Source of the DNA: a phage
Length of the DNA stretch: 44,130 nt
Strand: one strand, 5' to 3'
Sequence record: QB031380.1
Part shown: one piece after another, positions 1 to 44,130 of the stretch
Layout of the letters: every line of letters starts with the position of its first letter
Position numbering within the stretch: position 1 is the first letter of the stretch
Program-made: the position numbers and the translations under genes
The notes under the pieces: model-generated
Told to the model about the DNA's origin: nothing
The model's database searches: none
What the model saw: only the letters and a program-made list of their open reading frames with translations

Positions 1-1
1 C

Positions 2-187
2 GACGAGATCAAACAGTATGCCGCGATTATCGCAGGCGGTGATGACGACGATGCGAACGACGAATTCGACGACCTGCTGGAATCGTTCGAGATCAAATCA
101 ATCGCTAAACTGGAAGACGACGACGTTGAAGACTTCCACAAAGATCTGAAAGAAATCGTAGAAACGTACTTCGAACTGGAAGACTAA
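2..187 (+). CDS. C-terminal part of an acidic Asp/Glu/Lys-rich protein; probably the same gene as the N-terminal fragment at 43805..44130 if the sequence is circular
   Basis: Open frame 2 from the window start to TAA at 185-187; in frame with the ORF running off the window end; followed by a terminator. Confidence 0.5.
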   Translation, partial: DEIKQYAAIIAGGDDDDANDEFDDLLESFEIKSIAKLEDDDVEDFHKDLKEIVETYFELED

Positions 188-193
188 TATTAT

Positions 194-222
194 CCGGCCC
201 GCAGATTAGCGGGCCTCTTTTT
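194..222 (+). terminator. Rho-independent terminator
   Basis: GGCCCGC-agatta-GCGGGCC hairpin followed by a T-run. Confidence 0.6.
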
Positions 223-235
223 AGAGGACGAGACA

Positions 236-487
236 ATGGCACGCTTCACGCTAATCGAGGCGGTGGATTCCCGCGACCAGCGCCCGTACTATTGGTTATT
301 CGAACGCATCGGCAGCTTTCAATCGCGCGTTGCCGTAATTGATAAACGCCGCAACACCCCCGCGCAAATTAAGCGCACCACCTTTACTAACCCCGACTTT
401 TATATTTGGGCGGATTCCAATCTGGAATATGTTCGCTTCGCAGTTGCATCCGAAGCAAAAACAATTGACCGCTGGGAGACAAAATAA
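236..487 (+). CDS. hypothetical protein
   Basis: 83 aa ORF with ATG start and GAGG-type RBS; first gene after the terminator. Confidence 0.5.
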   Translation: MARFTLIEAVDSRDQRPYYWLFERIGSFQSRVAVIDKRRNTPAQIKRTTFTNPDFYIWADSNLEYVRFAVASEAKTIDRWETK

Positions 488-675
488 ATGGCTATATTCT
501 TTGTTTTATTTCGTTGCCGTATTACCGGCGACGAGCAACCGGAAATTGTTATGAATCAAAACTGGAATTGCTGCTGGATGCAAGCCAGAGGACTGGCGGC
601 TACCATGAACAATGCCGCTAAGCGGGCCAATGTTGAACATGATTATTACATTGCTCAGTTTACACGGGTGGAATA

Positions 676-2106
676 ATGGCGATTAAACCAAAACGTAAAA
701 CGCAATCCGGTAGTAATACGGAACACTCATTACTTGGCCCATCCGGCGCTAAAAAATGGATGGGGTGTCCCGCCGCCCTGGTGGTAGAAAAAGATATCCC
801 GAACGTATCCGGGCAAGCGGCGATTAACGGTACGAGTATGCACACCGTATCGGAGGTGGTGCTAAACCGCATTATCGCCGGTGAGAAGAAAATAACCGCC
901 AAGACGTATAAAGGGTGCTACGTCGAGAACGAAGGCAAGGGTCCGGTAAAGGCCCACCCGAAAGCACCGAAAGGCGGCGTACTGGTCAACGACGATATGG
1001 TGAAACAGTGCGATGCATACATCGACCACTGGCGACCGCTCCTCGAAGTGGCGGAGTTTGTTCAGCTTGAGATGCGCGCCGATCTGACCCGCGTCCTTCA
1101 TTCAGGATTCGAGATCGACGGCAACAGGATTAAAACGTTCGGTACTGCCGATATGGTCATGGTCATGAAAAAGACCGACGGAACGTACATGCTGATTGTT
1201 GGCGACCTGAAGACCGGGCGGCATAAGGTCGAGGCGAAAGAAAACAAACAGCTTATGTTGTACGCGCTCGGACTGCTGCGCAAGCTGCAAACTATGTACG
1301 ACATTACGACCGTTCGCCTGGTTATCTTCCAGCCGTATTGCGGCGGGGCGTCGGAGTGGGATATTTCGGTAGAAGCGCTGGAGATATTCGCGAAGTTTGC
1401 ATCCAAGCGCGCTATTGCCGCACTGGAGGCGTATTCCCGAGGCAAGAAGGGACTAACCCGCGCCGACTTCCGGCCCAGCGTCGATGCGTGCCAGTGGTGC
1501 CGATTTGCGGATCAGTGTAGTGCCCGAGCTAAGGCCGCAATCGACACGATGACCCCACCGACGGCAACCGACGAAGACCTGGGCGACGACGTGAGTATTG
1601 CGACAGAGGAAGAATGCGCTAACCATGCCCGCAATATGGCCCGCGAAGCCCGGAAGGCGGCACGACGTGCGAAGCGTGGTAAGAAAGAAGCGGCCCCCGG
1701 CGCTATGAGCGCGGCGGAACTGCGCAAGGCGTATGAAGGTCTGGACGCAATGCGCCAGCACATCAAAGCTATCGAGTCCGCGGTATTCAAAGCGGTCATG
1801 GCGGGCGATGGCGAATCGTTGGGCCTTAAGATGGTTGCCGGTAAGGAAGGGATCCGTAAGTGGGCGGACGAGAGCGAAGTGATTGAAATCTTCACGAAGG
1901 CCCGGATTAAGCGCGATGTGATGTATAAAGAAACATTGCTCAGCCCGACCGATGCCGAGAAGGTGCTGAAGGACGAAAAACCGAAAGTGTGGGCGAAGCT
2001 GTGTGCTAAAATCACGCGCGCACCCGCTAAACCGGTGTTAGCACCAATCGACGACCCGCGCCCTGCGTGGTCGGAGGCCACTGACGAGGACTTAAGCAAT
2101 GAATAA
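676..2106 (+). CDS. PD-(D/E)XK nuclease, DUF2800-like (Cas4-like Cys cluster)
   Basis: 476 aa; C-terminal CQWCRFADQC cysteine motif; sits immediately upstream of a DUF2815-like gene and PolA. Confidence 0.65.
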   Translation: MAIKPKRKTQSGSNTEHSLLGPSGAKKWMGCPAALVVEKDIPNVSGQAAINGTSMHTVSEVVLNRIIAGEKKITAKTYKGCYVENEGKGPVKAHPKAPKGGVLVNDDMVKQCDAYIDHWRPLLEVAEFVQLEMRADLTRVLHSGFEIDGNRIKTFGTADMVMVMKKTDGTYMLIVGDLKTGRHKVEAKENKQLMLYALGLLRKLQTMYDITTVRLVIFQPYCGGASEWDISVEALEIFAKFASKRAIAALEAYSRGKKGLTRADFRPSVDACQWCRFADQCSARAKAAIDTMTPPTATDEDLGDDVSIATEEECANHARNMAREARKAARRAKRGKKEAAPGAMSAAELRKAYEGLDAMRQHIKAIESAVFKAVMAGDGESLGLKMVAGKEGIRKWADESEVIEIFTKARIKRDVMYKETLLSPTDAEKVLKDEKPKVWAKLCAKITRAPAKPVLAPIDDPRPAWSEATDEDLSNE

Positions 2107-2341
2107 AGTATTTGCGATCTTATTGATGTTTTTGCTCGGCGCGCTGGGCTTTATCCTGCATTGCGTGCAAGGCGTGTTAATGGTTGCGTGGATGATTCGC
2201 CATCCGACCCGCTGGCTGGATGACGGCTACAGCACCATCGCCGTGGCGTGGATTGCGAGACATGGCGACCGACCGCCGTTAAGCTGGATCGAGAACGCAA
2301 CCAACTACGTGACCAGAAATCTTTTTAATGAAAGTGCTTGA
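2099..2341 (+). CDS. small membrane protein
   Basis: 80 aa; hydrophobic N-terminus (AILLMFLLGALGFIL); ATG overlaps the upstream stop (ATGA). Confidence 0.45.
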   Translation: MNKVFAILLMFLLGALGFILHCVQGVLMVAWMIRHPTRWLDDGYSTIAVAWIARHGDRPPLSWIENATNYVTRNLFNESA

Positions 2342-2366
2342 CCGCTTAGGCGCAACCAAGTAGATT
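2338..2366 (+). promoter_or_regulatory. sigma70-like promoter TTGACC-N17-TAGATT with GCAACCAAG elements
   Basis: -35/-10 hexamers with 17 bp spacing; GCAACCAAG occurs in the spacer and again just after the -10. Confidence 0.4.
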
Positions 2367-2431
2367 AGCAACCAAGCCGAACGGGGTGGCTCACAATAAC
2401 CCCGATACATGTGAAAATGAGGAATTGGAAA

Positions 2432-3211
2432 ATGGCTAAAGTCAACCTGAAAAATGTGCGCGTATGTTTCCTTAAAATTTGGGAACGCGATACCCCTAAA
2501 CAGGATGGTCAAAAACCGGCATACCGTGCCGTGATTCTTCTGGATAAAGAAGATCCGCAGGTGGACAAAGTGGAAGCGGCAGCGCGCGCAGTGCTCACCG
2601 ACAAGCTGAAATCCGAGAAGAATGCCGATAAGTGGATGGACCGCCACTACGCCCAGGATTCTAAGGAATGCGCTGTTCGTGACGGTGACGAGCGCGACGA
2701 AGTAACCGAAGAATTTGAAGGCATGTTGTACATCAACGCCAAATCGTTCAAGCAGCCAAACATTCAAACGTCACTCGGCGAGAAGCAGACGGAACAAGGT
2801 CTGACCGTAGAAGGCGACGAGATCGAAGGCCAGGAGATCTACTCCGGTTGTTATTGCAACGTGTCCCTGGATATTTGGGCGTGGAACAATACCAACGGTA
2901 AAGGCCTCGGTGCGGGCTTACTGGGTCTTCGCTTCCGTGATGATGGTGAATCCTTCGGTGGTGGCGGTTCTTCCTGCTCCGACGAAGACCTGGACAACGA
3001 TGACGAAGATGAAAGCCCGCGCAAGTCCAAAAAGTCAAAACGTCGTGATGACGATGACGAAGACGACAAGCCGCGCAAGTCCAAAAAGTCCAAGCGCCGC
3101 GATGACGACGATGATGACGAAGACGAGAAACCTCGTAAACGTCGTAAGCCACGCGATGACGAAGATGAGGACGACGAAGACGAAGCGCCACGTAAACGTC
3201 GCCGCCGTTAA
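2432..3211 (+). CDS. DUF2815-like ssDNA-binding protein with repetitive acidic/basic C-terminal tail
   Basis: N-terminus MAKVNLKNVRV; position between DUF2800-like gene and PolA; track ORF starts at GTG 2411, ATG 2432 has a GAGGA RBS. Confidence 0.6.
   Translation: MAKVNLKNVRVCFLKIWERDTPKQDGQKPAYRAVILLDKEDPQVDKVEAAARAVLTDKLKSEKNADKWMDRHYAQDSKECAVRDGDERDEVTEEFEGMLYINAKSFKQPNIQTSLGEKQTEQGLTVEGDEIEGQEIYSGCYCNVSLDIWAWNNTNGKGLGAGLLGLRFRDDGESFGGGGSSCSDEDLDNDDEDESPRKSKKSKRRDDDDEDDKPRKSKKSKRRDDDDDDEDEKPRKRRKPRDDEDEDDEDEAPRKRRRR
2990..3205 (+). repeat. Tandem ~60 bp coding repeats (DDDDEDD-KPRKSKKSKRR units)
   Basis: Three to four near-identical nucleotide units encoding alternating acidic and basic blocks. 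Confidence 0.7.
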
Positions 3212-3225
3212 GGGCAAAGCCCACT

Positions 3226-3255
3226 ATTCAAGCCCGCTTAATGCGGGCTTTTTAA
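3226..3255 (+). terminator. Rho-independent terminator
   Basis: AAGCCCGC-ttaat-GCGGGCTT hairpin followed by TTTTT. Confidence 0.6.
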
Positions 3256-3269
3256 TAGGACAATGAAAA

Positions 3270-3440
3270 ATGCGTATTAAAGCCAGCGAAGTAAAAGTCG
3301 GAATGCAAGTATGGTCCAAAATGCTGGGCGAGTATTTCATCGTCGCCGAGATTCGCAACAACGGCGAGGAGATAACCCTTTCCGATGGTATCTTCTCCAT
3401 GATCGGCAGCGCCGACGCCGTAGTGAGGATTAAGCAATGA
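3270..3440 (+). CDS. small hypothetical protein (56 aa) translationally coupled to the DNA polymerase gene
   Basis: ATG with AGGA RBS; stop TGA overlaps the polymerase ATG (ATGA); below the 60 aa cutoff of the ORF track. Confidence 0.35.
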   Translation: MRIKASEVKVGMQVWSKMLGEYFIVAEIRNNGEEITLSDGIFSMIGSADAVVRIKQ

Positions 3441-5728
3441 AAGACTTCGAACGCCTGTTTCTCGACACCGAGACATTTAGCGGGGTAGACCTGAAGAAAG
3501 TTGGTGCGTACGCCTACGCGGAACACCCAACTACCGAGATCATGATTTGCACATACGCCATCGACGAAGGCCGCGTGCAAACGTGGGATTGCACCGAGTC
3601 CCCCACAATGCCGCGTGAACTGCGCAAGGCGCTCCGCCGGGTATCCCGCAAGAAAGCAAAAATAGTGATGGCTAACGGCCTCCTGTTTGACCGCCTGGTT
3701 ATTCGCGAGAAGTGGGGCATTGACCTGCCAGTGTGCCAGATCGAAGATACCATGATTATGGCCTTTCGACACGCGTTGCCGGGTAGTCTCGATATGCAGT
3801 GCCAGGTGCTGGGCGTTGACGCAGATCACGCGAAGGATAAGGCTGGCAAGGCGCTGATTAAACGATTCTGTAAGCCTACCCCTAAGACCTACAAAATCCG
3901 CCGCTACACCCGCGAGACTCACCCTGAAGAATGGGCTAAATTCCTGCGCTATGCCGCGCTGGATATCATCGCGATGCGGGAAGTCTATTGGCGCATACCA
4001 GACTGGGGTAATACGCAGAAGGAAGACGAAATCCTGCTTATTGACCAGTTGATTAACGACCGCGGCTTCTATGTGGACGTTGACCTGGCGCGCGCTGCGA
4101 TCAAGGCGGTACAGGCGCATAAAGAAGAGTTGAAGGAAGAAGCCTGGGAGCGCTTCGGCGGTAAGCTGACGGGCAATGACTTCCTGCCAGCGCTGCGCGA
4201 CCTCGCTCCTGCGTTCACAATCCACAACGCGCAGAAATCCACGCTTAACGACCTGCTGGAAGATCCAGACTTCCCCGACGAAGGCAAAGTGCTTATCGAG
4301 ATGCGCCTCGGTGCGTCATCCACGGCGTCGACTAAGTACAATCCGCTCGTTAATGGCCTATCTGCCGATGGTCGCCGTCGTGGGTGTCTTCAGTATGGAG
4401 GGGCAAAGCGCACACTGCGTTGGGCCGGTAAAGGATTCCAGCCTCAAAACCTGGCACGCGGCGAGTATAGCGACGACCACGAAGGGAAGATTAAACGCCG
4501 TGAAGGCGAGAGCGATATATCCTTTTGGGTGCGGTCGCACATGCTCACCAACGGCATCAACTCCCTGTTACGCGGGACAGCGCACTGGGCATATGACATA
4601 TCGAAGCTAACGGCCTCGACCGTTCGCGGGTGCATTATTCCGGCGAAGGGCAAGAAGTTTGTCGTAGCGGACTACTCCAACGTGGAAGGGCGCGGCCTCG
4701 CCTGGATCGCTGGCGAGAAAACCGCGCTAATGGTATTTAGGGCCGGTCGCGATATTTATTGTGAGACTGCCGGTAAAATGTTCGGCCTCGACCCGGAATA
4801 CATTAAAGCCAACCGCAAAGACTTGCGCCAGATTGGTAAGGCGTGCGAATTGGGGTTGGGCTATGGAGGTGGCGTTGCCGCGTTCTTGCAGTTCGCTAAA
4901 AACCTGGGCCTCGACCTTTACGCGATGGCGGACGTCATGAAGGGCACATTCCCCGATCACATTTGGGCCGCAGCGAAACGTGGATATGAATACGCCCGCA
5001 TTAACGAAGCTAAGCGCCCGCCGAAGCCTGGCAAGAAAGACGAGCGCCCAACTTATATACTGCCGAAAAACGTATGGCTGACGTGTGATGCGATCAAACG
5101 TATGTGGCGTGAGTCGCACCCGAAGACGGTAGCATTTTGGGCCGAACTGGAAGACGCGGTGCTCTGCGCGATCCGCAATCCGGGCAAAGCGTACTGGGCT
5201 GGCGCGAACGTTCGCCCGGATGGTAAGAAAGCGCTCAAGATAGTCCGCACGAAGGCGAAGCATGACCCAACCTTCGACGAGGAGCGCGACGATCCGAACG
5301 CCGCGGGGTGGTGGTTGAAAATTGAGTTACCGTCGGGGCGCATCATGAGCTACCCCGGCATCGCGCTGTCTGTCACGACCGAGATCGACGAAGACACCGG
5401 CAAGAAGCGCACCAGCACCCGCATTAAATATCAGGGTGAGAATCCGACGACGCGCCAGTGGGGATTCCAGTACACCTACGGCGGCAAACTGACGGAAAAC
5501 ATCGTGCAGGCTCTGTGCCGCGATATCCTCGCATGGTCCATGCCAGGCGTTGAAGCTGCAGGGTATGAGATCGTACTGTCCGTACACGATGAACTGATAA
5601 CCGAAGTGCCGGATACCGACGACTACACAACCGAGGAGTTGTGCGCGCTGATGTGCGACCTGCCGGTTTGGGCTAAAGGCTTCCCGCTTGCCGCGGAAGG
5701 CGACATTATGTACAGGTACAGGAAATAA
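3437..5728 (+). CDS. DNA polymerase, family A, with N-terminal 3'-5' exonuclease domain
   Basis: 763 aa; N-terminal FLDTETF exonuclease motif; C-terminal VLSVHDELITEV (PolA motif C). Confidence 0.9.
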   Translation: MKDFERLFLDTETFSGVDLKKVGAYAYAEHPTTEIMICTYAIDEGRVQTWDCTESPTMPRELRKALRRVSRKKAKIVMANGLLFDRLVIREKWGIDLPVCQIEDTMIMAFRHALPGSLDMQCQVLGVDADHAKDKAGKALIKRFCKPTPKTYKIRRYTRETHPEEWAKFLRYAALDIIAMREVYWRIPDWGNTQKEDEILLIDQLINDRGFYVDVDLARAAIKAVQAHKEELKEEAWERFGGKLTGNDFLPALRDLAPAFTIHNAQKSTLNDLLEDPDFPDEGKVLIEMRLGASSTASTKYNPLVNGLSADGRRRGCLQYGGAKRTLRWAGKGFQPQNLARGEYSDDHEGKIKRREGESDISFWVRSHMLTNGINSLLRGTAHWAYDISKLTASTVRGCIIPAKGKKFVVADYSNVEGRGLAWIAGEKTALMVFRAGRDIYCETAGKMFGLDPEYIKANRKDLRQIGKACELGLGYGGGVAAFLQFAKNLGLDLYAMADVMKGTFPDHIWAAAKRGYEYARINEAKRPPKPGKKDERPTYILPKNVWLTCDAIKRMWRESHPKTVAFWAELEDAVLCAIRNPGKAYWAGANVRPDGKKALKIVRTKAKHDPTFDEERDDPNAAGWWLKIELPSGRIMSYPGIALSVTTEIDEDTGKKRTSTRIKYQGENPTTRQWGFQYTYGGKLTENIVQALCRDILAWSMPGVEAAGYEIVLSVHDELITEVPDTDDYTTEELCALMCDLPVWAKGFPLAAEGDIMYRYRK

Positions 5729-6006
5729 TGACACCAGAAGGCAAGATCCAAACTCACTTGATGAGACGGGTGAAAGCCGTCGGCGGATTCTGCCGCAAAG
5801 TGGCTTGGGAGGGGCGCGCAGGTGCGCCCGATCTGATTATCATCATCAACGGCAAGATAGTTTTCGTCGAAGTGAAGCGCCCAGGCGGTAAACCTAAGCC
5901 GCACCAGGTACGAGAACATGAGCGAATGGCCCGCCGCGGTGCGGACGTTCGCGTTATCGACAGCATAGCCGACTGTGATTTATTGGTTGCTGAATTGGTC
6001 GCGTAG
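5728..6006 (+). CDS. VRR-NUC domain nuclease
   Basis: 92 aa; GAPDLIII...VEVKRPGGKPKPHQ pattern typical of VRR-NUC; directly downstream of PolA. Confidence 0.7.
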   Translation: MTPEGKIQTHLMRRVKAVGGFCRKVAWEGRAGAPDLIIIINGKIVFVEVKRPGGKPKPHQVREHERMARRGADVRVIDSIADCDLLVAELVA

Positions 6007-6046
6007 CGGTATATTGTGCCGGTTAGCCATATCGAGGATTTTAGAG

Positions 6047-6220
6047 ATGATTGAAGAAAAACGTTGCAGTAATTGCGGCTGCGTTAAACCGCTATCCCAG
6101 TTCCATAAATACACCGGCAAGACTGCGCGAAGCCCGGACGGGTATCGGGCAGAGTGCAAATCGTGCCGCAATAAAAAAGAGCGCGAACGGCAGCGCCGCT
6201 ACCGCGCAGAGCAAAAATAA
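6047..6220 (+). CDS. small zinc-ribbon protein
   Basis: CSNCGC...CKSCRNKK paired Cys motifs; GAGG RBS before the internal ATG. Confidence 0.4.
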   Translation: MIEEKRCSNCGCVKPLSQFHKYTGKTARSPDGYRAECKSCRNKKERERQRRYRAEQK

Positions 6221-6225
6221 TTAAT

Positions 6226-6252
6226 ACGGCGGGCTTGTCCCGCCATTTTTGG
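6226..6252 (+). terminator. Rho-independent terminator
   Basis: GGCGGG-cttgt-CCCGCC hairpin followed by ATTTTTGG. Confidence 0.55.
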
Positions 6253-6263
6253 GAGACATGACG

Positions 6264-6482
6264 ATGAAAGAACATTACCGACTCACCAAGCTGGGCGAAT
6301 GCAAACCAGGCGATCGCGTATGGTTTATCGCGGGCATGAATTACCCGCTGCCGTTAACGGTGTGCTGGCAAAAATTTAAGAGCTTCCGGGCGACCGGCGT
6401 GCACATCGGACACGCCACCAACTACGACGCCACAAAAAGGAACTGGAACAGTGAAACCGAAGTCTGGAAAAAGGCGGAATGA
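6264..6482 (+). CDS. hypothetical protein
   Basis: ORF with GGGAGA RBS about 7 nt upstream of ATG 6264. Confidence 0.4.
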   Translation: MKEHYRLTKLGECKPGDRVWFIAGMNYPLPLTVCWQKFKSFRATGVHIGHATNYDATKRNWNSETEVWKKAE

Positions 6483-7911
6483 AGATATGGCACGATTCCG
6501 ACGTCGCGAATATCAGAAGTTGATAACCGCGTTCATCCTCAAGCATAAGCGATGCAATATATGGGCAACAATGGGGTCGGGTAAAACCGGCGCGACCATG
6601 TGGGCGCTGAATAAAATGTTCCAGACCGGCATCCTGTCCCACCAGGATGACCGCGTGCTGGTGCTGGCCCCGCTGCGCGTTGCGTCCGGTACATGGCCCC
6701 CGGAGCAGGAAAAATGGCGCTTCCCCGCCTTGCTGGTAGTAGACGGCACCGGACCCGAGAAGGACCGCATCGCTGCGCTTGAGAGCGGCGCTAACGTGGT
6801 TTGTGTTAACTATGATGTGGTTGAGTGGCTCGTCGAGTATTGCGGCGACGAGTGGCCCTTTACGGTCGTTGTTGCCGATGAATCCACTAAGCTGAAAGGC
6901 TATAGAAGCAAGCAGGGGAGTAAGCGCGCCCGTGCGCTGGCGGCGATCGCACATAAGCACGTCAAGCGCTGGATTAACCTGACCGGCACACCCGCACCAA
7001 ACGGGCTGAAAGACCTATGGGGTCAGACGTGGTTTGTCGACGGGGGCGAACGCCTCGGCAGTAGCTATAAGGCATTCACGGATCGCTGGTTTATTAGCAA
7101 GCCTGTTAAGCCTGGCAGCTTCACTATGCAGCACGCCCCGCTTAAGAACTCCGAGAAAGAAATACAACAACGCCTGTCCGACGTGTCGCTCACAGTTGAT
7201 GCGGCTGAATACTTCGGATGTGACAAGCCAATCTATACGCCGGTTGTTGTGGACCTGCCGAAGAAAGCCCGCAAGATTTATGACCAGTTCGAAGCGGAGC
7301 TATTTGCCGAACTGGAAAGCGGAACTGTGGAGGCGGCGAACGCTGCGTCGAAGACTATTAAGTGCCTTCAGCTTGCTTCCGGGGCCGTGTATAAAGTCGA
7401 CGAAGACGGAGAGCGCACCGACGAATGGGTGAAAATTCACGACGCTAAACTGGACGCGCTGGAAAGTATCGTGGAGGAGTTGAACGGCGCACCGTTGCTC
7501 GTCGCGTACCAGTACAAGCATGACCTGGCGCGTCTTAAGAAGAAATTCCCGCACGGCGTCGCGATGGGTAAGGGAAAGCAAGGCAATAAGGATATGGAAG
7601 CGTGGAACAGGGGTGAGATCCCCATCATGTTCGCACACCCGGCATCGGCGGGTCACGGCCTTAACTTGCAGGATGGCGGACACCACCTTGCCATCTTCTC
7701 AGACACCTGGAACTATGAGCACTTTGCGCAGATCGTGGAGCGTATCGGGCCAGTTCGCCAGATGCAAGCCGGACACCCTCGCCCGGTATTCGTCTACATT
7801 ATCCAGGCGCGCGGCACACTTGATGAACTGGTCGCAGAGCGCCGCGACAGTAAGCGAGATATTCAGGACGATTTAATGGAATACATGAAAGCTAAAAAGG
7901 CGCGCAAATGA
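6451..7911 (+). CDS. SNF2/DEAD-like superfamily 2 helicase
   Basis: Walker A MGSGKTG, DExx-like VVVADESTKL; start may be the internal ATG at 6487. Confidence 0.8.
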   Translation: MKPKSGKRRNEDMARFRRREYQKLITAFILKHKRCNIWATMGSGKTGATMWALNKMFQTGILSHQDDRVLVLAPLRVASGTWPPEQEKWRFPALLVVDGTGPEKDRIAALESGANVVCVNYDVVEWLVEYCGDEWPFTVVVADESTKLKGYRSKQGSKRARALAAIAHKHVKRWINLTGTPAPNGLKDLWGQTWFVDGGERLGSSYKAFTDRWFISKPVKPGSFTMQHAPLKNSEKEIQQRLSDVSLTVDAAEYFGCDKPIYTPVVVDLPKKARKIYDQFEAELFAELESGTVEAANAASKTIKCLQLASGAVYKVDEDGERTDEWVKIHDAKLDALESIVEELNGAPLLVAYQYKHDLARLKKKFPHGVAMGKGKQGNKDMEAWNRGEIPIMFAHPASAGHGLNLQDGGHHLAIFSDTWNYEHFAQIVERIGPVRQMQAGHPRPVFVYIIQARGTLDELVAERRDSKRDIQDDLMEYMKAKKARK

Positions 7912-8603
7912 TTATCTGGTCATTATTTGACGGCAGCGGCTTGATGATTGAGCGTGCTGCCGAGATGGGGCATAAGTGTTATTGCTTCAACTACTCCGAA
8001 GCCGATCACGGGTCTTACCTGGACTACCGGATCTATGGTCGCGGCATTCGATATCGTAATGAGTTTATCGATCTGGACTTCGTGGACCGCGCGATGAATG
8101 GCGATTTCGGTACGCCGGATATCATTTATGCATTCCCGCCGTGTACGGATCTGGCGGTTAGCTGTGCGCCAGCGTTCCCGCGCAAACGCGCCCGCGACCC
8201 GGCCTTCCAGCTTAAGGCGGTGCGCACCGCGAAGATCGCTGCTTACCTGGGTGATTTCTTCGAAGTGCCGTATATGATTGAGAATCCGCGCAGCGTGCTA
8301 TCAACTCAATGGCGTAAGCCGGACCACTCGTTTGACCCGTGGGAGTATGGCGGATATCTGCCGGAGGATGACGTACACCCGCTCTTCCCGGAATACATCA
8401 ACGCCCGCGATTCATATCCGAAGCTGACCTGCTTATGGACCGGCAACGGCTTCCGTATGCCAGAGAAGAAACCTGTTTTCGTTGAAAAAGGGTACTCGAA
8501 GCAGTATAGTCGCCTCGGAGGCAAATCTGCCCGCACCAAATTAATCAGGTCGCTCACCCCGCGCGGCTTCGCGATAGCGGTTAACGAGGAAAATTTAAAA
8601 TGA
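7908..8603 (+). CDS. DNA (cytosine-5)-methyltransferase-like protein (compact)
   Basis: Motifs resembling C5-MTase I (LFDGSG), IV (FPPC), VI (IENP) and X-like (GFAIAVNE); only 231 aa. Confidence 0.45.
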   Translation: MIIWSLFDGSGLMIERAAEMGHKCYCFNYSEADHGSYLDYRIYGRGIRYRNEFIDLDFVDRAMNGDFGTPDIIYAFPPCTDLAVSCAPAFPRKRARDPAFQLKAVRTAKIAAYLGDFFEVPYMIENPRSVLSTQWRKPDHSFDPWEYGGYLPEDDVHPLFPEYINARDSYPKLTCLWTGNGFRMPEKKPVFVEKGYSKQYSRLGGKSARTKLIRSLTPRGFAIAVNEENLK

Positions 8604-8923
8604 ATACTGCATTCGACGCCATCGACTTTTCAGTGGCAATGACCAATCAGCTTTTTTCCTACGACAGCAAGACCGGCGTCATCCGTCTGAAGTCCACCGG
8701 CTGCAAGATTGGCAACCTTAACACTGCCGATGGTGGCACGCGCATCGAGTGCAACGGCAAGACGCTATCTGGCGCGCGCGTAGCGTGGATTATCGCAACA
8801 GGCAATACAATCCCTCCAGGCTTTGCCGTTGTGTGTCGCCAGCGCACACCAGGCCATTACGGCAACCGAATCAGCAATCTGTATTTGGTAGACGTTGCAC
8901 GCGACCCTAACTTTTATGCGTAA
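8600..8923 (+). CDS. hypothetical protein (weak HNH-like features)
   Basis: 107 aa ORF overlapping the upstream stop; no clear catalytic motif. Confidence 0.35.
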   Translation: MNTAFDAIDFSVAMTNQLFSYDSKTGVIRLKSTGCKIGNLNTADGGTRIECNGKTLSGARVAWIIATGNTIPPGFAVVCRQRTPGHYGNRISNLYLVDVARDPNFYA

Positions 8924-8928
8924 ATTGG

Positions 8929-8957
8929 TTGCATAATCATATTGGTTGCATTATATT
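8929..8957 (+). promoter_or_regulatory. sigma70-like promoter TTGCAT-N17-TATATT embedded in two ATTGGTTGCAT copies
   Basis: Hexamers and spacing read directly; motif copies at about 8924-8934 and 8941-8951. Confidence 0.45.
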
Positions 8958-9004
8958 GAGGGTGTCCGGTTTGGACGCCCTTTTTAATACCCGGAGACAA
9001 CACG

Positions 9005-9469
9005 ATGAAAATTTTACAAGAAGAGAAAAATTACTGGGCCGCGCAATGCCTCGAAGCCCGCGATCAGGCCAAACGTGCGAACGCGTTGGCGTCTGCCAAC
9101 CAGTCGCTATATGAAGGGGAGAAGAAAGTGCGCCAGGAGTTAGAGGAGCGCTTCGAACTGCTTTTCGAATTGATGGGGATTATGCAGCGCACCGGATACA
9201 CAACCAGCGTTGCACTAAACCGCATCACTGCCGATGGTTTGCGTGAGCATTGCAAACGTGCGGAGGAGCACGTCCGTCCGAAGGGTCGCCAGTCTTCGAT
9301 CGCCCGGAAAGACCTTGTGCTCATGGCGTGGCGCAACCCTACAAACGGCAGCTTCTACCCGGACGCGCGCCCGCTTAGTGCTGTGGAGTCAAAGCGCGTG
9401 CAACGCATTCTCAAAACCGGCGATAAAATCGCCCTGTATGCGATAGACACCGACCATGCAGAAGAGTGA
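9005..9469 (+). CDS. hypothetical protein
   Basis: 154 aa ORF with ATG start, downstream of the promoter. Confidence 0.5.
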   Translation: MKILQEEKNYWAAQCLEARDQAKRANALASANQSLYEGEKKVRQELEERFELLFELMGIMQRTGYTTSVALNRITADGLREHCKRAEEHVRPKGRQSSIARKDLVLMAWRNPTNGSFYPDARPLSAVESKRVQRILKTGDKIALYAIDTDHAEE

Positions 9470-9941
9470 GCAAAAAGATAGCTGGCGCACGCCGCCAGCT
9501 TTATTTAAACCGCTGCGCCGTAAGTACCGATTCCGTTATGACATGGCTGCGAGCGATGCCAACCACCTTCTACCGCGTTACTTCACGGCAGAGCACAGCG
9601 CGCTTGAGGTGGACTGGTCAGAGTTGAAAGGGTGGAAGTGGTGCAACCCGCCGTATTCCGATCCGCTGCCGTGGGTCGAGTGCGCAGCGCACGGACGCCG
9701 GACCGTCATGCTACTGAATCAGGACACGTCGACGAAGTGGGCGAAGCTGGCCCGGAAGACTGCAAACCTGATAATTCTTCTGGACTGGCGGATACGATTC
9801 ACCCATGCTGTGACCGGTGAAGTCGGGCCGAGCAATAACAAGTGCCAGCAATTGATAATCTTTGACGAAGCGCCACCCACCGGCAGCGCACAAATTGAAA
9901 TAATGAGCGAAGGAGAACTACGTGAATATCTTAATCGTTGA
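9456..9941 (+). CDS. phage-type DNA N6-adenine methyltransferase (Dam-like)
   Basis: N-terminal DSWRTPP and catalytic NPPYS motif. Confidence 0.8.
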   Translation: MQKSEQKDSWRTPPALFKPLRRKYRFRYDMAASDANHLLPRYFTAEHSALEVDWSELKGWKWCNPPYSDPLPWVECAAHGRRTVMLLNQDTSTKWAKLARKTANLIILLDWRIRFTHAVTGEVGPSNNKCQQLIIFDEAPPTGSAQIEIMSEGELREYLNR

Positions 9942-10146
9942 TCGCAGTATGCGCGTCGTGGACGAAATTGTTAAACGCTACCAAATCAACCCGAGGGAGA
10001 ACAAAGTGCGTCGCGTGTCACGGCCGGAACACCTCCTGGGCATGGACCTTACTGGCTGGCTTGTAATGACTGCCCGCTGCCATCTTGTGTGTGACACGTG
10101 TTCCGCCCGTATTGTTCGTGCAAATTTGATTGAGGAATTGAAATGA
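9922..10146 (+). CDS. hypothetical protein
   Basis: 74 aa ORF coupled to neighbouring genes. Confidence 0.4.
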   Translation: MNILIVDRSMRVVDEIVKRYQINPRENKVRRVSRPEHLLGMDLTGWLVMTARCHLVCDTCSARIVRANLIEELK

Positions 10147-10613
10147 AACTACTTATTTGTGATCTGGATGGCGTTATTAATGGTTCAAGCGATGCGCGTG
10201 CCGACCTGGTGCCAGGGATAAAAACGAAATCCACCTTTTGGGCGAAGTGGCACAAAGCGCACGTCCGCGAAGACCTGAACATGGATATGCTGCCGCTGCT
10301 GCGCATGTATAAAGAGCAAGGCTTCGAGATCGCGTATCTGACCAACCGGCAGCGCGAATGCTGGGACACCACCGCCGAGCAATTGGAGGTCTTCCCGGTA
10401 GGCCGGTTGTTTATGCGCCACATGCTGGATGACACCCCGCCGCCAGAGTTTAAGGCGTGCGCCGTGTTCAAAATGGTCTGCTACGCGGACGTGTCGGAAC
10501 TGGTCATCATTGAAGATTGCGAGAAGAACATCGCGGCGATTCGTCGGGCGTGTGGTGATTTGGTCCCGAAAATTTACGCAATAAACGTTGCAAAATTCAC
10601 TTGCAACCAATAG
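10143..10613 (+). CDS. HAD-superfamily hydrolase-like protein
   Basis: N-terminal LICDLDGVI (HAD motif I DxDG), YLTNR (motif II), EDCEKN region. Confidence 0.5.
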   Translation: MKLLICDLDGVINGSSDARADLVPGIKTKSTFWAKWHKAHVREDLNMDMLPLLRMYKEQGFEIAYLTNRQRECWDTTAEQLEVFPVGRLFMRHMLDDTPPPEFKACAVFKMVCYADVSELVIIEDCEKNIAAIRRACGDLVPKIYAINVAKFTCNQ

Positions 10614-10631
10614 GTTGGTTGCACTATAGTA
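10602..10631 (+). promoter_or_regulatory. promoter-like TTGCAA-N18-TATAGT spanning palindrome TGCAACCAA-tagg-TTGGTTGCA
   Basis: Perfect inverted repeat of the 9-mer overlapping the hexamers. Confidence 0.4.
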
Positions 10632-10634
10632 AAC

Positions 10635-11198
10635 GTGTCGGGGCAATACAGCCCCCTCACTAAAAAGGGTAATACTGTGAAAGCATACGAATACTGCAAA
10701 AACGCCGCCACCACTATGGAACAGCGCGGGAAAGAAAACGGCTATGGCAACGAGAAAGAAGAACGCATCGCCAAACAGATCGCGGCCGTATTTAACGCGC
10801 TTACCTGTCGCGACCTTACCGAGCAAGACGCCTGGACCTTCCTGATCTGCCTGAAGCTGGTGCGCCAGCACCGTAAGCACCGGGATGATAACATCGTGGA
10901 TCTGGTGGCGTATGCCGCCCTGCTGGGCGAGTCTTACATGACCGTGCATGACGAGATTCAGATCGATACAACGGCAGCACAATTCGACAGCCTCAAAGGT
11001 TGGCCCATCGCCTCCGCCGGGACGTGGCATCCTTCTTCATCTGTGGGCAAGACTGTTAACGCCGCCAATTTTGGAGTTGTAGCCCAGGACGTCCAACCTA
11101 TGGTCGTGCTCACCGGCGAAGACGGATCGAAAATCTGCATGACGCAGGAAGATTTCCGCAACATGGAAAAAACACTGGTGACTGGCGCACTTAAATAG
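10635..11198 (+). CDS. hypothetical protein
   Basis: 187 aa ORF (GTG start in track; an alternative GTG lies at about 10677). Confidence 0.45.
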   Translation: MSGQYSPLTKKGNTVKAYEYCKNAATTMEQRGKENGYGNEKEERIAKQIAAVFNALTCRDLTEQDAWTFLICLKLVRQHRKHRDDNIVDLVAYAALLGESYMTVHDEIQIDTTAAQFDSLKGWPIASAGTWHPSSSVGKTVNAANFGVVAQDVQPMVVLTGEDGSKICMTQEDFRNMEKTLVTGALK

Positions 11199-11238
11199 TT
11201 TAATCGCGGGCTTCGGCCCGCATCAATGAGGACTCATA

Positions 11239-11814
11239 ATGTACGGCGAATATGAAATAACCGGTAAACAATTCCACCTGGCGGCGATGATTGCAAGCAT
11301 CGAGTTTGACCAGTGGCGCTTAAAGTCCGACGCGTGCAAGCAAAGCCGACTCGTCGGTGTGCTGGGCGAAATGTTTGCGGGCATGTACCTCGAAGGGCAG
11401 GCAGGCGGTCGAAGTTGTATCCCGCAAGGCTTACTCATGCGTACGGGCCTGTTTAGCGCTAATACAATCGACCGCGGCGATATTATCATGGTTGGCAAGC
11501 GCAAGGTAAAATCTGGCCCAGACTTCCGCGAGCATGTGATCGATGCCGTCTGGACCTATGAGGTTAAAGCCACCAGCGGCATCCGTCGCGGGCTGGTAGA
11601 GGCGCGTTGCGCTCGCGAATATCTATCGCGTAGAGTTTCCGGTGTTATCCTGGTGGGTGTATCGTTAGGGCCGCAAAGCGCGCACGGCGTGATTGAGGAT
11701 ATCGCAGAGCCATACGTGATCGTGAACGATTGGCCATTAGTGGAAGTGGAAGGAAAGGAATACTACGAAAGCCCGCTGGTTCGGCGCAAAATGGATTGGG
11801 AAAACTCAAACTAA
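11239..11814 (+). CDS. hypothetical protein
   Basis: 191 aa ORF with ATG start, ends at the bidirectional terminator. Confidence 0.5.
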   Translation: MYGEYEITGKQFHLAAMIASIEFDQWRLKSDACKQSRLVGVLGEMFAGMYLEGQAGGRSCIPQGLLMRTGLFSANTIDRGDIIMVGKRKVKSGPDFREHVIDAVWTYEVKATSGIRRGLVEARCAREYLSRRVSGVILVGVSLGPQSAHGVIEDIAEPYVIVNDWPLVEVEGKEYYESPLVRRKMDWENSN

Positions 11815-11843
11815 AAAAAGGGGCCGTGCGGCCCCTTCGCATC
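11815..11843. terminator. bidirectional terminator between convergent genes
   Basis: AAAAAAA-GGGGCCgtgcGGCCCC-ttcgcat; the A-run gives a T-run on the minus strand. Confidence 0.6.
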
Positions 11844-13518
11844 ACGCTTTAGTCAGTGCAGCCACGGCAGCTTTCAATTCCTCCAGTTCTTTCTGCATAT
11901 CTTCCACCTTACGTCCCATGAACACCATCGCACACGCCATATCGGTTAATATGACATTACCGTCTAGTGCCAGTGTATCGTCGTAGTAGTCGCCGTCATC
12001 CGCGTTGAATCCTTCCGTACCTACCAGATCCGGGTCTTTAAGCGCGCCGGGAATAATCTTCACGTATTGCGGGTCGATTTTAACCAGATCCTGCGCGATA
12101 AGGCCGTAGCGCTGGATTTCAGACCCCTTATACTTAAACATTGTTGGCAGCCACTGCATCACCCGGTCGTAGCTTTCCTTCCCTTCCGTGTACTTAATGT
12201 CATGCTTTAAGTCGCGGTCGGACGTAGGCGCTTTCTGGAACGTGTAAGCGCCAAATGTACCACTGACCTGAATATCACAGGCGCTTACATCAAATTCAAA
12301 GTTTGTCCAGTTTTCGCCATCCCCTCGGCAGCGCAATGCTGCGCGGGGCCAGTCCGCCGCGCCTTGTGCGATCAGCCCCCACGTCGCGCGGATAGGCCAG
12401 CCACCAGTTGATCTTGAATGCCAAGAAATTGCTGGCACCCATCCGCCGTCATTCGCACTGACTTCGGACAGCCATACGCCACTTTCCCCATAGGTATTTG
12501 GTATGTCCCATCCAGTTTGGAAGCCTTCTGCGATAAGACGCTTACCCTCTATCCTCGACGCTGTGCCCCATTTATCTTGGCCCGCGTCATACAACCACGT
12601 GCGGCCTGCCGACCCCAGGCCACGCACATTAAGGGTGTCGTCAGGCCCGATGCCTAAGTGGGTGCGCGCTGCCGCGGGGTCCGCAACGTCGCTAAGGTTG
12701 TTGGACTTAGCCAGAAATTTCGACGGGTCAATCTCATTCTTAAATTGTTCAGCCTCGTCGCGAAACCCTCGCGCGGCATCGCGTGCGGCTTGCGCGTCTG
12801 TCTTCGCGGTATTGACTTCGTCGCGAATAGCGCCAGTATCCGTCTTAATCTGGTAGGTCTGGTCCTTGATGCCCTGCGTATCAGTCTTAATCTGGTTGGT
12901 TTGCGTCTTGATCGCATCGGTGGCGTCGTGGATCGCCTGCGTATCCGCCTTAATCTGGTTGGTGGCGTCGCGAATCCCCGCCGTCTCAGTCTTGAAGCCT
13001 TCGGCCTCATTGCGAAATCCTTGCGCGGCTGCTTCAGATGCCGCGGCTTGTTGTTGCAGGTTGCGCATTTCAACTGGGTCAATTTGCTTCATCAATTGCG
13101 ACAGGTAGCCCCATGACATACCCTGCATAACTTGCCCGTTGGGCAGCGTAACGGTGATCTCTTCAGCGTCGCCGAAGATTGCACGCCAGTTGTTTTCATC
13201 CGCAATCATCAAGCGCAATGCTTTCTGAGCCTGGACTGTTACGCCCATCGTCGCCAGAGACATGGTATCGCGCGCAACGCCATCCCACGCAAGGCCGGTT
13301 GCCGTAGGGCCGTCGAACGGCAGCACCAGCGTAATCGCGGTGTCGCTTTCGACGGACGCGATAGCAACAGTGTAAGGCACTTGCCCCACCACCAGAGTTA
13401 AGAAGTCGCCAGCATTAAACGCGGTAAACGTCGTGCCTACCCCGACAACCGCCTTGCTGTTATTCGTTACGGATAGTGTACCCGCTGCCATAGCTGAATC
13501 CTCATAAATTGGTTGCAT
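11842..13518 (-). CDS. tail fibre protein with C-terminal intramolecular chaperone (peptidase S74) domain
   Basis: 558 aa; central xIKxDTQ-type repeats; C-terminal TSDRDLKHDI motif and YGLIAQDL segment typical of the auto-cleaving chaperone domain. Confidence 0.75.
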   Translation of the reverse strand: MQPIYEDSAMAAGTLSVTNNSKAVVGVGTTFTAFNAGDFLTLVVGQVPYTVAIASVESDTAITLVLPFDGPTATGLAWDGVARDTMSLATMGVTVQAQKALRLMIADENNWRAIFGDAEEITVTLPNGQVMQGMSWGYLSQLMKQIDPVEMRNLQQQAAASEAAAQGFRNEAEGFKTETAGIRDATNQIKADTQAIHDATDAIKTQTNQIKTDTQGIKDQTYQIKTDTGAIRDEVNTAKTDAQAARDAARGFRDEAEQFKNEIDPSKFLAKSNNLSDVADPAAARTHLGIGPDDTLNVRGLGSAGRTWLYDAGQDKWGTASRIEGKRLIAEGFQTGWDIPNTYGESGVWLSEVSANDGGWVPAISWHSRSTGGWPIRATWGLIAQGAADWPRAALRCRGDGENWTNFEFDVSACDIQVSGTFGAYTFQKAPTSDRDLKHDIKYTEGKESYDRVMQWLPTMFKYKGSEIQRYGLIAQDLVKIDPQYVKIIPGALKDPDLVGTEGFNADDGDYYDDTLALDGNVILTDMACAMVFMGRKVEDMQKELEELKAAVAALTKA

Positions 13519-13571
13519 TAATGGTTAAGCAGTGCAATACTAAAACTAAACCAAATATAGGGGATGATACC

Positions 13572-13793
13572 ATGAAAACATTAATTGTGATTTGTGCGGT
13601 TCTTCTGTCCGGCTGCGCGGTAGAGCGTAACAACGGCGATTGCATTACGGTAGCTTACGGAAGCTGCATGTTGCGCTACGTTGACGGGCAAAAAGTCCCT
13701 GCGGGGGATGTGGATATGCGATTCACTGGTCTGTCTGCCGATAGTGACGGCAATTTTTCCGGCACTGTTTCAGTTAAATCACGGGAGTGGTAA
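13572..13793 (+). CDS. lipoprotein (signal peptide with lipobox LSGC)
   Basis: MKTLIVICAVLLSGCAV N-terminus; internal ATG of track ORF 13509..13793. Confidence 0.6.
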   Translation: MKTLIVICAVLLSGCAVERNNGDCITVAYGSCMLRYVDGQKVPAGDVDMRFTGLSADSDGNFSGTVSVKSREW

Positions 13794-13795
13794 TT

Positions 13796-14761
13796 ATGGG
13801 CGCTGGAATACTTATCGACTACAACGACGGAAGGCCGGTGATGGAGATAACCGCCGGACTTCGCGCTCCGTCATACTGCACTACGTTTGATCAGCGCTGC
13901 CAGTCCGATAAGACGCTGACCATTAATACTCCGCTAACCCCAGGGTCTGATCTTGTCGTTGCGCTCACGCGTCCGGTAGAAGTGATTGAGGTCTTCGACC
14001 AAACGCTGGTGCTCCCGGACCCATTCTACGTTACGTCTGTACAACGTAACGGGGATAGCGGCATTATTCTACGAGGTGCGGACGCGTATAGCGCATACAG
14101 TGGTCTTCCGCAATGGGCTGGGATAATTATGGAAGTGCTGCCGGTTGGGTCGCGCAATGCTGGCTTACTGGTGGCGAACTCGACGGACTTCACCGCCATA
14201 ACTAACGTATCCAGGCTAATGACATGCCGATATGCGCAGCGCGTTCGCGTCAATGGGAGTATGGCATTGCCAGTCGGCGGTGTTCCGTTCGCGCGCTGGG
14301 ACGACGGCAACGTGTCGGTGGGATTCGATGGTGGTAGTATTATCGTCCGCAACGCGTCCTATGGTGGTATTGACGATGTGGCGGCTTCGGTGGATATGGA
14401 CCTAGTGATATTCAACAACACGCCGCCTTCACCGGGGACAGGCATTACCATGACTAACAACCAGGGACAGGTCACGTTCTCTACCGCTAACAAGCCGTTC
14501 GTCCTCAATTCCGTAATTAATATCGGCACTGGCGGTCAGAATATCGGCAACAGCCTCGTACAGCTTTCATATACTGGCGCGCTCATTGAGAACAACAGCG
14601 GATACAACCATGTGAGAATGAACGGGATACGCATGGCGGGAAACGTGGTTAGCGCGGCACGAAATCGCGTGGTCGGTAACTACTCACGGCAGCAATTCCA
14701 GATGCCTAACCGTAACGTGACCGTACCCACCCCGCTACTAGTCATCCCTAACATGTATTAA
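13796..14761 (+). CDS. hypothetical protein, co-transcribed with the lipoprotein
   Basis: ATG immediately after the lipoprotein stop; about 322 aa; no recognisable motif. Confidence 0.5.
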   Translation: MGAGILIDYNDGRPVMEITAGLRAPSYCTTFDQRCQSDKTLTINTPLTPGSDLVVALTRPVEVIEVFDQTLVLPDPFYVTSVQRNGDSGIILRGADAYSAYSGLPQWAGIIMEVLPVGSRNAGLLVANSTDFTAITNVSRLMTCRYAQRVRVNGSMALPVGGVPFARWDDGNVSVGFDGGSIIVRNASYGGIDDVAASVDMDLVIFNNTPPSPGTGITMTNNQGQVTFSTANKPFVLNSVINIGTGGQNIGNSLVQLSYTGALIENNSGYNHVRMNGIRMAGNVVSAARNRVVGNYSRQQFQMPNRNVTVPTPLLVIPNMY

Positions 14762-14790
14762 AAAGGGGCCGCATGGCCCCTTCGCATTTA
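14762..14790. terminator. bidirectional terminator
   Basis: AAAAA-GGGGCCgcatGGCCCC-ttcgcat, nearly identical to the terminator at 11815. Confidence 0.6.
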
Positions 14791-17700
14791 CCACGTACCT
14801 ACTTTCACCCTACCCCCGCCAGGTAATGGCACGTTAACGCCTGTTGAGTCGATCGTAACGGACCCGCCAGAGAATCCGAAATTACCAGTAGTCGCGAACA
14901 AGTTGCCCCTGACCGTTACGTTGTTGAACTCCGCCCCGCCATCCTTCGCGATACGCCAGCCGCTGCTACCAGGGTTCCAGTTATTGGATTGCAGCGTGTC
15001 CGTGATCTGTGCGAAGTTGATGGACGCATTCTTGATGCGTGCGGTGTCAATGTACACCTGTCCGCCGTCAACGATAAACGCGGACGAAAGCGACCCATTC
15101 GACGGGTGCATGATGTAGAACTGGTCCGCCTTGAACGCAATACGGGATTTAACCGCGCCGCCTTCCGCCACGACGGAAAGCTGCATACCGGCATCATAGT
15201 AAGTCCCGTTATACGTCACGCCCGCCTTAAGGCTATATGTGGCGCTACCGCCAGCATGGTTAAACGTGGACGTCATCTTCTGCTCAATAGCGGCGGACTG
15301 CTGCCCGAACTGTGCCGCCACCTGGGTCTTGTACTCCGCCAGCGCGCCAGCTACGTCTGCCGTTGCCGTTTGTACCTGCTGGATGGCAGCTTCCTGTTCT
15401 CCGAACTTAGCGGCAACAGTTTGCTGATACTGGGCGAAGGCTTGCTCGTGCGTGCTTTGCGCTGTCTGCAACGTGTGGATTGCCGCTTCCGCATCGTCAA
15501 GTCGCGTGCCGATCAACGTCTCCAGTTGAGCGACCGCCTTGTGGGCGTCCGCCGCCACGTTATACGCGACCGAGATTTCCGCATAAATACCCTTGTACTC
15601 GGCGCGGGCGTTGAACAATTGCTGCGCGTCGGTGAGCATCGCCTCGTAAATACCCTGCGGGATCGTGTCGATTGCTTCCTGGAAGTGTTTACCATCCTCG
15701 GAAGACAAGAACTCGTCATCAAGCCCCTTCATGTACTCGTCAACTTTGTCACTCACCTGCCCTTCAAACGGGGCCGACCAGTCCGACAGGTTGCCGATTT
15801 TATCAGCTACACGGGCGCGCAACTGCTGGTAAATTCCGAACTCCAGCGACGTTTGCGCGTACTCCGCGCCAGGATAGGGGACGTTTGTTAAGAATTTCCA
15901 TTCCGTTTCACCCGTCTTGCGCACTTCAAGCTCGGTGTAAGAGATATCCGTCGCGGCGTTGTTGTGGTTCCACTTCCACAAAATTTGATGCAGACCCGAA
16001 ATCGCGTTGGTGATGATTGGGGCGTTAAGCCCACCGAGGCGACCTTCCACCGGCGTGATCGCGGAAGACACCCACGGGGACGAGATTTCGCCCATGCCAA
16101 TTGCGCGGACGCGTGCCTGATAGTTACCGGAGAACACGTTAGGAATGTGCGCCCCATTCGACGCCGTGCGCGGGATATTCACCCAGTCGTTACCCCACTG
16201 GATTTCCATATTCTGCAAGCTGGTGCGTCGCCACTGGATTTCATACACCACGGCGTCCTTCACCGGCGGGAAAACAATATCCACGTTGGTGATTAGCTGG
16301 CCTTGCGATGAGATCTGCGACGGCGTGATTGTCACAGATTCCGGCCCCTTCATTACGCCGTCAGGCACTTGCGTGAAGATACCCGGATCAAGGCGAGCGC
16401 CATTATCAACGGCATCATATTTGCTATCGTTGTATTCAATCCCGCGCACCGAGAAAGTGCTGGTAGAGTCGTCATATTCCAGATCGGTGATGCGGAATTT
16501 CTGCAACTGGATATCATCGCCATCAACGCAAAACGGTTGGTCTGGAATCGGGTCGGCGTCCAGTGCGGTTTTTAGCGTGACCTTGTTGCCGTTGACGCTG
16601 GCGATCTCGCGAGTCTCCACATTTCCGCTATCGGTGCGCACCAGGAACTTATCACCAGGGCGGAATGTGATTTCGCTGTCTGTGTTCAGCACGATACGCG
16701 TGCCAGGGTCCGACAACAGGCGACCGCCACGAGTCTCGAATCCGCCAGAAATATTAGTATCCGCGATCGCGACTACGCTACCAGGAATAAAGAATAGACC
16801 CTCCATGCCCACCTTAAAACTAACTTGCTGGTCAAGCTGGTTGGATATTAGCGCCCAATGCCCGCGGCGTTGCGCTTCGGATTCGCGCGTACAGCCGATC
16901 GCCGTAATATCAAGACGGTTAATCTTATGGCGGCGCACCAGTTCGACGCGCTGGCCCGTTGCGATGGCGTCATCGTAGTGGTTTTTCGGGTTGCCGTAGG
17001 CTACCGCGAATGTGGAATAGCGAGTTTTCTGGCTGCCAGATGCGTAGTCGAATCGCCCATCAATAACAGATGCGTTGGTGATAGTGTGCGACACTGCTGC
17101 GACCGGTTGGTCACTGACGATATTCAACATCTGGTTGCCCCACCAGGTCATTCCGGCGAAGATGGCAGCCAAATCCTTAAGCACGGTCCAGGCATCCGTC
17201 TGTGACTGAATGTACATATCATTCTTAAAGCGGATTTCTCGACCACCGTTGCCGTCGCTGACCAACTGATCGCAGCGCTGCGCAATCTGGTAGAGCGCGT
17301 ATCGGTTTAGCATTTGCGGTTTGATACGCCGACCGAGGCCGAAGCGCTCAGTAATACAAATATCGTACCAGTGCCACGCAGGGTTATCCGTCCATGCGCG
17401 TTTAAACGTGCCGTCCCAGTCCCCGGAATAAGTATGATTAATCGGGTCGTAGTTGTTCGGTATTAGAACTTTGCGGCCTTTGCACTTGATGGACACGCGC
17501 GGGATGTTCTGGAACGCTTTGGCGTCGAACTCCACGAACAACAGCGCGGTTAGAGGGTATCGCAGGCGGGCGTCGATAATCTCGGTGATTGATTGTACCT
17601 GGATATCGTTAACCACTTTTGCCGATGTGGAGTCTGCCGTTATGCGGTGCACCTCCACGCGCCAGCCGGTGTTAACGTTCGGCGGTAGCTCGATGCGGTG

Positions 17701-18234
17701 ATCGCGCTCGTATAGCGACATTGTTTTACCAACGGCAGCGAAGGTAAACTCACGCGGGTCCGCGTTATCCGTATACACAACGATCTTATAGTCGATGCGC
17801 CCGCCCACCAGGTCGCCATTATCTTCGTTTGTGTACAGGGCCGGAATGCCGATGCGAATGCGCACGGCGTCCAAACTGGTGTCGTTAATCTGGCGCACCC
17901 ACGGCGTGCCGTTCTCCAGTTTTACGCCTACAGATTGCTCACTTTCCACCGCTGAAAATCCGTGGATCACATCCTGGTGCTGTGTTCCGGGGCGGAACTC
18001 CACACGCGCGCCGGGGAAGTTTTCAGACAGGTCTGCATTCTGGATCGGTGTTCCGTCCAGATATACGCGCCGCCGTAATTCGTTAGGGTCTGGAATACCT
18101 TCGAACTCACCTTCTCCCAGCGCGAGCAAGATGCGGATTTTAGCCAGCGAATGCAGGCTATCGGGCGTCTCCTGTGGGGTGTGCTGTTTGCCGCCGCCGC
18201 CTTTATGGCCCGTGACGTCGTAGATAATCGTCAT
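14788..18234 (-). CDS. J: central tail fibre / host specificity protein (lambda J-like)
   Basis: 1148 aa; N-terminus resembles lambda J; follows I/K/L genes in canonical order. Confidence 0.85.
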   Translation of the reverse strand: MTIIYDVTGHKGGGGKQHTPQETPDSLHSLAKIRILLALGEGEFEGIPDPNELRRRVYLDGTPIQNADLSENFPGARVEFRPGTQHQDVIHGFSAVESEQSVGVKLENGTPWVRQINDTSLDAVRIRIGIPALYTNEDNGDLVGGRIDYKIVVYTDNADPREFTFAAVGKTMSLYERDHRIELPPNVNTGWRVEVHRITADSTSAKVVNDIQVQSITEIIDARLRYPLTALLFVEFDAKAFQNIPRVSIKCKGRKVLIPNNYDPINHTYSGDWDGTFKRAWTDNPAWHWYDICITERFGLGRRIKPQMLNRYALYQIAQRCDQLVSDGNGGREIRFKNDMYIQSQTDAWTVLKDLAAIFAGMTWWGNQMLNIVSDQPVAAVSHTITNASVIDGRFDYASGSQKTRYSTFAVAYGNPKNHYDDAIATGQRVELVRRHKINRLDITAIGCTRESEAQRRGHWALISNQLDQQVSFKVGMEGLFFIPGSVVAIADTNISGGFETRGGRLLSDPGTRIVLNTDSEITFRPGDKFLVRTDSGNVETREIASVNGNKVTLKTALDADPIPDQPFCVDGDDIQLQKFRITDLEYDDSTSTFSVRGIEYNDSKYDAVDNGARLDPGIFTQVPDGVMKGPESVTITPSQISSQGQLITNVDIVFPPVKDAVVYEIQWRRTSLQNMEIQWGNDWVNIPRTASNGAHIPNVFSGNYQARVRAIGMGEISSPWVSSAITPVEGRLGGLNAPIITNAISGLHQILWKWNHNNAATDISYTELEVRKTGETEWKFLTNVPYPGAEYAQTSLEFGIYQQLRARVADKIGNLSDWSAPFEGQVSDKVDEYMKGLDDEFLSSEDGKHFQEAIDTIPQGIYEAMLTDAQQLFNARAEYKGIYAEISVAYNVAADAHKAVAQLETLIGTRLDDAEAAIHTLQTAQSTHEQAFAQYQQTVAAKFGEQEAAIQQVQTATADVAGALAEYKTQVAAQFGQQSAAIEQKMTSTFNHAGGSATYSLKAGVTYNGTYYDAGMQLSVVAEGGAVKSRIAFKADQFYIMHPSNGSLSSAFIVDGGQVYIDTARIKNASINFAQITDTLQSNNWNPGSSGWRIAKDGGAEFNNVTVRGNLFATTGNFGFSGGSVTIDSTGVNVPLPGGGRVKVGTW

Positions 18235-18848
18235 TCGTTCAAATCCTCGGTTACGATTCCGGCTGAAATAATAGCGCCGCCGATCTCACGCTCGCCCCAT
18301 AATACACCAAGCGCCGTACCTTGCGCGGTCGTGTTTACAGGGCCGCCGAACGCATACGACGCTTTGTTATCCACGTCCTGCCGGGTCTGCAATCCTTTCG
18401 GCTGCGGCGACAGCAATTGCATAACGCCACCCAGCGCCATCGACATGCCGAACGAAAACGTCGCTGTCCCAATAGCGGCAGCGGTTGCAGCCGAAGCCCC
18501 AAAAGCGGCAGTAGCAAGTCCGCCGGTATAGAACGACGCCACTACAATCGCGACACCCGCCAGCAATTGGCCCAGTCCGCTTTTTGCCCCCGTCATAACC
18601 GGCGCGATGGTAACGACGCGGTTGCCGTGGAACTCGCCTAGCTCATCATAGCCGGTCATTGTGTGGTTGCCTTTGCGCACCTTGAACATCATGTTGTCCA
18701 GGTGGGCCGACATTAAAAAGTCTTGTAAGCCTGGTAACTTCACGCACAGGCCGGTGATGCCTTCGCCCGGTGTGAAGCAGTCCAGCTTATGCACTTTACC
18801 AAAACGACGCCCTAAGACGCCGTACAATTTAAACGTGGTCATTGCCAT
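18231..18848 (-). CDS. I: tail assembly protein (lambda I-like)
   Basis: 205 aa; Gly/Ala-rich hydrophobic C-terminus; position between K and J. Confidence 0.75.
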   Translation of the reverse strand: MAMTTFKLYGVLGRRFGKVHKLDCFTPGEGITGLCVKLPGLQDFLMSAHLDNMMFKVRKGNHTMTGYDELGEFHGNRVVTIAPVMTGAKSGLGQLLAGVAIVVASFYTGGLATAAFGASAATAAAIGTATFSFGMSMALGGVMQLLSPQPKGLQTRQDVDNKASYAFGGPVNTTAQGTALGVLWGEREIGGAIISAGIVTEDLNE

Positions 18849-19579
18849 TCTGTGATATTCCCCGGTAGGTCTTTATGACGTACCCATTTAACCACATTGT
18901 CGCGGAAAAATCCTGACCGGAAGGGTATCACGCTCGACAGACTGCCGTAGATATGGTGTAGTAGTTGGTTGCCTGGAAGGAATATCCCTGCGTGGTTTGG
19001 CACTGGTGCGCTAATCTGCATAATTACCATTGCCCCCGGCGTATTTTCCTCACACTCCCTGAAGCCCGCGCCGTACCAATTATCCATATACAGATTTTCG
19101 CCTGTCTCCCACCAGTTATACGGCACGCGGAAGTCTGGCAGGTTTACACCCTGCTTTTTGTGCCAGTCCATGACGAGGCCGTAACAATCCGTAATTCCGA
19201 GAACAAATCGACGCCCCACCAGCGGCGGGTCTTCAGGGTCGATCTCGATAAAGTCGCCATATTCGTTAGTGATGGTCCAGACTACGCCGCTGCCGTTGCA
19301 TCCGTTAACGTCGCCCAATGACGGGGTCAGAACGCGCTGACCTGGGTGCGAGTGGACTACGCGCACGACGTCGCCCATATCCTCCGCATCCATCCAGGCC
19401 ATATCACTAATCGTGAACGCGTCTTTGCGTGAGCGCACGCCGGTAGGGTCTTCGAATACGTTCGGGCACGGGACAAATACTTGTTTGCGGCCCACCAAGA
19501 CGACCAGCCCACAGGCTTCTTCCGGCAGACATGCCGCAACGTGCGCGGCGATATCGCTTTTAACCTTTTTCGTTAACAT
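18839..19579 (-). CDS. K: tail assembly protein (lambda K-like, MPN/JAB plus NlpC/P60)
   Basis: HSHPG JAB-type motif; real start taken as the ATG overlapping the L stop. Confidence 0.75.
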   Translation of the reverse strand: MLTKKVKSDIAAHVAACLPEEACGLVVLVGRKQVFVPCPNVFEDPTGVRSRKDAFTISDMAWMDAEDMGDVVRVVHSHPGQRVLTPSLGDVNGCNGSGVVWTITNEYGDFIEIDPEDPPLVGRRFVLGITDCYGLVMDWHKKQGVNLPDFRVPYNWWETGENLYMDNWYGAGFRECEENTPGAMVIMQISAPVPNHAGIFLPGNQLLHHIYGSLSSVIPFRSGFFRDNVVKWVRHKDLPGNITEWQ

Positions 19580-19581
19580 GG

Positions 19582-20370
19582 CTACCCCTTGATCAATTTG
19601 GACCCAGGAAATCCACCGAAGTCCAGCACTGCAGCTTTCGGATCGGCAAGCCCCTGACCAAAACGAAGATAACAATCAGACAGGCAACCGCCACAGCGGT
19701 CCATATCCATCGCAATGACTTCGTTCCCACGTTCGTCGTAATACTTGATCCCAGGCTTCGCAAGGTTCCATGTACACCCGTCCCCGCTGGCGTACTTCCC
19801 GTTGAGCGCCCATTCGCACATATTCATGATTTGGCGACGGGGGATGACCTGCCCTTCCATATCCGCGGGGGAGGATAACGCAAAGGTGATTTGCTTGCCC
19901 GGATTGCGCCCGACCTGCGAGTCGATGTAATACTCCTGAACTCGTTTCTGCGTCGGGTCCGGGTCAGTCCCGTTGTCCAAGAACTTCGCGAACGTATCAA
20001 TGATCTCAACCTTCGCGCCCAGTAGCTGGTCGTGATTCAGCGACAGCCGGGTGATTACGCCGCCAATATCGACAATGGTCAGCTGCGGTTCCGCTGCCGT
20101 TGACGTGGAGAAGTTGAGGCCGGACAAATCGAAGGGCCAAAATTCGAACTCCTGCCCGCCGAAGAAGATTGATTTAGGTTTTAGCTTATCCTCGTCACCC
20201 CCAGCGGCAGCAATATCCTCGTCAGTGTGCGGAATAAAGCAGTAGTGGAAATAGTGATGGCCCGCGCCGATCGCACCGTCTCCTGGCTCCACGTCCTGCG
20301 CGTCAATGTGAATCAGGCGAACGCGGCCCGATGGGTCAAAGCGCGTCGCCTCACGATATAATTTATTCAT
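19582..20370 (-). CDS. L: minor tail protein (lambda L-like)
   Basis: 262 aa; C-terminal Cys cluster CGGCLSDC; canonical position. Confidence 0.75.
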   Translation of the reverse strand: MNKLYREATRFDPSGRVRLIHIDAQDVEPGDGAIGAGHHYFHYCFIPHTDEDIAAAGGDEDKLKPKSIFFGGQEFEFWPFDLSGLNFSTSTAAEPQLTIVDIGGVITRLSLNHDQLLGAKVEIIDTFAKFLDNGTDPDPTQKRVQEYYIDSQVGRNPGKQITFALSSPADMEGQVIPRRQIMNMCEWALNGKYASGDGCTWNLAKPGIKYYDERGNEVIAMDMDRCGGCLSDCYLRFGQGLADPKAAVLDFGGFPGSKLIKG

Positions 20371-20966
20371 CTTACAAATCCGATAGCAGTCTTAAGGGTG
20401 GCGGATACCGTTGCCGTGTAGTGTCCGTTGTCAGTGTACGACAAGCTCGAACGCTCGACCACGAATAAACCTGTCTCGCCATCCGGCGCGGTGACGATGA
20501 ACGGTTTTACAAAGTGCCCGCGAAGGAAGTTGTAAACCAGCTTAGGGTTACACCACTTGTCGGTAGTCAGTCCGACGAATTGCACGGGGAATTGTTTAGT
20601 TTCGGCGTTCGGGCCGTCCGCGATGTTCTGTCCGTAGCCATTACCGAATTGCAATTCTTCCGACCGGAAAGCTAACTGCACGTCGCCGCCGCCCTGCAAT
20701 TGCATGTGCCAGTAATAGGGCCATTCGTTTGATCGCGGGTCGTGTGCTTCGATTAGCTCATATGCCGCACCGGATTTCGTGGGGCCGGCCCAGTTATCCG
20801 CCAGGGTGATTTCTGTATCCGAGTTGAATGCGGCTATTTTGCCGGTGTAGTCGTTGCCGTCGATGCGGGCGAATACGCGGACCTTCCCGATCTCGCTCAA
20901 GAACGCCGTCCCCGCGCCCGTTACGGTCTTACTTCCGTTCGCTAGTGTGATTGTACCTTGTGACAT
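20367..20966 (-). CDS. minor tail protein (M-position)
   Basis: 199 aa ORF between tape measure and L; assigned by synteny. Confidence 0.5.
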   Translation of the reverse strand: MSQGTITLANGSKTVTGAGTAFLSEIGKVRVFARIDGNDYTGKIAAFNSDTEITLADNWAGPTKSGAAYELIEAHDPRSNEWPYYWHMQLQGGGDVQLAFRSEELQFGNGYGQNIADGPNAETKQFPVQFVGLTTDKWCNPKLVYNFLRGHFVKPFIVTAPDGETGLFVVERSSLSYTDNGHYTATVSATLKTAIGFVR

Positions 20967-21002
20967 AGAAAAGCCCCCACGATGGTTGTGGGGGCCATTT
21001 TA

Positions 21003-23645
21003 TCATCGTTTGTAAAGTACTCCACCCGGTTTCGTCGCTTTCACGATCTCGGCCTTCACCGCCTCGGTGATTTGCTTGCCGAAAGCCTGCGCTGTGCGTG
21101 GGTCTGGGCTGCTCACACTGGTGTCTGTTTTACCGGTCCCCGTGTAAACGTTAGTCGTCACGATCATACCCCCGCCTGCGACAGAAGCGGCAACGCCCAG
21201 TTTCCCGTCTGGCCCGCGCTTCAGCGGCATGATGGCCTCGGGGCCAGCCTCACCCATCAATCCTGCGCCCTTAGCGAACGCCTGGACGCCATAACTGAAA
21301 AAGGTGGGCTGGCTTACCACTTTCCCCGAATAGGCCGCGAGATTGCCCCCTGCGTACGCTCCGCCGTCCGCATTCTTAGTGAGGCCCGAGAAGATAGCGC
21401 CGAACAATCCGTTTTTGCCGCCGTCGCCACCGAAAGCGCTAACGATGGACTTGAATGCCTGCGATGTAGCCAGCTTGATTAACTCGCTCAGGATGGATTT
21501 AACCATATCCTTTGCATTCAACTTGCCCGTCTCGAAAAACTCGTTCATTGTGTCCTGCATAGCGCTGAATGTGAATTTCGTGAGCGATGCCATCTGCGTA
21601 TATCCGTTACCCATTTCATCCACGCTATCCTTAAGACCGCGGCTGAATCCATCCCATAGCGAGGCGTTAGCACCGGTCTGCGCCTCCTGCACTTCCCGCA
21701 GCTTAGACACGGCCTTGTCGATAGCGGTATCACTCGCGCCGACACGCTGCAAGCGGTCTATTAGCTGCAATTCTTCGCGCAGGTTAGACGCTTCGCGCGT
21801 AGACAGTGCGTAGCCCGCCGCGGTGGCCTTTAGCTCGGCGTTCTGATTCTTGAGGAACGCGTCAACCTGGGATTGGGCTTTGATCTGCTTCTCTTTCGCA
21901 TCTAGTAATTTGGCTTCTTCGACAATCTGCTCGCGCACTTCCTTCACGCGCCCAAACTCCGCCATCTGCTGCTTTTCCGCTGCCGTTAGCGCCCTTTCTT
22001 TGCTTGCGGCGATTAACTGCTCATTATCCGCGATTAGCTTGTTTAAGGCCGCTTGAGCGCGTTGCGTGCGGGTCTGCGCAGATGCGTTGGCTTCGATCTG
22101 CTTGCCCGATTCGCGAAGCTGGGCCAGTTCGCTACGTGCAACTTCCAGCATTTTCATACCGGCATCCACGCGAACAGCCGCAGCCTTCTTCGGGGCCGGG
22201 TCTTTGTAGCGCTCGTTTACCTGCTTCACCGCCTCGGCTAGTTCTTTCTCATTAATCACACCGCGCTTGTTCAGCAAATTGAGGCGGGCGATCTCGTCGG
22301 CGCGCCTCTTCGCGTTGGTGGCGAATTCCTTCTCAAATGCAGCGCGGTCGCGGGCGGCGCGGTTGGCCTCCTCGTTCGCCTTCGCCGATTCGTCCGCGGA
22401 GCGGGCGTTGTCACGCTCCGCGCGGTTGCGCAGAGTTAGCGACGCCACTACTTTCTCCTGGGCGACCAGTTCGCTGTAAAGCATGTTAATACGCGCTTTC
22501 TGCGCTTCGGTCATCACTCCGCCGGCAGCGTTTACCGCTTTCATCTCGGCATAGTAAGCCGTGGTCATGCGCTGCAAGGATTCACGCGCTTTCATCTCGG
22601 ACTCATTGGAGGACTGCGCGCGCCCAACATCCAGGATGGCATCCCACATTGATTTGGCTGCCGATGTGACGACGTTCATAGATCGCTCAAGCGTACCCAT
22701 GTTCGCCTTGATATCGTTTGTCATAGTGGTGAACGACGCGGCGGCGGTTTTGTTAGCCAACGCAACCGCATCTGTCTCGCGCCCCATATCCACCAACGAC
22801 TGCACCTGCTGGATCTGCGCTTCGGTTACAACGTGATACTTATCTGCCAGTGCGCGCAAACCGCCTACTGGGTCGTTTGACAATTTCGCCACCGACGAGA
22901 CCACGTCCTCAATAGGCTGGCCCGACGTCTTTGCAAAGTCATTAACCACCTTAGCTAACCCGCCGAAGTCCGCACCCGCTTTCACACCCGCCGCCGCCAG
23001 TGACTGAATTGTGTCACGCGTCTTGCGGAATGATCCGCCCATCCGCTCGGCGTTCTCAGATAGCACCAGGATCTGGTTAGCGGTGAGGCCAGAAATATTA
23101 CCGGAAAGCGCCAGCGTCTTGTTAAGCGCCGCCACTTGGTTTTCCGCGCGGGACATAATCGACACGCCAACGCCCATCGTTGCCGTTAATGCAGCGATGC
23201 CGATCCCTAACGGGCCGAGGGTGCCGACGACATAACGCAGCGTATTCCCCAACCCGCCAAACGCCCCAGTAAGCTGTGGTAGCTGCTGAAGCATGACTCG
23301 ATGCACCGGCATACCCATCTCAAGCGTTACCGCGATATCCTGTAACTGGAATGCGGCGTTCCGCGATGCGAACCCCAGGTTCTTGGTCGACATGCCTAAT
23401 CGGCTGGCGAGTCGCTCCTGTTTCGTCATGCCGTCGGCGGCGCGCTGCGATTCAGTCGCTAACTTTTCCATTCCGCCCGCGGCGTCGCCAGTAACCTTTT
23501 TCGACTTGCCGAGTGTGTCGTTTAATTTCTTTACTTTCTGTTCTGTGTTCTCGGATTTCTGCGCAAATGTGTCCAGCACAGTATTCGCCGTTTTAATTTG
23601 CGCGACGTCCGCCTTGAGCGTGATGCCCGCTGCCTGATCTGCCAT
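21003..23645 (-). CDS. tail tape measure protein
   Basis: About 880 aa, coiled-coil rich with Gly-rich hydrophobic segment; start taken at ATG 23645 with AAGGGGG RBS. Confidence 0.85.
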   Translation of the reverse strand: MADQAAGITLKADVAQIKTANTVLDTFAQKSENTEQKVKKLNDTLGKSKKVTGDAAGGMEKLATESQRAADGMTKQERLASRLGMSTKNLGFASRNAAFQLQDIAVTLEMGMPVHRVMLQQLPQLTGAFGGLGNTLRYVVGTLGPLGIGIAALTATMGVGVSIMSRAENQVAALNKTLALSGNISGLTANQILVLSENAERMGGSFRKTRDTIQSLAAAGVKAGADFGGLAKVVNDFAKTSGQPIEDVVSSVAKLSNDPVGGLRALADKYHVVTEAQIQQVQSLVDMGRETDAVALANKTAAASFTTMTNDIKANMGTLERSMNVVTSAAKSMWDAILDVGRAQSSNESEMKARESLQRMTTAYYAEMKAVNAAGGVMTEAQKARINMLYSELVAQEKVVASLTLRNRAERDNARSADESAKANEEANRAARDRAAFEKEFATNAKRRADEIARLNLLNKRGVINEKELAEAVKQVNERYKDPAPKKAAAVRVDAGMKMLEVARSELAQLRESGKQIEANASAQTRTQRAQAALNKLIADNEQLIAASKERALTAAEKQQMAEFGRVKEVREQIVEEAKLLDAKEKQIKAQSQVDAFLKNQNAELKATAAGYALSTREASNLREELQLIDRLQRVGASDTAIDKAVSKLREVQEAQTGANASLWDGFSRGLKDSVDEMGNGYTQMASLTKFTFSAMQDTMNEFFETGKLNAKDMVKSILSELIKLATSQAFKSIVSAFGGDGGKNGLFGAIFSGLTKNADGGAYAGGNLAAYSGKVVSQPTFFSYGVQAFAKGAGLMGEAGPEAIMPLKRGPDGKLGVAASVAGGGMIVTTNVYTGTGKTDTSVSSPDPRTAQAFGKQITEAVKAEIVKATKPGGVLYKR

Positions 23646-23710
23646 TATGCAGTCCCCCTTTTTTATGCAGTTGCCGTCGGTCATTGTATCAGCGAATTTA
23701 AAACAAACCT

Positions 23711-24030
23711 TATTCAGTCTCAGACGAGGGGGGCCATTGACCCCCGTCTAGTCTGAAAGACTGGGGGTTGTCCCGCCTGTCCCGATCGGCTAAAACCCGC
23801 GGCAGCACTGACGGGGACAGGGGTGCTGTCCCGCTTTGTCCCGCCTCATTCTGTCCCGCTTTTTGTCCCGCTTACTTTATGCAGAAAAACCGCATAGCTA
23901 TTCACTTTAAGGGGCGGGACAGATCGGGACAGCACCCCTGTCACGCTTTTAGTTTATGCAATGAAAGTGAGTATATATGCGGTTTTAATGGTGGCGGGAT
24001 AAAACGGTACGTCCCGCCTGTCCCGCTTCG
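23711..24030. repeat. Iteron-rich intergenic element, copy 1 (GTCCCGC in both orientations, GC hairpin, AT-rich segment)
   Basis: At least 10 GTCCCGC/GCGGGAC heptamers; 23711-23884 is near-identical to 40531-40705. Confidence 0.8.
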
Positions 24031-24707
24031 TTATGCGGGGTTCTGCCGCGCCATTTCATCCAGCGCAACGCGTTCCATTAGTTTGATATCTTTAAACGCA
24101 CGTTGCGCGTTTTCGATGCCGTGCATCCTAAACAGCCATTCCAGTACGCCGTAGTCGATGCCGTATGCGCCACCAAATCCGGTGCGCCATTGCGTGGAGC
24201 AATCGGTGAAGACTGCGACTACCTTCGCGTTGTCGGGCCATAGCGCAACTGGCGGGCACACGTCTTCAGGTGTCGCGCCCCATAAACTCGCGGCTAAATC
24301 TTCGGAGGGTGGCGGCGGGCCATAAAAGCGCCGCGCCGCCTCAATTAGTTTTTTTCACGCAACCCCATCAATTCGAGGTAGTACGACGTATGGAACACGC
24401 CGAACGCGCGCGGGTAGTTGACCACCAGGCGGCGGACGTTGGCGGCATTAAATTCGTCCGGCAAATTCCAGCCTTCAGCGACGTGCATGATGGCCTCGAC
24501 CATAACGTTAAATCCTTCCGGGTCATTGTCGTCATACTCCGACAACTTGCGTTCAGTGTCCTGCATGGTCTGCGAAAATTCGTCGATAGGGCGGTGGCGC
24601 ACGGTAAACGTCATTTTGCCCGGTTCGTTCTCACCAGGGCGCGGGATCTCAATCGGCAGCTTAAAGGTCGGTTTAGGGTCAAGTGTGAAGAGTGGTGATT
24701 TAGCCAT
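24031..24707 (-). CDS. GT: tail assembly chaperone frameshift fusion (lambda GT-like, -1 frameshift near 24348-24354)
   Basis: The -1 frame is open from the slippery heptamer through to 24031. Confidence 0.55.
24345..24707 (-). CDS. G: tail assembly chaperone (lambda G-like)
   Basis: Upstream of tape measure; ends at slippery site A AAA AAC and stop; internal ATG 24707 with GGAGA RBS. Confidence 0.65.
   Translation of the reverse strand: MAKSPLFTLDPKPTFKLPIEIPRPGENEPGKMTFTVRHRPIDEFSQTMQDTERKLSEYDDNDPEGFNVMVEAIMHVAEGWNLPDEFNAANVRRLVVNYPRAFGVFHTSYYLELMGLREKN
24348..24354 (-). other. -1 programmed ribosomal frameshift slippery heptamer A AAA AAC
   Basis: Heptamer lies immediately before the G stop codon; read directly from sequence. 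Confidence 0.55.
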
Positions 24708-24723
24708 TATGTAATTCTCCAAT

Positions 24724-24750
24724 AAAAAAGGGGCCGTACTGGCCCCATAT
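24724..24750 (-). terminator. terminator/attenuator between major tail gene and chaperone genes
   Basis: Minus strand reads GGGGCCagtacGGCCCC then TTTTTT, just upstream of the G RBS. Confidence 0.55.
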
Positions 24751-24776
24751 TAACACCCGCTATTTAAGCGACCAAA

Positions 24777-25502
24777 TTACGACAGCGCCTCAACCAAGTC
24801 CTTACGGTAAATAACCATATCGGACTGCATAGTGAGGGTGGACTCTACCGTCTCCACGTTGTTTACTTCAGCAGATGGAATCTTCTGGAAAGACACCTTA
24901 GCCGGGTAAATGCGGATCTCACCTTTGCCGCTTGCCGCTGCCGGGTTGGTGAACTTAATCACAGTGGTTTTCTGGGTGTCGTCCAGGTCTTCCAGAATCG
25001 GGCGGATCGGGTCTTCTTCGTCGTGGGTGAAAGTGTAGGTCTGGACCAACGGGTTTTTCGTGGTGTTCAGACTGATCGCGGTATTCACCTGCAACGGCTG
25101 GAATGTGGTGGTCTGCTGGTCGCCACCCGACACGGCAACGTTAGTGATAAACGGGAAGTCGATAAAGCTCGACACCTTCACCACCTCACCAGGTGTGCCT
25201 ACGCCGAAAGCACCGGTCGGGTATTTGGTGACGTCTTGAGTATCGAAGCGCGCCAGCGTCACGTCGTTAGTATCCACTTTACCCACGATGAACGCGCGGT
25301 TAAGCGCACGGACCCACGGGGTTTTAGTGAACATAACCACGTCGCCAACGGCGAGACCATGCGACGCCGCACAGGTAATAACGCATCCTTGCGTAAGATC
25401 GGAGATTGACGCCGCGGCGTTGGTTGCTGCCGTAACTGCGATGCCTGCACCCAATACGGACCCAATCTGCACGCTGGACCCGTTAGGAAGTTGATAACCC
25501 AT
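24777..25502 (-). CDS. major tail protein (V-position)
   Basis: 241 aa directly upstream of G/GT; followed by an attenuator. Confidence 0.7.
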   Translation of the reverse strand: MGYQLPNGSSVQIGSVLGAGIAVTAATNAAASISDLTQGCVITCAASHGLAVGDVVMFTKTPWVRALNRAFIVGKVDTNDVTLARFDTQDVTKYPTGAFGVGTPGEVVKVSSFIDFPFITNVAVSGGDQQTTTFQPLQVNTAISLNTTKNPLVQTYTFTHDEEDPIRPILEDLDDTQKTTVIKFTNPAAASGKGEIRIYPAKVSFQKIPSAEVNNVETVESTLTMQSDMVIYRKDLVEALS

Positions 25503-25563
25503 AATGAACGCTCCTGTTTAGATATACGGTTTAATGATACAGCACGCGCAGAATTGCGCCAAA

Positions 25564-25986
25564 TCAGGCGCAACAGGTGTAGGGGACTGTAACCACGATG
25601 CGGGCGCGATCAACATCCTCAACCACGGAACTGGTGTAAGGCGAGTCCTGAAGCTGGAAGGTCGCTCCGGAAAGCCTTACGGCCTGCCATTTATCCGACG
25701 TCGCGATGGCGTCCGCCAGTTCGCTCGCGTACTGTGTGCCCGTACCCGCGGGAAACACTACGGCAACCTGATATACGCCAGCATAGATCCGGCCCTTCTG
25801 CTGGAAGCCCACAAACTGGGTCGGGGCGGGTAGCAGGTACGGCTCCAGGTAGACACCGCTGCCGTTTGCGTGGTCGCCGCTCACGTTCTCCCAGTTAACC
25901 TGGATCGGGCGCTGGCTGGTGCTCAGGCTTACCGATAACTCTTCTACCACGCGGTTAAGCGCTTTGCGGATTGCGGTATTGCTCAT
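25564..25986 (-). CDS. tail terminator protein (by position)
   Basis: 140 aa ORF immediately upstream of the major tail gene. Confidence 0.4.
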   Translation of the reverse strand: MSNTAIRKALNRVVEELSVSLSTSQRPIQVNWENVSGDHANGSGVYLEPYLLPAPTQFVGFQQKGRIYAGVYQVAVVFPAGTGTQYASELADAIATSDKWQAVRLSGATFQLQDSPYTSSVVEDVDRARIVVTVPYTCCA

Positions 25987-26579
25987 TATTTCACCTTCGA
26001 ATTAATTTCTGCCGCTACGACGCGAACAATCCCCGCGGGCGCTTGTTTACTCCAACCATACTCCAGGCGCTGCGCGTACGGCACGTTGTTAGTAAACCAG
26101 ATCGACCCGTATTCACTCGAATCGTAGTGCGCCAGCACTTCACGCCCCGCGGCTAATGTTGCCGTTCCGGCCTTGTCCACGCGGTCAATAGCGCCGACAG
26201 CCGGGCGGTCAAATGTCACCTGCCAGTTTCCCCGGAAGCGCCCGCCGGTGTAATTCTTCGCAGCCCAGCCACGCTGGCGGAATGTTACATTGCCGTTTTT
26301 AGTCTTGAATGATACCAGCACGCTGGCGTGCTTCTTCTGACCGCGCTTCAGTTTGCCGCCATTCTTGCGACGCTGTGCGGCGTTCACCTTGTTTGCGTGC
26401 TGGCGGGCAAGCGCGTAAGCCCTGTTAATTTTCCACCGGCGAGGGTCTCCCACCGGGGAGATCTCAATAAGGCGTCCGAGTATTTGCATCCCGTACGCCC
26501 GCACCGCCTTGTCGTTGTTCTCCTTCGTCTTATCCACCCACGTTGCGATCGTGGCGGCGAATGAGTAGACTTCAGCCAC
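25986..26579 (-). CDS. tail completion / neck protein (by position)
   Basis: 197 aa, coupled to neighbours. Confidence 0.4.
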   Translation of the reverse strand: MAEVYSFAATIATWVDKTKENNDKAVRAYGMQILGRLIEISPVGDPRRWKINRAYALARQHANKVNAAQRRKNGGKLKRGQKKHASVLVSFKTKNGNVTFRQRGWAAKNYTGGRFRGNWQVTFDRPAVGAIDRVDKAGTATLAAGREVLAHYDSSEYGSIWFTNNVPYAQRLEYGWSKQAPAGIVRVVAAEINSKVK

Positions 26580-26580
26580 G

Positions 26581-26940
26581 TTAGCCCCTTAGCTGTAGTT
26601 GAAACAGCATGGTCTGGCCCGCCGGTTGCAGGGGGTTGGGATTGATAACCCGGTAGTCTGTATTGTTCAGGCTAACCAAATCCCCGACCTTTACCTGCTT
26701 GACGGCCTGACACAAAAACTTCACATCACCGGCAACGATACGCGTCCCGTCGATCTCGCTCGGCTTGTACTCCTCTCGAAGACCGATGACGTCGAACGAC
26801 GTTGGCGGGATTATCACTTCGTCGCCGTCTACGCGGTCAACCGACCCCGGACGCGTCACCGTAGCCGTCATGCCGAACTTTTTAATCAGCGGATTGACTT
26901 TCCGCTTTAACCCCGCGTAATTAAAGCCCGCCATTATCAT
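26581..26940 (-). CDS. head closure / head-tail joining protein (by position)
   Basis: 119 aa ORF in the connector region. Confidence 0.35.
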   Translation of the reverse strand: MIMAGFNYAGLKRKVNPLIKKFGMTATVTRPGSVDRVDGDEVIIPPTSFDVIGLREEYKPSEIDGTRIVAGDVKFLCQAVKQVKVGDLVSLNNTDYRVINPNPLQPAGQTMLFQLQLRG

Positions 26941-27038
26941 CCTCCTGTACCGGTGGTTCCGGTTCTGGCGCTGGTTCCGGTTCTGGTTGGCGTTTAGTAT
27001 TTGCGGCGATAATAGCCGCCAGAAATGCAGGATTCATA

Positions 27039-27581
27039 TCACCCCCGGAATACATCAAAATTACCCGCTGCGTTGCCACCTGAGTCAATCCAGCGGCCCA
27101 GCAAGCCATCCCACCACGGGAACGAGACACCGCTACCAATCGTCGCAGGGTCATATTCCATCGTGATCGGGCCAACAGTTTCGCGGATAGTCTCCTTACC
27201 GCTGCCCACAGGAGAAATATCAACCTCGTCCGCCACCAACATCGCCAACCTGTAAACGGCTTGCTCAACGGCTACGGGGATTGATGCGAAGTCTACGATT
27301 TGCCCTGCAGGCACTACTGCCACAACTTCAGTGAGCGTGTCGCGCACCGGCTTACCGTCCGACTGGTAATTAAGGCGGGGCCATGCGTCGATGCCGGTCT
27401 GGTCTGCGGGTTCTCCGATCCAGTTGATGCCGTTAAGGAAGTCATTAGCGACGGTAAGGTGTCGCGTTGCATCGCTCAGCGTGACTTCAACGCCTCGCGC
27501 AGCGGCATAATCAACAAAGGTTTGCGGGTCGCCATACATTGTATTCGCTCCTATAAAAAAGGCGGGCATAAGCCCGCCCAT
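27039..27581 (-). CDS. head-tail adaptor protein (by position)
   Basis: About 165-180 aa ORF downstream of the major capsid gene; start uncertain. Confidence 0.35.
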   Translation of the reverse strand: MGGLMPAFFIGANTMYGDPQTFVDYAAARGVEVTLSDATRHLTVANDFLNGINWIGEPADQTGIDAWPRLNYQSDGKPVRDTLTEVVAVVPAGQIVDFASIPVAVEQAVYRLAMLVADEVDISPVGSGKETIRETVGPITMEYDPATIGSGVSFPWWDGLLGRWIDSGGNAAGNFDVFRG

Positions 27582-27597
27582 TTGGGATGTGCGCCCG

Positions 27598-28698
27598 TTA
27601 AGACGCGGTAGTCGCAGTCAGCGTAACCAGTACGCCCGCCGTTTCCTTGATGTGACGGGTAGGCACTGCCTGTGCGGCCTGGGTCTTACGACGGCCTTTA
27701 GTATCGCCATCACCCACCGCGCCAACATCTTGAACGGTTGCCGGTGCGTTGTCTACCTGGCCCTGGTCCAGTTCCCAGTTAGCTGAAGTGGTGATATCGT
27801 CCAGTTTGAACGAGCGAACGCCTTCGATTGGGGTGCGAGCGGACGCCTTCAGACGATAGCCTTTAACCGCCACGTTGAAGTCGAACTCGCCCTGCCACCA
27901 GCGCTCAATGTTCTCGTTACCACCTTTTTCCTGCGCCAGCATATCAAGGCCGTTGGTGGTAACTGCAACCGCGCCAGGGACCAGGCCCAGCATTTTACCC
28001 GCGCCCATTGCATCGGCAGCGGCATCGGAGATAATGAAACGGCGGCCCAGGCCATCGCCCATTACCTGCAGATCGCCGATCGCGAATACCTGCTCGGCAG
28101 ATGGAAGCGCCTGATAAGCGATGAAGTTTGCCCAGGTAACGCCATCCATAAACCAGGATTTAATTAAAGACGCCTGATCGCCAAACTTAGAAGCCGCCAG
28201 CGGGAAGTCTGCCAGGGTCGGGAAGGTACGACCGCCAACGCCATCGACGCGAGCAGGTTGGGTGTAGTTTGCCGCTGAGTTGCTTTCGATAGCCGCTTTA
28301 CCCGCGCCGATACCCGCTTTCAGATAGTGCAGCATAATCGCTTGAGTGGCCTGTGCCGCAATCTCAGCCGCAACGCTGTTAACGTTGGTTTCGATCTTGG
28401 CCATCATGGCCTTAGTGATTGCTACCGGACCAACTTTAGCGGAAAGGTTAACCGAGTTGGTCAGCATACGCGCCAGCACTTTTGCGGTCGCGGGAGTACC
28501 GACAGGGGCGTAGGCGTTACGGTCGGTAACGAGGTTGGCGATCAAGCCTACGGACATTTTTTCTACAACGTCCTTCAGCACTTCACCCGTGCCGAGAACA
28601 ACAGCTCCGTTAGCGGCGGCGTTGAACACGTTCAGGTTGTCGGGGATCATTTGCGTAACCGCGGTGACGAGTTTACGCTGGAACACTGTTAAAGACAT
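27598..28698 (-). CDS. major capsid protein
   Basis: 366 aa, downstream of scaffold and upstream of connector genes. Confidence 0.7.
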   Translation of the reverse strand: MSLTVFQRKLVTAVTQMIPDNLNVFNAAANGAVVLGTGEVLKDVVEKMSVGLIANLVTDRNAYAPVGTPATAKVLARMLTNSVNLSAKVGPVAITKAMMAKIETNVNSVAAEIAAQATQAIMLHYLKAGIGAGKAAIESNSAANYTQPARVDGVGGRTFPTLADFPLAASKFGDQASLIKSWFMDGVTWANFIAYQALPSAEQVFAIGDLQVMGDGLGRRFIISDAAADAMGAGKMLGLVPGAVAVTTNGLDMLAQEKGGNENIERWWQGEFDFNVAVKGYRLKASARTPIEGVRSFKLDDITTSANWELDQGQVDNAPATVQDVGAVGDGDTKGRRKTQAAQAVPTRHIKETAGVLVTLTATTAS

Positions 28699-28765
28699 AT
28701 TAGAATCCTTTGAGTTGTGAGCATTCGCTCAGTGTCGTTAATGTTACCTTAGATTTACGCGCTCG

Positions 28766-28790
28766 CAAAATCGCCCGCTTTCGCGGGCGA
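28766..28790 (-). terminator. hairpin (possible attenuator) between scaffold and capsid genes
   Basis: CGCCCGC-gaaa-GCGGGCG stem-loop followed by ATTTTG on the minus strand. Confidence 0.3.
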
Positions 28791-28795
28791 TCTGC

Positions 28796-29548
28796 TTACT
28801 CGTCGTCGCCCATTTTAGCGATGATATCCCCTGCCTGTTTCGTCAAGTCAGTGATACCGAAGCTGTGGCCCATAGTGATTTTCGACTTCACGTCTTCTAC
28901 GACCTGCGTCGGTTTGCTCGGCGCACCACCGGCGGGCGTGCCCGCCAGGACAGATGCAAAATCTGCGTTACTACGGAACTCTTTTTCAAGCTCTTCCATA
29001 GTCAGCGCGGACGGTTTGCCATCCTGCAAGACACGCACTTTCAAGCTGCCGTCTTCGCCGTCTTCCAGCGTGAGGCGGTCCATAACGTGACGTTGCATGA
29101 TGCCGGCATTCTTACCGAACAGCTTCGACGCCAGATCTTTGGCGGCGCTGCCGATGGTCAGGTCGTGGATCTGCTTGCGATAGGCTTCGATTTTCCCCGA
29201 TGTATCCGCTTCATGTTTTGCGAACTTATCTTTCCAGGACTTATCGATCGCTTCGAGGTCGCCATTTTTGCGCGCGGCGGCTTCCTCTTTCTCTTTCGCA
29301 AGTCGCTCAGCTTCGGCGCGGCGTTCGGCTTCTGCTTTCTTCTCGCTCACTAGCTTCGCGTTGTTGTCTTTCAGACCCTTGATCTCCGCCTGTACTTCTT
29401 CGGCGGTCATGAACGTGGATTTATACCCATCGCCATCGGCAACAAATAAAGCCTTCATGCCTTCCGGCAACGCGTCATATTCTGCTTTAGTAAGTTTCAT
29501 GCTATCCCCCTGGGATTGTGGCAAAGCGGGCCACCCGCTTGACTTCAC
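28796..29548 (-). CDS. scaffolding protein
   Basis: Charged, coiled-coil-like sequence directly upstream of the capsid gene; likely start MKLTKAEYD. Confidence 0.55.
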   Translation of the reverse strand: MKSSGWPALPQSQGDSMKLTKAEYDALPEGMKALFVADGDGYKSTFMTAEEVQAEIKGLKDNNAKLVSEKKAEAERRAEAERLAKEKEEAAARKNGDLEAIDKSWKDKFAKHEADTSGKIEAYRKQIHDLTIGSAAKDLASKLFGKNAGIMQRHVMDRLTLEDGEDGSLKVRVLQDGKPSALTMEELEKEFRSNADFASVLAGTPAGGAPSKPTQVVEDVKSKITMGHSFGITDLTKQAGDIIAKMGDDE

Positions 29549-29589
29549 GCCTTAATATTATCAGCGATAAAAATAATCGCAAAATTCGC

Positions 29590-29619
29590 TTGCACTGCGG
29601 GAATTGGTTGCGCTATATT
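29590..29619 (+). promoter_or_regulatory. sigma70-like promoter TTGCAC-N18-TATATT with GGTTGC elements
   Basis: Hexamers read directly; ATTGGTTGCGC in the spacer and GGTTGCAC just after the -10. Confidence 0.45.
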
Positions 29620-29648
29620 GGTTGCACACCAACAACGAGGACACAAAA

Positions 29649-30413
29649 ATGAGACTGACGAAAGATATTAAAAATCAGATTCTGGCTAACATCCTGCGCG
29701 ACCACGAAATCGCTACCGAAGCCAAACAAATCATGATGGACTCACGCGATCTGGCGTACGCAATCACGCTGGACTGTATGCCGGAAGGCATTCGCACGTT
29801 CGCAGCGCTCCGCGAGCGTATCGAGGCAATCAGCGATGACCCGTCGCAGATGTACGGCGTCAGCGTTTACACCAACAAGGCGACGTATAGTTATAACACC
29901 GACCGTCCGAAGGGCATCGGCAGCGTCTATAACGCCACCTTTGAAATCAACGCAGGTGGCAATGTTCGCACCTTGTCATTGAGCGGCGACGGTCGCCAAC
30001 ACCGCATACATCGCGGGTACTGGGAAGAGAAATATATGAATAAGCTATCCCCCGATCTCGGCGATATCGTTCCAGGGTTCGAGTCAGTTATGCTCGCGTC
30101 AGTGTGTGAAGTGGACGAGGACGGGAAAGCGTTGCCGATATATCTTCCACGCGGTCGCGTAGACTACCCGGAAGATCATGATTTCTGTAAGCGCCTGGAC
30201 CGCAACGACAAGGCCCGTCGCGAGTTGCGCGCGAAGTATGATGCGTTCAAACTCACCGTTACCGGTGTGCTGGACCTGCACAACACTGACAAGAAGCTGA
30301 TTAAGGCATGGCCTGAAGTTGAGCAATTCATCCCATACCCGGACAAGCCAAAATCCACGGCGGTGGCGCTGGATGTGAAAACGCTCAACGAGATTTGCGG
30401 CATTCCGCGCTAA
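29649..30413 (+). CDS. hypothetical protein on the opposite strand within the head operon, with own promoter and terminator
   Basis: ATG with GAGGA RBS; about 254 aa; flanked by a promoter and a terminator. Confidence 0.55.
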   Translation: MRLTKDIKNQILANILRDHEIATEAKQIMMDSRDLAYAITLDCMPEGIRTFAALRERIEAISDDPSQMYGVSVYTNKATYSYNTDRPKGIGSVYNATFEINAGGNVRTLSLSGDGRQHRIHRGYWEEKYMNKLSPDLGDIVPGFESVMLASVCEVDEDGKALPIYLPRGRVDYPEDHDFCKRLDRNDKARRELRAKYDAFKLTVTGVLDLHNTDKKLIKAWPEVEQFIPYPDKPKSTAVALDVKTLNEICGIPR

Positions 30414-30414
30414 C

Positions 30415-30445
30415 GAAAAAGGGGCCATTACGGCCCCTTAATTAT
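30415..30445. terminator. bidirectional terminator
   Basis: AAAAA-GGGGCCattacGGCCCC-TTAATTATTT; the Rz1 stop codon lies within the hairpin. Confidence 0.6.
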
Positions 30446-30658
30446 TTGCTGCAACTCCAACACCTGCGCCCTCAGCTTCGCGCCGCATTCCATATTTTTC
30501 ACGTCAATCATCAAATCTTCGTCGGGGTCCGCAGACGGGTTATCGAACTTGCACGGCGGTCGCAGCGCCGACTCCGTTAGCGGCATCAACGGCACGTTGC
30601 TTGATCCGCACGCGCTCAGCATCAAAACTACAATCAGGGCGGTTAGGGCGCGTAACAT
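30428..30658 (-). CDS. outer-membrane spanin lipoprotein (Rz1-like)
   Basis: Signal peptide plus lipobox LSACG, Pro-rich mature part; AAGAGG RBS inside the Rz-like gene; starts in another frame within it. Confidence 0.6.
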   Translation of the reverse strand: MLRALTALIVVLMLSACGSSNVPLMPLTESALRPPCKFDNPSADPDEDLMIDVKNMECGAKLRAQVLELQQIIKGP

Positions 30659-30899
30659 ATTTTACAACCTCTTTCGTGATAGTCCGGTATTCTACGTCGC
30701 GGGCTTGTTCGGCCTGCACGGAGCGCTCAACAACTTTAGTTTGCTGCCGTTGGGCTTTGGCTTGCGCTTCTTGCGCCGCCTCCGCCACTACGCCAGCGCG
30801 ATAGGAGTCACCTAGCCAGAATCCTACCGCCAGACCGATAACCAGTCCAATAGCCGCATACTTAATCACGCCATAACCCCCGGTTTTTAAGCTGTGCAA
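30540..30899 (-). CDS. inner-membrane spanin (Rz-like)
   Basis: N-terminal transmembrane segment, charged coiled-coil periplasmic part; overlaps the Rz1-like ORF; start may be GTG 30869. Confidence 0.5.
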   Translation of the reverse strand: MHSLKTGGYGVIKYAAIGLVIGLAVGFWLGDSYRAGVVAEAAQEAQAKAQRQQTKVVERSVQAEQARDVEYRTITKEVVKYVTRPNRPDCSFDAERVRIKQRAVDAANGVGAATAVQVR

Positions 30900-31965
30900 T
30901 AGTCATCAGTTCGCCAGAATCGGTGAACATCTTCGGCACTTTCACGCCGCGCATAATCTGGTCGGCGCGTTGCACTCCATATAATTCTTCCAGGATATGG
31001 CGCGGCTGGCGCTGCACCCACGAGAAGAAATCAGTCTGCGCGTCAACCTGCTCACTCAGCAATCTGCCCGCGTCAGACTTCAGTGCCGGACGCTTACCAC
31101 TGGGCCAATCTTCCATGCCTTTAACCTTCCACGTCTCCGTAGACCGGCAACAATAATGCAACTTGCCCGGACCAGCGCCATATTGTGACCCAGCCACCAT
31201 TTTCCCGCCGCGCTTTCCTTTGGTGTCGGGAGTAACATCAACCGGATAAAACAGGCGATCGCGTAGCTGGCACATGGGAGAAGTATGCGTGTCCAATGTA
31301 GATAACCATTGGCGACCTTCGAGAATATCGTCATTTGCTTTTACCATTAGTTCGCGGGCGGTAGCCGCATAGTGGTTGACTGCGGACTTAACAACGCTCG
31401 AGATAGCTTGCGCACTACGACCACCTAGCGCGCGCCTCACGTCCGCGATAATTTCCATCGTTGGCTTGCCCTGGATGAATCCCGCTCGCACCTGATTACC
31501 GATCTGCGTCCTGGTCCACTCAGAAAGTGAGTCAGGCCATTGCATCATCGTATTACCTTGGAACGGGTTTTTCATAGCCGTCGCTGCGATCTGCGCACCG
31601 GTCACTACGCCAACCACCTCAACCGCAGGTACGGCGACCACCGGCTGGATCGCTGCCGTTAATGTGTCGGCGAGATAATCGGCCTCGGTGTCGGCAAACT
31701 CCTGAAGGCTTTCAGCCAACGCCTTAAACTCGGTGCGCAATTCCGTCTTAACGGTCTTGTCGACTTGCGTTAGCAGGGTGGAAAGTGCCTTGTTATTCAT
31801 TGACGATTTACCATCAAGCAACTCAGTCAGCTTTCCCAGTAATGTAGGCCGGAACTTCTCCCACATGGACAGCACCCTTCGCGCCTGGTCATTACTCAGG
31901 CGCTGGGTGAAGATGTGTCGGCGAATCATTCGATCCGCCATATATTGATTAATTGTCTTCGCCAT
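30862..31965 (-). CDS. minor head / head morphogenesis protein (Mu F-like)
   Basis: WLSTLDTHTSPMCQLRDRLFY matches the conserved LD..TS..C motif; downstream of portal. Confidence 0.75.
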   Translation of the reverse strand: MAKTINQYMADRMIRRHIFTQRLSNDQARRVLSMWEKFRPTLLGKLTELLDGKSSMNNKALSTLLTQVDKTVKTELRTEFKALAESLQEFADTEADYLADTLTAAIQPVVAVPAVEVVGVVTGAQIAATAMKNPFQGNTMMQWPDSLSEWTRTQIGNQVRAGFIQGKPTMEIIADVRRALGGRSAQAISSVVKSAVNHYAATARELMVKANDDILEGRQWLSTLDTHTSPMCQLRDRLFYPVDVTPDTKGKRGGKMVAGSQYGAGPGKLHYCCRSTETWKVKGMEDWPSGKRPALKSDAGRLLSEQVDAQTDFFSWVQRQPRHILEELYGVQRADQIMRGVKVPKMFTDSGELMTIAQLKNRGLWRD

Positions 31966-33469
31966 TGTCCGCTACCTTGTCCTGGTCTTCTTCGGTAGAT
32001 TCTACCGCATCCGGGGACATTTGAGGCAATGGATTCTGATTTCGCAATTCGTCTTCCACCTGCTCAACGGTTTGCGAGTCATCAATGACGCCCTGGGCCA
32101 TCATCCACTTAATAAAGTCCGCCAGACGGACCGTACCGGTCTGCACACCCGCCATCATTGCGGTCATAAGCTGTGCGTCAACCGTGATTTCGGTGTAGAA
32201 CTTATTCAGCGTTACGCGTTGATCTGCGGTGTCGCCAGTGAACAGCTTGACGATTTGCAGCGCACGGTTGAAAGCCTTCTCAACATTACCGGCAATCAGT
32301 GACAGGATACTGTTATCAGTCTGCGCATCGTAGGCCGCTTCAGTTGCCGTCTTAGGTGCGGTCCCCTTTTCGACCAGGGCCGCGCCTAGTTTAGCCATTT
32401 GCAATTCTCGGCGTTCACACAGTGCTACCGATAGGTTTCGTTCTTCGGCCTGAAGCAGTTTAGCGTCCATGTTCTGGCCCAGGATAACGCCCTTAGTCGC
32501 CCCGAGCGCGATGCCGCCCTTCAGGTTTTTATCCGCCCATGATTGGGTCAGACCGGTCGTAATGAGTGTAGGCTGGCCCACGATGTGTGCAATCTCTGCG
32601 ACGTCGGCTTCGGCGTTGTAGTGCTTAATGTTGATGGACGCGATATCCGCCAGCGGGGCGGCGTCCGGTGTCGCGTTGTTATCAACCGCGCCACACCAAC
32701 AGAAAGGCAGTTGCGTAAGCGCGTTACCGGCAGCATCCACCAGTGGTACAAGGTCGGTGCGGGTGAATCCCCGCGGCAAGTCCATTTGCACCTCGGACGT
32801 GTCCGCGTTGAAAAACCAGCGGCGGGCGTGTGCCGCACCGTTAATCATGCGAAGCTCAGTCCAGATCGTTACTTCGTGGTTTGCGAAGTCGTCCGGGTCT
32901 TCGGTGCTGATTTCGTCCGTCTCCTTCAGCACGATTAGCGTGTCGACGCCGTGGGTCTGCCGCCAGTTGATGATCTGTTCAGCCGTATACAGGCGGATAA
33001 GCGGGCGGTGTGTCGCCATTTCAGCGGCTGTCTGCGGCACTACGTTACCCAGTTCATCAAAGTTAGCCTGGCGGTCGTAGTCCACCATAAAGCCAGCGCG
33101 GCCCGATTGCAGCACTTCCGACATAGCGCCGCGCAGGAGTTGCGCCAGCGGCATCCCGCTGCCGTCTACGTCATCGATCAGGTCAGCCATTGCCCCGGAA
33201 AGGTCCATACTCACCGGTTTGGCGAAGGCGACACCTAACAGCGCGTTAAGCGTGCGTGCGGTGGCGTTCAGGAAGACAGCACGTTGCTTGTATGCCTTAT
33301 AGCGCGCACGCGATTTCGGGTCGGTGGTGTCGCCGCTGGCTGGGTGTGGCAGGTACAATGGCCCGCACGCCTTCACGGCGCGCTCCCCTGCTACACAATC
33401 TCGAATCATTTTCCACTCTGGCGCGATGCGCGCATAGAGCGGGTGCTGGTTGTCAACGTTAACGGTCAT
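31949..33469 (-). CDS. portal protein
   Basis: 506 aa between terminase large subunit and the Mu F-like gene. Confidence 0.7.
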   Translation of the reverse strand: MTVNVDNQHPLYARIAPEWKMIRDCVAGERAVKACGPLYLPHPASGDTTDPKSRARYKAYKQRAVFLNATARTLNALLGVAFAKPVSMDLSGAMADLIDDVDGSGMPLAQLLRGAMSEVLQSGRAGFMVDYDRQANFDELGNVVPQTAAEMATHRPLIRLYTAEQIINWRQTHGVDTLIVLKETDEISTEDPDDFANHEVTIWTELRMINGAAHARRWFFNADTSEVQMDLPRGFTRTDLVPLVDAAGNALTQLPFCWCGAVDNNATPDAAPLADIASINIKHYNAEADVAEIAHIVGQPTLITTGLTQSWADKNLKGGIALGATKGVILGQNMDAKLLQAEERNLSVALCERRELQMAKLGAALVEKGTAPKTATEAAYDAQTDNSILSLIAGNVEKAFNRALQIVKLFTGDTADQRVTLNKFYTEITVDAQLMTAMMAGVQTGTVRLADFIKWMMAQGVIDDSQTVEQVEDELRNQNPLPQMSPDAVESTEEDQDKVADNGEDN

Positions 33470-33480
33470 GGTCGGTTTCC

Positions 33481-34866
33481 TTAGTAGAAGTCTACGTTTG
33501 GAACAACGGCGATCGGACGAATCACAGGGAACAAGTGCGCAATAGGGTAGCCCGCTGCGTCATTCATGTGGTCCACACCGGCAGTTTTATCCGGCTCGCC
33601 TTTCTTCAGGTCGTACACCTGCTGTTCCAGACATTTCGCTAGTGTAGGGCATTTATCCAGGTTGACAAAATACTGGCGCACGCCCTTCGAGTTGCGCATC
33701 ATCGTATTCATCGCGATCAATCGGTCTTTAACAGGTGGGTTAACGCTGTCATATTCCACCTCAAAGCCTGCGTCTTCCAGTTGCGCGATATCGGACGACG
33801 ATGCGTTGACCGTTTTGCGGGATTTGCCGCTGCTATCAGGGTAAACTACGACCTTACCGGCGGCACAATGTTCCGGGTAGCGCTCCTCGATCGCCTCAAT
33901 CATAGCCGGGGTATCAAACAGGTCCACAAATTCGTCCACCGCGTGAATCTCGTCGCGGAACTCCTTGTTCTCGGTGACTCGCTGCCGTCTGACGTACACA
34001 ACCGCCGCCATTTTCGTGACGTTAAAATCCATACCGATAATCAGCGTGTCTTCCGGCTGCACTTCTTCGGTGCTTGCGTTCTCCTCACGGTTAAACATCT
34101 TGTATACCGCGCCCGACGTAAGGTTGACAAACAGGCCGTTCAGGTACGCGTCGATCAGGTTAGCTGGGTACTGACTACGCAGCGTGTCGATAAAGTCTGC
34201 CGGTAAATGGTGGTTGTCCGTGGTCTTCGCCCGGATCAAGCGTTTCTGGTTGTCTTTCTCCACCTCGAAAATTTGGTACATCGCCCGGTAGCCTTCCGGG
34301 GTGGACACGATGACGAACTGGCGGACAAAGCCAGCACGCAGACGACCGAGCAATTTGTGATATGCCGCCATTGCGACGTCTTGCTTCGTGGTGTCGAACT
34401 CGTCGGCAACAATCCACGCGGCGTTAACCCCGATTAGGCGGGTGTAGTTCTCCATTGATTCACAGATAACGCGGGTCCATTTGCCTTTCACCAGCACGTT
34501 ATAGATCTTGTCCTGCTTATTGAACTTCCACCGGAATCCAGCCTCATCAAACGCCTTTTCCAATTCCGGGTACATGATTTTAACCAGGAGGGGAATAGTC
34601 GGTTCTGTAACGATGCCGTCGTGACCGGGGTTCAGGGTTAAAAGCTGGATGACCTTACGCGCAGCGACCCACGACTTTCCACCACCGAAGCCGGAACACA
34701 GGCCGAGGATTTTAGTCTTCGTGTCACGCAGTAGTTCGACCTGGTGCGGAAGGCAATCAGGCTGGTAAAGGCGGACGGCCTGCGCAACGCGTGTTGGGCG
34801 CGGTGGTCGGTTGCGCTTTGCGATCGCGCGTTCCAGTGCGCGGTGTTCTGCCGCATAGTTACGCAT
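33481..34866 (-). CDS. terminase large subunit
   Basis: Walker A GFGGGKS, Walker B IVADEFD, C-terminal nuclease-like acidic motifs. Confidence 0.85.
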   Translation of the reverse strand: MRNYAAEHRALERAIAKRNRPPRPTRVAQAVRLYQPDCLPHQVELLRDTKTKILGLCSGFGGGKSWVAARKVIQLLTLNPGHDGIVTEPTIPLLVKIMYPELEKAFDEAGFRWKFNKQDKIYNVLVKGKWTRVICESMENYTRLIGVNAAWIVADEFDTTKQDVAMAAYHKLLGRLRAGFVRQFVIVSTPEGYRAMYQIFEVEKDNQKRLIRAKTTDNHHLPADFIDTLRSQYPANLIDAYLNGLFVNLTSGAVYKMFNREENASTEEVQPEDTLIIGMDFNVTKMAAVVYVRRQRVTENKEFRDEIHAVDEFVDLFDTPAMIEAIEERYPEHCAAGKVVVYPDSSGKSRKTVNASSSDIAQLEDAGFEVEYDSVNPPVKDRLIAMNTMMRNSKGVRQYFVNLDKCPTLAKCLEQQVYDLKKGEPDKTAGVDHMNDAAGYPIAHLFPVIRPIAVVPNVDFY

Positions 34867-35516
34867 TAATCACCCTGACCTTTGCCGGTGGGTTCCACAA
34901 CGACGTCGCCGTTATCATCTTCGTCGTCATCCAGCGGTACATCGTCGCGGACGCCGTGGTTTGCTTTAAGCAGGAATGTAGCGAAGCCCGCCGCGATGGT
35001 CACGCCGCCAGCTTCCATCAGGAAAGTTTTCTGCAACTCCATAGCATCCGCCATCGCCTCGGCGAACTCCTCATGTGCACGCGCCCAGCGATACAGGCAA
35101 GCTACGCCCACACCGATTTCCGCGGCAAATCGACCGAAGGTTGGCATTTTGTTGCGGGGGATTACTTGCGCAGCGCCTTTATCGGAGTAGTTGACCTGCC
35201 AGGCGTCGGCGTCGGCAAAATAGCGGCGAAGCTGGTCGCAGTAAACGGATCGGTAGTCAGTAGGGCGTCCACATTTGCCGCCTTTACGGCGCTTTCCGTA
35301 CTCGATTTCAGGTCCGAGATTGGTGTGCTCGGTTTGCTCGCCTGGTTTACGGCGCGGGGTTACCGCCACTCGTCCGTCCAGTTTGGCGCGTCGGCCCTTA
35401 ACTTTGATTTCTGCCATGATATAAGCCCTTTTGTTCATATGCGCCGACCATCGGCAACATAGGAGACGGCCCTGCCATCTAAGGGGGATTATAACAGGCA
35501 CAAAAAAGCCCACCAA
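34866..35516 (-). CDS. terminase small subunit
   Basis: Directly upstream of and overlapping the large subunit; likely true start at MAEIKVKG. Confidence 0.55.
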   Translation of the reverse strand: MVGFFVPVIIPLRWQGRLLCCRWSAHMNKRAYIMAEIKVKGRRAKLDGRVAVTPRRKPGEQTEHTNLGPEIEYGKRRKGGKCGRPTDYRSVYCDQLRRYFADADAWQVNYSDKGAAQVIPRNKMPTFGRFAAEIGVGVACLYRWARAHEEFAEAMADAMELQKTFLMEAGGVTIAAGFATFLLKANHGVRDDVPLDDDEDDNGDVVVEPTGKGQGD

Positions 35517-35534
35517 ATCGGCAGGCTGGGAGGA

Positions 35535-35747
35535 TTAAACGGCGCGACCGTAGTATCGGGTTAACATGCTTTCTACTTCGCGTATGGCGCCTTCTGTGTA
35601 GCGTATTTGAGATAGTATCTCGATCCGCTCACTGATAGACATGCCTATTGCCGCTGCCGTTCGTTCGAATCGGCGCAAGCCTTCGAGTTGTTTGCGTAGC
35701 TCTTTCAGGCGGGTGGCCTGCGTGCTCATGAATACTTGTCTGATCAT
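35535..35747 (-). CDS. hypothetical protein
   Basis: 70 aa ORF between the phosphoesterase and small terminase genes. Confidence 0.4.
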   Translation of the reverse strand: MIRQVFMSTQATRLKELRKQLEGLRRFERTAAAIGMSISERIEILSQIRYTEGAIREVESMLTRYYGRAV

Positions 35748-36886
35748 TTCAACATTTCCGGGCTAATGGTTAAGCGCGCTACTTCGCCGTAGTTGGCGCT
35801 GTAGGTAATGACGTTGGCACTGCGACCGCTCATCCAGCCGCCGCGGCTGGCGTAGGCGTCTTTCGCTGCGAGCGTCCGGTGCTGTTCAACAATCATGTTG
35901 CGAGACTCGACAATCTTCTGGTGGTGCAAATGACCTACGTGCGCGTAGCTGTATTCGCTCGACCCGAACGCCTGTCTGAATTTAGCGATCATAACCTGCT
36001 CGATAGCATCGAATCGCGCTTTGTGCCCGTGGTGGAAAAACAGCGTGGTCTTACCGTGCTGCACCATTTTGTAGACGTCCGGGGACGTATCCACATCGAC
36101 GCGCGGCTCGTTCTCGTACAGCGTGTTGAACATCTCAGCAAGCCAAATCATGCCCGACTCGTCATGATTACCCTGGACGATTAGCAGTTTGACTTTATGG
36201 TGTTTTTGCAGCGCCAGGTCTACGACGTTGCGCACCATGCGTATCATATAGCGGACCAACTTCTGGTATCGAGTGTCGGCATCCAGTACGTGACCGCTGG
36301 CTGGTGTGACGGCATCAAGGCTATCAAAGTGCGCCATATCGCCGAGGATATTGATAACGGCAGTGCCTGCGTCCGGTGCGCGTGCGAAGGCTTCGACAAA
36401 CCAGCGGTAGAACAGGTCTTCGGCGATCGCCATATCCCAGTCTTCGCCAGTCTCCTCACCCCATGCCAGCATACCCAAGTGGAAGTCGGACACCGTGTAC
36501 AGGTTGAGCAAGTCGAGCGCCTGGATCGGGACTGGCGGGGCGTTTACTGGCGCTGCCGGTGTAATTTCGCTGTTCATACCCTCGACAACAGCGCGCATTG
36601 CTTCGAGTTGGCGCTCCTTGTCCTGCTCAGTGATGACCCACGACATGACCTCCTCGCCATTGCCGCGCACCAGGGCAGACACGCGCTTAACCCCAAACCC
36701 ATCTGCAACGCGCTTACGGATCACTGCATCATTGCCGTGACCAATCCCCTTTTTCGACAGGCGGGCTTTGCGCATATAGACATTGCGCAGGGCAATCCCG
36801 TATTTCTTCGCAATCTCTTTAACCGTAGTCCCTGCCTGAATTTCTGCGATCAATTGCTCATCGGTGATTTTAGTTTGCGGGTGCAT
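35744..36886 (-). CDS. calcineurin-like metallophosphoesterase with N-terminal HTH-like domain
   Basis: GDMAHFD, GNHDE and HHGH motifs; N-terminal TVKEIAKKYGIALRNVYMRKARL. Confidence 0.55.
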   Translation of the reverse strand: MHPQTKITDEQLIAEIQAGTTVKEIAKKYGIALRNVYMRKARLSKKGIGHGNDAVIRKRVADGFGVKRVSALVRGNGEEVMSWVITEQDKERQLEAMRAVVEGMNSEITPAAPVNAPPVPIQALDLLNLYTVSDFHLGMLAWGEETGEDWDMAIAEDLFYRWFVEAFARAPDAGTAVINILGDMAHFDSLDAVTPASGHVLDADTRYQKLVRYMIRMVRNVVDLALQKHHKVKLLIVQGNHDESGMIWLAEMFNTLYENEPRVDVDTSPDVYKMVQHGKTTLFFHHGHKARFDAIEQVMIAKFRQAFGSSEYSYAHVGHLHHQKIVESRNMIVEQHRTLAAKDAYASRGGWMSGRSANVITYSANYGEVARLTISPEMLK

Positions 36887-36947
36887 ATTTAATTAATTCC
36901 TGATTAGTGGACCGTGGACAATATACCACGGTCCATATGGTGGCGGG

Positions 36948-37028
36948 CTATATCAATTCGCAAATAACCATGCCGATGAAAGCCGCGGTGGTCCAGATTG
37001 CTAATACCCAAATATCGTTACGTGTCAT
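36948..37028 (-). CDS. putative 26 aa hydrophobic peptide
   Basis: ATG preceded by AAGAGGAG RBS; peptide MTRNDIWVLAIWTTAAFIGMVICELI. Confidence 0.25.
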   Translation of the reverse strand: MTRNDIWVLAIWTTAAFIGMVICELI

Positions 37029-37091
37029 CTTGATTACTCCTCTTATTGGTTGGTTGCAGTATGGCCCCTATGTTGGTTGCAAGTCAAGCAA

Positions 37092-37125
37092 TAAAAAGCC
37101 CGGTATTATCCGGGCTTGTTGGTTT
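37092..37125. terminator. bidirectional terminator
   Basis: AAAAA-GCCCGG-tattat-CCGGGC-TTGTTGGTTT. Confidence 0.55.
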
Positions 37126-37525
37126 ACGCGGCTGCCGTTACTGTGAAGCCTGCGTCAGCCTGCACCCTACTGCCGTCGGACGCCACCCAAACGATGCGGA
37201 CGTTACCCGCCGCTTTCGCTGTGATTTCGCCGGTAGTCGGATTGATTGAGGCGCGGTTAGGGTTAGCCGACACCCACGATCCGGCCTTGTTGGTAGCGTC
37301 GGATGGCAGGATGGCAACCGTCGCGGTGGCTGTCTCTCCGACGGCGGCGGTAACTGGATCGATGGTAACGGTCGCACTTGTCACCGGCTTACCTTCAGGC
37401 ACGGCCTTGTCGAAGACGCCTGAGATATTCATATCGCCAGCCAGGATGCGGCGCGCTTCTGGGTTCTGCACTGCGGGCAGTGTCTTGATAATGCGTTCTT
37501 TACGTCGCAAGATCGAATCTAACAT
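37124..37525 (-). CDS. Ig-like (Big_2-type) domain protein
   Basis: 133 aa; Thr/Ala/Val-rich beta-strand pattern typical of bacterial Ig-like domains. Confidence 0.5.
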   Translation of the reverse strand: MLDSILRRKERIIKTLPAVQNPEARRILAGDMNISGVFDKAVPEGKPVTSATVTIDPVTAAVGETATATVAILPSDATNKAGSWVSANPNRASINPTTGEITAKAAGNVRIVWVASDGSRVQADAGFTVTAAA

Positions 37526-37541
37526 ATTGTGTCACCTCGTA

Positions 37542-38033
37542 TTATGCAGCGTTACGACCGATTCGCTCGGCAACGTCCCACTGCTTACCATCAAACAACG
37601 CCTGTCTGCCGATTGCACGGCGTACCAGACCCTTTAACACTTCACCGCCTTGCTTGCGGAACTGCGGCAGAGTAGCACGGACCTTCGCCCAGTCGCCCAG
37701 TCGCACCGCGTCATCGAAATCATTCGCGACGTCATCCGGTACGATAGGACCAGGACCGGCGTTGATTACCAGGTCCACCAGCGCGTCGAATTGCGCCTGG
37801 TTAATGCTTGGATGTGCGTATTTGTTCACCCAGTCCTCGGCATACGCCACGTCGCGCTTTAGCAGTTCCAGCGCTTCCGCGCGGGTAATGCTTCGAGGCG
37901 GATTAGTGCCCGTATGACCATAGCCCCAGGTGTACAGGCCGCGGGCCTGCTCTTTCTTGGTTGCGAAATACGGCACCGGGCTGAAAGCCTCCCATGCTGC
38001 CGTAAATCTTAGACCGTTGTCACTGAATCGCAT
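37542..38033 (-). CDS. endolysin (phage lysozyme, GH24-like)
   Basis: E...Y.W.YGHTG and QAQFDALVDLVINAG pattern typical of phage lysozymes; preceded by two membrane-protein genes. Confidence 0.8.
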   Translation of the reverse strand: MRFSDNGLRFTAAWEAFSPVPYFATKKEQARGLYTWGYGHTGTNPPRSITRAEALELLKRDVAYAEDWVNKYAHPSINQAQFDALVDLVINAGPGPIVPDDVANDFDDAVRLGDWAKVRATLPQFRKQGGEVLKGLVRRAIGRQALFDGKQWDVAERIGRNAA

Positions 38034-38265
38034 GTTTTACCCCATTCAAAACAGCATTACGCAGTGTGCGCAATGCAAACAGCCATATTAACGCGGTCCA
38101 GGTGGTATCAGATACGTCTCCTGTTTGCAACAGTCCGATAATACAGACCATTGCCGTTAACAGATACAGCACCCGGCCGAAAATGCCATCCCGGACGGAC
38201 GGCGCATACACGTTAAACAGGGACGAAGCCCCGATGATAACAAACAACAGGACGGAGATAATCAT
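38020..38265 (-). CDS. holin-like membrane protein
   Basis: 81 aa with two hydrophobic helices, directly upstream of the endolysin. Confidence 0.6.
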   Translation of the reverse strand: MIISVLLFVIIGASSLFNVYAPSVRDGIFGRVLYLLTAMVCIIGLLQTGDVSDTTWTALIWLFALRTLRNAVLNGVKHAIQ

Positions 38266-38552
38266 TTTGCACCCCCCGGAAGTCGGAACGACGCAATAGT
38301 CTCCCTGATCCGGTCGGCGATTGGCATCCAGAAGATCGCAGTTACGAAGCCCAAACCGGCGACAGTGCGCTCACCCGACAAACCAGCCCACTCGGCAATA
38401 GCCGGTGCGCCAAATATGGCACACAGGAAGCCAACTACAACATACAAAACGAAGTTTAGCGGCCCCTTCGTAGCCTCACTATGAATGCGTGCGCCTACGA
38501 AGCCACCCGCCAGACATGCCAGGGCGAATAGCCACTCGTTTAGCTTATCCAT
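38262..38552 (-). CDS. holin/antiholin-like membrane protein
   Basis: 96 aa with several hydrophobic helices, in the lysis cassette. Confidence 0.5.
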   Translation of the reverse strand: MDKLNEWLFALACLAGGFVGARIHSEATKGPLNFVLYVVVGFLCAIFGAPAIAEWAGLSGERTVAGLGFVTAIFWMPIADRIRETIASFRLPGGAK

Positions 38553-38604
38553 AAAAAAGTCCCAGTAAGTTTTAGCTCACTGGGACTATATCACGCTTGC
38601 ATAA

Positions 38605-38931
38605 TTAATCGAAAATGGACCACTTGCCGACGCCTTTCCATTCCCACCCTGATGATCGGACGGCTTCGAATGTTCGACCGCCTATCATATCCCGATACCA
38701 CAGCCACCACATGCGCAACCTGGTTGGGTGCTCCGTGATTCCACGGCGCTTGTATATTTCGAACGTCATGCGGGTAATGCTGGCGGCTTCCACGGCGGGC
38801 CATACGACGAACATCAGGATGCCCAACAGCACCGCGGTAAGCAGGCACAGCCCGCAGATCAAACCAAACCAATAAATCACATCGTGTAACATCGAATTGC
38901 CCCTTCCGGTTTGCCAATATGGCGCGCCCAT
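38605..38931 (-). CDS. putative membrane protein
   Basis: Hydrophobic stretch VIYWFGLICGLCLLTAVLLGILMFVVW; an overlapping alternative frame exists. Confidence 0.35.
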   Translation of the reverse strand: MGAPYWQTGRGNSMLHDVIYWFGLICGLCLLTAVLLGILMFVVWPAVEAASITRMTFEIYKRRGITEHPTRLRMWWLWYRDMIGGRTFEAVRSSGWEWKGVGKWSIFD

Positions 38932-39013
38932 GCACGCGCCACGAAGTAATTGCGAAATACCCGACCGCCTATCTCAAAGCGGTTATGCTGAAGCATATCA
39001 CGGATCGTCGCAC

Positions 39014-39586
39014 TCATTTCAGAATCACCGAGCGCGGGTCGACGGCCTTCATGCTGCCGTCACGTTCGACCCGGATGAATCCAACGCCGTATTCCTGCGC
39101 ATGGCGCTGTGCATTCGTCACGGCATCAAAGCGATTAATAATCTCATGCGTCGCCTGGCGTATCGGGCCCATCACTTTGCTCGCGTCGTAGGTCGCATAG
39201 GCGGGCTGCGACTTGCGGAACTCCACACGCGTCTTCTTCGCCACGTCATGCGGATGGTTGTCACGAAGGTGGTATTTCCGGCCTACTCGTTCGTAGTTGA
39301 CAAGGCCGAAGTAAGTCATACCGGCGACGCCATCCTTGCGGGATTGCATACGCAGACCATGAAGACCGACATATTCTACGATCCACATACTGCCGTCGCG
39401 AATATCACGCAGCACATCGCCGCGCTCGATATCATGCGTGACAATATCGTATTTCTCCGGCAGCTTTGCCTTACTCGCCCACCATACAAGATCGCTTGCG
39501 GCGTGGTGCAAGCGGACGTGTGCCGCAAGGGTCTGTATTGGTCTCAGGATTTTGCCGTCCGATTTACGGCGGAATAGTAATTTCAT
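39014..39586 (-). CDS. hypothetical protein
   Basis: 190 aa with GAGGAG RBS; ATG overlaps the stop of the upstream small ORF. Confidence 0.5.
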   Translation of the reverse strand: MKLLFRRKSDGKILRPIQTLAAHVRLHHAASDLVWWASKAKLPEKYDIVTHDIERGDVLRDIRDGSMWIVEYVGLHGLRMQSRKDGVAGMTYFGLVNYERVGRKYHLRDNHPHDVAKKTRVEFRKSQPAYATYDASKVMGPIRQATHEIINRFDAVTNAQRHAQEYGVGFIRVERDGSMKAVDPRSVILK

Positions 39587-39717
39587 TGTTCTGTCTCCTC
39601 AATTTCATCGATAGTCTTCGTGTCGCCATCGCATACCGTAGCGATGCCGTTTTGTTCGTAGTCAAGTACGCACATATGCAGGTAGATAAACTCCTGCGAG
39701 AATCCGCCTATCATCAT
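39583..39717 (-). CDS. small hypothetical protein (44 aa)
   Basis: ATG overlaps the upstream stop and its TGA overlaps the downstream ATG; peptide MMIGGFSQEF...EETEQ. Confidence 0.3.
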   Translation of the reverse strand: MMIGGFSQEFIYLHMCVLDYEQNGIATVCDGDTKTIDEIEETEQ

Positions 39718-39983
39718 TTGCGCAGTCTCCAGTGTTTGCCTACCCGCTCGACTGCAGGCTTCCGGCGGATGGTAATACGGATTCCAATTGGTTGCAAGGA
39801 CGTTTTTATGGCAAGCCCATGCTCCCTGGCGAACTTGTGCAGATAGCGGGTCTGCGTTAACGGCTTAACATCGTCGCGATAGCTCCAGAACACAGAATCG
39901 CCCTCAACCGCATTCTGCGCCCATATTCGTATGCAATGCAGTGGAATATGCCATGAAAGCTGTTTAGCTCGTCTGCGGTCCAT
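39714..39983 (-). CDS. hypothetical protein
   Basis: 89 aa ORF with AAGGGG RBS. Confidence 0.4.
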   Translation of the reverse strand: MDRRRAKQLSWHIPLHCIRIWAQNAVEGDSVFWSYRDDVKPLTQTRYLHKFAREHGLAIKTSLQPIGIRITIRRKPAVERVGKHWRLRK

Positions 39984-39992
39984 TTTGGCCCC

Positions 39993-40319
39993 TTATTTCG
40001 CAAGCTGGGCGAATAGCTCGCGTTGGGCTGCAATCCGGGCGATGTTTGTCGCTGCCGTCTCACCGACCCCGAAGCGATACGCCAGGCGCTCACGGGAGAA
40101 TGCCAGCGCGTAGTCCTGGATGGCGTTCGCCAGTGGCTGGATCTCATCCATCGTGTCGAAGCGGCGCTCAAGCATCACGGCGATGGCCCGCTGCATTACC
40201 CTCACAACGGCCCACGCTGCCGATAGTCTTTCTACTGCTTCCGCCCCCTCACCGGCGAACTCCGCCGCTTCTTGTGCCTTCGCCATGGCCATTGCGTAAT
40301 TCCAGATTAATTTTTTCAT
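39993..40319 (-). CDS. hypothetical protein
   Basis: 108 aa; first gene downstream of the promoter at 40348-40376. Confidence 0.5.
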   Translation of the reverse strand: MKKLIWNYAMAMAKAQEAAEFAGEGAEAVERLSAAWAVVRVMQRAIAVMLERRFDTMDEIQPLANAIQDYALAFSRERLAYRFGVGETAATNIARIAAQRELFAQLAK

Positions 40320-40347
40320 CGTTCAGTCCTCATGTTGGTGTGCAACC

Positions 40348-40376
40348 AATCTAGCAGGGTGCTGGCTCGAATGCAA
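40348..40376 (-). promoter_or_regulatory. sigma70-like promoter TTGCAT-N17-TAGATT flanked by TTGGTTGCA elements
   Basis: Minus strand reads ATTGGTTGCAT...TAGATTGGTTGCAC. Confidence 0.45.
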
Positions 40377-40530
40377 CCAATATTAATCATGCGCATGAAA
40401 AAGTTGATCGCTATCTGCTGTGACTGCAAACTGCATTTTTCGCACCACGTTCTGCATCTCGCATTGGTTGCCTAGTTCAGTGGCGACCGCAATCCGCAAC
40501 ATGCTGCCGTGTATTTTGCAATCCCGGATT

Positions 40531-40705
40531 TTATGCAGTCTCAGACGAGGGGGGCCATTGACCCCCGTCTAGTCTGAAAGACTGGGAGTTGTCCCGCCTG
40601 TCCCGCTCCTCGCCAGGCCGCGTCATCCGGGGCGGGACAGGGGTGCTGTCCCGCTTTGTCCCGCCCTTGGTCTGTCCCGCTTTTTGTCCCGCTTACTTTA
40701 TGCAG
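40531..40705. repeat. Iteron-rich intergenic element, copy 2
   Basis: Near-identical to 23711-23884; bounded by TTATGCAG at both ends; about 8 GTCCCGC/GCGGGAC heptamers. Confidence 0.8.
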
Positions 40706-40740
40706 TTTTATTGCATAACTATTCACTATATTTTTACTAC

Positions 40741-40790
40741 ACGGCAACCAATGCGACCGACTAAAAATACACAAAACGGCAACCAATGCG
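40741..40790. repeat. Direct repeat ACGGCAACCAATGCG x2 just downstream of the primase/helicase stop
   Basis: Two identical 15-mers about 34 bp apart. Confidence 0.6.
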
Positions 40791-40798
40791 CGCAAAAT

Positions 40799-43063
40799 TT
40801 AATCTTTCAGGTCGTCATCGGTAGCTGAAAGCGTTATGGGGATATCCGATTTGATGACTAAATTCGACGACCCATATATGGCCCCGGTGTGCGGATCTGT
40901 ATAAAAACCAATCACGCCGCGCTCGACCATATCGTCGATTGCCTTCGTCGAAGTACCACCCTTAGCGAGTCCCGCCTGGCGGACAATTGCCGATTTACTG
41001 AATCCAGTATGGTCCGGGTTATCTTCCATCAGTTTTTCCAGGGCCGCATAAAGCACTTTCTCTTTTTCGTTGCGCGGTCCGGCGGCGTTTTCTTCCTTAA
41101 CTGCAGCTTTGCCCGCGGCCTTCGCCTGTTCGATGGCGAACGGTGCCAGGGCGACCGGTACGAGGTACAGAGTCTCGTCGCGTGGCGTGGACGCAATTGG
41201 TTTAACGTCCCAACCGGCAACTACGTCGCCGAAGTCCGGCCCGGTGCTGGTGGACTGGTGCGACGCGAACGCTTCTGACTTGCGGAGATCTACCTTCACC
41301 TTGCACTTGAGCAGGACGAAGCCACGCGGCGCTTGCTTGATGCCATTACGTGATTTTTCGTGATACAGGTTAAGTTGTCCCGGCTGGTTGTCGTCCGGCT
41401 GTTCCAGGAAGAAAGCGGAATCGACAGCACCATGCAGTGCGCCGGACCCACGGGGAGATCTGCTACCGTTTGCACCCTTCGCAGGGTGGTGGATGACGCC
41501 CGCACTGCCGCCTGTGTTTTCCGCGATGGCTTTTAGCGCTTTAACCACTTCGCCCATATCGCTGGCGTTGTTCTCGTCAAACGGTTTAGCATCGGCGGAC
41601 CGCAGCGCAACAGTCTGGTTGAGTGAGTCGAACGCCACCAGGCCAACAGGTTCGCCGTTAGCGGTGCGGTTGATAAAGCTGATAACTTCGCGCAAACCGG
41701 ACTTGCTGGTGATATCCCAGCCGCGGGACTGCAGGTCTATAATGTGCAGCTTGTCCAGGTCGTGCTCGTATTTAATCTGCAATGCTTCTTTGCGCTGGTT
41801 GGAGGCTTCGCCGCCTTCCGCATCAAAATAGAAGCAATGCGACTGGACTACCTTCGCACCACCAAACGGAATACCAGCGGCAACCGCACCCATCTGCCCC
41901 AGCACGTAGAAGGACTTACCTATGTTCGACTCGCCCGCCATATACCAGGTCGATTTGAAGTTAATCAGCCCTTCGATGATCGGGTCGTGCTTGCTGAACA
42001 GTGCGACCGGCTCGTTATCCAGGTCTGCGTCCGTACATTCGCCGTATTCTTCGCCGTCGCCAACCGCATCAACAATATGATCATATAAGGATTCGACTTC
42101 CTCGTCGTCCAGACCTGGCAGGATGGCGGCGATTTGCTTACGTGACATGTTGTGTGGCTCGACGTTCAGGTGGTCCGGGATACCGATAAGACGTAGCGCC
42201 AGGTGCTGGTGTCTATTCAGCTCCGAGCAACACTCGTTGCCTGTGTGCATACACTTGAAACGGATCTCGCCATCCTTAACCATGATAGCCGTCGACCCTT
42301 CGCCGCTGTGCAGATGTTCGTTCGGGCACGGCACTTCATAACCGCGACCGGATGATAACTCCTCGAATCCTGCCTGGAAGCACCAGTCCAGAATGCCGTC
42401 TGCCACTGCGTCGTCGCCCTGGGTAAGCTCGCGGCGTACTTCCTCTTTCTCCACCCCCAGCTTGTCAGCCAGGCGGAGCAGACGCCGCACATTTGCACGT
42501 TTGCCGTAGTGACACTTAATGACAGACTGCTGGTGTGGCAGGTACATAAGACGGTTTGTGTCCTTCGTACAATCGTCGAAGTCCACATCTGACAGGCCCA
42601 GTTGGTGTAATAGCGCATACTGGACACGGCCCAGGTCTTCCGCCGGGACAGGCTTGTCAGTGAGTACCAGGAAGCGAGCGCAACGCGTTCCGCCTTTCAG
42701 TGGGTGGCGGTCGCCGGTGGTTGTGTGGAATACGTGCTCCAGCCCCGCGTCGATGAAAGCCTTACGGCAGCGGCGTAGGGTGCGGGTGTCGGTACGGTCA
42801 ATATCGAAGAACAGGATCGAGCGGTCCACCGCACTGGTCTTGCGGCGTAAGCCGTCACTGGTATACGCCACGATGCCATCGGCCTTACGCTTGCGGCGTG
42901 CATACTCGGCTTTATCTTCCGTCTTGTTGATATGCACCGAGGAGATTTCTTTCGCATCATTGATAAATTCGAAAAATTCATCGGTGGTCATCTGGAAGTT
43001 TTCCGCCCTGGCTTTTTCGCCTTTTTTAGCGGGTCTTGTTACAGCGAATTTAATTAAGCTCAT
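40799..43063 (-). CDS. DNA primase/helicase (primase-like N-terminal region plus RecA-like ATPase)
   Basis: 754 aa; Walker A GESNIGKS; Cys-rich middle segment. Confidence 0.65.
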   Translation of the reverse strand: MSLIKFAVTRPAKKGEKARAENFQMTTDEFFEFINDAKEISSVHINKTEDKAEYARRKRKADGIVAYTSDGLRRKTSAVDRSILFFDIDRTDTRTLRRCRKAFIDAGLEHVFHTTTGDRHPLKGGTRCARFLVLTDKPVPAEDLGRVQYALLHQLGLSDVDFDDCTKDTNRLMYLPHQQSVIKCHYGKRANVRRLLRLADKLGVEKEEVRRELTQGDDAVADGILDWCFQAGFEELSSGRGYEVPCPNEHLHSGEGSTAIMVKDGEIRFKCMHTGNECCSELNRHQHLALRLIGIPDHLNVEPHNMSRKQIAAILPGLDDEEVESLYDHIVDAVGDGEEYGECTDADLDNEPVALFSKHDPIIEGLINFKSTWYMAGESNIGKSFYVLGQMGAVAAGIPFGGAKVVQSHCFYFDAEGGEASNQRKEALQIKYEHDLDKLHIIDLQSRGWDITSKSGLREVISFINRTANGEPVGLVAFDSLNQTVALRSADAKPFDENNASDMGEVVKALKAIAENTGGSAGVIHHPAKGANGSRSPRGSGALHGAVDSAFFLEQPDDNQPGQLNLYHEKSRNGIKQAPRGFVLLKCKVKVDLRKSEAFASHQSTSTGPDFGDVVAGWDVKPIASTPRDETLYLVPVALAPFAIEQAKAAGKAAVKEENAAGPRNEKEKVLYAALEKLMEDNPDHTGFSKSAIVRQAGLAKGGTSTKAIDDMVERGVIGFYTDPHTGAIYGSSNLVIKSDIPITLSATDDDLKD

Positions 43064-43073
43064 TGCCGTGGCC

Positions 43074-43403
43074 TTACTTAGAAGTTTTATTATTGCGTAC
43101 CCATGAGCGCACTGTGCTCTGATTAATTCCTGTCAACTCAGCGATCATTGCCCAGGATTTGCCCTCGGCGCGCAAACGGATAACCTGTTTTTTGTATTCT
43201 TCCATTTCTTCATTGTGCTTTTGCAGCTTGCTGGCTGCCGTACCGTTGAGCAATTCCAGCCTGGCGCGTAATTCTTTTTCTACACTGCGCAGGCGCTCGA
43301 CCTCAAATAGCACCGCACCCACGGCATCGGTATACGCCCAGGACCGGCTTGTCTCACTGCAAACAGTCTTAGTTAACATTTCTATTGCGTCGTTTACATT
43401 CAT
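43074..43403 (-). CDS. HTH DNA-binding regulator
   Basis: 109 aa; C-terminal GKSWAMIAELTGINQSTVRSW helix-turn-helix; GAGGA RBS. Confidence 0.6.
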   Translation of the reverse strand: MNVNDAIEMLTKTVCSETSRSWAYTDAVGAVLFEVERLRSVEKELRARLELLNGTAASKLQKHNEEMEEYKKQVIRLRAEGKSWAMIAELTGINQSTVRSWVRNNKTSK

Positions 43404-43434
43404 TGCTCTGTCCTCGGTTGGTTAATGACCAACG

Positions 43435-43463
43435 AAGCTACACCTAAAACCGCAGGGTGTCAA
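43435..43463 (-). promoter_or_regulatory. sigma70-like promoter TTGACA-N17-TAGCTT for the HTH regulator gene
   Basis: Perfect -35 hexamer; palindrome CGTTGGT-catta-ACCAACG lies between the -10 and the RBS. Confidence 0.5.
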
Positions 43464-43476
43464 CTTCTTTGGAATA

Positions 43477-43504
43477 TTGAAACGGGCGCGCACGCGTGTA
43501 ATAA
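43477..43504 (+). promoter_or_regulatory. sigma70-like promoter TTGAAA-N16-TG-TAATAAT, divergent from the regulator promoter
   Basis: Hexamers and extended -10 TG read directly. Confidence 0.45.
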
Positions 43505-43532
43505 TACCCCCGTCTCATTGTCTCTTATTGGT

Positions 43533-43569
43533 TAGCGCCGTCGCATTTTGCTTCGGCGCTTTTTTTTTG
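43533..43569 (+). terminator. Rho-independent terminator
   Basis: AGCGCCG...CGGCGCT stem followed by a run of nine T. Confidence 0.6.
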
Positions 43570-43579
43570 AAATTAGTTG

Positions 43580-43608
43580 TTGACTCCCTCATGCAACCAA
43601 TCTAATAT
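43580..43608 (+). promoter_or_regulatory. sigma70-like promoter TTGACT-N17-TAATAT with TGCAACCAA in the spacer
   Basis: Hexamers and motif read directly; about 200 nt upstream of the ATG at 43805. Confidence 0.45.
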
Positions 43609-43804
43609 TCACCTCGTCGACAGGATGCAGGACGCAAACTGGAGAGGGGCAACGCAGGGGCCGGATCGAAGTGTCAGGATTCCCAACCGTGATTATATAA
43701 CCAGGTCCACTACCCGAACGGGAGAACGCGTAACCTGGCAATATGTTAAGGCCACCGACGAAGTTAATGGTCGACACCTAAACTTAACCAATCGGAGATA
43801 TACC

Positions 43805-44130
43805 ATGTTTGAGCAAATCGTAAACCTGATCACTCGCGGCGTAGTAGCACTGGAAACCATCGCAAAACATTATGAAACCGTGGGCGCTGCCGTTGGTAAG
43901 CAGGAAGACAAGAAGCCGTCTAAGGCCAAAAAAGAAGTTGTCGAAGATGACGACGCTGAAGACGAAGCACCGGCGAAAACCAAAAAAGCACCGGCGAAAG
44001 GTAAGGCCAAAAAAGAAGTCGTAGAGGATGACGACGAGGATGAATCCGAAGACGAAAAACCGGCGAAGGGTAAAAAAGCACCCGCGAAAGGCAAAGGTAA
44101 GAAAGATGCCGATCCGCTAGCAGAGATGCG
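43805..44130 (+). CDS. N-terminal part of an acidic/Lys-rich repeat protein (runs off the window end)
   Basis: ATG with GGAGA RBS; repeats of KKEVVEDDD and KAPAKGK; no stop before the window end; not in the ORF track. Confidence 0.5.
   Translation, partial: MFEQIVNLITRGVVALETIAKHYETVGAAVGKQEDKKPSKAKKEVVEDDDAEDEAPAKTKKAPAKGKAKKEVVEDDDEDESEDEKPAKGKKAPAKGKGKKDADPLAEM

Follow-up and report, generated by a model that had tools for sequence, protein, structure and literature searches.

The probable orphan DNA-methyltransferase pair of Dhillonvirus and a private G86C substitution in its compact cytosine enzyme

What are two neighbouring DNA methyltransferase-like genes, one of them unusually compact, doing in the genome of a small coliphage, and does either of them depart from what is known? 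The question is raised by positions 7908-9941 of the window, i.e. the whole stretch of 44,130 nucleotides analysed here (record QB031380.1), which is a near-complete Dhillonvirus (HK578-like coliphage) genome. We find that the two methyltransferase genes of this span are very probably the orphan pair that is standard for the genus Dhillonvirus, located behind an SNF2-type helicase gene within the early replication module. The pair as such is already known and ordinary: several of the listed relatives already carry the labels C5-cytosine methyltransferase, HNH endonuclease and N6-adenine methyltransferase on this gene block. The exception is a private substitution, G86C, in the cytosine enzyme.

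The three open reading frames of the original prediction (231, 107 and 161 aa, all on the plus strand) were reproduced with exactly the same coordinates, and the span contains a fourth gene which that prediction had omitted. The block opens with a compact Dcm-like DNA cytosine-C5 methyltransferase (231 aa; 7908..8603, +), whose start overlaps the helicase stop (ATGA), and continues with a degenerate HNH_3/NUMOD-like protein (107 aa; 8600..8923, +), whose start overlaps the methyltransferase stop in the same fashion. An intergenic gap (8924..9004, +) separates two strings of translationally coupled genes, the second of which consists of the additional gene (154 aa; 9005..9469, +) and a small phage Dam-type N6-adenine DNA methyltransferase (161 aa; 9456..9941, +). 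A 2.7-kb query matched 158 GenBank records, and across the tested 2.7 kb Escherichia phage Henu5_1 was 95.7% identical to the source genome. In pairwise comparisons with other Dhillonviruses all four genes were under purifying selection, with dN/dS values of 0.02-0.04 for the cytosine methyltransferase gene, 0.02-0.05 for the 107-aa gene, 0.13-0.29 for the 154-aa gene and 0.04-0.12 for the dam gene; such low ratios indicate that all four are real, constrained genes.

Judged by its sequence and structure model, the 231-aa protein is a genuine C5-methyltransferase despite the absence of a Pfam match. It matches phrog_757 ('DNA methyltransferase', E 8.8e-82), while no Pfam or NCBIfam model matches it; PF00145 was silent even at E <=10 and was touched weakly by only 4 of 63 relatives of the protein (best E 3e-4). 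The model has a class I Rossmann methyltransferase fold which is closest to solved C5-methyltransferases, and DNA C5-methyltransferases predominate among the fold matches. The motifs lie at the residues first proposed. The motif I-like AdoMet loop L6-F-D-G-S-G11 (7923..7940) is in register with 'ISLFSGAGG' of M.HaeIII, its L6 being near-invariant in a family whose consensus is looser (SLFDxSG). Motif IV, F76-P-P-C79 (8133..8144), contains the predicted catalytic nucleophile Cys79, which is invariant in a 63-sequence alignment. In that alignment the invariant positions also include E125 and P127 of motif VI (an ENP variant, I124-E-N-P127; 8277..8288) as well as Y170, K172, T174 and W177, whereas conservation of N126 is >=90%.

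Motifs VIII (QxRxR) and X (GNxVP) are defined by M.HhaI-type enzymes, and in their canonical form neither is recognisable in the 231-aa protein. Where motif VIII would be expected stands the invariant Y170-x-K172-x-T174, and in place of motif X stands R214-S-x-x-P218-x-G220-F-A-x-A224-V. In the structure model the strand equivalent to motif VIII (174-179) is separated from the C-terminal helix (219-229) by only about 40 residues, in agreement with the claim that the protein is too short for a normal target-recognition domain (TRD). Its description as unusually compact stands only in part: the protein is much shorter than textbook enzymes, but its size is normal for a compact Dcm-like family with 1,509 phage records and, at 50% identity, 704 representatives, nearly all of 210-260 aa. 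Further viral C5-methyltransferases of 199-250 aa are found in BFVD.

Compared with the classical PF00145 enzymes M.HhaI, M.HaeIII and E. coli Dcm, the 231-aa protein keeps the Rossmann core and motifs I (FxGxG-like), IV (PC) and VI (EN-) in the same order, and would presumably share the 5mC product and a Dcm-like site. It is, however, about 100 residues shorter, has its TRD cut to about 40 residues and carries Y-x-K-x-T and P-x-G-F-A-x-A-V instead of QxRxR and GN-VP, quite apart from the missing profile match. Its nearest structural neighbours are the catalytic domains of DNMT3A and DNMT3B (PDB 6u8p, 4u7t, 6f57), whose minimal TRD is resembled by the stretch at roughly residues 180-218. Identity to these is only 12-16%, the protein is about 50 residues shorter and of bacteriophage origin, and no DNMT3-like dimer or tetramer interfaces are evident.

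A much closer comparison is the Dcm of phage KarlJaspers (Bas06, QXV82308; 236 aa), which is 53% identical end to end (BLASTP, E 4e-85), aligns its C82, E128 and K175 with C79, E125 and K172, and whose gene, too, stands alone as an orphan among the early genes of a small coliphage siphovirus. KarlJaspers differs in belonging to Drexlerviridae (Hanrivervirus) and in the genes that flank its dcm, and its K176 corresponds to Leu in the 231-aa protein, which is further set apart by G86C. K42 is a strain of KarlJaspers (95.4% genome identity), and its dcm was shown in a study of retron Ec86 (Eco1) to trigger that defence. In the same study K42 Dcm expressed alone from pBAD raised 5mC on msDNA (LC-MS), whereas the quadruple mutant Dcm-mut, with C82, the catalytic Cys and counterpart of Cys79, among its four substitutions, was inactive and yielded no 5mC. 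The counterpart of Glu125 in K42 Dcm is E128. Defence was lost once the CCTGG site of the msDNA was mutated; CCWGG specificity was assumed there without mapping, by inference from that mutant. By analogy, the product of the 231-aa protein is likely to be 5mC and its site is likely to be CCWGG, although at 53% identity the specificity could differ.

The 107-aa protein had been described as of unknown function, which is not entirely the case: on sequence grounds it is a degenerate HNH_3-like protein, probably devoid of nuclease activity. It matches phrog_99 over residues 9-99 (E 4.2e-16) and Pfam HNH_3 below threshold (12.6 bits vs a cut-off of 24.8, E 0.11). Aligned with a bona fide NUMOD4+HNH_3 endonuclease, it shows GAR for AHR, CRQ for VNH and ARD for SEN, and keeps only N89-R..N93-L of the HNH_3 elements. 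The beta-hairpin and HNH_3 scaffold of I-HmuI-like homing endonucleases (e.g. gp36 of Stx phage P27) can thus be aligned, including N-R-x-x-N-L, but the His of 'HR', the catalytic His, the terminal Asn and the C-terminal DNA-binding domain are missing. Cys replaces His in the eiAU homologue too, which weakly matches the NUMOD-like domain of I-HmuI. The protein occurs in 162 phage records, all from Dhillonvirus except for 4 Edwardsiella phages, and its AF2 model (pLDDT 48.6) is unusable for fold comparison.

The gap that follows contains two copies of ATTGGTTGCA (at 8924 and 8941), lying over a promoter-like TTGCAT-17-TATATT; the window has 18 occurrences of this motif where 2.9 would be expected. 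In relatives, an extra 243-bp ORF is found at the position of the gap. The 154-aa protein beyond it matches phrog_10530 (E 9.5e-93), while Pfam, NCBIfam, PADLOC and PDB yielded no match. The name 'DNA ligase' that it bears in some relatives traces back solely to phrog_10530 and is unsupported, with no ligase or nucleotidyltransferase domain found in those four databases.

The 161-aa protein is, by profile match, a PF05869 phage Dam (119.6 bits vs a cut-off of 28.1, E 1.5e-34, profile positions 5-146 of 169). Together with the C5-cytosine fold of the 231-aa protein, this bears out the chemistries originally assigned to the two methyltransferases. The protein also matches phrog_111 (E 4.5e-55), while TIGR01712 scores 85.7 bits, under its equivalog cut-off of 97.05. 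Its motif IV, N64-P-P-Y-S68 (9645..9659, +), again found where it had been placed, is conserved in the eiAU-183 Dam ('WCNPPYSD'), to which the whole protein is 45% identical. From its homology to the Dams of T1 and Stx phages and from the literature we infer that the 161-aa Dam most probably makes 6mA at GATC. It shares with the Dams of T1, the nin region of Stx phages (VT-2) and HP1 the NPPY motif, a length of about 160-180 aa and the status of a phage-borne orphan; identity is, however, only 30% to T1 Dam and 36% to the Stx-phage nin-region Dam. VT-2 and HP1 are named in the literature among phages with Dam-like genes.

If standard C5-methyltransferase chemistry applies, the 231-aa protein would hold AdoMet at its N-terminal Rossmann loop (LFDGSG) and flip out the target cytosine; Cys79 would then attack C6 while Glu125 engages N3/N4. 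The place of the usual QxRxR would be taken by Lys172 together with the Y170-x-K-x-T strand, and the roughly 40 residues at 180-218 would substitute for a TRD. Both enzymes would act on replicating phage DNA and keep host-like sites fully methylated; the genome has 173 GATC and 143 CCWGG sites, neither being avoided. The resulting protection would be narrow, extending to EcoRII-like and MboI/DpnII-like nucleases and to MutH, and methylation would come at a cost as well, since phage Dcm and phage Dam are both known from the literature as triggers of retron defences. The 107-aa and 154-aa genes would be independent neighbours rather than subunits.

This picture has to be weighed against broader roles that had been suggested for the locus. 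Joint, broad protection against restriction would call for recognition sites that are relaxed or very short, as a tiny TRD could in principle allow, and non-specific phage adenine methyltransferases do exist; yet the known ones come from other families (the alpha-class DPPY enzyme Hia5, and the 352-aa NP_543076 of phiP27). Moreover, the genome avoids several 6-bp palindromes (AAGCTT 0, GGTACC 0, CCCGGG 0, GGATCC 1, GAATTC 2), which would be needless under broad methylation. The BASEL study contrasted restriction-modification (RM)-resistant Queuovirinae with Dhillonvirus and Drexlerviridae, found Dhillonviruses far less RM-resistant and, in Drexlerviridae, saw no simple link between methyltransferase genes and restriction resistance. 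We therefore regard broad protection as very unlikely; with BASEL phenotypes giving Dhillonviruses little RM protection, an adaptive role of the pair is itself unproven.

A different substrate had also been proposed for the compact enzyme. The non-canonical motifs VIII and X might speak for the transfer of a non-methyl group (e.g. carboxymethyl) or for a non-DNA substrate, be it tRNA as for Dnmt2 or free nucleotides. Against this, fold matches are mostly to DNA C5-methyltransferases, no CmoA-like Cx-SAM synthase is encoded near the methyltransferase gene in the window, and the product of the K42 homologue was 5mC in DNA, a signal that vanished with the quadruple mutant; such chemistry is accordingly highly improbable. 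Just as improbable is the suggestion that the enzyme, lacking a TRD of its own, requires the 107-aa protein as its DNA-recognition subunit, in spite of several points in its favour: the stop/start overlap (ATGA at 8600-8603) suggests translational coupling, the 107-aa protein derives from a DNA-binding homing-endonuclease scaffold, its gene is under strong purifying selection, and the homologue in Edwardsiella phage eiAU-183 also adjoins a C5-methyltransferase. That neighbour, however, is an unrelated full-length PF00145 enzyme, and K42 Dcm by itself was enough for both 5mC and retron triggering. On neither side of KarlJaspers dcm is there a gene related to the 107-aa protein, which forms just 5 clusters in a big protein database and is recorded about an order of magnitude less often than the methyltransferase family, while phage Teewinot retains the 107-aa gene with its methyltransferase deleted.

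There remains the one feature that distinguishes this isolate from its relatives. Codon 86 (8163..8165, +) is TGT, encoding Cys at a position which is otherwise an invariant Gly and lies seven residues after the catalytic Cys. Gly occupies it in 201 of 201 homologues with the P-C motif and is 99.1% conserved among 212 full-length homologues; 25 of the 26 columns conserved at >=90% in those 212 are kept by the 231-aa protein, residue 86 being the sole deviation. The Henu5_1 protein differs at this residue only, despite a dS of 0.18. None of 749 phage records contained an exact match to the 38 aa around residue 86, and the exact 231-aa protein was not found among 15 billion sequences. Because the change falls on an invariant Gly, G86C may weaken or inactivate the C5 enzyme of this isolate.

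In its strongest form, this would mean that the enzyme is dead or strongly attenuated and that the phage makes 6mA but little or no 5mC, a reading which we hold to be possible yet somewhat doubtful. Apart from the conservation just described, it draws support from the presence of the same Gly in M.HaeIII (PPCQSWSEGG) and from natural losses of the methyltransferase in the genus, namely the Teewinot deletion and a frameshift in phage mckay. On the other hand, the enzyme may tolerate one missense change, and at Cys+7 DNMT1 and DNMT3A have Asn in place of Gly. The rest of the ORF is intact, and the single G-to-T change might stem from faulty sequencing or assembly. Were the enzyme dead or attenuated, G86C could represent an escape from a Dcm-sensing defence (e.g. 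retron Eco1/Ec86) or relief from Dcm toxicity: in the retron Ec86 study 4 of 4 K42 escapers carried dcm-disrupting mutations in the 711-bp gene, and Dcm expression was described as toxic.

A more far-reaching possibility, unlikely in our view, joins two ideas. The compact, essentially TRD-less C5-methyltransferase family would read its site non-classically, for instance as a DNMT3-like dimer or through a shorter, relaxed motif instead of true CCWGG, and G86C would be an adaptive loss or alteration selected by a Dcm-sensing host defence of the retron Eco1/Ec86 type. If this were true, the genome would belong to an 'escaper' that arose in nature.

More than 150 sequenced Dhillonviruses share, as a conserved feature, the pairing of a C5-cytosine methyltransferase gene with a dam gene; it is already known, and many of these genomes are annotated accordingly. 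A 2.7-kb query covering the locus matched 158 phage records, nearly all of them Escherichia or Shigella Dhillonvirus (HK578-like siphoviruses), with Escherichia phage Henu5_1 as the closest match at 95.7% identity. Several of these records annotate the block as a DNA helicase, a putative DNA cytosine methyltransferase C5, an HNH endonuclease, a hypothetical protein and a DNA N-6-adenine methyltransferase, while the BASEL records use the labels ‘Dcm-like C5 cytosine methyltransferase’ and ‘Dam-like N6-adenine methyltransferase’; the pair has thus been described at the level of annotation. Some matching records have unexpected names or sizes: ‘Acinetobacter phage NJ01’ and ‘Sodalis phage SO-1’ are near-identical Dhillonviruses (~91–92% identity at the locus), another bears a Campylobacter phage name, and the P-GXEC-L2P5 record runs to 88.6 kb, roughly double a typical genome. 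These host labels, and the P-GXEC-L2P5 assembly, may need checking.

All genes of the locus lie on the plus strand. The original prediction placed three of them exactly, namely the 231-aa methyltransferase (7908–8603), a 107-aa protein (8600–8923) and the 161-aa Dam (9456–9941), and every motif that it quoted was found: LFDGSG, FPPC and IENP at residues 6–11, 76–79 and 124–127 of the 231-aa protein, and NPPYS at residues 64–68 of the Dam. It had not mentioned a 154-aa ORF within the same span (9005–9469). Upstream lies an SNF2/DEAD-type helicase gene (6451–7911; phrog_62, E 2.3e-157) and downstream one for a HAD-family, polynucleotide-kinase-like phosphatase (10143–10613; phrog_415, E 1.9e-36), which places the methyltransferase pair within a replication and nucleic-acid metabolism module. 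ATGA overlaps join the helicase stop to the methyltransferase start and the methyltransferase stop to the start of the 107-aa gene; after an 81-bp gap, overlaps resume through the 154-aa, Dam, 74-aa and HAD-phosphatase genes. The span therefore comprises parts of two translationally coupled gene strings, divided by a promoter-like element at 8924–9004. Pairwise dN/dS against other Dhillonviruses was 0.02–0.04 for the methyltransferase, 0.02–0.05 for the 107-aa gene, 0.04–0.12 for Dam and 0.13–0.29 for the 154-aa gene, low values which indicate that all four are genuine, constrained genes.

Several further observations were made at the locus. The 10-mer ATTGGTTGCA occurs 18 times in the window with at most one mismatch, against 2.9 copies expected, and none of 100 shuffles contained as many. 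Copies are often closely paired (8924–8950, 10602–10623, 29603–29626, 37049–37081, 40341–40381 and 40743–40787, plus single copies), and the intergenic pair at 8924/8941 coincides in part with a promoter-like TTGCAT-17-TATATT. In the transcription programme of the phage, the motif probably serves as an operator or promoter element. In several relatives the 107-aa and 154-aa genes are separated by an additional ORF of 243 bp for a hypothetical protein of 80 aa (comparison loci L005, 2006–2248; L006, 3556–3798; L007, 2894–3136; L008, 2906–3148), an ORF missing from both the window (at 8924–9004) and Henu5_1. Between the Dam and phosphatase genes, a 74-aa ORF with a GTG start (9922–10146) has the same position and length as Ksap1, the small protein of Dhillonvirus SECphi18 that the Avs2 defence of K. 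pneumoniae senses (PMC11564622). It was found only in Dhillonvirus (158 records), is unusually variable (56–96% identity) and is 90.5% identical to the copy in KarlBarth/Bas17, the phage chosen for Ksap1 tests as one against which KpAvs2 defends (PMC11564622).

The 231-aa protein is indeed a C5-cytosine methyltransferase. Pfam and NCBIfam gave no match to it, even at permissive thresholds, nothing significant was found in PADLOC or among PDB sequences, and a family profile searched against the PDB returned only a marginal match to M.HaeIII (E 0.37), albeit with the right register over motifs I–IV; among the sequence libraries, PHROGs assigned it to phrog_757 ‘DNA methyltransferase’ (E 8.8e-82). 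Because such libraries are largely blind to this protein, placing it required a comparison of folds. An AlphaFold2 model derived from an alignment of 63 sequences reached a mean pLDDT of 95.7 and a pTM of 0.92, and its best 50 Foldseek matches in the PDB were all DNMT3A/B/C. Cys79, Glu125 and Pro127 are invariant in the family alignment, an invariant Y170-x-K172-x-T174-x-x-W177 block stands where the canonical motif VIII (QxRxR) is expected, and motif X of canonical enzymes is replaced by R214-S-x-x-P218-x-G220. The view that the protein has no room for a normal target-recognition domain was borne out, as only ~40 residues separate the motif-VIII-like strand from the C-terminal helix of the model. 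DNMT3 enzymes, its nearest folds, have minimal target-recognition domains themselves, consistent with the short region seen here.

More direct evidence comes from a relative. Along its full length the 231-aa protein shares 53% identity (E 4e-85) with the ‘Dcm-like C5 cytosine methyltransferase’ (236 aa) of KarlJaspers (Bas06), a Drexlerviridae phage of which one strain, K42, was used in a study of retron Ec86/Eco1 (bioRxiv 10.1101/2023.08.16.553469). All four K42 escape mutants (4/4) disrupted the 711-bp dcm gene, and K42 Dcm expressed alone from pBAD sufficed to trigger the retron; by LC-MS, wild-type K42 Dcm raised 5mC in msDNA and the C82A/E128A/K175A/K176A form did not (bioRxiv 10.1101/2023.08.16.553469). 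Altering the CCTGG of the msDNA stem abolished defence, and the E. coli Dcm motif was taken as the enzyme’s site by assumption, not by mapping (bioRxiv 10.1101/2023.08.16.553469). Later papers treat phage Dcm triggering of retron Eco1 as established. Our alignment pairs C82, E128 and K175 of K42 Dcm with residues C79, E125 and K172 of the 231-aa protein. The compact family thus has an experimentally characterised member, a 53%-identical, 5mC-forming Dcm that triggers retron Eco1, and the suggestion that the compact enzyme might modify a different substrate finds no support in the 5mC measured on msDNA.

Nor is the enzyme unusually compact, as had been proposed. A word-indexed search found more than 2,875 clusters of homologues, nearly all of 225–250 aa, an exhaustive search gave 704 representatives at 50% identity, mostly of 210–260 aa, and BFVD holds more viral cytosine methylases of 199–250 aa; at 231 aa, the window protein is therefore typical of its family and ordinary among phage enzymes. 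By tblastn the family was present in 1,509 phage records, including Escherichia, Klebsiella, Salmonella and Vibrio phages, and among its carriers are Drexlerviridae, rV5-like myoviruses and phiKO2. Longer relatives (300–450 aa) carry extensions of low-complexity appearance without a Pfam match, and no informative fused domain was found in them.

A further possibility was that the compact enzyme needs its 107-aa neighbour as a partner subunit. Distribution, the activity of K42 Dcm alone and two comparison loci all speak against it. The 107-aa protein occurred in 162 phage records, all Dhillonvirus save four Edwardsiella phages, and formed only five clusters among 5.8 billion proteins, whereas the methyltransferase family is about ten times more widely spread; in KarlJaspers, the genes adjoining dcm are unrelated to the 107-aa gene. 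The Dhillonvirus Teewinot has kept the 107-aa gene and Dam while its methyltransferase is deleted to a 61-aa remnant. Edwardsiella phage eiAU-183, from a related genus, has a syntenic locus (L009, NC_023555, 852–4382) in which the helicase is followed by a homologue (151 aa) of the 107-aa protein, then by a full-length PF00145 C5-methyltransferase of 330 aa that shows no similarity to the compact one, and then by a PF05869 Dam. The slot is conserved between Dhillonvirus and eiAU-183, and the C5-methyltransferase cassette within it is interchangeable.

The nature of the 107-aa protein is suggested by its sequence. It matches phrog_99 ‘HNH endonuclease’ (E 4.2e-16) and reaches only 12.6 bits against Pfam HNH_3. 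In an alignment with gp36 of Stx phage P27, a genuine NUMOD4+HNH_3 enzyme, it retains only N-R-x-x-N-L; neither the catalytic His nor the terminal Asn is present, and the ‘HR’ His is likewise missing. Its His-to-Cys change is shared by the eiAU homologue. An AlphaFold2 model (6-sequence alignment) was too poor for use (pLDDT 48.6). The protein is probably a degenerate, non-nucleolytic descendant of a homing endonuclease, kept for another function. Several RefSeq relatives label the 154-aa protein ‘DNA ligase’ via phrog_10530, a label which appears unsupported given that no ligase or other domain was found in Pfam, NCBIfam, PADLOC or PDB sequences. Both public labels on the intervening genes, ‘HNH endonuclease’ and ‘DNA ligase’, thus look unsupported.

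The second enzyme of the predicted pair was likewise confirmed, and ‘canonical phage Dam’ is a fair description of it: the 161-aa protein scores 119.6 bits against PF05869 (cut-off 28.1) and matches phrog_111, although it falls under the stricter TIGR01712 equivalog threshold. Its relatives appeared in 1,747 phage records by tblastn, and it is 30% identical to T1 Dam, 36% to a Stx-phage nin-region Dam (175 aa; PF05869, 217 bits) and 45% to the eiAU-183 Dam. The Dams of T1, VT-2 and HP1 are GATC-specific, the latter two being listed among phages with Dam-like genes, and GATC is the likely, predicted specificity here. A place among the known non-specific adenine methyltransferases was considered and rejected: Hia5, Hin1523 and Nma1821 belong, like their relative E. 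coli Dam, to the alpha class with a DPPY motif, and the phiP27 NP_543076/OS31_p25 type is 352 aa long and encoded at another locus.

Broad protection from restriction, which the original prediction attributed to the two enzymes, is unsupported. GATC (173 sites) and CCWGG (143) occur in the genome near expectation and are not avoided, while other palindromes are scarce in the window (AAGCTT, GGTACC and CCCGGG absent, GGATCC once, GAATTC twice). This pattern does not fit broad protection; it fits methylation of two host-like motifs, with other type II systems evaded through site avoidance. CTAG is also infrequent (17 against ~50 expected). The BASEL work set restriction-resistant Queuovirinae against Dhillonvirus and Drexlerviridae, and in the methyltransferase-rich Drexlerviridae it saw no simple link between methyltransferase genes and resistance. 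A search of the accessible literature found no published methylome or restriction-digest data for Dhillonviruses. Phage Dam methylation triggers retrons other than Eco1 and, as Dcm triggers Eco1, both genes carry a cost as potential liabilities. Natural losses of the C5-methyltransferase are consistent with such a cost: Teewinot has an in-frame deletion (L006, NC_073053, 2986–3171), and in mckay (L008, MN850629, 1810–2445) a gene 99% identical up to residue 195 is then frameshifted, removing the conserved C-terminal R-S-x-x-P-x-G block. Retron triggering may explain these losses, and perhaps also a variant of the window’s own enzyme.

Codon 86 of this enzyme (TGT, 8163–8165) encodes Cys, whereas Gly occupies this position in all 201 homologues whose P-C motif could be recognised. 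Of the 26 columns conserved to at least 90% across 212 full-length homologues, residue 86 (Gly in 99.1%) is the only one at which the window deviates; it is also the sole amino-acid difference from the Henu5_1 enzyme, at a synonymous divergence of 0.18. The position lies seven residues after the catalytic Cys, in the catalytic-loop segment, and is Gly in M.HaeIII too. The 38 residues around Cys86 had an exact match in none of 749 phage records, and the exact 231-aa protein was absent from a 15-billion-sequence collection. G86C could inactivate or attenuate the enzyme, perhaps under selection from a defence that senses Dcm or from the toxicity of Dcm itself; it could also be a tolerated variant, or a sequencing error.

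As it has neither a Pfam model nor a solved structure, and its recognition site is so far an assumed one, the compact family is a reasonable target for work on minimal C5-methyltransferases. The residual value of this locus lies in the mechanism by which the family achieves specificity and in the private G86C variant.

Follow-up and report, generated by a model that had tools for sequence, protein, structure and literature searches.

In the phage group considered here, the J protein only carries a receptor-binding protein (RBP) that is encoded separately, and the literature places the RBP locus, with its cognate exclusion protein, downstream of gpJ, a site that the BASEL papers call the "bona fide RBP locus". 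A description of this locus type appeared in 2021 with the BASEL collection, and the structures of the Oekolampad RBP ortholog and of the homolog Rtp45 were solved in 2025. In Oekolampad (Bas18, Dhillonvirus), the RBP (RBPOeko, bas18_0025; PDB 9RPT, 9RPW, and 9RQI) was visualized by cryo-EM at 2.8 Å on the extracellular face of the LptDE lipopolysaccharide translocon; lptD point mutants abolished its binding to LptDE, and the lptD mutations that block binding in vitro also give phage resistance (PMC12685063). The neighboring gene, bas18_0026, was named the superinfection-exclusion lipoprotein of Oekolampad (SEOeko) by the same authors, in whose hands its expression failed (PMC12685063). Rtp45 was solved on the periplasmic side of LptDE (9RPS, Rtp45-LptDEM), where it displaces loop EL4 and RBP binding is blocked (PMC12685063). 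In the literature covered, which did not extend to the original description of Rtp, no plating data for Rtp45 were found outside that paper. T5 is alike in logic, with a separately encoded RBP (pb5, encoded by oad) at the tip of the central fiber and an adjacent small lipoprotein, Llp, which inactivates the receptor from the periplasmic side, as the lipoprotein described below may also do. T5 differs in that the receptor is FhuA and that Llp acts by long-range allostery, whereas Rtp45 physically displaces a loop. T5 llp is transcribed separately from oad. FhuA is also the target of the Cor lipoproteins of T1, phi80, N15, and FhuA-type Dhillonviruses such as SSL-2009a (gp27).

The stretch of DNA analyzed here (the window; QB031380.1, 44,130 nt) comes from a Dhillonvirus-like E. 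coli siphophage. A two-gene cassette on its plus strand is flanked by the lateral tail fiber and J genes, both on the minus strand (Table 1). With a probability of roughly 0.88, we read this cassette as a Dhillonvirus receptor-specificity module of the LptD type. On this reading, it is a coliphage receptor module that had been described before and an ordinary finding; since the locus was already known, it has little weight as a discovery. Both ORFs are real genes, with Pfam E values of 2.9e-21 and 1.6e-118 and strong purifying selection (dN/dS of 0.02 for the lipoprotein and 0.06–0.08 for the RBP, against two relatives). A sequence-only reading of the same DNA had recognized both genes, but its start, length, and convergence assignments did not hold, and its promoter-like element is at best a weak candidate. 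It opened the cassette at about 13508; the start codon is likely ATG 13572, the one used in the JL1 and Oekolampad annotations, and TTG 13509 merely opens the longest ORF. The second protein counts 321 aa instead of 322. The fiber and J genes, which it described as convergent, lie on the same strand and are therefore not convergent with each other: the fiber gene and the cassette diverge, and the cassette and J converge.

Table 1. Coordinates of the receptor module and neighboring features in the window
Feature	Position	Strand	Basis
Lateral tail fiber, 549 aa from ATG 13491, with C-terminal Peptidase_S74 chaperone domain	11842..13491	-	PHROG 1980, PF13884
Weak candidate promoter TTGCAT-17-TGcAATACT (extended -10)	13513..13541	+	Read by hand; below consensus-scan threshold
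Sigma-70-like site ATCACA-16-TATCAT preceded by TG, facing the fiber gene	13564..13591	-	Consensus match only
Putative superinfection-exclusion lipoprotein gene, 73 aa	13572..13793	+	PF24052, PHROG 4281, similarity to Oekolampad and Rtp45
Signal peptide and LSGC lipobox, residues 1-15	13572..13616	+	Read from sequence
Exchangeable receptor-specificity module: mature lipoprotein, RBP, hairpin, J tip	13619..14978		Alignment to SSL-2009a
RBS GGGAG for the RBP gene, within the lipoprotein gene at its 3' end	13783..13787	+	Read from sequence
RBP gene, 321 aa, DUF6453 family, predicted LptD type	13796..14761	+	PDB, Pfam, Oekolampad, and JL1 matches
G+C-rich hairpin between the stop codons of the convergent RBP and J genes	14762..14787 (stem 14765-14770 / 14775-14780)		Folding
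J-like central tail fiber / tail tip protein, 1148 aa, RBP carrier	14788..18234	-	Similarity to Oekolampad and JL1
J C-terminal 63 residues (aa 1086-1148)	14788..14978	-	Changes together with RBP type

The lipoprotein stop codon (TAA, 13791–13793) is followed by a 2-nt spacer and then by the RBP start codon. The genes are annotated with identical lengths (222 and 966 bp) and spacing in JL1 and Oekolampad, and the Oekolampad pair also has the same order and orientation between lateral fiber and J. The stop codons of RBP and J are 26 nt apart. The order lipoprotein to RBP, convergent on J, is common to JL1, Oekolampad, and AugustePiccard, and all three have the identical layout. The pairs of Rtp (rtp44/rtp45) and AugustePiccard (Bas01; bas01_0028/bas01_0029) share the Pfam families DUF6453 and PF24052 with the cassette, likewise begin with the lipoprotein and converge on J, and have the conserved cysteine pair; their receptor, LptD, is the same as predicted here. 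They differ in belonging to another virus family (Drexlerviridae), in sequence (~33% identity for the RBP and ~36% for the lipoprotein), and in their gene junction, an ATGA overlap instead of the 2-nt gap. Neither cassette protein had a match in NCBIfam or PADLOC, and Tandem Repeats Finder found no repeats over 11800–15000.

The 321-aa protein matched chain C of 9RPT, 9RPW, and 9RQI over residues 1–321 (phmmer against PDB, E = 3.6e-187). It is identical to RBPOeko at 280 of 321 positions (87%, full length) and to JL1 gp40 at 311 of 321, and it belongs to DUF6453 (PF20051; 395.8 bits against a cutoff of 25, residues 4–297), as do the Rtp44 ortholog and SPN3UB gp38. Gln299, an LptD contact named in the Oekolampad paper, is conserved. 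By homology, the protein is a receptor-binding protein, the functional counterpart of T5 pb5 and Rtp44, and this allele presumably uses LptD. The sequence-only reading had seen no known counterpart for it; RBPOeko, solved on LptDE, is one. That reading also made it a partner in exclusion, a role that it considered incompatible with a place in the virion; as an RBP, the protein would be a virion component, and by that standard the idea of an exclusion cassette of two proteins would fall for this gene.

The 41 substitutions relative to RBPOeko are clustered in a few stretches (residues 30–53, 83–99, 136–161, 224–247, and 284–309), as might be expected if the module were of the same kind but its allele had a different receptor, or accepted LptD only in certain variants. 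AugustePiccard, which has a DUF6453 RBP too, requires NupG besides LptD, via a GpJ domain. We nevertheless consider such a receptor shift unlikely: DUF6453 alleles down to ~33% identity (Bas01 and Bas02) remain linked to LptD, the literature has locus type matching receptor "without exception", LptD use is predicted for Bas83–85, whose RBPs are ~82–88% identical (DNA or protein level), and the accompanying lipoprotein is nearly invariant.

Tight gene spacing and an orientation antisense to the tail operon, together with the labels given to the large protein (PHROG 1265 "moron ... membrane protein" and RefSeq "membrane protein"), could also suggest a superinfection-exclusion (moron) cassette of two proteins, the lipoprotein being assisted by a 321-aa protein that has no structural role. 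This is very improbable, given that an 87% identical protein was solved on the extracellular face of LptDE, that lptD mutations blocking the binding of this ortholog in vitro confer phage resistance, and that SPN3UB has its homolog within the tail operon, immediately following J and without a lipoprotein. Moreover, no signal peptide, transmembrane segment, or hydrophobic segment was found in the 321-aa protein (maximum KD19, 1.23), and we rejected the label "membrane protein" for lack of a hydrophobic segment.

Among the best 80 DUF6453 loci in IMG/VR, 76 had no PF24052 lipoprotein within 5 kb, so the pairing of lipoprotein and DUF6453 protein is not universal in the family. These 76 loci are SPN3UB-like and mostly seem to be prophages; the four with a nearby lipoprotein are all Dhillonvirus-like.

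J shares 96.4% identity with bas18_0024 of Oekolampad, annotated "J-like tail tip protein", and 99% with JL1 gp41. The sequence-only reading had counted J and the tail fiber as receptor-binding genes, which does not agree with the carrier role of J in this phage group. Residues 1–1000 of J are 95–100% identical to those of SSL-2009a despite a divergent tip: the last 60 aa show 85% identity to Oekolampad, 49% to AugustePiccard, 45% to SPN3UB, and 25% to SSL-2009a. AugustePiccard and SPN3UB, with J tips of similar type, both encode DUF6453 proteins, and in three phage lineages J tip and DUF6453 vary together. The C-terminal tip of J is likely the docking site for the RBP. At the DNA level, the flanks 13000–13618 and 14979–16500 align with the FhuA/Cor-type phage SSL-2009a at 93%; between them there is no alignment, and homology on the J side ends at 14979. 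The intervening segment was swapped as a block relative to SSL-2009a. The lateral tail fiber (PHROG 1980, 2.5e-123; Pfam PF13884, 3.9e-9) is merely 49–52% identical to the Oekolampad and JL1 fibers. It is a separate, glycan-directed fiber (role according to PMC11990801), and as it is 49% identical to that of Oekolampad, its primary (glycan) specificity differs.

The small plus-strand lipoprotein with an LSGC lipobox was confirmed as reported by the sequence-only reading. Its N-terminus, MKTLIVICAVLLSGC, carries the lipobox, the residue at +2 is Ala (i.e., non-Asp), and the hydrophobic core of the signal peptide has a KD12 of 2.87. The assignment to an exclusion type of lipoprotein also agrees with the matches obtained: PF24052 (75.7 bits against a cutoff of 27), PHROG 4281 (6e-33), SEOeko (71 of 73 residues identical, 97%), and Rtp45 (9RPS_D, E = 1.6e-8). 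Cys24 and Cys32 of the mature protein (Cys-x7-Cys) align with the Rtp45 disulfide Cys30–Cys38, and the motif VPAGxVDxR(Y/F)xG is common to both proteins. The lipoprotein is near-invariant (97% identity to Oekolampad, against 87% for the RBP; dN/dS ~0.02). Since SEOeko could not be expressed by its authors, we infer exclusion by the Dhillonvirus subtype from the ~36% identity to Rtp45. No Llp chain was found among the PDB sequence matches of the lipoprotein at E values up to 10, and the likeness to Llp is functional only.

The Cor lipoproteins occupy the same genomic slot and strand, and the promoter region and signal peptide of the cassette are essentially identical to those of the Cor type up to the lipobox Cys. 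In the alignment with SSL-2009a Cor, divergence begins directly after this Cys. The PHROG 1119 "Cor" match (5.7e-4) covers residues 1–30 (the signal peptide) only, because the mature protein is unrelated to Cor, and we did not assign the mature lipoprotein to the Cor group. The RBP genes that accompany cor lie on the J strand, unlike that of the cassette.

Small outer-membrane lipoproteins of phages are often o-spanins. The exclusion role being argued from similarity, the lipoprotein might be such a lysis protein or another outer-membrane effector, but this is extremely improbable, as the window has its own i-spanin/o-spanin pair (minus strand, 30431–30869) besides a holin and an endolysin encoded separately (37545–38552), and the lipoprotein has its matches in the Rtp45 family instead of among spanins and lies within the receptor module, its mature part swapped together with RBP type. 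The o-spanin identity was rejected, the lipoprotein being unpaired with an i-spanin and the spanin pair being located elsewhere in the window. In Oekolampad, the spanins are annotated separately.

Both genes match the Oekolampad pair, and LptDE binding is established for the 87% identical RBP ortholog and for the ~36% identical lipoprotein homolog Rtp45. By analogy, the RBP of the present phage would be made in the cytoplasm and dock by non-covalent contacts on the J-like central fiber, at its C-terminal tip. The lateral fiber would deal first with surface glycans, after which the RBP would enter the lumen of the open-state LptDE translocon in the outer membrane, leading to irreversible adsorption. 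After export and lipidation at Cys15, the 73-aa protein would be targeted to the outer membrane and reside in its inner leaflet, where it may bind the periplasmic rim of LptDE and push a hairpin up the lumen. This hairpin would displace the extracellular loop EL4, and the RBP of a second phage, or of progeny meeting debris, would therefore be unable to bind. We advance, tentatively and as a joint proposal that is more doubtful than probable, that the lipoprotein is made from the RBP message, just before the RBP, with late silencing of LptD instead of early exclusion as its main job, and that the near-invariant lipoprotein could cross-exclude every LptD-type phage, whatever its RBP allele. Late silencing, if it occurs, would spare progeny from loss on debris. 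A further question is if the substitution clusters of the RBP follow differences between hosts in the LptD loops.

The terminal receptor is thus predictable as LptD from sequence. LptD is an essential protein, which makes the prediction relevant to phage steering and therapy. Database labels for the RBP trail the literature (Pfam "DUF6453", PHROG 1265 "moron ... membrane protein", RefSeq "membrane protein"), and such outdated labels will mislead annotation-based screens.

We infer both the co-transcription and the timing of the lipoprotein and RBP genes. The sequence-only reading had proposed a terminator downstream of the cassette, and a hairpin is indeed present in the 26 nt that separate the RBP and J stop codons. 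It was missed by the automatic scan, perhaps because extension of the stem consumes the T-run, and was therefore folded separately (minus strand, -20.1 kcal/mol; plus strand, -16.7 kcal/mol; z about -2.7). Its clean U-run (UUUUU) is on the J (minus) side, and the plus strand continues with UUCGCAUUU; the hairpin resembles an intrinsic terminator that would serve J and, more weakly, the cassette. A promoter-like element had likewise been placed upstream of the cassette. In a consensus scan of 11500–15500, no sigma-70-like site on the plus strand reached the threshold. The weak candidate there was read by hand, and JL1, Oekolampad, and SSL-2009a share it. The scan returned a single hit, where chance alone would give 3.3; this site lies on the minus strand, faces the fiber gene, and extends over the initial codons of the lipoprotein gene.

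The sequenced DNA (QB031380.1) is, judged by DNA comparison, that of a Dhillonvirus-like E. coli siphophage; positions 20000-44130 were 91-94% identical to several Dhillonvirus genomes, and 13400-14900 was 93% identical to phage JL1. Two plus-strand genes, encoding a small lipoprotein and a 321-aa protein, are flanked by two minus-strand tail genes, for a lateral tail fibre and for J, the 1148-aa J-like tail tip protein. Because both tail genes are on the minus strand, the cassette is divergent from the fibre gene and convergent on J. The sequence-only reading had described the tail fibre and J genes themselves as convergent and had placed the cassette start at 13508, which is corrected to the ATG at 13572. 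Both cassette ORFs are real genes as judged by dN/dS against Oekolampad (Bas18, genus Dhillonvirus) and JL1 (lipoprotein, 0.018-0.026; partner, 0.057-0.080; synonymous differences, 0.21-0.57).

Features of the lipoprotein-RBP cassette and its flanks
Feature	Coordinates	Strand	Remarks
Lateral tail fibre gene	11842-13491	-	start taken as annotated in relatives
Candidate promoter	13513-13541	+	TTGCAT, 17 nt, TGcAATACT; by eye; conserved in relatives; weak evidence
Sigma-70-like site	13591..13564	-	sole one in region, towards lateral fibre gene; inside conserved 13492-13618
Lipoprotein gene	13572-13793	+	73 aa; ATG start; N-terminus MKTLIVICAVLLSGC, LSGC lipobox, Ala at +2
Ribosome-binding site of predicted RBP gene	13783-13787	+	GGGAG; read in sequence
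Predicted receptor-binding protein (RBP) gene	13796-14761	+	321 aa; ATG start; 2-nt spacer after lipoprotein gene
Hairpin	stem 14765-14770 / 14775-14780	both	26-nt gap between RBP stop and J stop; by folding
J gene	14788-18234	-	tail gene on far side of cassette

The larger protein had been thought to lack a known counterpart in the T5 and phi80/N15 systems, but 280 of its 321 residues are identical to the receptor-binding protein of Oekolampad (RBPOeko). A sequence search of the PDB matched residues 1-321 to chain C of 9RPT/9RPW/9RQI (E 3.6e-187), a match that we consider decisive; these entries are RBPOeko on LptDE, the outer-membrane lipopolysaccharide translocon (PMC12685063). The 'Tail fiber protein' chain deposited for RBPOeko (PMC12685063) has the sequence of Oekolampad bas18_0025, since its differences from our protein in the PDB alignment equal those computed against bas18_0025. 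RBPOeko goes deep into the lumen of open-state LptDE, its Gln299 contacts LptD Ser350, and lptD point mutants lose RBPOeko binding (PMC12685063). Gln299 is kept in the protein described here. By homology, we assign the 321-aa protein as a receptor-binding protein (RBP); as such it would therefore be a virion component, and this allele, too, probably uses LptD. The protein also matched Pfam DUF6453 (1.6e-118) and PHROG 1265, which is labeled 'membrane protein'. That label was rejected for this protein, which has no hydrophobic segment (maximum Kyte-Doolittle value over 19 residues, 1.23). The solved family is still DUF6453 in Pfam and 'membrane protein' in both PHROG 1265 (category moron) and RefSeq, and Oekolampad's own GenBank record annotates its RBP as 'hypothetical protein'.

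A plus-strand lipoprotein with a signal peptide and LSGC lipobox was present as first described, and its proposed role in receptor-blocking exclusion was supported by homology. It matched Pfam PF24052 'Phage_lipoprotein' (2.9e-21, 75.7 bits, cutoff 27) and, in the PDB, 9RPS chain D (E 1.6e-8), which is Rtp45 of phage Rtp, in a structure where it lies on the periplasmic face of LptDE (PMC12685063). It is identical at 71/73 positions to Oekolampad bas18_0026, named SEOeko by its authors, who could not express it (PMC12685063). Cys24 and Cys32 align with the Cys30-Cys38 disulfide of Rtp45, and the motif VPAGxVDxR(Y/F)xG is common to this lipoprotein and to Rtp45-type and phiEco32-type members. 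At the periplasmic rim of LptDE, Rtp45 occupies a place between LptE and LptM, and its hairpin extends up the lumen and moves loop EL4 as much as 20 Å, a displacement incompatible with RBP binding (PMC12685063). The lipoprotein subtype found here would thus be expected to exclude phage. Two other assignments were rejected: the PHROG 'Cor' match is limited to the signal peptide, and an o-spanin role is taken by a separate spanin pair (30431-30869, minus strand), with holin and endolysin at 37545-38552. A PDB sequence search with the lipoprotein (E up to 10) returned no T5 Llp chain. The sequence-only reading was largely right in observation, apart from start coordinate, strand description, and promoter; its interpretation is probably right for the lipoprotein and wrong for the partner.

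The two genes are probably co-transcribed. Of the promoter-like element claimed upstream, only a by-eye candidate stands; a consensus scan of the region gave no plus-strand sigma-70-like site at threshold. For the hairpin between the RBP and J genes, the folding energy is -20.1 kcal/mol when read on the J strand, where UUUUU comes next, and -16.7 kcal/mol on that of the cassette, where UUCGCAUUU comes next. Near-identical hairpins, AAGGGGCC-nnnn-GGCCCCTT, occur at 11817-11838 and 14762-14783, the two sites where plus- and minus-strand genes converge (the ends of the lateral fibre gene and of J). Oekolampad repeats 14760-14783 exactly (24 nt), immediately after its lateral fibre gene (2573-2596 of the Oekolampad locus).

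Comparison with SSL-2009a, a Dhillonvirus of the FhuA/Cor type, gave 93% DNA homology as far as 13618, just beyond the lipobox Cys codon, and again from 14979 (J residue 1085). The exchangeable unit therefore comprises the mature lipoprotein, RBP, hairpin, and last 63 J residues, and the divergence point directly after the Cys codon looks like a recombination boundary of a receptor module. The stretch 13492-13618 (intergenic plus signal-peptide codons) is almost identical between LptD-type phages and SSL-2009a. The last 60 J residues share just 25% identity with SSL-2009a J but 49% and 45% with J of AugustePiccard (Bas01) and SPN3UB, which both encode DUF6453 proteins and whose J proteins are far more distant elsewhere. 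Since J-tip identity goes with DUF6453 phages and not with SSL-2009a, these alignments support docking of RBP on the J tip. Conservation within the RBP family is highest at residues 1-26, the N-terminus, which is a candidate docking end. Citrobacter phage HCF1 (29341-29442) matches only the first 34 RBP residues (76% identity), the rest of its RBP being different, which points to a common adaptor at the N-terminus, perhaps docking on J. A second hotspot of host range, independent of this module, is the lateral tail fibre, which is just 49-52% identical to the Oekolampad and JL1 fibres, with flanking genes at >93%, and ends in a C-terminal Peptidase_S74 intramolecular chaperone domain.

As a system, the cassette has been described before; only the isolate is new. 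The Oekolampad locus has the same order (lateral fibre, minus; bas18_0026, 222 bp, plus; bas18_0025, 966 bp, plus; J-like protein, minus), and the two J proteins are 96.4% identical. Likewise, in AugustePiccard (Rtp-like, Drexlerviridae), the small gene bas01_0029 precedes the RBP gene bas01_0028 and overlaps it; both are convergent on J, and their products fall into the two Pfam families named above. This arrangement is what the BASEL papers and a 2026 preprint call the variable 'bona fide RBP locus' downstream of gpJ; a cognate exclusion protein goes with it, and the terminal receptor is reported to be predictable from its allele.

Podoviruses of the Gordonclarkvirinae/Kuravirus group, with genomes of 75-79 kb, also carry lipoproteins that match PF24052 strongly (phiEco32, AnnaHegner_Bas87, Paul, EP335, and NC-B). 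In phiEco32 the gene is gp106 (3968-4249 of the phiEco32 locus; 2.4e-36), within a block of small hypothetical genes. The DUF6453 matches listed included no genomes of 75-79 kb, and no paper searched linked Kuravirus to LptD; the lipoprotein matches hint that these podoviruses may exploit LptDE themselves or else close it to competing phages. Among the best 80 IMG/VR viral-contig relatives of RBP, 76 were SPN3UB-like (~52% identical), and 0/76 of these loci had a PF24052 lipoprotein within 5 kb. Salmonella phage SPN3UB itself, which has an integrase, carries its DUF6453 gene (4501-5460) after J on the same strand. Klebsiella T1-like phages have a PF24052-like lipoprotein ~10.5 kb from the DUF6453 gene rather than adjoining it (in KA1-2, PQ571295, RBP at 4491-5444 and lipoprotein at 15046-15270), often unannotated or beneath other features.

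Follow-up and report, generated by a model that had tools for sequence, protein, structure and literature searches.

Background

The alpha protein of satellite phage P4 combines a primase, an SF3 (D5-like) helicase and a C-terminal winged helix that binds short iterons. The P4 iterons form two clusters, ori and crr, that are separated by kilobases and contain sites of either orientation; crr is required in cis. In lambdoid phages, the DNA-binding domain of the O protein and the iterons are adjacent and are exchanged together, and origin recognition is lineage-specific. The oriV of RSF1010 (IncQ) contains RepC iterons beside G+C-rich and A+T-rich segments, together with the hairpins ssiA and ssiB, which serve as starts for the RepB' primase, and is served by the RepA helicase. 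[quoted passage not shown] Both are bound by gp38, and the late copy has been proposed to stall replication forks (PMC6316719, PMC3485210).

The DNA analysed here is a stretch of 44,130 nucleotides (sequence record QB031380.1), hereafter the window, which is essentially the complete genome of a Dhillonvirus, an HK578-like Escherichia coli siphovirus. It contains two similar repeat-rich elements in non-coding gaps, here called regions A and B. Comparison of sequences suggests that these elements are most likely a pair of uncharacterised origin-type iteron arrays of a kind known from SPP1, P4 and the lambdoid O/ori systems. As in SPP1, a siphovirus genome of ~44 kb holds two similar clusters of direct repeats, with one cluster at the putative initiator gene and the other among the late genes. 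The two systems differ in that gp38 is a separate protein that needs the loader gp39 and the DnaB-type helicase gp40, whereas the binder proposed here is the primase-helicase; in addition, oriL lies within a gene, whereas the array described here follows one, a G/C hairpin is not described for SPP1, and there is no sequence homology between the two.

The observation of the two elements as such is not new, because the GenBank record of Sodalis phage SO-1 (NC_013600) already annotates a 'region A' of 384 bp before the tape-measure gene and a 'region B' of 480 bp after the helicase-primase gene. According to that record, both regions hold direct, inverted and palindromic repeats and resemble each other. 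This phage is congeneric, and its two regions, which exist as annotation only, correspond to the two elements described here. In the literature on SO-1, HK578, YD-2008.s, eiAU, the BASEL collection and Dhillonvirus, we found no account of the repeats and none of an origin, and no origin of replication was found described for the Dhillonviruses and their Kagunavirus-like relatives in the literature searched. A 2026 preprint treats HK578 gp45 and gp46 as replication-initiation genes and does not name an origin.

Organization of regions A and B

The repeat region matches 159 phage records at 77–98% identity, nearly all of them at two places per record. In the window, the genes run in the order primase-helicase, region B, small genes, lysis genes, terminase, head and tail genes, tail chaperones, region A, and tape-measure and tail-tip genes; the replication genes stand apart as a block with divergent transcription. 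The preliminary description, made from the sequence alone, had named the neighbouring genes correctly and misread their strand: the genes flanking both elements are all on the minus strand in the ORF list. It had also rightly placed copy A between the chaperone stop and the tape-measure start. That start is probably not the one of the longest ORF (23684); length-matching to annotated relatives points to 23645, and the non-coding region is 23646–24030. The features of region A are as follows.

23646..24030, minus strand: region A, non-coding gap of 385 bp from the tail-assembly chaperone stop (DUF1799 ORF, 24031) to the tape-measure start (23645) (ORF list, Pfam)
23683..23691, minus strand: TGATACAAT, extended -10-like, ~40 nt upstream of the tape-measure start (read from sequence)
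23711..23884, minus strand: copy A of the duplicated core, heptamer array and hairpin module (self-alignment; kept in 18 Dhillonvirus genomes)
23715..23763, minus strand: hairpin module A, gene-sense CAGTCTTTCAGACT-AGACGGGGG-tcaatgg-CCCCCCTCGTCT-GAGACTG, a small palindrome and a bulged G-arm/C-arm hairpin (ssDNA folding)
23770..23871, no strand assigned: copy A heptamers, GTCCCGC at 23770, 23828, 23838, 23853 and 23865, GTCCCG at 23779, inverted GGGGAC at 23813
23891..24026, no strand assigned: extra sites peculiar to region A, beyond the interval first described
23891–23905: 15-mer-like CGCATAGCTATTCAC
23912–23946: inverted partial copy (self-comparison, inverted repeats I1 and I2)
23954: TTATGCA
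24011–24026: GTCCCGCCTGTCCCGC, site pair

Region A is A+T-rich only in patches, and region B includes an A+T-rich stretch between the primase-helicase stop and the array.

40320..40798, minus strand: region B, non-coding gap of 479 bp from the primase-helicase stop (40799–40801) to the start of the next gene (40319)
40348..40376, minus strand: promoter-like TTGCAT-17 nt-TAGATT for the genes that follow region B; two ATTGGTTGCA boxes overlap it (read from sequence)
40531..40705, minus strand: copy B of the duplicated core (self-alignment)
40536..40584, minus strand: hairpin module B, which in this window does not differ from module A
40591..40692, no strand assigned to the array: copy B heptamers, GTCCCGC at 40591, 40600, 40648, 40658, 40674 and 40686 (plus strand) and at 40632 (minus strand)
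40706..40798, minus strand: A+T-rich stretch of ~90 nt, from the primase-helicase stop to array B
40712–40726: conserved 15-mer GTGAATAGTTATGCA, within the A+T-rich stretch
40744–40752 and 40779–40787: two ATTGGTTGCC boxes, within the A+T-rich stretch

The duplicated cores

Global alignment of the two cores (23711–23884 and 40531–40705) gave 155 identical columns out of 177. Self-comparison of the window resolved three collinear blocks at an offset of ~16,821 bp (23710–23815 versus 40531–40636, 85%; 23814–23845 versus 40634–40665, 100%; 23850–23909 versus 40671–40730, 87%). These results bear out the near-identical duplication, 16.8 kb apart, that had been reported from the sequence. Relative to transcription, the two copies point the same way. 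Read on the gene-sense strand, either core shows TGCATAAA, followed by two direct GCGGGACA sites 12 bp apart; next come two sites 10 bp apart, the second of which belongs to the inverted pair GCGGGACAG-cacccc-CTGTCCCGC, and a variable centre of ~30 nt; at the end, two direct sites 9 bp apart precede the hairpin module, which has the form CAGTCTTTCAGACT-AGACGGGGG-loop-CCCCCCTCGTCT-GAGACTG.

Against an expectation of 9.2 ± 2.8, the window contains 21 copies of the heptamer GTCCCGC, a number reached in none of 100 shuffles, and 15 of the 21 occurrences fall in 23770–24026 and 40591–40692. Such clustering of a short motif in non-coding DNA, well above chance, is what iteron origins display. The heptamers of each copy are both direct and inverted, as first reported, whereas the reported number of about eight was too high: with the relaxed core CGGGAC/GTCCCG, there are six sites in copy A and seven in copy B. 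The other elements of the preliminary description were largely recovered. A GC-rich imperfect hairpin is present in each copy (GACGAGGGGGG-ccattga-CCCCCGTC at 23723–23748 and 40544–40569), as is the short AGTCT/AGACT palindrome, with a spacer that reads gaa (AGTCT-gaa-AGACT at 23750–23762 and 40571–40583). The inverted pair GCGGGACAG-gggtg-CTGTCCCGC is exact in copy B (40632–40654) and one base off in copy A. Similarly, the bounding motif TTATGCAG was found at 40531, 40698 and 23877, while the left end of copy A reads TTATTCAG. With 1–2 mismatches to TTATNCACA, TTATGCAG might be taken for a DnaA box, which is speculation.

The elements could instead be devices of transcription control, namely regulator sites or roadblocks that bound operons, with the hairpin acting as a terminator or attenuator. 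Region B would then divide the early transcript of the primase-helicase from the genes for lysis and the late genes, and region A would precede the tape-measure and tail-tip genes. Both elements, oriented alike, interrupt series of genes that point one way, and a promoter-like site follows each. After region A this is TGATACAAT, which is kept in all A copies and was not called by the consensus scan, which demands both hexamers; after region B it is TTGCAT-17-TAGATT, in which HK578 and Ioannina have TATATT in place of TAGATT. A terminator is annotated at the upstream edge of region A in the HK578 record, and a role in transcription is plausible for the regions as a whole. We nevertheless consider it unlikely that transcription control explains the elements. 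A U-tract after the hairpin is absent on both strands, and scans for sigma-70 promoter and intrinsic-terminator consensus sequences returned no match within either core. An Rfam scan of the whole window likewise returned no covariance-model match at the gathering score. On these points, the original remark that the elements are not explained by promoters or terminators was confirmed. In addition, the motif associated with promoters genome-wide is another one (ATTGGTTGC), and the early promoter region contains no heptamers.

Conservation within Dhillonvirus

Conservation in related phages had been proposed as a check on the duplication, and both copies are indeed kept at the same two loci in all 18 Dhillonvirus genomes compared, with 6–7 sites per core. 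All 18 genomes have the SPP1-type dual arrangement of two similar clusters, one at the putative initiator gene and one in a late-gene gap. Among these genomes, orthologous copies are 0.84–0.88 identical and paralogous copies ~0.65, indicating that the duplication is older than the diversification of the 18 genomes and that each copy has been kept separately. Concerted evolution of regions A and B is slight (identity of 0.66 within the same genome versus 0.64 with other genomes), and the two agree in the tight or spaced form of the palindrome in 14 of the 18 genomes. The spacer of the inverted pair is 9 nt long in some genomes and absent in others. The columns common to A and B are those of seven heptamers, TGCATAAA and the hairpin stems; the spacers, the centre and the hairpin loop are free to vary across the genus. 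This pattern fits a set of putative protein-binding sites accompanied by a structural hairpin. In a consensus RNA fold, the terminal hairpin alone was paired and the direct repeats were single-stranded.

The same data bear on the idea that the repeat is selfish or passive, that is, a miniature mobile element, a recombination hotspot, a pac or partition site or a chance duplication. The TTATGCAG-like 8-mers that flank both copies do resemble a target duplication, and several GenBank assemblies start or stop within region A. However, there are only two copies, which occupy fixed loci and have persisted from a time before the genus diversified. The flanking TTATGCA belongs to the conserved 15-mer, which also occurs in the single-copy arrays of other genera, and breaks in short-read assemblies are to be expected at a 175-bp repeat. 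The terminase genes lie ~5 kb from region B and ~10 kb from region A. We rejected a pac or cos site in region A on account of the repeat-induced assembly break and the distant terminase genes, and regard a selfish or passive origin of the elements in general as very improbable.

Arrays in more distant relatives

Edwardsiella phage eiAU (Eiauvirus) has large non-coding gaps at both corresponding loci, and a 40-nt block is common to the two gaps at 90% identity. Region A of eiAU contains a homologous hairpin (GAGACGGGGGTG...CACCCCTCGTC) preceded by G+C-rich repeats of its own. The eiAU heptamer CGCCCCG is tentative as a motif, because it is not enriched genome-wide (18 found versus 17.5 expected); the block shared between its regions A and B is solid.

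In Kagunavirus-like phages and metagenomic contigs, whose primase-helicase is ~44% identical to that of the window, there is a single array, located directly after the primase-helicase stop codon and built on the same architecture as those of the window. Its layout comprises the 15-mer GTGAATAGTTATGCA twice, direct, inverted and again direct sites, a small palindrome, the G-arm/C-arm hairpin and TTATTCA. The repeated motif varies by lineage, being GGGGGAGA, TCCGACA, AGGGATAA, CGGACAA, GGGGATGA, TTGCGAGT or GGGGATC. Four Kagunavirus-like loci have no array after the gene, and a terminator and reverse-strand sequence are found there. The array is also absent from the Jerseyvirus and VerenaMeyer loci, which are uninformative because a reverse-oriented HTH gene follows the primase-helicase. 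In two unrelated contigs (L097 and L122), a CGGGACA array is located at the 3' end of an AAA_25 primase-helicase gene, and the L122 protein gives weak C-terminal matches to MarR/IclR HTH domains, below the Pfam cut-offs.

The primase-helicase as candidate binder

The gene next to region B encodes the protein that we propose as the binder of the heptamers.

40799..43063, minus strand: primase-helicase, 754 aa, proposed heptamer binder (Pfam, PHROG, AlphaFold, Foldseek, covariation)

The protein has an N-terminal primase-like region (PHROG primase matches at residues 15–177), a Cys/His cluster near residues 246–273, an AAA_25 (RepA-like) helicase domain at residues 357–531 (Pfam) and a C-terminal predicted winged helix at residues ~673–740. 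In the AlphaFold model of residues 630–754, the fold is H-H-H-strand-wing-strand with a mean pLDDT of 71.5 (78–89 in the core), and all Foldseek matches of the C-terminal 125 residues were to winged-helix structures, such as those of MarR, IclR, histone H1 and ORC, at E values of 0.014 or higher. A winged helix can also serve protein contacts. A primase, a helicase and a predicted C-terminal winged helix thus occur in one polypeptide in the same order as in P4 alpha, and, as in P4, two iteron clusters are present. Unlike that of P4 alpha, the helicase is of the AAA_25/RepA-like RecA fold and not SF3, and the P4 iteron is TGTTCACC; the resemblance is one of working mode, not of family membership. 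In sequence searches against the PDB, P4 alpha was not matched, RSF1010 RepA was matched weakly (E = 0.46 with a single sequence, 0.07 with a profile), and a match to the repeat protein BurrH was dismissed as likely spurious. A search of a plasmid database for a minimal replicon with the primase-helicase yielded only a phage-sized record and two distant helicase-only matches.

We divided the primase-helicase into domains and determined the percent identity of each region between lineages (L083, L088, L090 and L091), with a C-terminal region of ~70 residues.

L088 versus L090 (CGGACAA versus GGGGGAGA): N-terminal 98, Zn/linker 97, helicase 98, C-terminal 42
L091 versus L090 (TCCGACA versus GGGGGAGA): N-terminal 86, Zn/linker 95, helicase 93, C-terminal 52
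L083 versus L091 (both TCCGACA): N-terminal 76, Zn/linker 74, helicase 82, C-terminal 83

The motif type follows the C-terminal predicted winged-helix domain and not the rest of the primase-helicase. At the DNA level, divergence is limited to the coding sequence of the C-terminal domain and the iteron/hairpin block. The 15-mers form a conserved island between the diverged coding part and the iterons, and high identity resumes past the hairpin. This joint divergence of the binding-domain coding region and the array between relatives resembles that of lambdoid O/ori. Unlike the protein studied here, lambda O is neither a helicase nor a primase, its binding domain is N-terminal and its iterons lie inside the O gene.

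The other candidate named in the preliminary description, an HTH regulator, fared less well than the primase-helicase. L090, L087 and L091, which have three different motifs, encode one and the same small XRE-type HTH protein upstream, which therefore cannot set motif specificity; moreover, the small protein at this upstream position changes family across genera (HTH_23 in Dhillonvirus, HTH_3 elsewhere). That the motif follows a domain of a replication protein and not the HTH regulator is a further argument against transcription control. The idea of a multi-site array for a DNA-binding protein is supported by the sequence comparison, and covariation of the motif with the C-terminal domain points to the primase-helicase as the probable binder.

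Because the C-terminal coding region adjoins array B, a single swapped DNA cassette could yield this covariation without any functional link. Region A, however, lies 16.8 kb from the gene and, across the genus, has the heptamer of region B, and at the homologous sites eiAU shows a shared block of its own. The break before the C-terminal domain recurs in at least two separate swaps. A real functional link is favoured by this recurrence and by the unlinked region A having kept the heptamers of region B.

The hairpin

As single-stranded DNA, hairpin module A folds at -11.4 to -12 kcal/mol (z ~ -3) on either strand. The hairpin sequence is lineage-specific, and a hairpin folds in every lineage (z of -1.5 to -3.3). 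The T/A positions of its arms co-vary (for example, GGTGG/CCACC, GGGGTG/CACCCC and GGGGG/CCCCC). The automatic count of covariation across lineages was weakly positive, its weakness being attributable to the MAFFT alignment used, which is not structural.

Such features would also be expected of an RNA element, whose hairpins, once transcribed (GCGGGACAG...CUGUCCCGC and the long G-arm/C-arm), would work in cis to direct processing, stabilisation or antitermination, like HK022 put or T7 RNase III sites. A stable hairpin (z ~ -3) kept in every lineage with a different sequence, the joint shift of the T/A positions in its two arms and the shared sense orientation of the two copies, which an origin does not require and an RNA element would, are all in keeping with this explanation. 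On the other hand, the hairpin folds equally well on both strands, Rfam gave no match, and the consensus fold supports the terminal hairpin only, with most heptamers being unpaired direct repeats. The spacer of the inverted pair ranges from 9 nt to none between genomes, and an RNA element leaves unexplained why the direct-repeat motif follows the winged-helix domain. We therefore regard an RNA element as improbable, more so than transcription control.

A proposed model of origin function

The reading that we prefer, with a probability of roughly 0.6, is that the two elements are origin sequences of the iteron type, used by an initiator that the phage itself encodes, which would be the 754-aa primase-helicase. 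As the comparison between lineages suggests, the C-terminal winged helix would recognise CGGGAC heptamers, arranged in direct pairs 9, 10 and 12 bp apart and one inverted pair. By analogy with the systems described above, several protomers may assemble on the array beside the A+T-rich stretch, and the RepA-like helicase may load itself. More speculatively, the G-arm/C-arm hairpin at the downstream edge might be extruded after melting and provide a structural or priming signal for the primase domain, and a conserved factor, possibly from the host, may recognise the TTATGCA motifs or the 15-mer. The combination of iterons, a hairpin and a RepA-family helicase is shared with RSF1010, from which the conjectured priming role of the hairpin is borrowed. 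RSF1010 differs in that its proteins are three separate ones, its iterons measure 20 bp and its two hairpins lie on opposite strands, as opposed to one per copy in the same orientation.

Of the two elements, region B is most likely the working origin, as suggested by its widely conserved position directly after the primase-helicase stop. Region A, an old second copy, may serve either as a second origin, as an enhancer looped to region B or as a tightly bound site that stalls forks and aids the switch to concatemers. The SPP1 precedent would suggest a second origin or a fork barrier, and that of P4 an enhancer acting in cis. GC skew, a weak test in a phage genome of 44 kb, follows the direction of transcription and does not mark an origin: its sign switches only at changes of gene orientation, not at 23.7 or 40.6 kb.

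Implications

With SPP1, P4 and lambda as close precedents, the biology proposed here is unsurprising in kind. Its interest lies partly in the phages themselves: Dhillonviruses and their Kagunavirus-like relatives are common phages of E. coli and Salmonella that are used in collections, as therapy candidates and in studies of defence systems. A defined origin and recognition domain would allow plasmid replication assays and the rational swapping of domains and iterons, and would help to interpret defence-escape mutations in the primase-helicase, such as those of HK578 escapers of OLD.

A broader proposal, which we put forward tentatively and consider well short of an even bet, is that the winged helix, the iterons and the hairpin together constitute a single 'replicon-specificity cassette', exchanged among otherwise near-identical primase-helicases, that would let co-infecting relatives replicate independently. 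In Dhillonvirus and Eiauvirus, the second cis copy among the tail genes, with the initiator bound to it, might then time the switch to concatemers, either as a programmed fork barrier or as a second loading site, and perhaps couple tail-gene expression to replication. Cassette-like exchange of a binding domain together with its sites would provide a clean natural experiment on the evolution of replicon specificity.

A putative promoter or operator motif in the intergenic gaps

The motif ATTGGTTGC(A) occurs at 29 sites in the window, against 12.4 expected, when up to one mismatch is allowed. These sites lie mainly in intergenic gaps, are mostly paired, and overlap -35-like TTGCAT and -10-like TATATT/TAGATT hexamers.

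Sites of ATTGGTTGC(A) in the window
5982-6002
8924-8949
10603-10622
13508
29603-29625
37049-37080
39787
40342-40381
40463
40744-40787
43593

The Edwardsiella phage eiAU has a kindred form, GTTGGTTGC, and others, GTTGGCTGC and GTTGGCAGC, are present at Kagunavirus-like loci. The motif does not track the family to which the small HTH protein encoded upstream of the primase-helicase gene belongs. It has the appearance of a promoter or operator motif used throughout the genome.

Other repeats in the window and in other contigs

Two copies of AAAAAGGGGCCGyryGGCCCCTTCGCAT, separated by 2.9 kb (11815-11842 and 14760-14787), are located at the gene-orientation switches that flank the lateral tail-fibre block, and look like bidirectional terminators. 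Tandem periodic repeats of 21/42 nt (GTATCCGTCTTAATCTGGTWGG...) were also found at 12836-13003, within a 558-aa tail-fibre ORF on the minus strand. Runs of GATGACGACGA-type repeats at 2997-3177, 36-63 and 43921-44043 encode acidic, Asp/Glu-rich stretches; one is inside the ORF at 2411-3211, the position of the ssDNA-binding protein gene in relatives, and another is close to the early divergent region.

The direct repeat CGGGACAAAAACGGGACA is present in many unrelated IMG/VR contigs (including L094, L106, L114, L119 and L121), often directly 3' of an apparent tRNA 3' end and 5' of a gene, and resembles integrase arm-type or attachment-site repeats. L093, L095 and L116 contain 10-12 GGGACA/GGGCCA sites adjoining an A+T-rich tract.

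Several GenBank 'complete genomes' have their first or last base within region A, the array-bearing gap beside the tape-measure gene: LR990702 (Maverick), MZ234029 (CHD5UKE2), OX460974 (Kente) and KF772233 (eiAU). Most simply, these record ends represent assembly breaks at the 175-bp repeat rather than physical genome ends.

A conserved 15-mer and related TTATGCA motifs

The 15-mer GTGAATAGTTATGCA, which differs from a DnaA box by one or two mismatches, is kept even in genera whose iterons are wholly different, and Kagunavirus-like arrays contain two copies each.

Locations of GTGAATAGTTATGCA
Window 40712-40726 and 23891-23905
L005 (a compared locus) 12718-12750
L083-L092 (Kagunavirus-like loci/contigs), directly 3' of the primase-helicase stop codon

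Some Kagunavirus-like lineages (L079, L080, L084 and L086) have no array 3' of the primase-helicase gene; in its place stand two hairpins that resemble terminators, and beyond them lies reverse-strand sequence.

The related motifs TGCATAA/TTATGCA number 16 in the window (5.5 expected), 7 of them within or adjoining region A or region B, the gap 3' of the primase-helicase gene. One TGCATAA overlaps the probable tape-measure start codon at 23645.

Longest tape-measure ORF
21003-23684, minus strand, start at 23684

The ATG at 23645 is favoured over this start by the 2643-nt length annotated in relatives and by a GGGGGA Shine-Dalgarno-like sequence.

The retention of GTGAATAGTTATGCA across genera and the excess of TGCATAA/TTATGCA suggest that the 15-mer or these motifs may be recognised by a conserved, possibly host, factor.

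Follow-up and report, generated by a model that had tools for sequence, protein, structure and literature searches.

The two repeat elements of this phage, copy 1 and copy 2, are most likely cis-acting iteron arrays for a single phage-specific DNA-binding protein, for which the C-terminal winged helix of the phage's own primase-helicase is the candidate. Beyond this, we infer with about even confidence that they are iteron origin elements resembling those of P4, pRN1 and the SaPIs, one adjacent to the helicase gene and the other serving as a second origin or an enhancer. The origin-type reading is the best supported because lineage-specific iterons lie 3′ of the helicase gene, the helicase has a predicted winged helix, and the least stable DNA lies beside the iterons. 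A sequence-only reading of copy 1 had recognized iterons beside AT-rich DNA as an origin layout and had taken copy 1 to be the more origin-like of the two. The layout is the best-supported reading of the element family, not of copy 1 in particular, and the ranking is reversed: the copy-2 block is more AT-rich and less stable, and its helicase-adjacent position is kept across distant relatives.

The window, the whole stretch of 44,130 nucleotides that was analyzed, is the complete genome of a Dhillonvirus, an HK578/JL1/SO-1-like E. coli siphophage. Copy 1 is called region A and copy 2 region B here, after the GenBank record of Sodalis phage SO-1 (GQ502199), which annotates both loci as repeat_region under these names and describes "direct, inverted and palindromic repeat sequences," their mutual similarity and a "possible ..." function. 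SO-1 belongs to the same genus, and the loci that it carries under these names correspond to the two described here; they are known there from annotation alone. The two regions themselves had thus already been flagged in 2009. A literature search found no paper on these repeats, the phiEap-2, vB_EcoS-B2 and eiAU papers being silent on them, and no paper mapping a Dhillonvirus replication origin.

With gene order taken from the JL1 and SO-1 annotations, region A occupies a 384-bp non-coding gap of the minus-strand late gene array, with the tail chaperone G/GT genes on one side and the tape-measure gene on the other. The chaperone T part ends at 24031 (stop codon 24031–24033), and the tape-measure ATG is at 23646. 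Region B, ∼16.8 kb from region A, is found at about 40536–40743, directly 3′ of the primase-helicase gene, where the replication genes end and those for lysis and packaging begin. The 2-kb stretch around copy 1 is 97% identical to phage vB_EcoS_PS2 and matches 159 phage records. A search of E. coli genomes and plasmids, for instance for satellites that carry the iterons, did not find the element. The coordinates of the individual features are collected in Table 1.

Table 1. Features of the two repeat elements and their surroundings in the window, and iterons of related phages
Feature	Position	Strand	Details
Candidate extended −10 promoter TGATACAAT	23683..23691	-	Read from sequence; no −35 match
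Copy-1 imperfect hairpin/inverted-repeat block	23715..23763	.	CAGTCTC-AGACGAGGGGGG-loop-CCCCCGTCT-AGTCTGAAAGACT
Copy-1 core iteron array	23769..23871	-	Six GCGGGACA units: 23864, 23852, 23837, 23827, 23778, 23769
Degenerate inverted unit in copy-1 core array	23812-23819		
Shared-unit AT module, copy 1	23872..23912	-	Minus strand reads AAAGTGAATAGCTATGCGGTTTTTCTGCATAAAGTAA
Left inverted iteron pair	23913..23946	.	GCGGGACA (23914) and TCGGGACA (23924), 10 bp spacing, plus GCACCCCTGTC
Extension AT-rich block	23947..23991	.	45-nt string TTTTAGTTTATGCAATGAAAGTGAGTATATATGCGGTTTTAATGG
Right iteron cluster	23994..24026	.	GCGGGATA (23994), degenerate ACGGTAC, CGTCCCGC (24010), TGTCCCGC (24019)
Candidate sigma-70 promoter TTGCAT-17 nt-TAGATT	40348..40376	-	Read from sequence; serves genes downstream of copy 2
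Copy-2 hairpin block	40536..40584	.	Identical to copy-1 hairpin in this genome, loop included
Copy-2 iteron array	40590..40692	-	Six GCGGGACA units on minus strand, one inverted unit at 40632
AT-rich block adjoining copy-2 iterons	40693..40743	.	Contains GTGAATAGTTATGCA and TGCATAAAG
754-aa primase-helicase	40799..43063	-	Stop codon 40799-40801, 47 bp from copy-2 AT block
L042 iteron			TCCGACA
L044 iteron			AGGGATA
L047 iteron			GGGGATG
Enterobacter phage phiEap-2 iteron			CGGACAA
Salmonella phage St162 iteron			GGGGAGA
L108 iteron			TGGACAT

The iteron is an 8-bp unit that occurs in direct and inverted orientation, with pairs about 9–12 bp apart, and it is essentially confined to both loci. 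TGTCCCGC is present 18 times in the window against 2.0 expected, a count reached by no shuffle, and 14 of these 18 occurrences fall inside the two elements. Region A contains 12 iterons and region B 7 (threshold, at least three repeated short sites). About 190 bp are common to the two copies, with a column identity of 89%. Read in minus-strand order, this shared unit begins with an AT module, GTGAATAG(T/C)TATGC...TGCATAAAGTAA, and continues with four GCGGGACA iterons arranged as two pairs with 10–12 bp spacing. A single inverted unit and a spacer follow, and the unit ends in two further iterons 9 bp apart and the imperfect hairpin block. The copy-1 AT module is homologous to GTGAATAGTTATGCA...TGCATAAAGTAA of copy 2 and to a conserved (T)GAATAGTTATGCA module of distant relatives. 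What precedes the shared unit differs between the loci: in region B it is two copies of another motif, CGCATTGGTTGCC, and in region A it is an extension comprising a palindromic iteron cluster, a second AT module and an inverted iteron pair.

The extension includes the AT-rich stretch of ∼45 bp that the sequence-only reading had singled out, and GCGGGACA/TGTCCCGC units do flank it on both sides. The block is 29% GC, compared with 55% for the genome, which places it in the lowest 0.2% of 45-bp windows. It holds a TGCATAA motif and an inverted, diverged copy (23964–23986) of part of the AT module (23886–23908), the two being 87% complementary over 23 nt. The left iteron pair carries the right arm of a 30-nt inverted repeat (23816–23845 and 23913–23942, 93% complementary). 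The extension is thus composed of partial inverted copies of the core element and adds no novel sequence. Its flanking iterons had been described as inverted, which is correct relative to the core array; the pair bordering the AT block, at 23924 and 23994, shares one orientation. The right cluster abuts the chaperone T stop codon, and in most relatives it forms a perfect palindromic quartet, GCGGGAC-AGGCGGGAC/GTCCCG-TTTT-GTCCCGCC.

An AT-rich continuation had been thought peculiar to copy 1. This is not the case, as copy 2 runs into AT-rich DNA at 40689–40752, with a minimum of 22% GC. The helix-stability prediction that had been proposed as a check likewise favors copy 2. By nearest-neighbor free energy across the whole genome, the lowest stability belongs to 40694–40738 among 45-bp windows and to 40706–40735 among 30-bp windows; in the same rankings the copy-1 block comes 8th and 5th, respectively. 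By composition and nearest-neighbor stability, low-stability AT DNA, a candidate DNA-unwinding element, is therefore present adjacent to the iterons. The larger number of iterons in copy 1 and its extra AT module are compatible with a second origin or enhancer-type site and do not suffice to make it the primary candidate.

Host initiation signals were sought across the genome. The DnaA-box scan returned no exact box, and its one-mismatch matches are at chance level (51 versus 55.6 expected), with one in region A (23877), none in the copy-2 shared unit and one at 40436 in the same non-coding gap as copy 2. A scan with the IHF consensus found no site. DnaA and IHF sites are common in plasmid origins, yet they are not obligatory for phage origins, and this outcome fits a phage-autonomous initiator. 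Neither locus is marked by a shift in GC skew, whose profile simply tracks gene orientation.

The hairpin block closes the shared unit in both copies. Its stems are invariant across Dhillonviruses, with a variable loop, and it folds better than shuffled sequences in 8 of 8 cases (z −2.4 to −5.0; three Dhillonvirus-type sequences and five from other lineages). Across these lineages the hairpin sequences diverge despite the significant folding.

Region A occurs in each of the 159 matching phage records, and in most of them two or three places match. In a 17-genome alignment, identity is 0.89 at iteron columns and 0.80 at non-iteron columns, and the iteron sites appear to be under purifying selection; some of the aligned genomes have a 10-nt insertion that adds one more iteron. 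Region A has no conserved reading frame. Because the lengths of its indels are not divisible by three, the small ORFs that many records annotate in it are unlikely to be real genes; the "hypothetical proteins" that many GenBank records place across the gap are probably spurious. Comparison with relatives, also proposed earlier as a check on copy 1, gave a divided answer. The extension was found in every Dhillonvirus relative examined, and the GC content of its AT block is 23%–44% in 18 of 18 genomes. However, sequence conservation within region A is lowest in this block, where mean pairwise identity is 0.77 compared with 0.88–0.95 for the core and hairpin, and region B is better conserved throughout than region A.

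The layout of region B extends well beyond the genus. We compared phages whose primase-helicase is 37%–45% identical, together with L108, which came from a 14-mer probe. These relatives keep the same succession of helicase stop codon, (T)GAATAGTTATGCA module, iterons in both orientations, long imperfect hairpin and promoter, and their iterons are given in Table 1. A lineage with a 68% identical helicase retains GCGGGACA. The probe, TGAATAGTTATGCA, was run against IMG/VR; among the matches listed most are chance, and a local k-mer enrichment screen of these listed matches recovered phiEap-2, L108 and L152. Four other helicase homologs (L038, L039, L043 and L045) are followed by ordinary terminators and no iterons, and in XY2 the next gene begins directly after the helicase homolog on the opposite strand.

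The chaperone/tape-measure gap is absent from four Guernseyvirinae genomes, phiEap-2, St162, XY2 and TS33. In phiEap-2, the one genome of the four with a defined iteron that was scanned throughout, the sole iteron cluster sits after the helicase gene. The copy-1 position was found only in Dhillonvirus and Eiauvirus. In the latter, Edwardsiella phage eiAU-183, with a helicase 45% identical to that of the window, has a second locus in exactly the chaperone/tape-measure gap. A 52-bp segment is common to its two loci at 88% identity, as are multiple TGCAACCAAC repeats and an iteron of their own, (A/C)TCGCCCCG, and the tail-operon locus has a hairpin resembling that of Dhillonvirus. Because of this homologous second locus, region A is no longer taken to be peculiar to Dhillonvirus, as had first been supposed. 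Since eiAU-183 has the same two-locus layout, the layout either predates the genus Dhillonvirus or arose twice. Because the eiAU copy at the same position carries eiAU's own iteron, the two loci co-evolve, and the presence of the same lineage-specific iteron at both loci in each genus speaks for a single protein that reads both and for a functional region A.

The candidate for this protein, the primase-helicase, has an AAA_25 domain (Pfam), and its helicase core superposes on RSF1010 RepA with a TM-score of 0.66–0.70. The AEP-like N terminus matches a PHROG primase family, with D87, D89 and H120 of the DxD and H motifs invariant, and is followed by a Cys/His motif at residues 246–287. By sequence, searches of the PDB gave only a marginal RepA match and none to P4 alpha, and a sequence search with the N-terminal 300 residues gave nothing useful. 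At the C terminus, a helix-helix-helix-wing module, that is a winged helix, is predicted at about residues 666–737, before an acidic tail. A pairwise alignment of the Dhillonvirus and eiAU helicases, at 45% identity, runs from the N terminus to residue 691 and ends just before the recognition helix and wing. The recognition helix starts with GGT(S/N)T in the two lineages confirmed to have GCGGGACA; where other iterons are used, the start differs. Iteron recognition by the winged helix would be expected to leave such a pattern, a correlation that suggests this role and is not proof of it.

Another phage protein as the iteron binder is also conceivable. The gene directly upstream of the helicase gene encodes a 109-aa HTH protein that is sigma-70 region 4-like. 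A 380-aa "putative transcriptional regulator," homologous to SO-1 gp58, was considered for the role and rejected, being a metallophosphoesterase/exonuclease-like protein.

These features suggest a model in which primase-helicase molecules would bind the 8-bp GCGGGACA units, paired one helical turn apart and arranged both directly and inverted, and would oligomerize beside the low-stability AT-rich module. The bound protein would then melt this module and load itself as a hexameric RepA-type helicase, whereupon the conserved hairpin block would become single stranded and might serve as a priming or assembly site. Region B, adjacent to the helicase gene and widely conserved in position, would be the stronger candidate for the primary origin. 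Region A, bound by the same protein, would act as a second origin or a cis-acting enhancer, to which the extension would contribute two iteron clusters and a second AT module derived from inverted partial copies of the unit.

Iteron origins at which a multifunctional primase-helicase acts form a kind already known. P4 alpha binds two loci, ori and crr. The repeats of the P4 origin are bound via the C-terminal winged helix of alpha (PMC4234260). The Dhillonvirus system has in common with P4 a single multifunctional primase-helicase with a (here predicted) C-terminal winged helix, and short iterons of about 8 bp, direct and inverted, at two separated loci, one of them near the replication gene. 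In contrast, alpha combines a TOPRIM-type primase with an SF3 helicase, whereas the protein here combines an AEP-like primase with a RepA/RecA-type helicase; the iteron sequence also differs, and the second locus lies inside the tail operon. As no homology of the initiator to P4 alpha was detected, the system is an analog of that of P4 and not a member of its family.

In plasmid pRN1, ORF904 contains a primase, a helicase and a winged helix and is encoded in an operon behind a small repressor gene, and the probable origin, an essential cis element, is a stem-loop of conserved structure and variable sequence directly 3′ of its own gene (PMC4234260). A corresponding arrangement is seen here, with an AEP primase, a helicase and a predicted C-terminal winged helix, a structurally conserved stem-loop 3′ of the gene for this protein, and an operon in which this gene stands behind that of a small DNA-binding protein, the 109-aa HTH protein. 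Unlike the phage, pRN1 is an archaeal plasmid with a single locus and no iterons, and its helicase is of the SF3 type, not the RepA type.

The oriV of the IncQ plasmid RSF1010 is served by RepA, RepB′ and RepC and consists of iterons, AT-rich DNA and ssi hairpin priming signals; 1g8y and 1nlf are structures of RepA. The match of the helicase core to RepA and the combination of iterons, AT-rich DNA and a hairpin are shared with the phage. RSF1010 differs in its separate RepC initiator, its 20-bp iterons and its two hairpin signals, ssiA and ssiB, on opposite strands, whereas the functions appear to be fused in one protein here and each element has one hairpin block. SaPI origins lie immediately 3′ of the rep (helicase-initiator) gene, with island-specific iterons flanking AT-rich DNA, and the initiator of Bacillus phage SPP1 binds oriL and oriR, of which one is located with the replication genes and the other among the late genes. 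The Dhillonvirus elements resemble the former in the position of an origin-type element 3′ of a helicase gene and the latter in occupying two distant regions. The protein families are different, and the likeness to both is one of description. P4 crr and SPP1 oriR are precedents for a second site such as region A. New here are the iterons that differ by lineage across Dhillonvirus, Eiauvirus and Guernseyvirinae, a predicted winged helix varying together with them, and the conserved second locus in the tail operon.

Four other explanations were weighed against an origin-type role. The arrays might instead be transcriptional control regions that time middle and late expression by switching on, blocking or insulating downstream promoters, which we regard as unlikely, though it is the main rival. 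The binder would be the same winged helix or the 109-aa HTH protein, and the promoters would be TGATACAAT, which lies about 37 nt upstream of the tape-measure ATG and is invariant in 17 aligned relatives, and TTGCAT-17-TAGATT. Both elements do lie in non-coding gaps of a long co-oriented gene array, and the candidate promoters after them are conserved across the genus; copy 2 also marks the boundary at which replication genes give way to lysis and packaging genes, and the gene for an HTH/sigma-70 region 4-like protein adjoins that of the helicase. A scan with the sigma-70 consensus found nothing inside either element and called neither candidate promoter. The arrays lie 90–300 bp upstream of the candidate promoters, with the hairpin between and no overlap. 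A separate promoter-associated motif, GCAACCAAT, has 14 exact copies genome-wide, intergenic and often in pairs, and as ATTGGTTGCA it overlaps both hexamers of TTGCAT-17-TAGATT; since this motif is separate from the GCGGGACA arrays, which occur at only two loci, the arrays are not the phage's general operator. Transcriptional control also fails to predict that arrays should keep so strictly to the 3′ end of the helicase gene in distant lineages, or a divergence confined to the winged helix.

It is improbable that the elements act at the RNA level, the hairpin and repeats of the minus-strand transcript terminating, attenuating, processing or stabilizing mRNA. The significant folding of the hairpins would suit such a role, whose purpose could be to lower tape-measure expression relative to that of the tail tube and chaperones. 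The whole region is inside a transcribed gene array, and another group's ARNOLD annotation of phage PTXU06 puts a weak terminator in region A. Scans for intrinsic terminators nevertheless found none in either element, the hairpins being followed by GAGACTGAATAAGG and GAGACTGCATAAAA, neither of which is a T-run that would give a U-tract. Rfam 15 gave no match at gathering thresholds across the whole window, and only sub-threshold miRNA-like hairpin noise at the E-value threshold. Moreover, the iterons occur in both orientations, and conservation falls on the 8-mer and not on the sequence with which it would pair: every genome retains the inverted iteron pairs, but complementarity across the 30-nt inverted repeat is limited to some of them. 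We consider it very improbable that copy 1 is no more than what a duplication of copy 2 left behind, without a function and with an incidental AT block. Guernseyvirinae do well without a tail-operon copy, and the extension is less conserved in sequence than the rest of region A, but the occurrence of region A in every matching record, the conservation of its iterons above background and the co-evolution of the two eiAU loci all argue against it. Lowest of all we place a pac recognition site or other DNA-organizing site, such as a binding array for the small terminase or a partition-like site. The small terminase resembles P22 gp3/Sf6, with both of its Pfam matches below gathering thresholds; this type implies headful packaging from a pac site, and some pac sites (SPP1, P1) contain repeat arrays. 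Yet pac sites of P22 gp3/Sf6-like terminases lie in or beside the small-terminase gene, and the arrays are about 5 kb and about 11 kb from it. Iteron identity follows the lineage of the helicase, and it is at the 3′ end of the helicase gene that arrays are found.

If the origin-type reading is correct, these elements would provide testable origin candidates for Dhillonvirus, Eiauvirus and Guernseyvirinae and would identify a self-loading primase-helicase whose winged helix co-varies with its iterons. Dhillonviruses are among the commonest E. coli siphophage isolates and are used in work on defense systems and phage therapy. Their two-locus arrangement would be a tractable system in which to ask why phages retain a second initiator-binding region.

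A doubtful extension of this model is that region A may be something other than a conventional origin and couple replication to tail morphogenesis, with occupancy by the initiator or the fork gating or boosting the tape-measure and distal tail genes. What is gated would be transcription or gene dosage, at a site wedged between the chaperone and tape-measure genes. The layout in question is kept, with co-evolving iterons, in two phage genera. Candidate promoters lie immediately downstream of both elements, and a transcriptional role for the same protein-DNA contacts is conceivable.

A second repeated motif, GCAACCAAT, is distinct from the iterons, the short repeated units of regions A and B. 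It occurs in 14 exact copies across the phage genome, and 29 matches are found when up to one mismatch is allowed, against 12.4 expected. Copies are frequently paired at a spacing of 14–31 bp and lie in intergenic DNA. Two of them overlap the −35 and −10 elements of the candidate promoter that follows region B (TTGCAT-17 nt-TAGATT). Related sequences are present in eiAU (GCAACCAAC) and in Guernseyvirinae (CAGCCAAC). The motif is probably an operator or promoter element of a phage regulator.

Coordinates of the features described
Feature	Sequence	Position (strand)
GCAACCAAT, exact copies	Window	5982, 8924, 8941, 10603, 13508, 29603, 29617, 39787, 40342, 40373, 40463, 40744, 40779, 43593
Candidate promoter after region B	Window	40348–40376 (−)
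GATC beside iteron, CCGATCGG	Window	23782–23788
GATC beside iteron, GATCGGGACA	Window	23922–23926
128-aa ORF	Window	23768–24154 (+)
Chaperone G gene end	Window	24345–24356 (−)
Primase-helicase acidic C terminus	Window	40799–40816 (−)
Non-coding region, ∼900 bp	eiAU-183	26897–27793
Non-coding region, ∼1.1 kb	eiAU-183	42123–43017 plus 1–221
TTATTCC/GGAATAA cluster	phiEap-2	11800–11920

GATC adjoins an iteron at two sites, of which CCGATCGG is invariant among relatives. The phage carries genes for adenine and cytosine methyltransferases of its own, so the binding of iterons could be modulated by methylation.

The primase-helicase, the proposed iteron-binding protein, ends in a conserved acidic tail (..TDDDLKD) in which D751 and L752 are invariant. 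This tail resembles the acidic tails by which T7 gp4 and gp2.5 contact DNA polymerase. The phage further encodes a T7-like DNA polymerase and a single-strand binding protein that resembles gp2.5. Directly 3′ of the helicase stop codon, the region B alignment reveals a tandem duplication of ∼54 bp in five other Dhillonviruses (L025, L026, L029, L032, and L036), which adds one more CGCATTGGT(T/C)GCC site and the palindrome ATATGGGAATTCCCATAT.

Region A is covered by a 128-aa ORF with a TTG start, and many GenBank records annotate one to three small “hypothetical protein” features there. Both the repeat structure and the presence of indels whose lengths are not divisible by three argue that these ORFs are not genes. 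The neighboring tail chaperone G gene ends ...GAA AAA AAC TAA, with a slippery heptamer, A AAA AAC, immediately 5′ of the stop codon; beyond this point, the −1 frame is open as far as 24031. Judged from its sequence, G/GT is a classic programmed frameshift; most records enter it as two separate genes.

The Edwardsiella phage eiAU-183 has two non-coding regions at genomic positions matching regions A and B, and the split point of its GenBank record falls inside the tail-operon one. In the helicase-adjacent region, an AT-rich segment of ∼220 bp that carries TTATGCA motifs lies between GCCCCGGGGGCACTTATTGATTTATAAGG and its complement, the arms of a 28-nt inverted repeat. In phiEap-2 (Guernseyvirinae), TTATTCC/GGAATAA repeats are clustered in intergenic DNA of the head gene region and bear no relation to that phage's own CGGACAA iterons.

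What the first reader, a model, noticed from the sequence alone, without database searches (positions are those of the whole stretch)
29590..30445. Opposite-strand gene with its own promoter and terminator inserted between scaffold and spanin genes
The head, packaging and lysis genes are all on the minus strand, yet a roughly 254 aa plus-strand gene sits between the scaffold and Rz1-like genes with its own promoter (TTGCAC-N18-TATATT), a GAGGA RBS and a hairpin terminator. This is the layout of a moron, a cargo gene expressed independently of the late operon. The protein has no motif I recognise, so it could be a host-interaction, defence or anti-defence function.
Basis: partly seen in the sequence, partly recalled or inferred. 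Interest (0 to 1): 0.62.

Follow-up and report, generated by a model that had tools for sequence, protein, structure and literature searches.

The report
Known Nmad5 gene in Dhillonvirus head module
The opposite-strand gene is real. It is the already described Nmad5 gene of Dhillonvirus coliphages: a dispensable, host-toxic protein of unknown biochemistry, fixed in the genus, in which one point mutation lets the phage escape the bacterial Tmn defence.

Summary
A 254-aa plus-strand gene (29649-30413) lies between the minus-strand scaffold and Rz1 genes. It has a GAGGA ribosome-binding site, a TTGCAC-N18-TATATT promoter-like site and a GC-rich hairpin.

The protein does carry a known motif. It is a full-length Pfam PF18757 Nmad5 protein (E 8e-59). 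The window is a whole Dhillonvirus genome. This gene was studied in Dhillonvirus in 2025 (PMC11846954):
- The K216E substitution lets the phage escape Tmn defence, and the residue and its motif are identical here.
- Deleting the gene is viable and does not give escape.
- The gene could not be cloned, apparently because it is toxic.

The moron reading is partly right. The gene is its own transcription unit at a junction that is uninterrupted in a distant relative. However, about 150 of 159 Dhillonvirus records carry it. The variable slot is the one just upstream of it.

Its promoter belongs to a phage-wide TTGGTTGC promoter/operator family shared with replication and lysis operons. This suggests early or middle co-regulation.

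The "DNA modification enzyme" label is not supported here:
- The only modification gene in the genome is a Dam methylase.
- The confident AlphaFold model matches no solved fold.
- Most sampled homologues sit in early operons without modification genes.

The gene is already known and of modest interest.

The parts
29590..29595 (+). -35-like hexamer TTGCAC of the nmad5 promoter
   Evidence: Read. TTGC is invariant in 7 Dhillonviruses. It matches the consensus TTGACA at only 3 of 6 positions, so the scan tool did not call it.
29604..29625 (+). Two tandem TTGGTTGC motif copies (29604-29611 and 29618-29625) flanking the -10 hexamer TATATT (29614-29619). Candidate operator and promoter-proximal element.
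   Evidence: The motif occurs 23 times in the window against 1.9 expected. The extended form TAnATTGGTTGCAY occurs 11 times against 2.9 expected. The layout is shown. The sequence is invariant in relatives.
29633..29648 (+). Leader with the GAGGA ribosome-binding site (29637-29641). It lies at and just after the point where relatives carry an inserted extra gene, and that cassette ends with a copy of the same leader.
   Evidence: Alignment A3. In SSL-2009a, JLBYU60 and EP23 the inserted gene is followed by a GGGGCGAAAGCCCC hairpin and then a near-identical copy of this leader (GAGGACACAAAAATG, with the two or three bases before it varying).
29649..30413 (+). nmad5 coding sequence: 254 aa plus stop, soluble, pI 6.2, no hydrophobic segment
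   Evidence: Pfam PF18757 E 7.9e-59 over the full length. PHROG 1965. 94.5% identical to EP23 gp07. Protein properties. AlphaFold2 model with pLDDT 90 and pTM 0.82.
30285..30317 (+). Codons for the family signature T213-x-x-K216-L217-x-x-x-W221-P222-E223. K216 (30294-30296) is the residue whose K-to-E change gives escape from Tmn in phages SM_A8 and SM_S22.
   Evidence: Conservation across 142 family members: T 94%, L 98%, W 99%, P 99%, E 89%, and K/Q/R at position 216. K296 of the over-extended SM_S22 annotation corresponds to K216, and the motif LHNTDKKLIKAWPEVE is identical. The genetics are from PMC11846954.
30419..30439 (.). Bidirectional GC-rich hairpin shared by nmad5 (+) and the converging terminase-to-Rz1 operon (-). 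It overlaps the Rz1 stop codon.
   Evidence: -19.2 kcal/mol on the plus strand and -21.1 on the minus strand, z about -3. Identical in 7 relatives.

Best explanation
The feature is the Nmad5 gene (Pfam PF18757) of a Dhillonvirus, transcribed as its own short unit against the direction of the surrounding head and packaging genes.

Shown:
- It is a full-length family member and is near-universal in the genus.
- It sits at a junction that is a hotspot for insertions in the wider head-module lineage.
- Its promoter region carries the same TTGGTTGC / TAnATTGGTTGCAY element found in front of the phage's replication, methylase, primase-helicase and lysis operons.

From the literature:
- The gene is dispensable for plaque formation and could not be cloned, apparently because of toxicity.
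- A charge reversal at K216, inside the most conserved motif of the family, lets the phage escape the Tmn defence. Deletion does not.

Inferred:
- Nmad5 is an early or middle non-structural accessory protein. It acts by binding a partner, either a replication or nucleotide-metabolism component or a conserved host factor, and not by catalysing a DNA base modification.
- K216E is an altered-function allele that changes this interaction surface so that Tmn is no longer activated, or is blocked.
- The name "nucleotide modification associated" reflects one lineage's gene neighbourhood, not a demonstrated activity.
For: Identity:
- Pfam Nmad5 at 199.6 bits over the full length, and PHROG 1965.
- Among predicted viral structures (BFVD), every significant match with a name is an Nmad5-domain protein (TM up to 0.80); the rest are unnamed or uncharacterised phage proteins.

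Distribution:
- 150 phage records carry it at 60% identity or more. 159 records carry the Dhillonvirus capsid protein at 80% identity or more.
- The family has 831 clusters at E of 1e-3 or better among 1.84 billion representative proteins.

Promoter and regulon:
- Alignment A3 shows conserved hexamers and motif with a variable spacer.
- The motif is over-represented in the window and in EP23, 17 copies against 2.0 expected.
- The leader of the hyp48-to-endolysin operon at 40342 (-) is almost identical to the nmad5 leader.

Contexts of homologues, all on the early or DNA-metabolism side:
- Lambdoid leftward early (pL) operons, next to the repressor or N and upstream of Kil or cIII.
- DUF2800 / Enc34 SSB / PolA replication modules.
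- A nucleotide-metabolism cluster.
- Other early operons.
- Thymidine-hypermodification clusters in 4 of the roughly 17 loci sampled.

Not an evident enzyme:
- Few polar residues are conserved across the family.

No modification pathway in this genome:
- Only a Dam-type methylase is present.

Genetics: PMC11846954. K216 and its motif are identical here.
Against: - No transcription data exist for this phage. Timing and promoter use are inferred from sequence only, and the -35 is a poor consensus match.
- The binding-not-catalysis claim rests on negative evidence. A new catalytic fold cannot be excluded.
- No partner has been identified.
- The hypermodification-cluster association in Yuavirus-like phages is real and tight: the gene sits between aGPT-Pplase1 or its helical domain and the hydroxymethylase. 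The family may therefore have a nucleotide-related role that persists in a cryptic form here.
- Toxicity was inferred in the paper from failed cloning, not characterised.
Confidence: 0.6

Rival explanations
1. Nmad5 is, as annotated in the 2025 paper and by NCBI, a DNA or nucleotide modification protein. It modifies Dhillonvirus DNA or assists a modifying enzyme, and Tmn responds to that modification.
For: - The family name and the original gene-neighbourhood association.
- Homologues are embedded in thymidine-hypermodification cassettes of Yuavirus SN1, Bordetella phage FP1 and two metagenomic phages (PMC9476957).
- The authors of PMC11846954 favour this reading.
Against: - The window encodes no hydroxymethylase, kinase, aGPT-Pplase, radical-SAM or PLP partner. 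Its only modification gene is a Dam methylase.
- Most sampled homologues lie in lambdoid or other early operons with no modification genes.
- No enzyme-like fold is found.
- Dhillonviruses are comparatively restriction-sensitive (PMC8594841).
- Deleting nmad5 leaves the phage Tmn-sensitive. This is hard to reconcile with Tmn sensing an Nmad5-made modification.
Confidence: 0.12
2. It is a classical moron: recently acquired cargo for defence, anti-defence or host interaction, expressed independently of the phage programme.
For: - Opposite orientation, its own promoter region and a terminator.
- The MuF-scaffold junction is uninterrupted in Klebsiella phage K34PH164.
- The gene is dispensable and linked to Tmn escape.
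Against: - It is fixed in about 95% of the genus at a constant position.
- Its promoter is of the phage's own recurring type.
- The wild-type allele neither protects against Tmn nor is required for Tmn sensitivity.
- It matches no PADLOC defence family.
- The truly variable cargo slot is the one upstream of nmad5.
Confidence: 0.18
3. It is a head-assembly or virion protein, given its position between the head-morphogenesis, spanin and scaffold genes.
For: Position inside the head module only.
Against: - It is on the opposite strand to every structural gene.
- Homologues in other phages are never in structural modules.
- The deletion mutant forms plaques (PMC11846954).
- The distant head-module relative K34PH164 carries no gene at this junction, and Klebsiella phages do not appear among the organisms listed for Nmad5 matches.
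Confidence: 0.03

Closest known systems
Nmad5 of Dhillonvirus phages SM_S22 (CDS6) and SM_A8 (CDS7), PMC11846954
   Same: - Same gene at the same position between Rz1 and the scaffold gene.
- 89% identical to the SM_S22 protein.
- K216 and the surrounding LHNTDKKLIKAWPEVE motif are identical.
- Same promoter region and terminator hairpin.
   Different: - The window phage is not identical to any deposited genome. The best match over 22 kb is 93.7% identity.
- It has no gene in the upstream slot, whereas SM_A8 carries the 109-aa gp08-type gene there.
- The 334-aa SM_S22 annotation is over-extended by 80 codons into the scaffold gene.
Nmad5 in thymidine-hypermodification cassettes of Yuavirus (M6, SN1) and Vojvodinavirus phages
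   Same: Same Pfam family. The C-terminal 85 residues are 37-40% identical, including the TxxKLxxxWPE and LNxxxGLP motifs.
   Different: - Those proteins are about 186 aa and lack the beta-rich insertions of the Dhillonvirus form. Alignment occupancy is low at residues about 78-93 and 119-165.
- They sit between aGPT-Pplase1 and the hydroxymethylase. The window has none of those genes.
Nmad5 homologues in the leftward early (pL) operon of lambdoid phages and prophages (mEp235 gp37, Stx phages, Klebsiella prophages)
   Same: Same family. About 207-210 aa, 32% identical over the C-terminal 100 residues. They lie in an early, accessory and often host-toxic gene neighbourhood, next to Kil and cIII.
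   Different: Those phages are temperate and the gene is part of the N-antiterminated early operon. Here it is a lone unit in a virulent phage's head module.
Morons of lambdoid phages (an extra gene with its own promoter and terminator between conserved neighbours)
   Same: Layout: its own promoter-like region, a terminator, and insertion between genes that are adjacent in a distant relative.
   Different: It is fixed in the genus instead of sporadic. The promoter is of the phage's own recurring type. The phage is virulent, so there is no prophage expression.

Membership tests
Nmad5 (Pfam PF18757) | Full-length match above the curated gathering score | tested here: met
   199.6 bits against a cutoff of 27. 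Residues 1-253 match profile positions 1-206 of 206.
Nmad5 (Pfam PF18757) | Family signature residues at the N-terminus (R2 L3 T4 I7 I11) and C-terminus (T213 L217 W221 P222 E223 L246 N247 G251 P253) | tested here: met
   All are present in the window protein. They are conserved in 64-99% of 142 diverse members.
Nmad5 (Pfam PF18757) | Shared fold with other members | tested here: met
   Foldseek against BFVD. The top hits are Nmad5 proteins, with TM 0.80 to a 64%-identical member and 0.60-0.65 to the C130_2 protein at 25% identity.
Nmad5 (Pfam PF18757) | Neighbourhood of nucleotide or DNA modification genes, the basis of the family's name | tested here: not met
   The neighbours are the scaffold and Rz1 genes. 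The whole genome has only a Dam methylase and no hydroxymethylase, kinase or aGPT-Pplase. This concerns the name, not sequence membership.
DNA base-modifying enzyme | Recognisable catalytic fold or conserved catalytic residues | tested here: not met
DNA base-modifying enzyme | Modified base present in virion DNA and dependent on the gene | not testable with these tools
   Indirect evidence only. Dhillonviruses are more restriction-sensitive than deazaguanine-modified Queuovirinae (PMC8594841).
Moron | Own promoter and terminator flanking a single gene | tested here: inconclusive
   A conserved promoter-like region and a hairpin are present. The promoter is below the consensus threshold. The plus-strand T-run is poor. 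No transcript data exist.
Moron | Inserted between genes that are adjacent in related phages | tested here: met
   MuF and the scaffold gene are adjacent in Klebsiella phage K34PH164, whose capsid protein is 44% identical. Different inserts occupy the junction in Pectobacterium phage Amona.
Moron | Sporadic presence among close relatives | tested here: not met
   Present in about 150 of 159 Dhillonvirus records. The sporadic element is the upstream slot: a 109-aa gene in 61 records, a 170-aa clamp-like gene in 16, and empty here.
Trigger or inhibitor of the Tmn defence system | Loss of the gene changes sensitivity to Tmn (trigger), or its presence protects (inhibitor) | not testable with these tools
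   Published genetics: the deletion stays sensitive, the wild type does not protect, and only K216E escapes (PMC11846954). By those data it is neither a simple trigger nor a natural inhibitor.
Virion structural or assembly protein | Co-oriented with the late structural operon and required for particle formation | tested here: not met
   Opposite strand. Homologues are in early operons. The deletion is viable.

The most novel reading that the evidence does not exclude
Nmad5 is misnamed. It is not a nucleotide-modifying enzyme but a widespread phage early protein with a fold of its own. It works by binding a conserved host or replisome component. Its invariant TxxKLxxxWPE surface is the interface that determines whether the membrane NTPase Tmn is activated. 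This would be analogous to RIIB in T2, so a single charge reversal turns it into an escape or decoy allele. In addition, the nmad5 unit in Dhillonvirus doubles as a landing pad for exchangeable accessory genes, which are driven by a phage-wide TTGGTTGC promoter/operator regulon.
Probability: 0.3. Interest if true: 0.5.

Novelty: already known. Interest (0 to 1): 0.3.

Why it matters
The gene itself is not a discovery. Its family, its position in Dhillonvirus and its genetic link to Tmn are published.

What matters is the correction of two labels:
- It is not an orphan moron.
- The evidence here does not support calling it a DNA modification enzyme in this genus.

Nmad5 is a large family: 831 clusters at 50% identity. 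It is common in Stx and other enterobacterial prophages. It has a confidently predicted fold that matches no solved structure, and no known activity.

A dispensable, toxic early protein whose single-residue change defeats a defence system is useful for phage engineering. It is also a tractable entry point into how Tmn senses siphophages.

The TTGGTTGC promoter family and the exchangeable slot upstream of nmad5 are practical handles for timing and for inserting payloads in Dhillonvirus therapy phages.

Tried and rejected
1. A sequence search of the PDB with the protein gave only chance hits, E 0.7-0.9 to lipoyl domains.
3. NCBIfam and PADLOC gave no hit for the window protein, although NCBI names shorter homologues "Nmad5 family putative nucleotide modification protein".
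4. The search for related loci with the 142-sequence alignment failed because the alignment was too diverse. Neighbourhoods were sampled instead with the look-up of encoding contigs and annotated phage records.
5. An Rfam scan of 29000-31000 found nothing meaningful. The single match was 14 bits against a gathering score of 123.
6. The small inverted repeat TTGGT-N5-ACCAA in the leader does not fold better than shuffled sequence (z +0.5). The hairpin 5' of the scaffold gene is also not significant (z -1.4).
7. A literature search for the TTGGTTGC motif returned only primer matches. Searches for Nmad1 to Nmad4 did not retrieve the original family description.
8. I considered and rejected these readings: a structural role, a simple Tmn trigger, and a known defence or anti-defence family.
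9. The first family searches used an ATG coordinate that was off by one and failed. They were corrected.

Full report
**What is in the sequence**

The window is a complete, circularly permuted Dhillonvirus genome. tblastn with the 57 annotated proteins of Shigella phage EP23 places almost every gene. The genes fall into three blocks:
- Replication and DNA-metabolism genes on the plus strand, 2-11811.
- Tail, head and packaging genes on the minus strand, 12046-35438.
- A further minus-strand block, 35538-43403, with a repair exonuclease, the holins and endolysin, small unknown genes, the primase-helicase and a small HTH protein.

The best database genome (JL1) is 93.7% identical over 22 kb, so the phage is not a deposited isolate.

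Inside the minus-strand head block, one plus-strand gene runs from ATG 29649 to the stop at 30411-30413 (254 aa). Its neighbours are the scaffold gene (28796-29500, -) and Rz1 (30428-30658, -).
- GAGGA at 29637-29641.
- TTGCAC at 29590-29595, an 18-nt spacer, and TATATT at 29614-29619.
- A hairpin at 30419-30439.

**Is it more than chance?**

The gene certainly is. It matches Pfam PF18757 (Nmad5) over its whole length at E 7.9e-59 and PHROG 1965.

The promoter hexamers alone are not. The -35 matches the consensus at only 3 of 6 positions, and the scan tool called nothing in the region. Two other results make the promoter credible.
- Conservation. In an alignment of seven Dhillonviruses, TTGC, TATATT and the following GGTTGCACACCAAC are invariant, while part of the spacer varies freely.
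- Recurrence. The region contains two copies of TTGGTTGC. That octamer occurs 23 times in the window against 1.9 expected, with a maximum of 5 in 100 shuffles. It occurs 17 times in EP23 against 2.0 expected. The longer form TAnATTGGTTGCAY occurs 11 times against 2.9 expected.

The copies are mostly intergenic, often paired, and point toward the downstream genes. They lie before:
- the Lar-like and helicase genes;
- the Dam methylase operon;
- hyp26 and hyp25;
- the HTH and primase-helicase operon;
- the hyp48-to-endolysin operon, whose leader ATTGGTTGCACACCAACatGAGGA is almost the same as the nmad5 leader.

The common layout is a -35 TTGCAY supplied by one motif copy, 17-18 nt, then TAnATT followed by GGTTGCAY.

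I read this as a phage-specific promoter/operator family. The inference that nmad5 is co-regulated with the non-structural genes rests on sequence alone. No transcript data were available.

The hairpin is stable, at -19 to -21 kcal/mol with z about -3. It has a better T-run on the minus strand and contains the Rz1 stop codon. It most likely serves both converging units.

**Is it variable cargo?**

Within the genus it is not. tblastn finds Nmad5 at 60% identity or more in 150 phage records. The Dhillonvirus major capsid protein is found at 80% identity or more in 159 records.

What varies is the slot immediately upstream. In SSL-2009a and JLBYU60 a 109-122-aa gene is inserted exactly between the conserved promoter/leader and the nmad5 ribosome-binding site. 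In EP23 a 170-aa gene is inserted at the same point. Each insert is followed by a GGGGCGAAAGCCCC hairpin and a near-identical copy of the GAGGACACAAAAATG leader.
- The 109-aa type is in 61 records at 90% identity or more.
- The 170-aa type is in 16 records at 80% identity or more. It has a weak match to the central domain of the sliding clamp beta subunit (PF02767, E 7e-4, below the cutoff).
- The window has neither.

At a deeper level the junction does look like an insertion site.
- In Klebsiella phage K34PH164, whose capsid protein is 44% identical, the head-morphogenesis gene is followed directly by the scaffold gene.
- In Pectobacterium phage Amona the same junction holds unrelated small genes and a tRNA.

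The moron layout is therefore a fair description of the origin of this unit, but not of its present status.

**What is known about the gene**

Yamashita et al. 2025 (PMC11846954) studied exactly this gene in Dhillonviruses SM_S22 and SM_A8.
- Escape mutants of the Tmn defence (a transmembrane KAP/YobI-type NTPase) shared one change in nmad5: K216E in SM_A8 and K296E in SM_S22.
- Reverting the change restored sensitivity, and introducing it alone gave escape.
- Deleting nmad5 gave viable phage that was still blocked by Tmn.
- The gene could not be cloned, apparently because of toxicity.

I checked the numbering. The SM_S22 CDS is annotated 80 codons too long and runs into the scaffold gene on the other strand. 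K296 is therefore K216 of the 254-aa protein, and the motif LHNTDKKLIKAWPEVE is identical in the window.

A 2026 preprint (PMC13001434) shows that Tmn is activated by direct recognition of an early phage protein, RIIB of T2, through its helical cytosolic arms. It does not mention Dhillonvirus or Nmad5.

**Is it a DNA modification enzyme?**

The 2025 paper calls it one, following the family name. The evidence here does not support that for this phage.
- Genome content. The only DNA-modifying gene is a Dam-type methylase (PF05869). There is no hydroxymethylase, kinase, aGPT-Pplase, radical-SAM or PLP enzyme.
- Conserved residues. Across the family these are few. There is a short N-terminal motif starting at residue 2. 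The signature is T213-x-x-K/Q/R216-L-x-x-x-W-P-E223. There is also a C-terminal L246-N247-x-x-x-G-L/I-P motif. This pattern looks more like interaction surfaces than an active site, but that is an inference from negative evidence.
- Gene neighbourhoods. I sampled roughly 17 loci.
  - Four sit in thymidine-hypermodification cassettes (SN1, FP1 and two metagenomic phages).
  - The rest sit in lambdoid leftward early (pL) operons next to the repressor or N and before Kil or cIII.
  - Others are in DUF2800 / Enc34-SSB / PolA replication modules, a nucleotide-metabolism cluster, or other early operons.
  - The common denominator is the early, DNA-metabolism side of the phage, not base modification.
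- Restriction sensitivity. The BASEL study reports that Dhillonviruses are comparatively sensitive to type I and type II restriction, unlike the deazaguanine-modified Queuovirinae (PMC8594841).
- Genetics. If Tmn sensed an Nmad5-made modification, the deletion should escape. It does not.

**Most likely mechanism**

Shown: the gene is a near-core Nmad5 family member, expressed from its own unit with a promoter of the phage's recurring type.

From published genetics: it is dispensable, apparently toxic, and carries the Tmn-escape residue in the family's most conserved motif.

Inferred (about 0.3-0.4): Nmad5 is an early or middle accessory protein that binds a replication-associated or host component. 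K216E is an altered-function allele. The charge reversal on the conserved surface either prevents productive engagement of the true trigger with Tmn or turns Nmad5 into a blocker. Simple loss of function is excluded by the deletion phenotype.

**Rivals**

The rivals are a genuine modification role, a classical moron with a defence-related payload, and a structural role. They are scored in the report sections. The structural role is essentially excluded.

**Novelty and interest**

The gene, its family and its link to Tmn are published, so the finding is already known.

The parts I did not find described, in a limited literature search, are:
- the TTGGTTGC promoter/operator family;
- the exchangeable slot upstream of nmad5;
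- the argument that the enzyme label is unsupported.

These are useful but modest. I score interest at 0.3.

Noticed in passing
window, 23 sites, e.g. 5983, 8925/8942, 10603/10615, 13509, 29604/29618, 37050/37073, 40342/40373, 40744/40779, 43593: The octamer TTGGTTGC is about 12-fold over-represented: 23 copies against 1.9 expected in the window, and 17 against 2.0 in EP23. It is mostly intergenic, often in tandem pairs, and oriented toward downstream non-structural operons. The layout -35 TTGCAY, N17-18, TAnATT, GGTTGCAY recurs. It looks like a genus-wide promoter/operator family. I found no description of it.
   Followed up: partly
window 43074-43403 (-): A 109-aa protein with a sigma-70 region 4 / homeodomain-like HTH, annotated as 'transposase' in EP23. 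It is the first gene of the primase-helicase operon and is itself preceded by a TAGATTGGTTGCAT site. It is a candidate binder of the TTGGTTGC motif.
   Followed up: no
L002:1450-1962, L003:1438-1767, L004:1395-1763 (relatives); insertion point about window 29633: Relatives carry an extra gene between the nmad5 promoter and the nmad5 ribosome-binding site. It is either a 109-122-aa unknown protein (61 records) or a 170-aa protein (16 records). Each is followed by a GGGGCGAAAGCCCC hairpin and a near-identical copy of the leader. This is an exchangeable cassette slot. The window has it empty.
   Followed up: yes
L002:1450-1962 (EP23 gp08): RefSeq labels this 170-aa protein 'RusA-like Holliday junction resolvase' and GenBank labels it 'DNA polymerase III beta subunit'. 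Its only Pfam signal is a sub-threshold match to the clamp central domain (E 7e-4). Homologues are widespread in T1-like, Jersey-like and Klebsiella siphophages (249 records). The RusA label looks wrong.
   Followed up: partly
window 13787-14761 (+): A second opposite-strand gene, this one in the tail module just downstream of the gpJ-like gene. It is a 324-aa DUF6453 protein (E 1.6e-118), preceded by a TAAATTGGTTGCAT site at 13505. EP23 proteins find no match to it in the window. It lies in the region the BASEL papers call the receptor-binding-protein locus.
   Followed up: partly
window 7908-8603 (+): A 231-aa ORF between the helicase gene and hyp31. It has no Pfam or PADLOC match and no counterpart among EP23 proteins. 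It is a likely accessory gene in the replication block.
   Followed up: partly
window 3437-5728 (+) compared with EP23 gp36: The DNA polymerase is 763 aa here but 1062 aa in EP23. EP23 residues about 500-735 have no counterpart in the window, which suggests an insertion (an intein or a homing-endonuclease-like element) in the EP23 gene.
   Followed up: no
L012:1783-2787 (SM_S22 CDS0006): The published SM_S22 nmad5 annotation (334 aa) starts 80 codons too early and overlaps the scaffold gene on the other strand. This explains why the same escape residue is numbered K296 in SM_S22 and K216 in SM_A8.
   Followed up: yes
window 30419-30439 and 30428-30430: The Rz1 stop codon and its last three codons (K-G-P) lie inside the terminator hairpin shared with nmad5. 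The hairpin's conservation therefore cannot be separated from coding constraint.
   Followed up: yes
window 29555-29582 (-): By eye, a possible divergent promoter for the scaffold and capsid genes: TTGCGA (29582-29577), 16 nt, TAATAT (29560-29555) on the minus strand. It lies in a segment invariant across relatives. It is below the scan tool's threshold (8 of 12) and was not tested further.
   Followed up: no
L029:4052-5208 (Pectobacterium phage Amona): The same head-morphogenesis / scaffold junction holds five small genes, one of them on the opposite strand, and a tRNA-Met. In Klebsiella phage K34PH164 the junction is empty. The junction is an insertion hotspot across this head-module lineage.
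   Followed up: partly

Follow-up and report, generated by a model that had tools for sequence, protein, structure and literature searches.

Organization of the Locus

Two small overlapping genes lie on the minus strand of the analyzed phage DNA (sequence record QB031380.1), downstream of a MuF-like head morphogenesis gene. The whole stretch of 44,130 bases is referred to below as the window, and the coordinates of the features discussed are given in Table 1. The first gene encodes a putative membrane-anchored protein and the second a putative lipoprotein, and we designate them the predicted i-spanin and o-spanin genes. An earlier note on this DNA had placed such a pair at 30428–30899, between the Mu F-like and scaffold genes. 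Both open reading frames (ORFs) were found in that interval and the position was correct; the i-spanin start had been set too far upstream, and a plus-strand Nmad5 ORF on the scaffold side of the pair had been omitted.

Table 1. Positions of the predicted spanin genes, their signals and the neighboring and lysis genes in the window.
Feature	Position	Strand	Description
Nmad5 ORF	29604..30413	+	269 codons; between the predicted spanin genes and the scaffold gene
Terminator-like hairpin	30419..30439	both	Bidirectional, common to the convergent o-spanin and Nmad5 genes; −21.1 kcal/mol, z = −2.45
Predicted o-spanin gene	30428..30658	-	76 aa, lipoprotein precursor; ORF, lipobox, PHROG matches, annotation of relatives
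Predicted i-spanin gene	30540..30869	-	GTG start, 109 aa; ORF and translation, phrog_2536 match, start as annotated in relatives
Predicted o-spanin signal peptide and lipobox	30608..30658	-	MLRALTALIVVLM-LSAC; sequence, six-frame lipobox scan
Putative o-spanin ribosome-binding site	30668..30673	-	AAGAGG, 9 nt before the ATG, inside i-spanin codons T-K-E-V-V-K-Y
Predicted i-spanin membrane anchor	30804..30860	-	Codons 4–22 (YAAIGLVIGLAVGFWLGDS region); hydropathy, exact boundaries estimated
MuF-like head morphogenesis gene	30862..31965	-	367 aa; phrog_241 1.3e-116
Putative i-spanin ribosome-binding site	30877..30881	-	GGGGG, 7 nt before the GTG, within the 3′ end of the MuF-like gene
Endolysin, lysozyme family	37542..38033	-	PF00959 6.4e-21; phrog_7 endolysin 1.4e-35
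Second holin-like membrane protein	38020..38265	-	phrog_2508 holin 1.9e-27
Holin, first gene of the lysis cassette	38262..38552	-	phrog_2359 1.2e-31

The window is a Dhillonvirus genome of the HK578/JL1/SSL-2009a/EP23 group, with a DNA identity of 95–96% to several deposited phages, and its length approximates that of one genome of this genus. The 2.5-kb region around the gene pair matched 158 phage records, the best of which were 95–96% identical over the full length. Nearly all of the matched records were Dhillonvirus phages infecting Escherichia or Shigella, e.g., SSL-2009a, EP23, YD-2008.s and B2. Scans for Rfam families and tRNA genes over the full window returned no matches. The comparison set consisted of the homologous stretch in eight more Dhillonviruses, of which the most divergent was 78% identical in DNA, and tallies are given over nine Dhillonviruses.

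The longest ORF in the i-spanin frame spans 30540..30899, with a TTG as its first codon. Relatives (SSL-2009a, TheodorHerzl and others) have their start annotated at the GTG equivalent to that at 30869, which is kept in all nine Dhillonviruses compared and is likely the actual start codon, rather than the TTG at 30899. The GGGGG preceding it was present in eight of nine relatives, with AGGGG in the ninth, and a GGGGG Shine–Dalgarno sequence is also recorded for the i-spanins of HK578, JL1 and EP23 (Kongari 2018, Table S1, PMC6139136). The stop codon of the MuF-like gene and the GTG overlap by 8 nt (GTGATTAA), an overlap conserved in 9/9 Dhillonviruses; this arrangement suggests co-transcription of the two genes and, possibly, translational coupling.

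The o-spanin ORF starts 211 nt downstream of the i-spanin start, i.e., in the +1 frame. Its first 119 nt coincide with the end of the i-spanin gene, an overlap in another frame that the earlier note had also described, and it continues 112 nt beyond the i-spanin stop. Such an architecture is termed ‘overlapped’ and is among the arrangements by which spanin pairs are recognized (o-spanin gene embedded in, overlapping or directly following that of the i-spanin, and in the +1 frame if overlapping). The AAGAGG sequence correctly pointed out earlier as the o-spanin gene’s own ribosome-binding site was identical, together with the ATG, in 9/9 relatives.

The hairpin at the end of the pair reads AAGGGGCC-GTAAT-GGCCCCTT and is followed by TTTCG. 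The o-spanin TAA stop codon (30428–30430) falls within its loop, in agreement with the original description of a stop inside a terminator hairpin. Both the hairpin and the stop codon in the loop (TAA or TGA) are kept in nine relatives.

Predicted Topology of the Two Proteins

Residues 1–17 of the i-spanin, with the hydrophobic N-terminus IKYAAIGLVIGLAVGFWLG, form its most hydrophobic 17-residue stretch (Kyte–Doolittle mean 2.09), which bears out the membrane anchor attributed to this protein. Lys3 lies on the cytoplasmic side of the predicted anchor. The approximately 87 residues beyond the anchor are polar or charged (27 D/E/K/R) and rich in Ala, Val, Gln and Arg, and they include the only Cys of the protein, Cys80, in the predicted periplasmic domain. 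The inferred topology, with a single N-terminal transmembrane segment and a mostly periplasmic bulk, is the one by which i-spanins are defined (Summer 2007; Kongari 2018). Across the Dhillonviruses, the i-spanin gene has either 109 or 102 codons.

The description of the i-spanin as a coiled-coil protein is weakly supported. In a simple heptad scan, the a and d positions were occupied mainly by Ala, and no coiled-coil register of the Leu/Ile type was detected. The published Pepcoil table (PMC6139136) lists a predicted coiled coil for the SSL-2009a i-spanin and none for the near-identical proteins of JL1, HK578 and EP23. A single-sequence AlphaFold2 model of low confidence (pLDDT 60, pTM 0.19) contained helices at residues 5–72 and 84–97, a weak hint at a rod-like helical protein interrupted at the RPNRPDC segment.

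The o-spanin N-terminus, MLRALTALIVVLMLSAC, carries the lipobox LSAC, in which Cys17 is encoded by 30608–30610 and is followed by Gly. Gly at the +2 position predicts sorting to the outer membrane. The o-spanin thus combines a lipobox Cys with the absence of an inner-membrane retention signal at +2, as spanin lipoproteins are expected to do, and its lipidation is predicted. Over nine relatives, the lipobox is conserved as LSAC, LTAC or MSAC. With this lipoprotein signal in the o-spanin and an N-terminal helix in the i-spanin, the lipoprotein and transmembrane predictions that the earlier note had suggested as a check came out in its favor.

The predicted mature o-spanin has 60 residues. It contains six Pro in its first 30 residues and 7/60 overall, so that the term ‘Pro-rich’ fits the N-terminal half of the mature form and not the whole. 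Besides Cys17, it has two further Cys, Cys36 and Cys58. All three o-spanin Cys are conserved in nine relatives, all four Cys of the pair are conserved in the Dhillonviruses, and the o-spanin Cys are kept also in phages SE2, ZCEC5 and 2b LV-2017. Spanins typically have at least one periplasmic Cys for intermolecular disulfides; here, Cys80 of the i-spanin and Cys36 and Cys58 of the o-spanin would occupy such positions.

Both ORFs were present in every Dhillonvirus compared, and the o-spanin ORF had 76 codons in each. Substitutions in the two non-overlapping parts were concentrated at third codon positions. In the part encoding only the i-spanin, 63% of third codon positions varied across the nine Dhillonviruses versus 17% of second positions; in the part encoding only the o-spanin, the corresponding values were 61% and 14%. 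This bias indicates purifying selection on the proteins encoded in both frames.

Family Membership and Existing Annotation

Comparison with the PHROG database assigned both proteins to spanin families. The i-spanin matched phrog_2536 (1.2e-36) and two further PHROGs, all annotated as ‘Rz-like spanin’, and the o-spanin matched phrog_5672 (2.4e-26) and phrog_1267 (9.5e-12), both with the same annotation. A Pfam scan of both proteins at E ≤ 0.1 matched no family, including those of lambda Rz (Phage_lysis) and Rz1. The designation ‘Rz/Rz1-like’ therefore stands as a functional and topological analogy and not as membership of the lambda Rz/Rz1 sequence families.

In the spanin census of Kongari et al. 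2018 (PMC6139136), EP23, HK578, JL1, SSL-2009a and EK99P-1 are entered with both components in the ‘Jersey’ family of overlapped two-component spanins, which has 27 members. For JL1, Table S1 of that study gives an i-spanin that differs from that of the window by one residue (tblastn identity 98.2%), and the SE2 i-spanin is 58% identical across residues 64–107. The o-spanin was similar to its counterparts in SE2 (8.7e-17) and ZCEC5 (4.5e-13). Both components thus show the significant similarity that defines this family.

The pair is already known: apart from its place in the census, it is annotated in RefSeq and in the BASEL collection and is common to hundreds of deposited phages. With the i-spanin as query, tblastn returned 660 phage records. 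RefSeq annotates both SSL-2009a genes as Rz-like spanins, and in the BASEL phages TheodorHerzl and GeorgBuechner the genes at the same position are annotated as i-spanin and o-spanin, the BASEL annotators having relied on the spanin database of Kongari et al. A Dhillonvirus paper (PMC12677095) counts an Rz-like spanin located seven genes from the endolysin in the lysis system. Our literature search turned up no ‘Jersey’-family spanin that had been examined by genetics or biochemistry; the S10 lysis paper contains no spanin work.

Genome Context

The minus-strand gene order is lysis genes, Ig-domain protein, exonuclease, small and large terminase subunits, portal, MuF-like protein, i-spanin and o-spanin. 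The pair is therefore not adjacent to the holin and endolysin genes, in contrast to the canonical holin–endolysin–spanin cluster. The separation from the cassette at 37542–38552 is real; the distance to the endolysin gene is about 6.7 kb, against the approximately 7 kb given in the earlier note, and the intervening exonuclease, terminase, portal and MuF-like genes are accompanied by at least two terminator-like hairpins. Intergenic terminator-like hairpins on the minus strand, identified as consensus matches only, are located at 38587–38558, 37117–37096, 35527–35507, 30439–30419 and 27579–27560. Provided that these hairpins function, the predicted spanin genes would be the last genes of a terminase–portal–MuF unit.

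A second spanin or a u-spanin beside the endolysin gene was considered and rejected: the gene downstream of the endolysin encodes a 133-aa Ig-domain protein, and the six-frame lipobox scan was empty there. Over the full 44 kb, the six-frame scan for lipoprotein signals yielded only one other credible lipoprotein ORF, located beside the tail-fibre gene (13572..13793). The best match of its product was a PHROG of unknown function, and a weak match to the Cor family covered the first 30 residues only (5.7e-4). The counterpart of this gene in phage EE09 is annotated as superinfection exclusion.

Homologous Pairs and Alternative Functions

The two small proteins, encoded in the head module after the MuF-like gene, might alternatively be head-assembly or virion components. 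Dhillonvirus, Jerseyvirus and Kagunavirus all keep them between the MuF-like and scaffold genes, and the MuF stop codon is overlapped by the i-spanin start. Jerseyvirus SE2 and Kagunavirus ZCEC5 likewise have the homologous pair between head morphogenesis/decoration genes and the scaffold gene, which indicates that the placement in the head module is old and common rather than peculiar to this genome. However, capsid proteins do not have a membrane anchor or a lipoprotein signal, and homologues in Klebsiella phages are found in canonical holin–lysozyme–spanin cassettes, a long way from the head genes. The Klebsiella phages 2b LV-2017, ST13-OXA48phi12.5 and BUCT541 have a homologous i-spanin gene immediately after the holin and lysozyme genes. 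The 3′ end of this gene is overlapped in 2b LV-2017 by a +1-frame lipoprotein ORF, so far without annotation, that encodes an o-spanin homologue (tblastn 6.7e-8) in which the two periplasmic Cys are kept. We consider this lysis-cassette placement the strongest indirect support for a spanin function of the pair.

The one existing Dhillonvirus proteome, that of phage EE09 (PMC10673088), bears on the same question. Its CDS34 was detected by mass spectrometry in cell-free lysate with one peptide and 12% coverage, and was guessed by the authors to be structural. In the deposited genome, we found CDS34 to be a 102-aa homologue of the i-spanin, with the o-spanin ORF present and unannotated. The lysate had been subjected to 0.2 µm filtration only and also contained endolysin, terminase and phosphoesterase (PMC10673088); the supplement of the paper has no entry on CDS32–34. 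In so crude a lysate, the detection of CDS34 demonstrates translation of the i-spanin and not virion membership. The earlier note had held that finding the proteins as virion components would refute the spanin assignment, and the EE09 data do not amount to such a finding. A structural role for the two proteins is, in our estimate, extremely unlikely.

Small phage outer-membrane lipoproteins often exclude superinfection or block receptors, as do T5 Llp and the Cor proteins of phi80 and HK022. The lipoprotein of the window, itself without a Pfam match, could accordingly be a Cor/Llp-like protein for superinfection exclusion or receptor blocking, unrelated to the membrane protein encoded upstream. 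Against this, the lipoprotein ORF invariably accompanies, in the +1 frame, a member of one and the same membrane-protein family, including in lysis cassettes; its matches are to spanin PHROGs only; and a separate lipoprotein gene exists beside the tail-fibre gene. We rate this alternative as even less probable than a structural role.

Least probable of all is that the second ORF is an untranslated chance frame: a GC-rich phage genome often has chance overlapping ORFs of 70–80 codons, the region itself is covered by several antisense ORFs of similar length and the second ORF is unannotated in many deposited genomes, but the third-position bias of its non-overlapping part, the retention of its length, ribosome-binding site, ATG, lipobox and Cys down to the most divergent genome of the comparison set, its strong PHROG match and the protein homologues at 30–48% identity in Jerseyvirus, Kagunavirus and Klebsiella phages all argue against it.

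The topology signals, the +1 overlap, the purifying selection, the PHROG matches, the Klebsiella cassettes, the RefSeq and BASEL annotations and the census agree with the i-spanin/o-spanin pair claimed in the earlier note. We estimate the probability that the two genes encode the i- and o-spanin lysis proteins of outer-membrane disruption at about 0.9, the functional assignment being based on homology, topology and gene context.

Comparison with Known Spanins

With other members of the ‘Jersey’ family (Jersey, SETP3, SE2, K1G, HK578, JL1, EP23, SSL-2009a, EK99P-1), the pair shares the overlapped +1-frame architecture and the position after the MuF-like gene. With the Dhillonviruses of this family, it also shares the lengths of 109 and 76 aa and the GGGGG Shine–Dalgarno sequence, and nothing of substance differs. 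In some Dhillonviruses, unlike in the window, the i-spanin has 102 aa and another C-terminal tail, and the overlap is 98 nt. The spanins of Jerseyvirus and Kagunavirus are longer (127–128 and 87 aa), and their genes lack the start–stop overlap with the preceding gene.

Lambda Rz has 153 aa, compared with 109 aa for the i-spanin of the window, and mature Rz1 has 40 aa, compared with 60 aa for the mature o-spanin. As far as predicted for the window, the two systems are alike in combining a type II inner-membrane protein with a +1-frame outer-membrane lipoprotein, in having periplasmic Cys and in late expression, and the mechanism is presumed to be the same (PMC6139136). They differ in that lambda Rz1 is wholly embedded in Rz, whereas the o-spanin gene of the window passes the i-spanin stop. 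Moreover, there is no Pfam-level similarity between them, the pair of the window is not adjacent to the holin and endolysin genes and its coiled-coil signal is weak.

LysB and LysC of phage P2 are encoded inside the P2 lysis cluster. They are the prototype of the ‘overlapped’ architecture seen in the window and are placed in a different spanin family (PMC6139136). The genes for PseT.3 and PseT.2 of phage T4 resemble the present pair in lying away from the holin and endolysin genes (PMC6139136); they are the precedent for unlinked spanin genes, and proximity to the lysis cassette is not a defining property of spanins. However, the T4 spanin genes are ‘separated’ and non-overlapping and no T4 lysis genes are clustered, whereas the holins and endolysin of the window form a cassette.

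Proposed Mechanism

Judging from the anatomy of the locus, the pair would be transcribed late, as the final two genes of the TerS–TerL–portal–MuF unit. Translation of the i-spanin would begin at the GTG overlapping the MuF stop and that of the o-spanin at its own AAGAGG/ATG within the i-spanin gene, and transcription would stop at the hairpin with the o-spanin stop codon in its loop.

The subsequent steps are proposed by analogy with lambda Rz/Rz1 and other spanins, according to the standard spanin model established for Rz/Rz1 and summarized in PMC6139136. The i-spanin would be anchored in the inner membrane and expose its C-terminal domain to the periplasm, while the o-spanin would be lipidated at Cys17 and sorted to the outer membrane’s inner leaflet. 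The periplasmic domains would bind each other and bridge the envelope through the peptidoglycan mesh, probably as disulfide-linked homodimers, given one periplasmic Cys in the i-spanin and two in the o-spanin. The holins (38020..38552) would release the endolysin, whose removal of the peptidoglycan would free the spanin complexes. Once mobile, these would fuse the inner membrane with the outer one and so complete lysis. As spanins accumulate without harm and stay inert until the cell wall is degraded, the distance of their genes from the holin–endolysin cassette is immaterial to this mechanism.

It is also conceivable, though very unlikely, that the placement at the end of the unit, which is conserved across Dhillonvirus and Guernseyvirinae, is itself functional, with head-gene expression setting the dosage or timing of the spanins, or with the i-spanin having a second membrane role in head assembly or DNA packaging. 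A second role of this kind would fit the detection of the i-spanin homologue in the lysate proteome.

Implications

In many deposited Dhillonvirus and Jerseyvirus genomes, one or both genes of the pair are labeled ‘hypothetical’, or the o-spanin gene is shortened or missing. The pair is a clean case of spanin genes located outside the lysis cassette; a search restricted to the surroundings of the endolysin gene would count such phages, wrongly, as lacking spanins. A firm spanin call would be useful to annotators and to engineers of these phages, which serve in therapy and in studies of defense systems.

Organization of the late region

Strong terminator-like hairpins occur in intergenic positions of the late region (table). 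They would split it into units for lysis and the Ig-domain protein, for exonuclease, for packaging, portal, MuF-like head protein and spanins, and for scaffold and capsid. Only the intergenic placement of the hairpins is suggestive, because terminator-like sites in the late region were, in all, no more numerous than the shuffled expectation.

Features of the window and related genomes.
Feature	Genome	Coordinates	Strand	Details
Intergenic terminator-like hairpins	Window (27560..38587)	38587-38558, 37117-37096, 35527-35507, 30439-30419, 27579-27560	-	Strong
Ig-domain protein, 133 aa	Window	37124..37525	-	Big_2
Nmad5 protein gene	Window	29604..30413	+	PF18757, 9.8e-59
o-spanin ribosome site and ATG	Window	30656..30679	-	AAGAGGTTGTAAAATATG; within i-spanin codons T-K-E-V-V-K-Y-V
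Tail-fibre gene	Window	11842..13518		
Lipoprotein ORF, 73 aa	Window	13572..13793	+	MKTLIVICAVLLSGC; lipoprotein signal, good RBS
o-spanin gene	SE2	about 4026..4271		
o-spanin gene	2b LV-2017	about 4035..4280		
o-spanin gene	EE09	21643..21873		
'Amidase' gene	Jerseyvirus SE2	1127..1777	opposite	

The gene for the Ig-domain protein directly follows that for the endolysin and is itself followed by the hairpin at 37096-37117. By position it corresponds to CDS40 (137 aa) of EE09, located after the lysin gene; the authors of that study detected the CDS40 product in lysate, at 28% coverage, as well as in infected cells, and considered it lysis-related (PMC10673088). The PHROG matches, by contrast, suggest an Ig protein with a structural or decoration role.

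The Nmad5 gene, with a probable ATG start near 29646, lies on the opposite strand between the spanins and the scaffold gene; it is convergent with the spanin genes, and the terminator hairpin is common to both. The content of this slot differs among relatives: SSL-2009a has an additional orf8 of ~330 nt, absent from the window, TheodorHerzl and WF5505 carry a 'DNA polymerase III beta'-like gene, and Opt212 has two small ORFs. Dhillonviruses have been reported to escape the Tmn defence system through single nmad5 missense mutations (PMC11846954).

In SE2, the 'amidase' gene is flanked by genes for the portal and for head morphogenesis, and the spanin genes are a few genes away. In this phage group it is a further lysis-type gene within the head module.

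Lipoprotein and spanin genes

Besides the o-spanin gene, the window contains a single credible lipoprotein ORF, which adjoins the tail-fibre gene; after it comes a 324-aa 'membrane protein' moron (phrog_1265). The strong match of the lipoprotein ORF was phrog_4281, of unknown function; the match to the Cor superinfection-exclusion family was weak (5.7e-4) and covered residues 1-30 only. The counterpart in EE09 carries the annotation 'superinfection exclusion protein'.

Public records often annotate the o-spanin gene of this (Jersey) spanin family incorrectly. The entries for SE2 and the Kagunavirus ZCEC5 give a truncated version of 47 aa that lacks the signal peptide, and no o-spanin is annotated in Klebsiella phage 2b LV-2017, PS2, WF5505 or EE09, the locus tags of the latter skipping number 33. 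The ZCEC5 o-spanin starts with GTG, at a site other than that of the Dhillonvirus ATG. Among the Dhillonvirus, Jerseyvirus, Kagunavirus and Klebsiella phage sequences compared, the best-conserved i-spanin motif was I/V-T-R/K-E/D-V-V/I-K-Y-V/I. Since the o-spanin RBS and ATG of the window fall within this motif, the segment is doubly constrained in Dhillonviruses, as protein and as translation signal.
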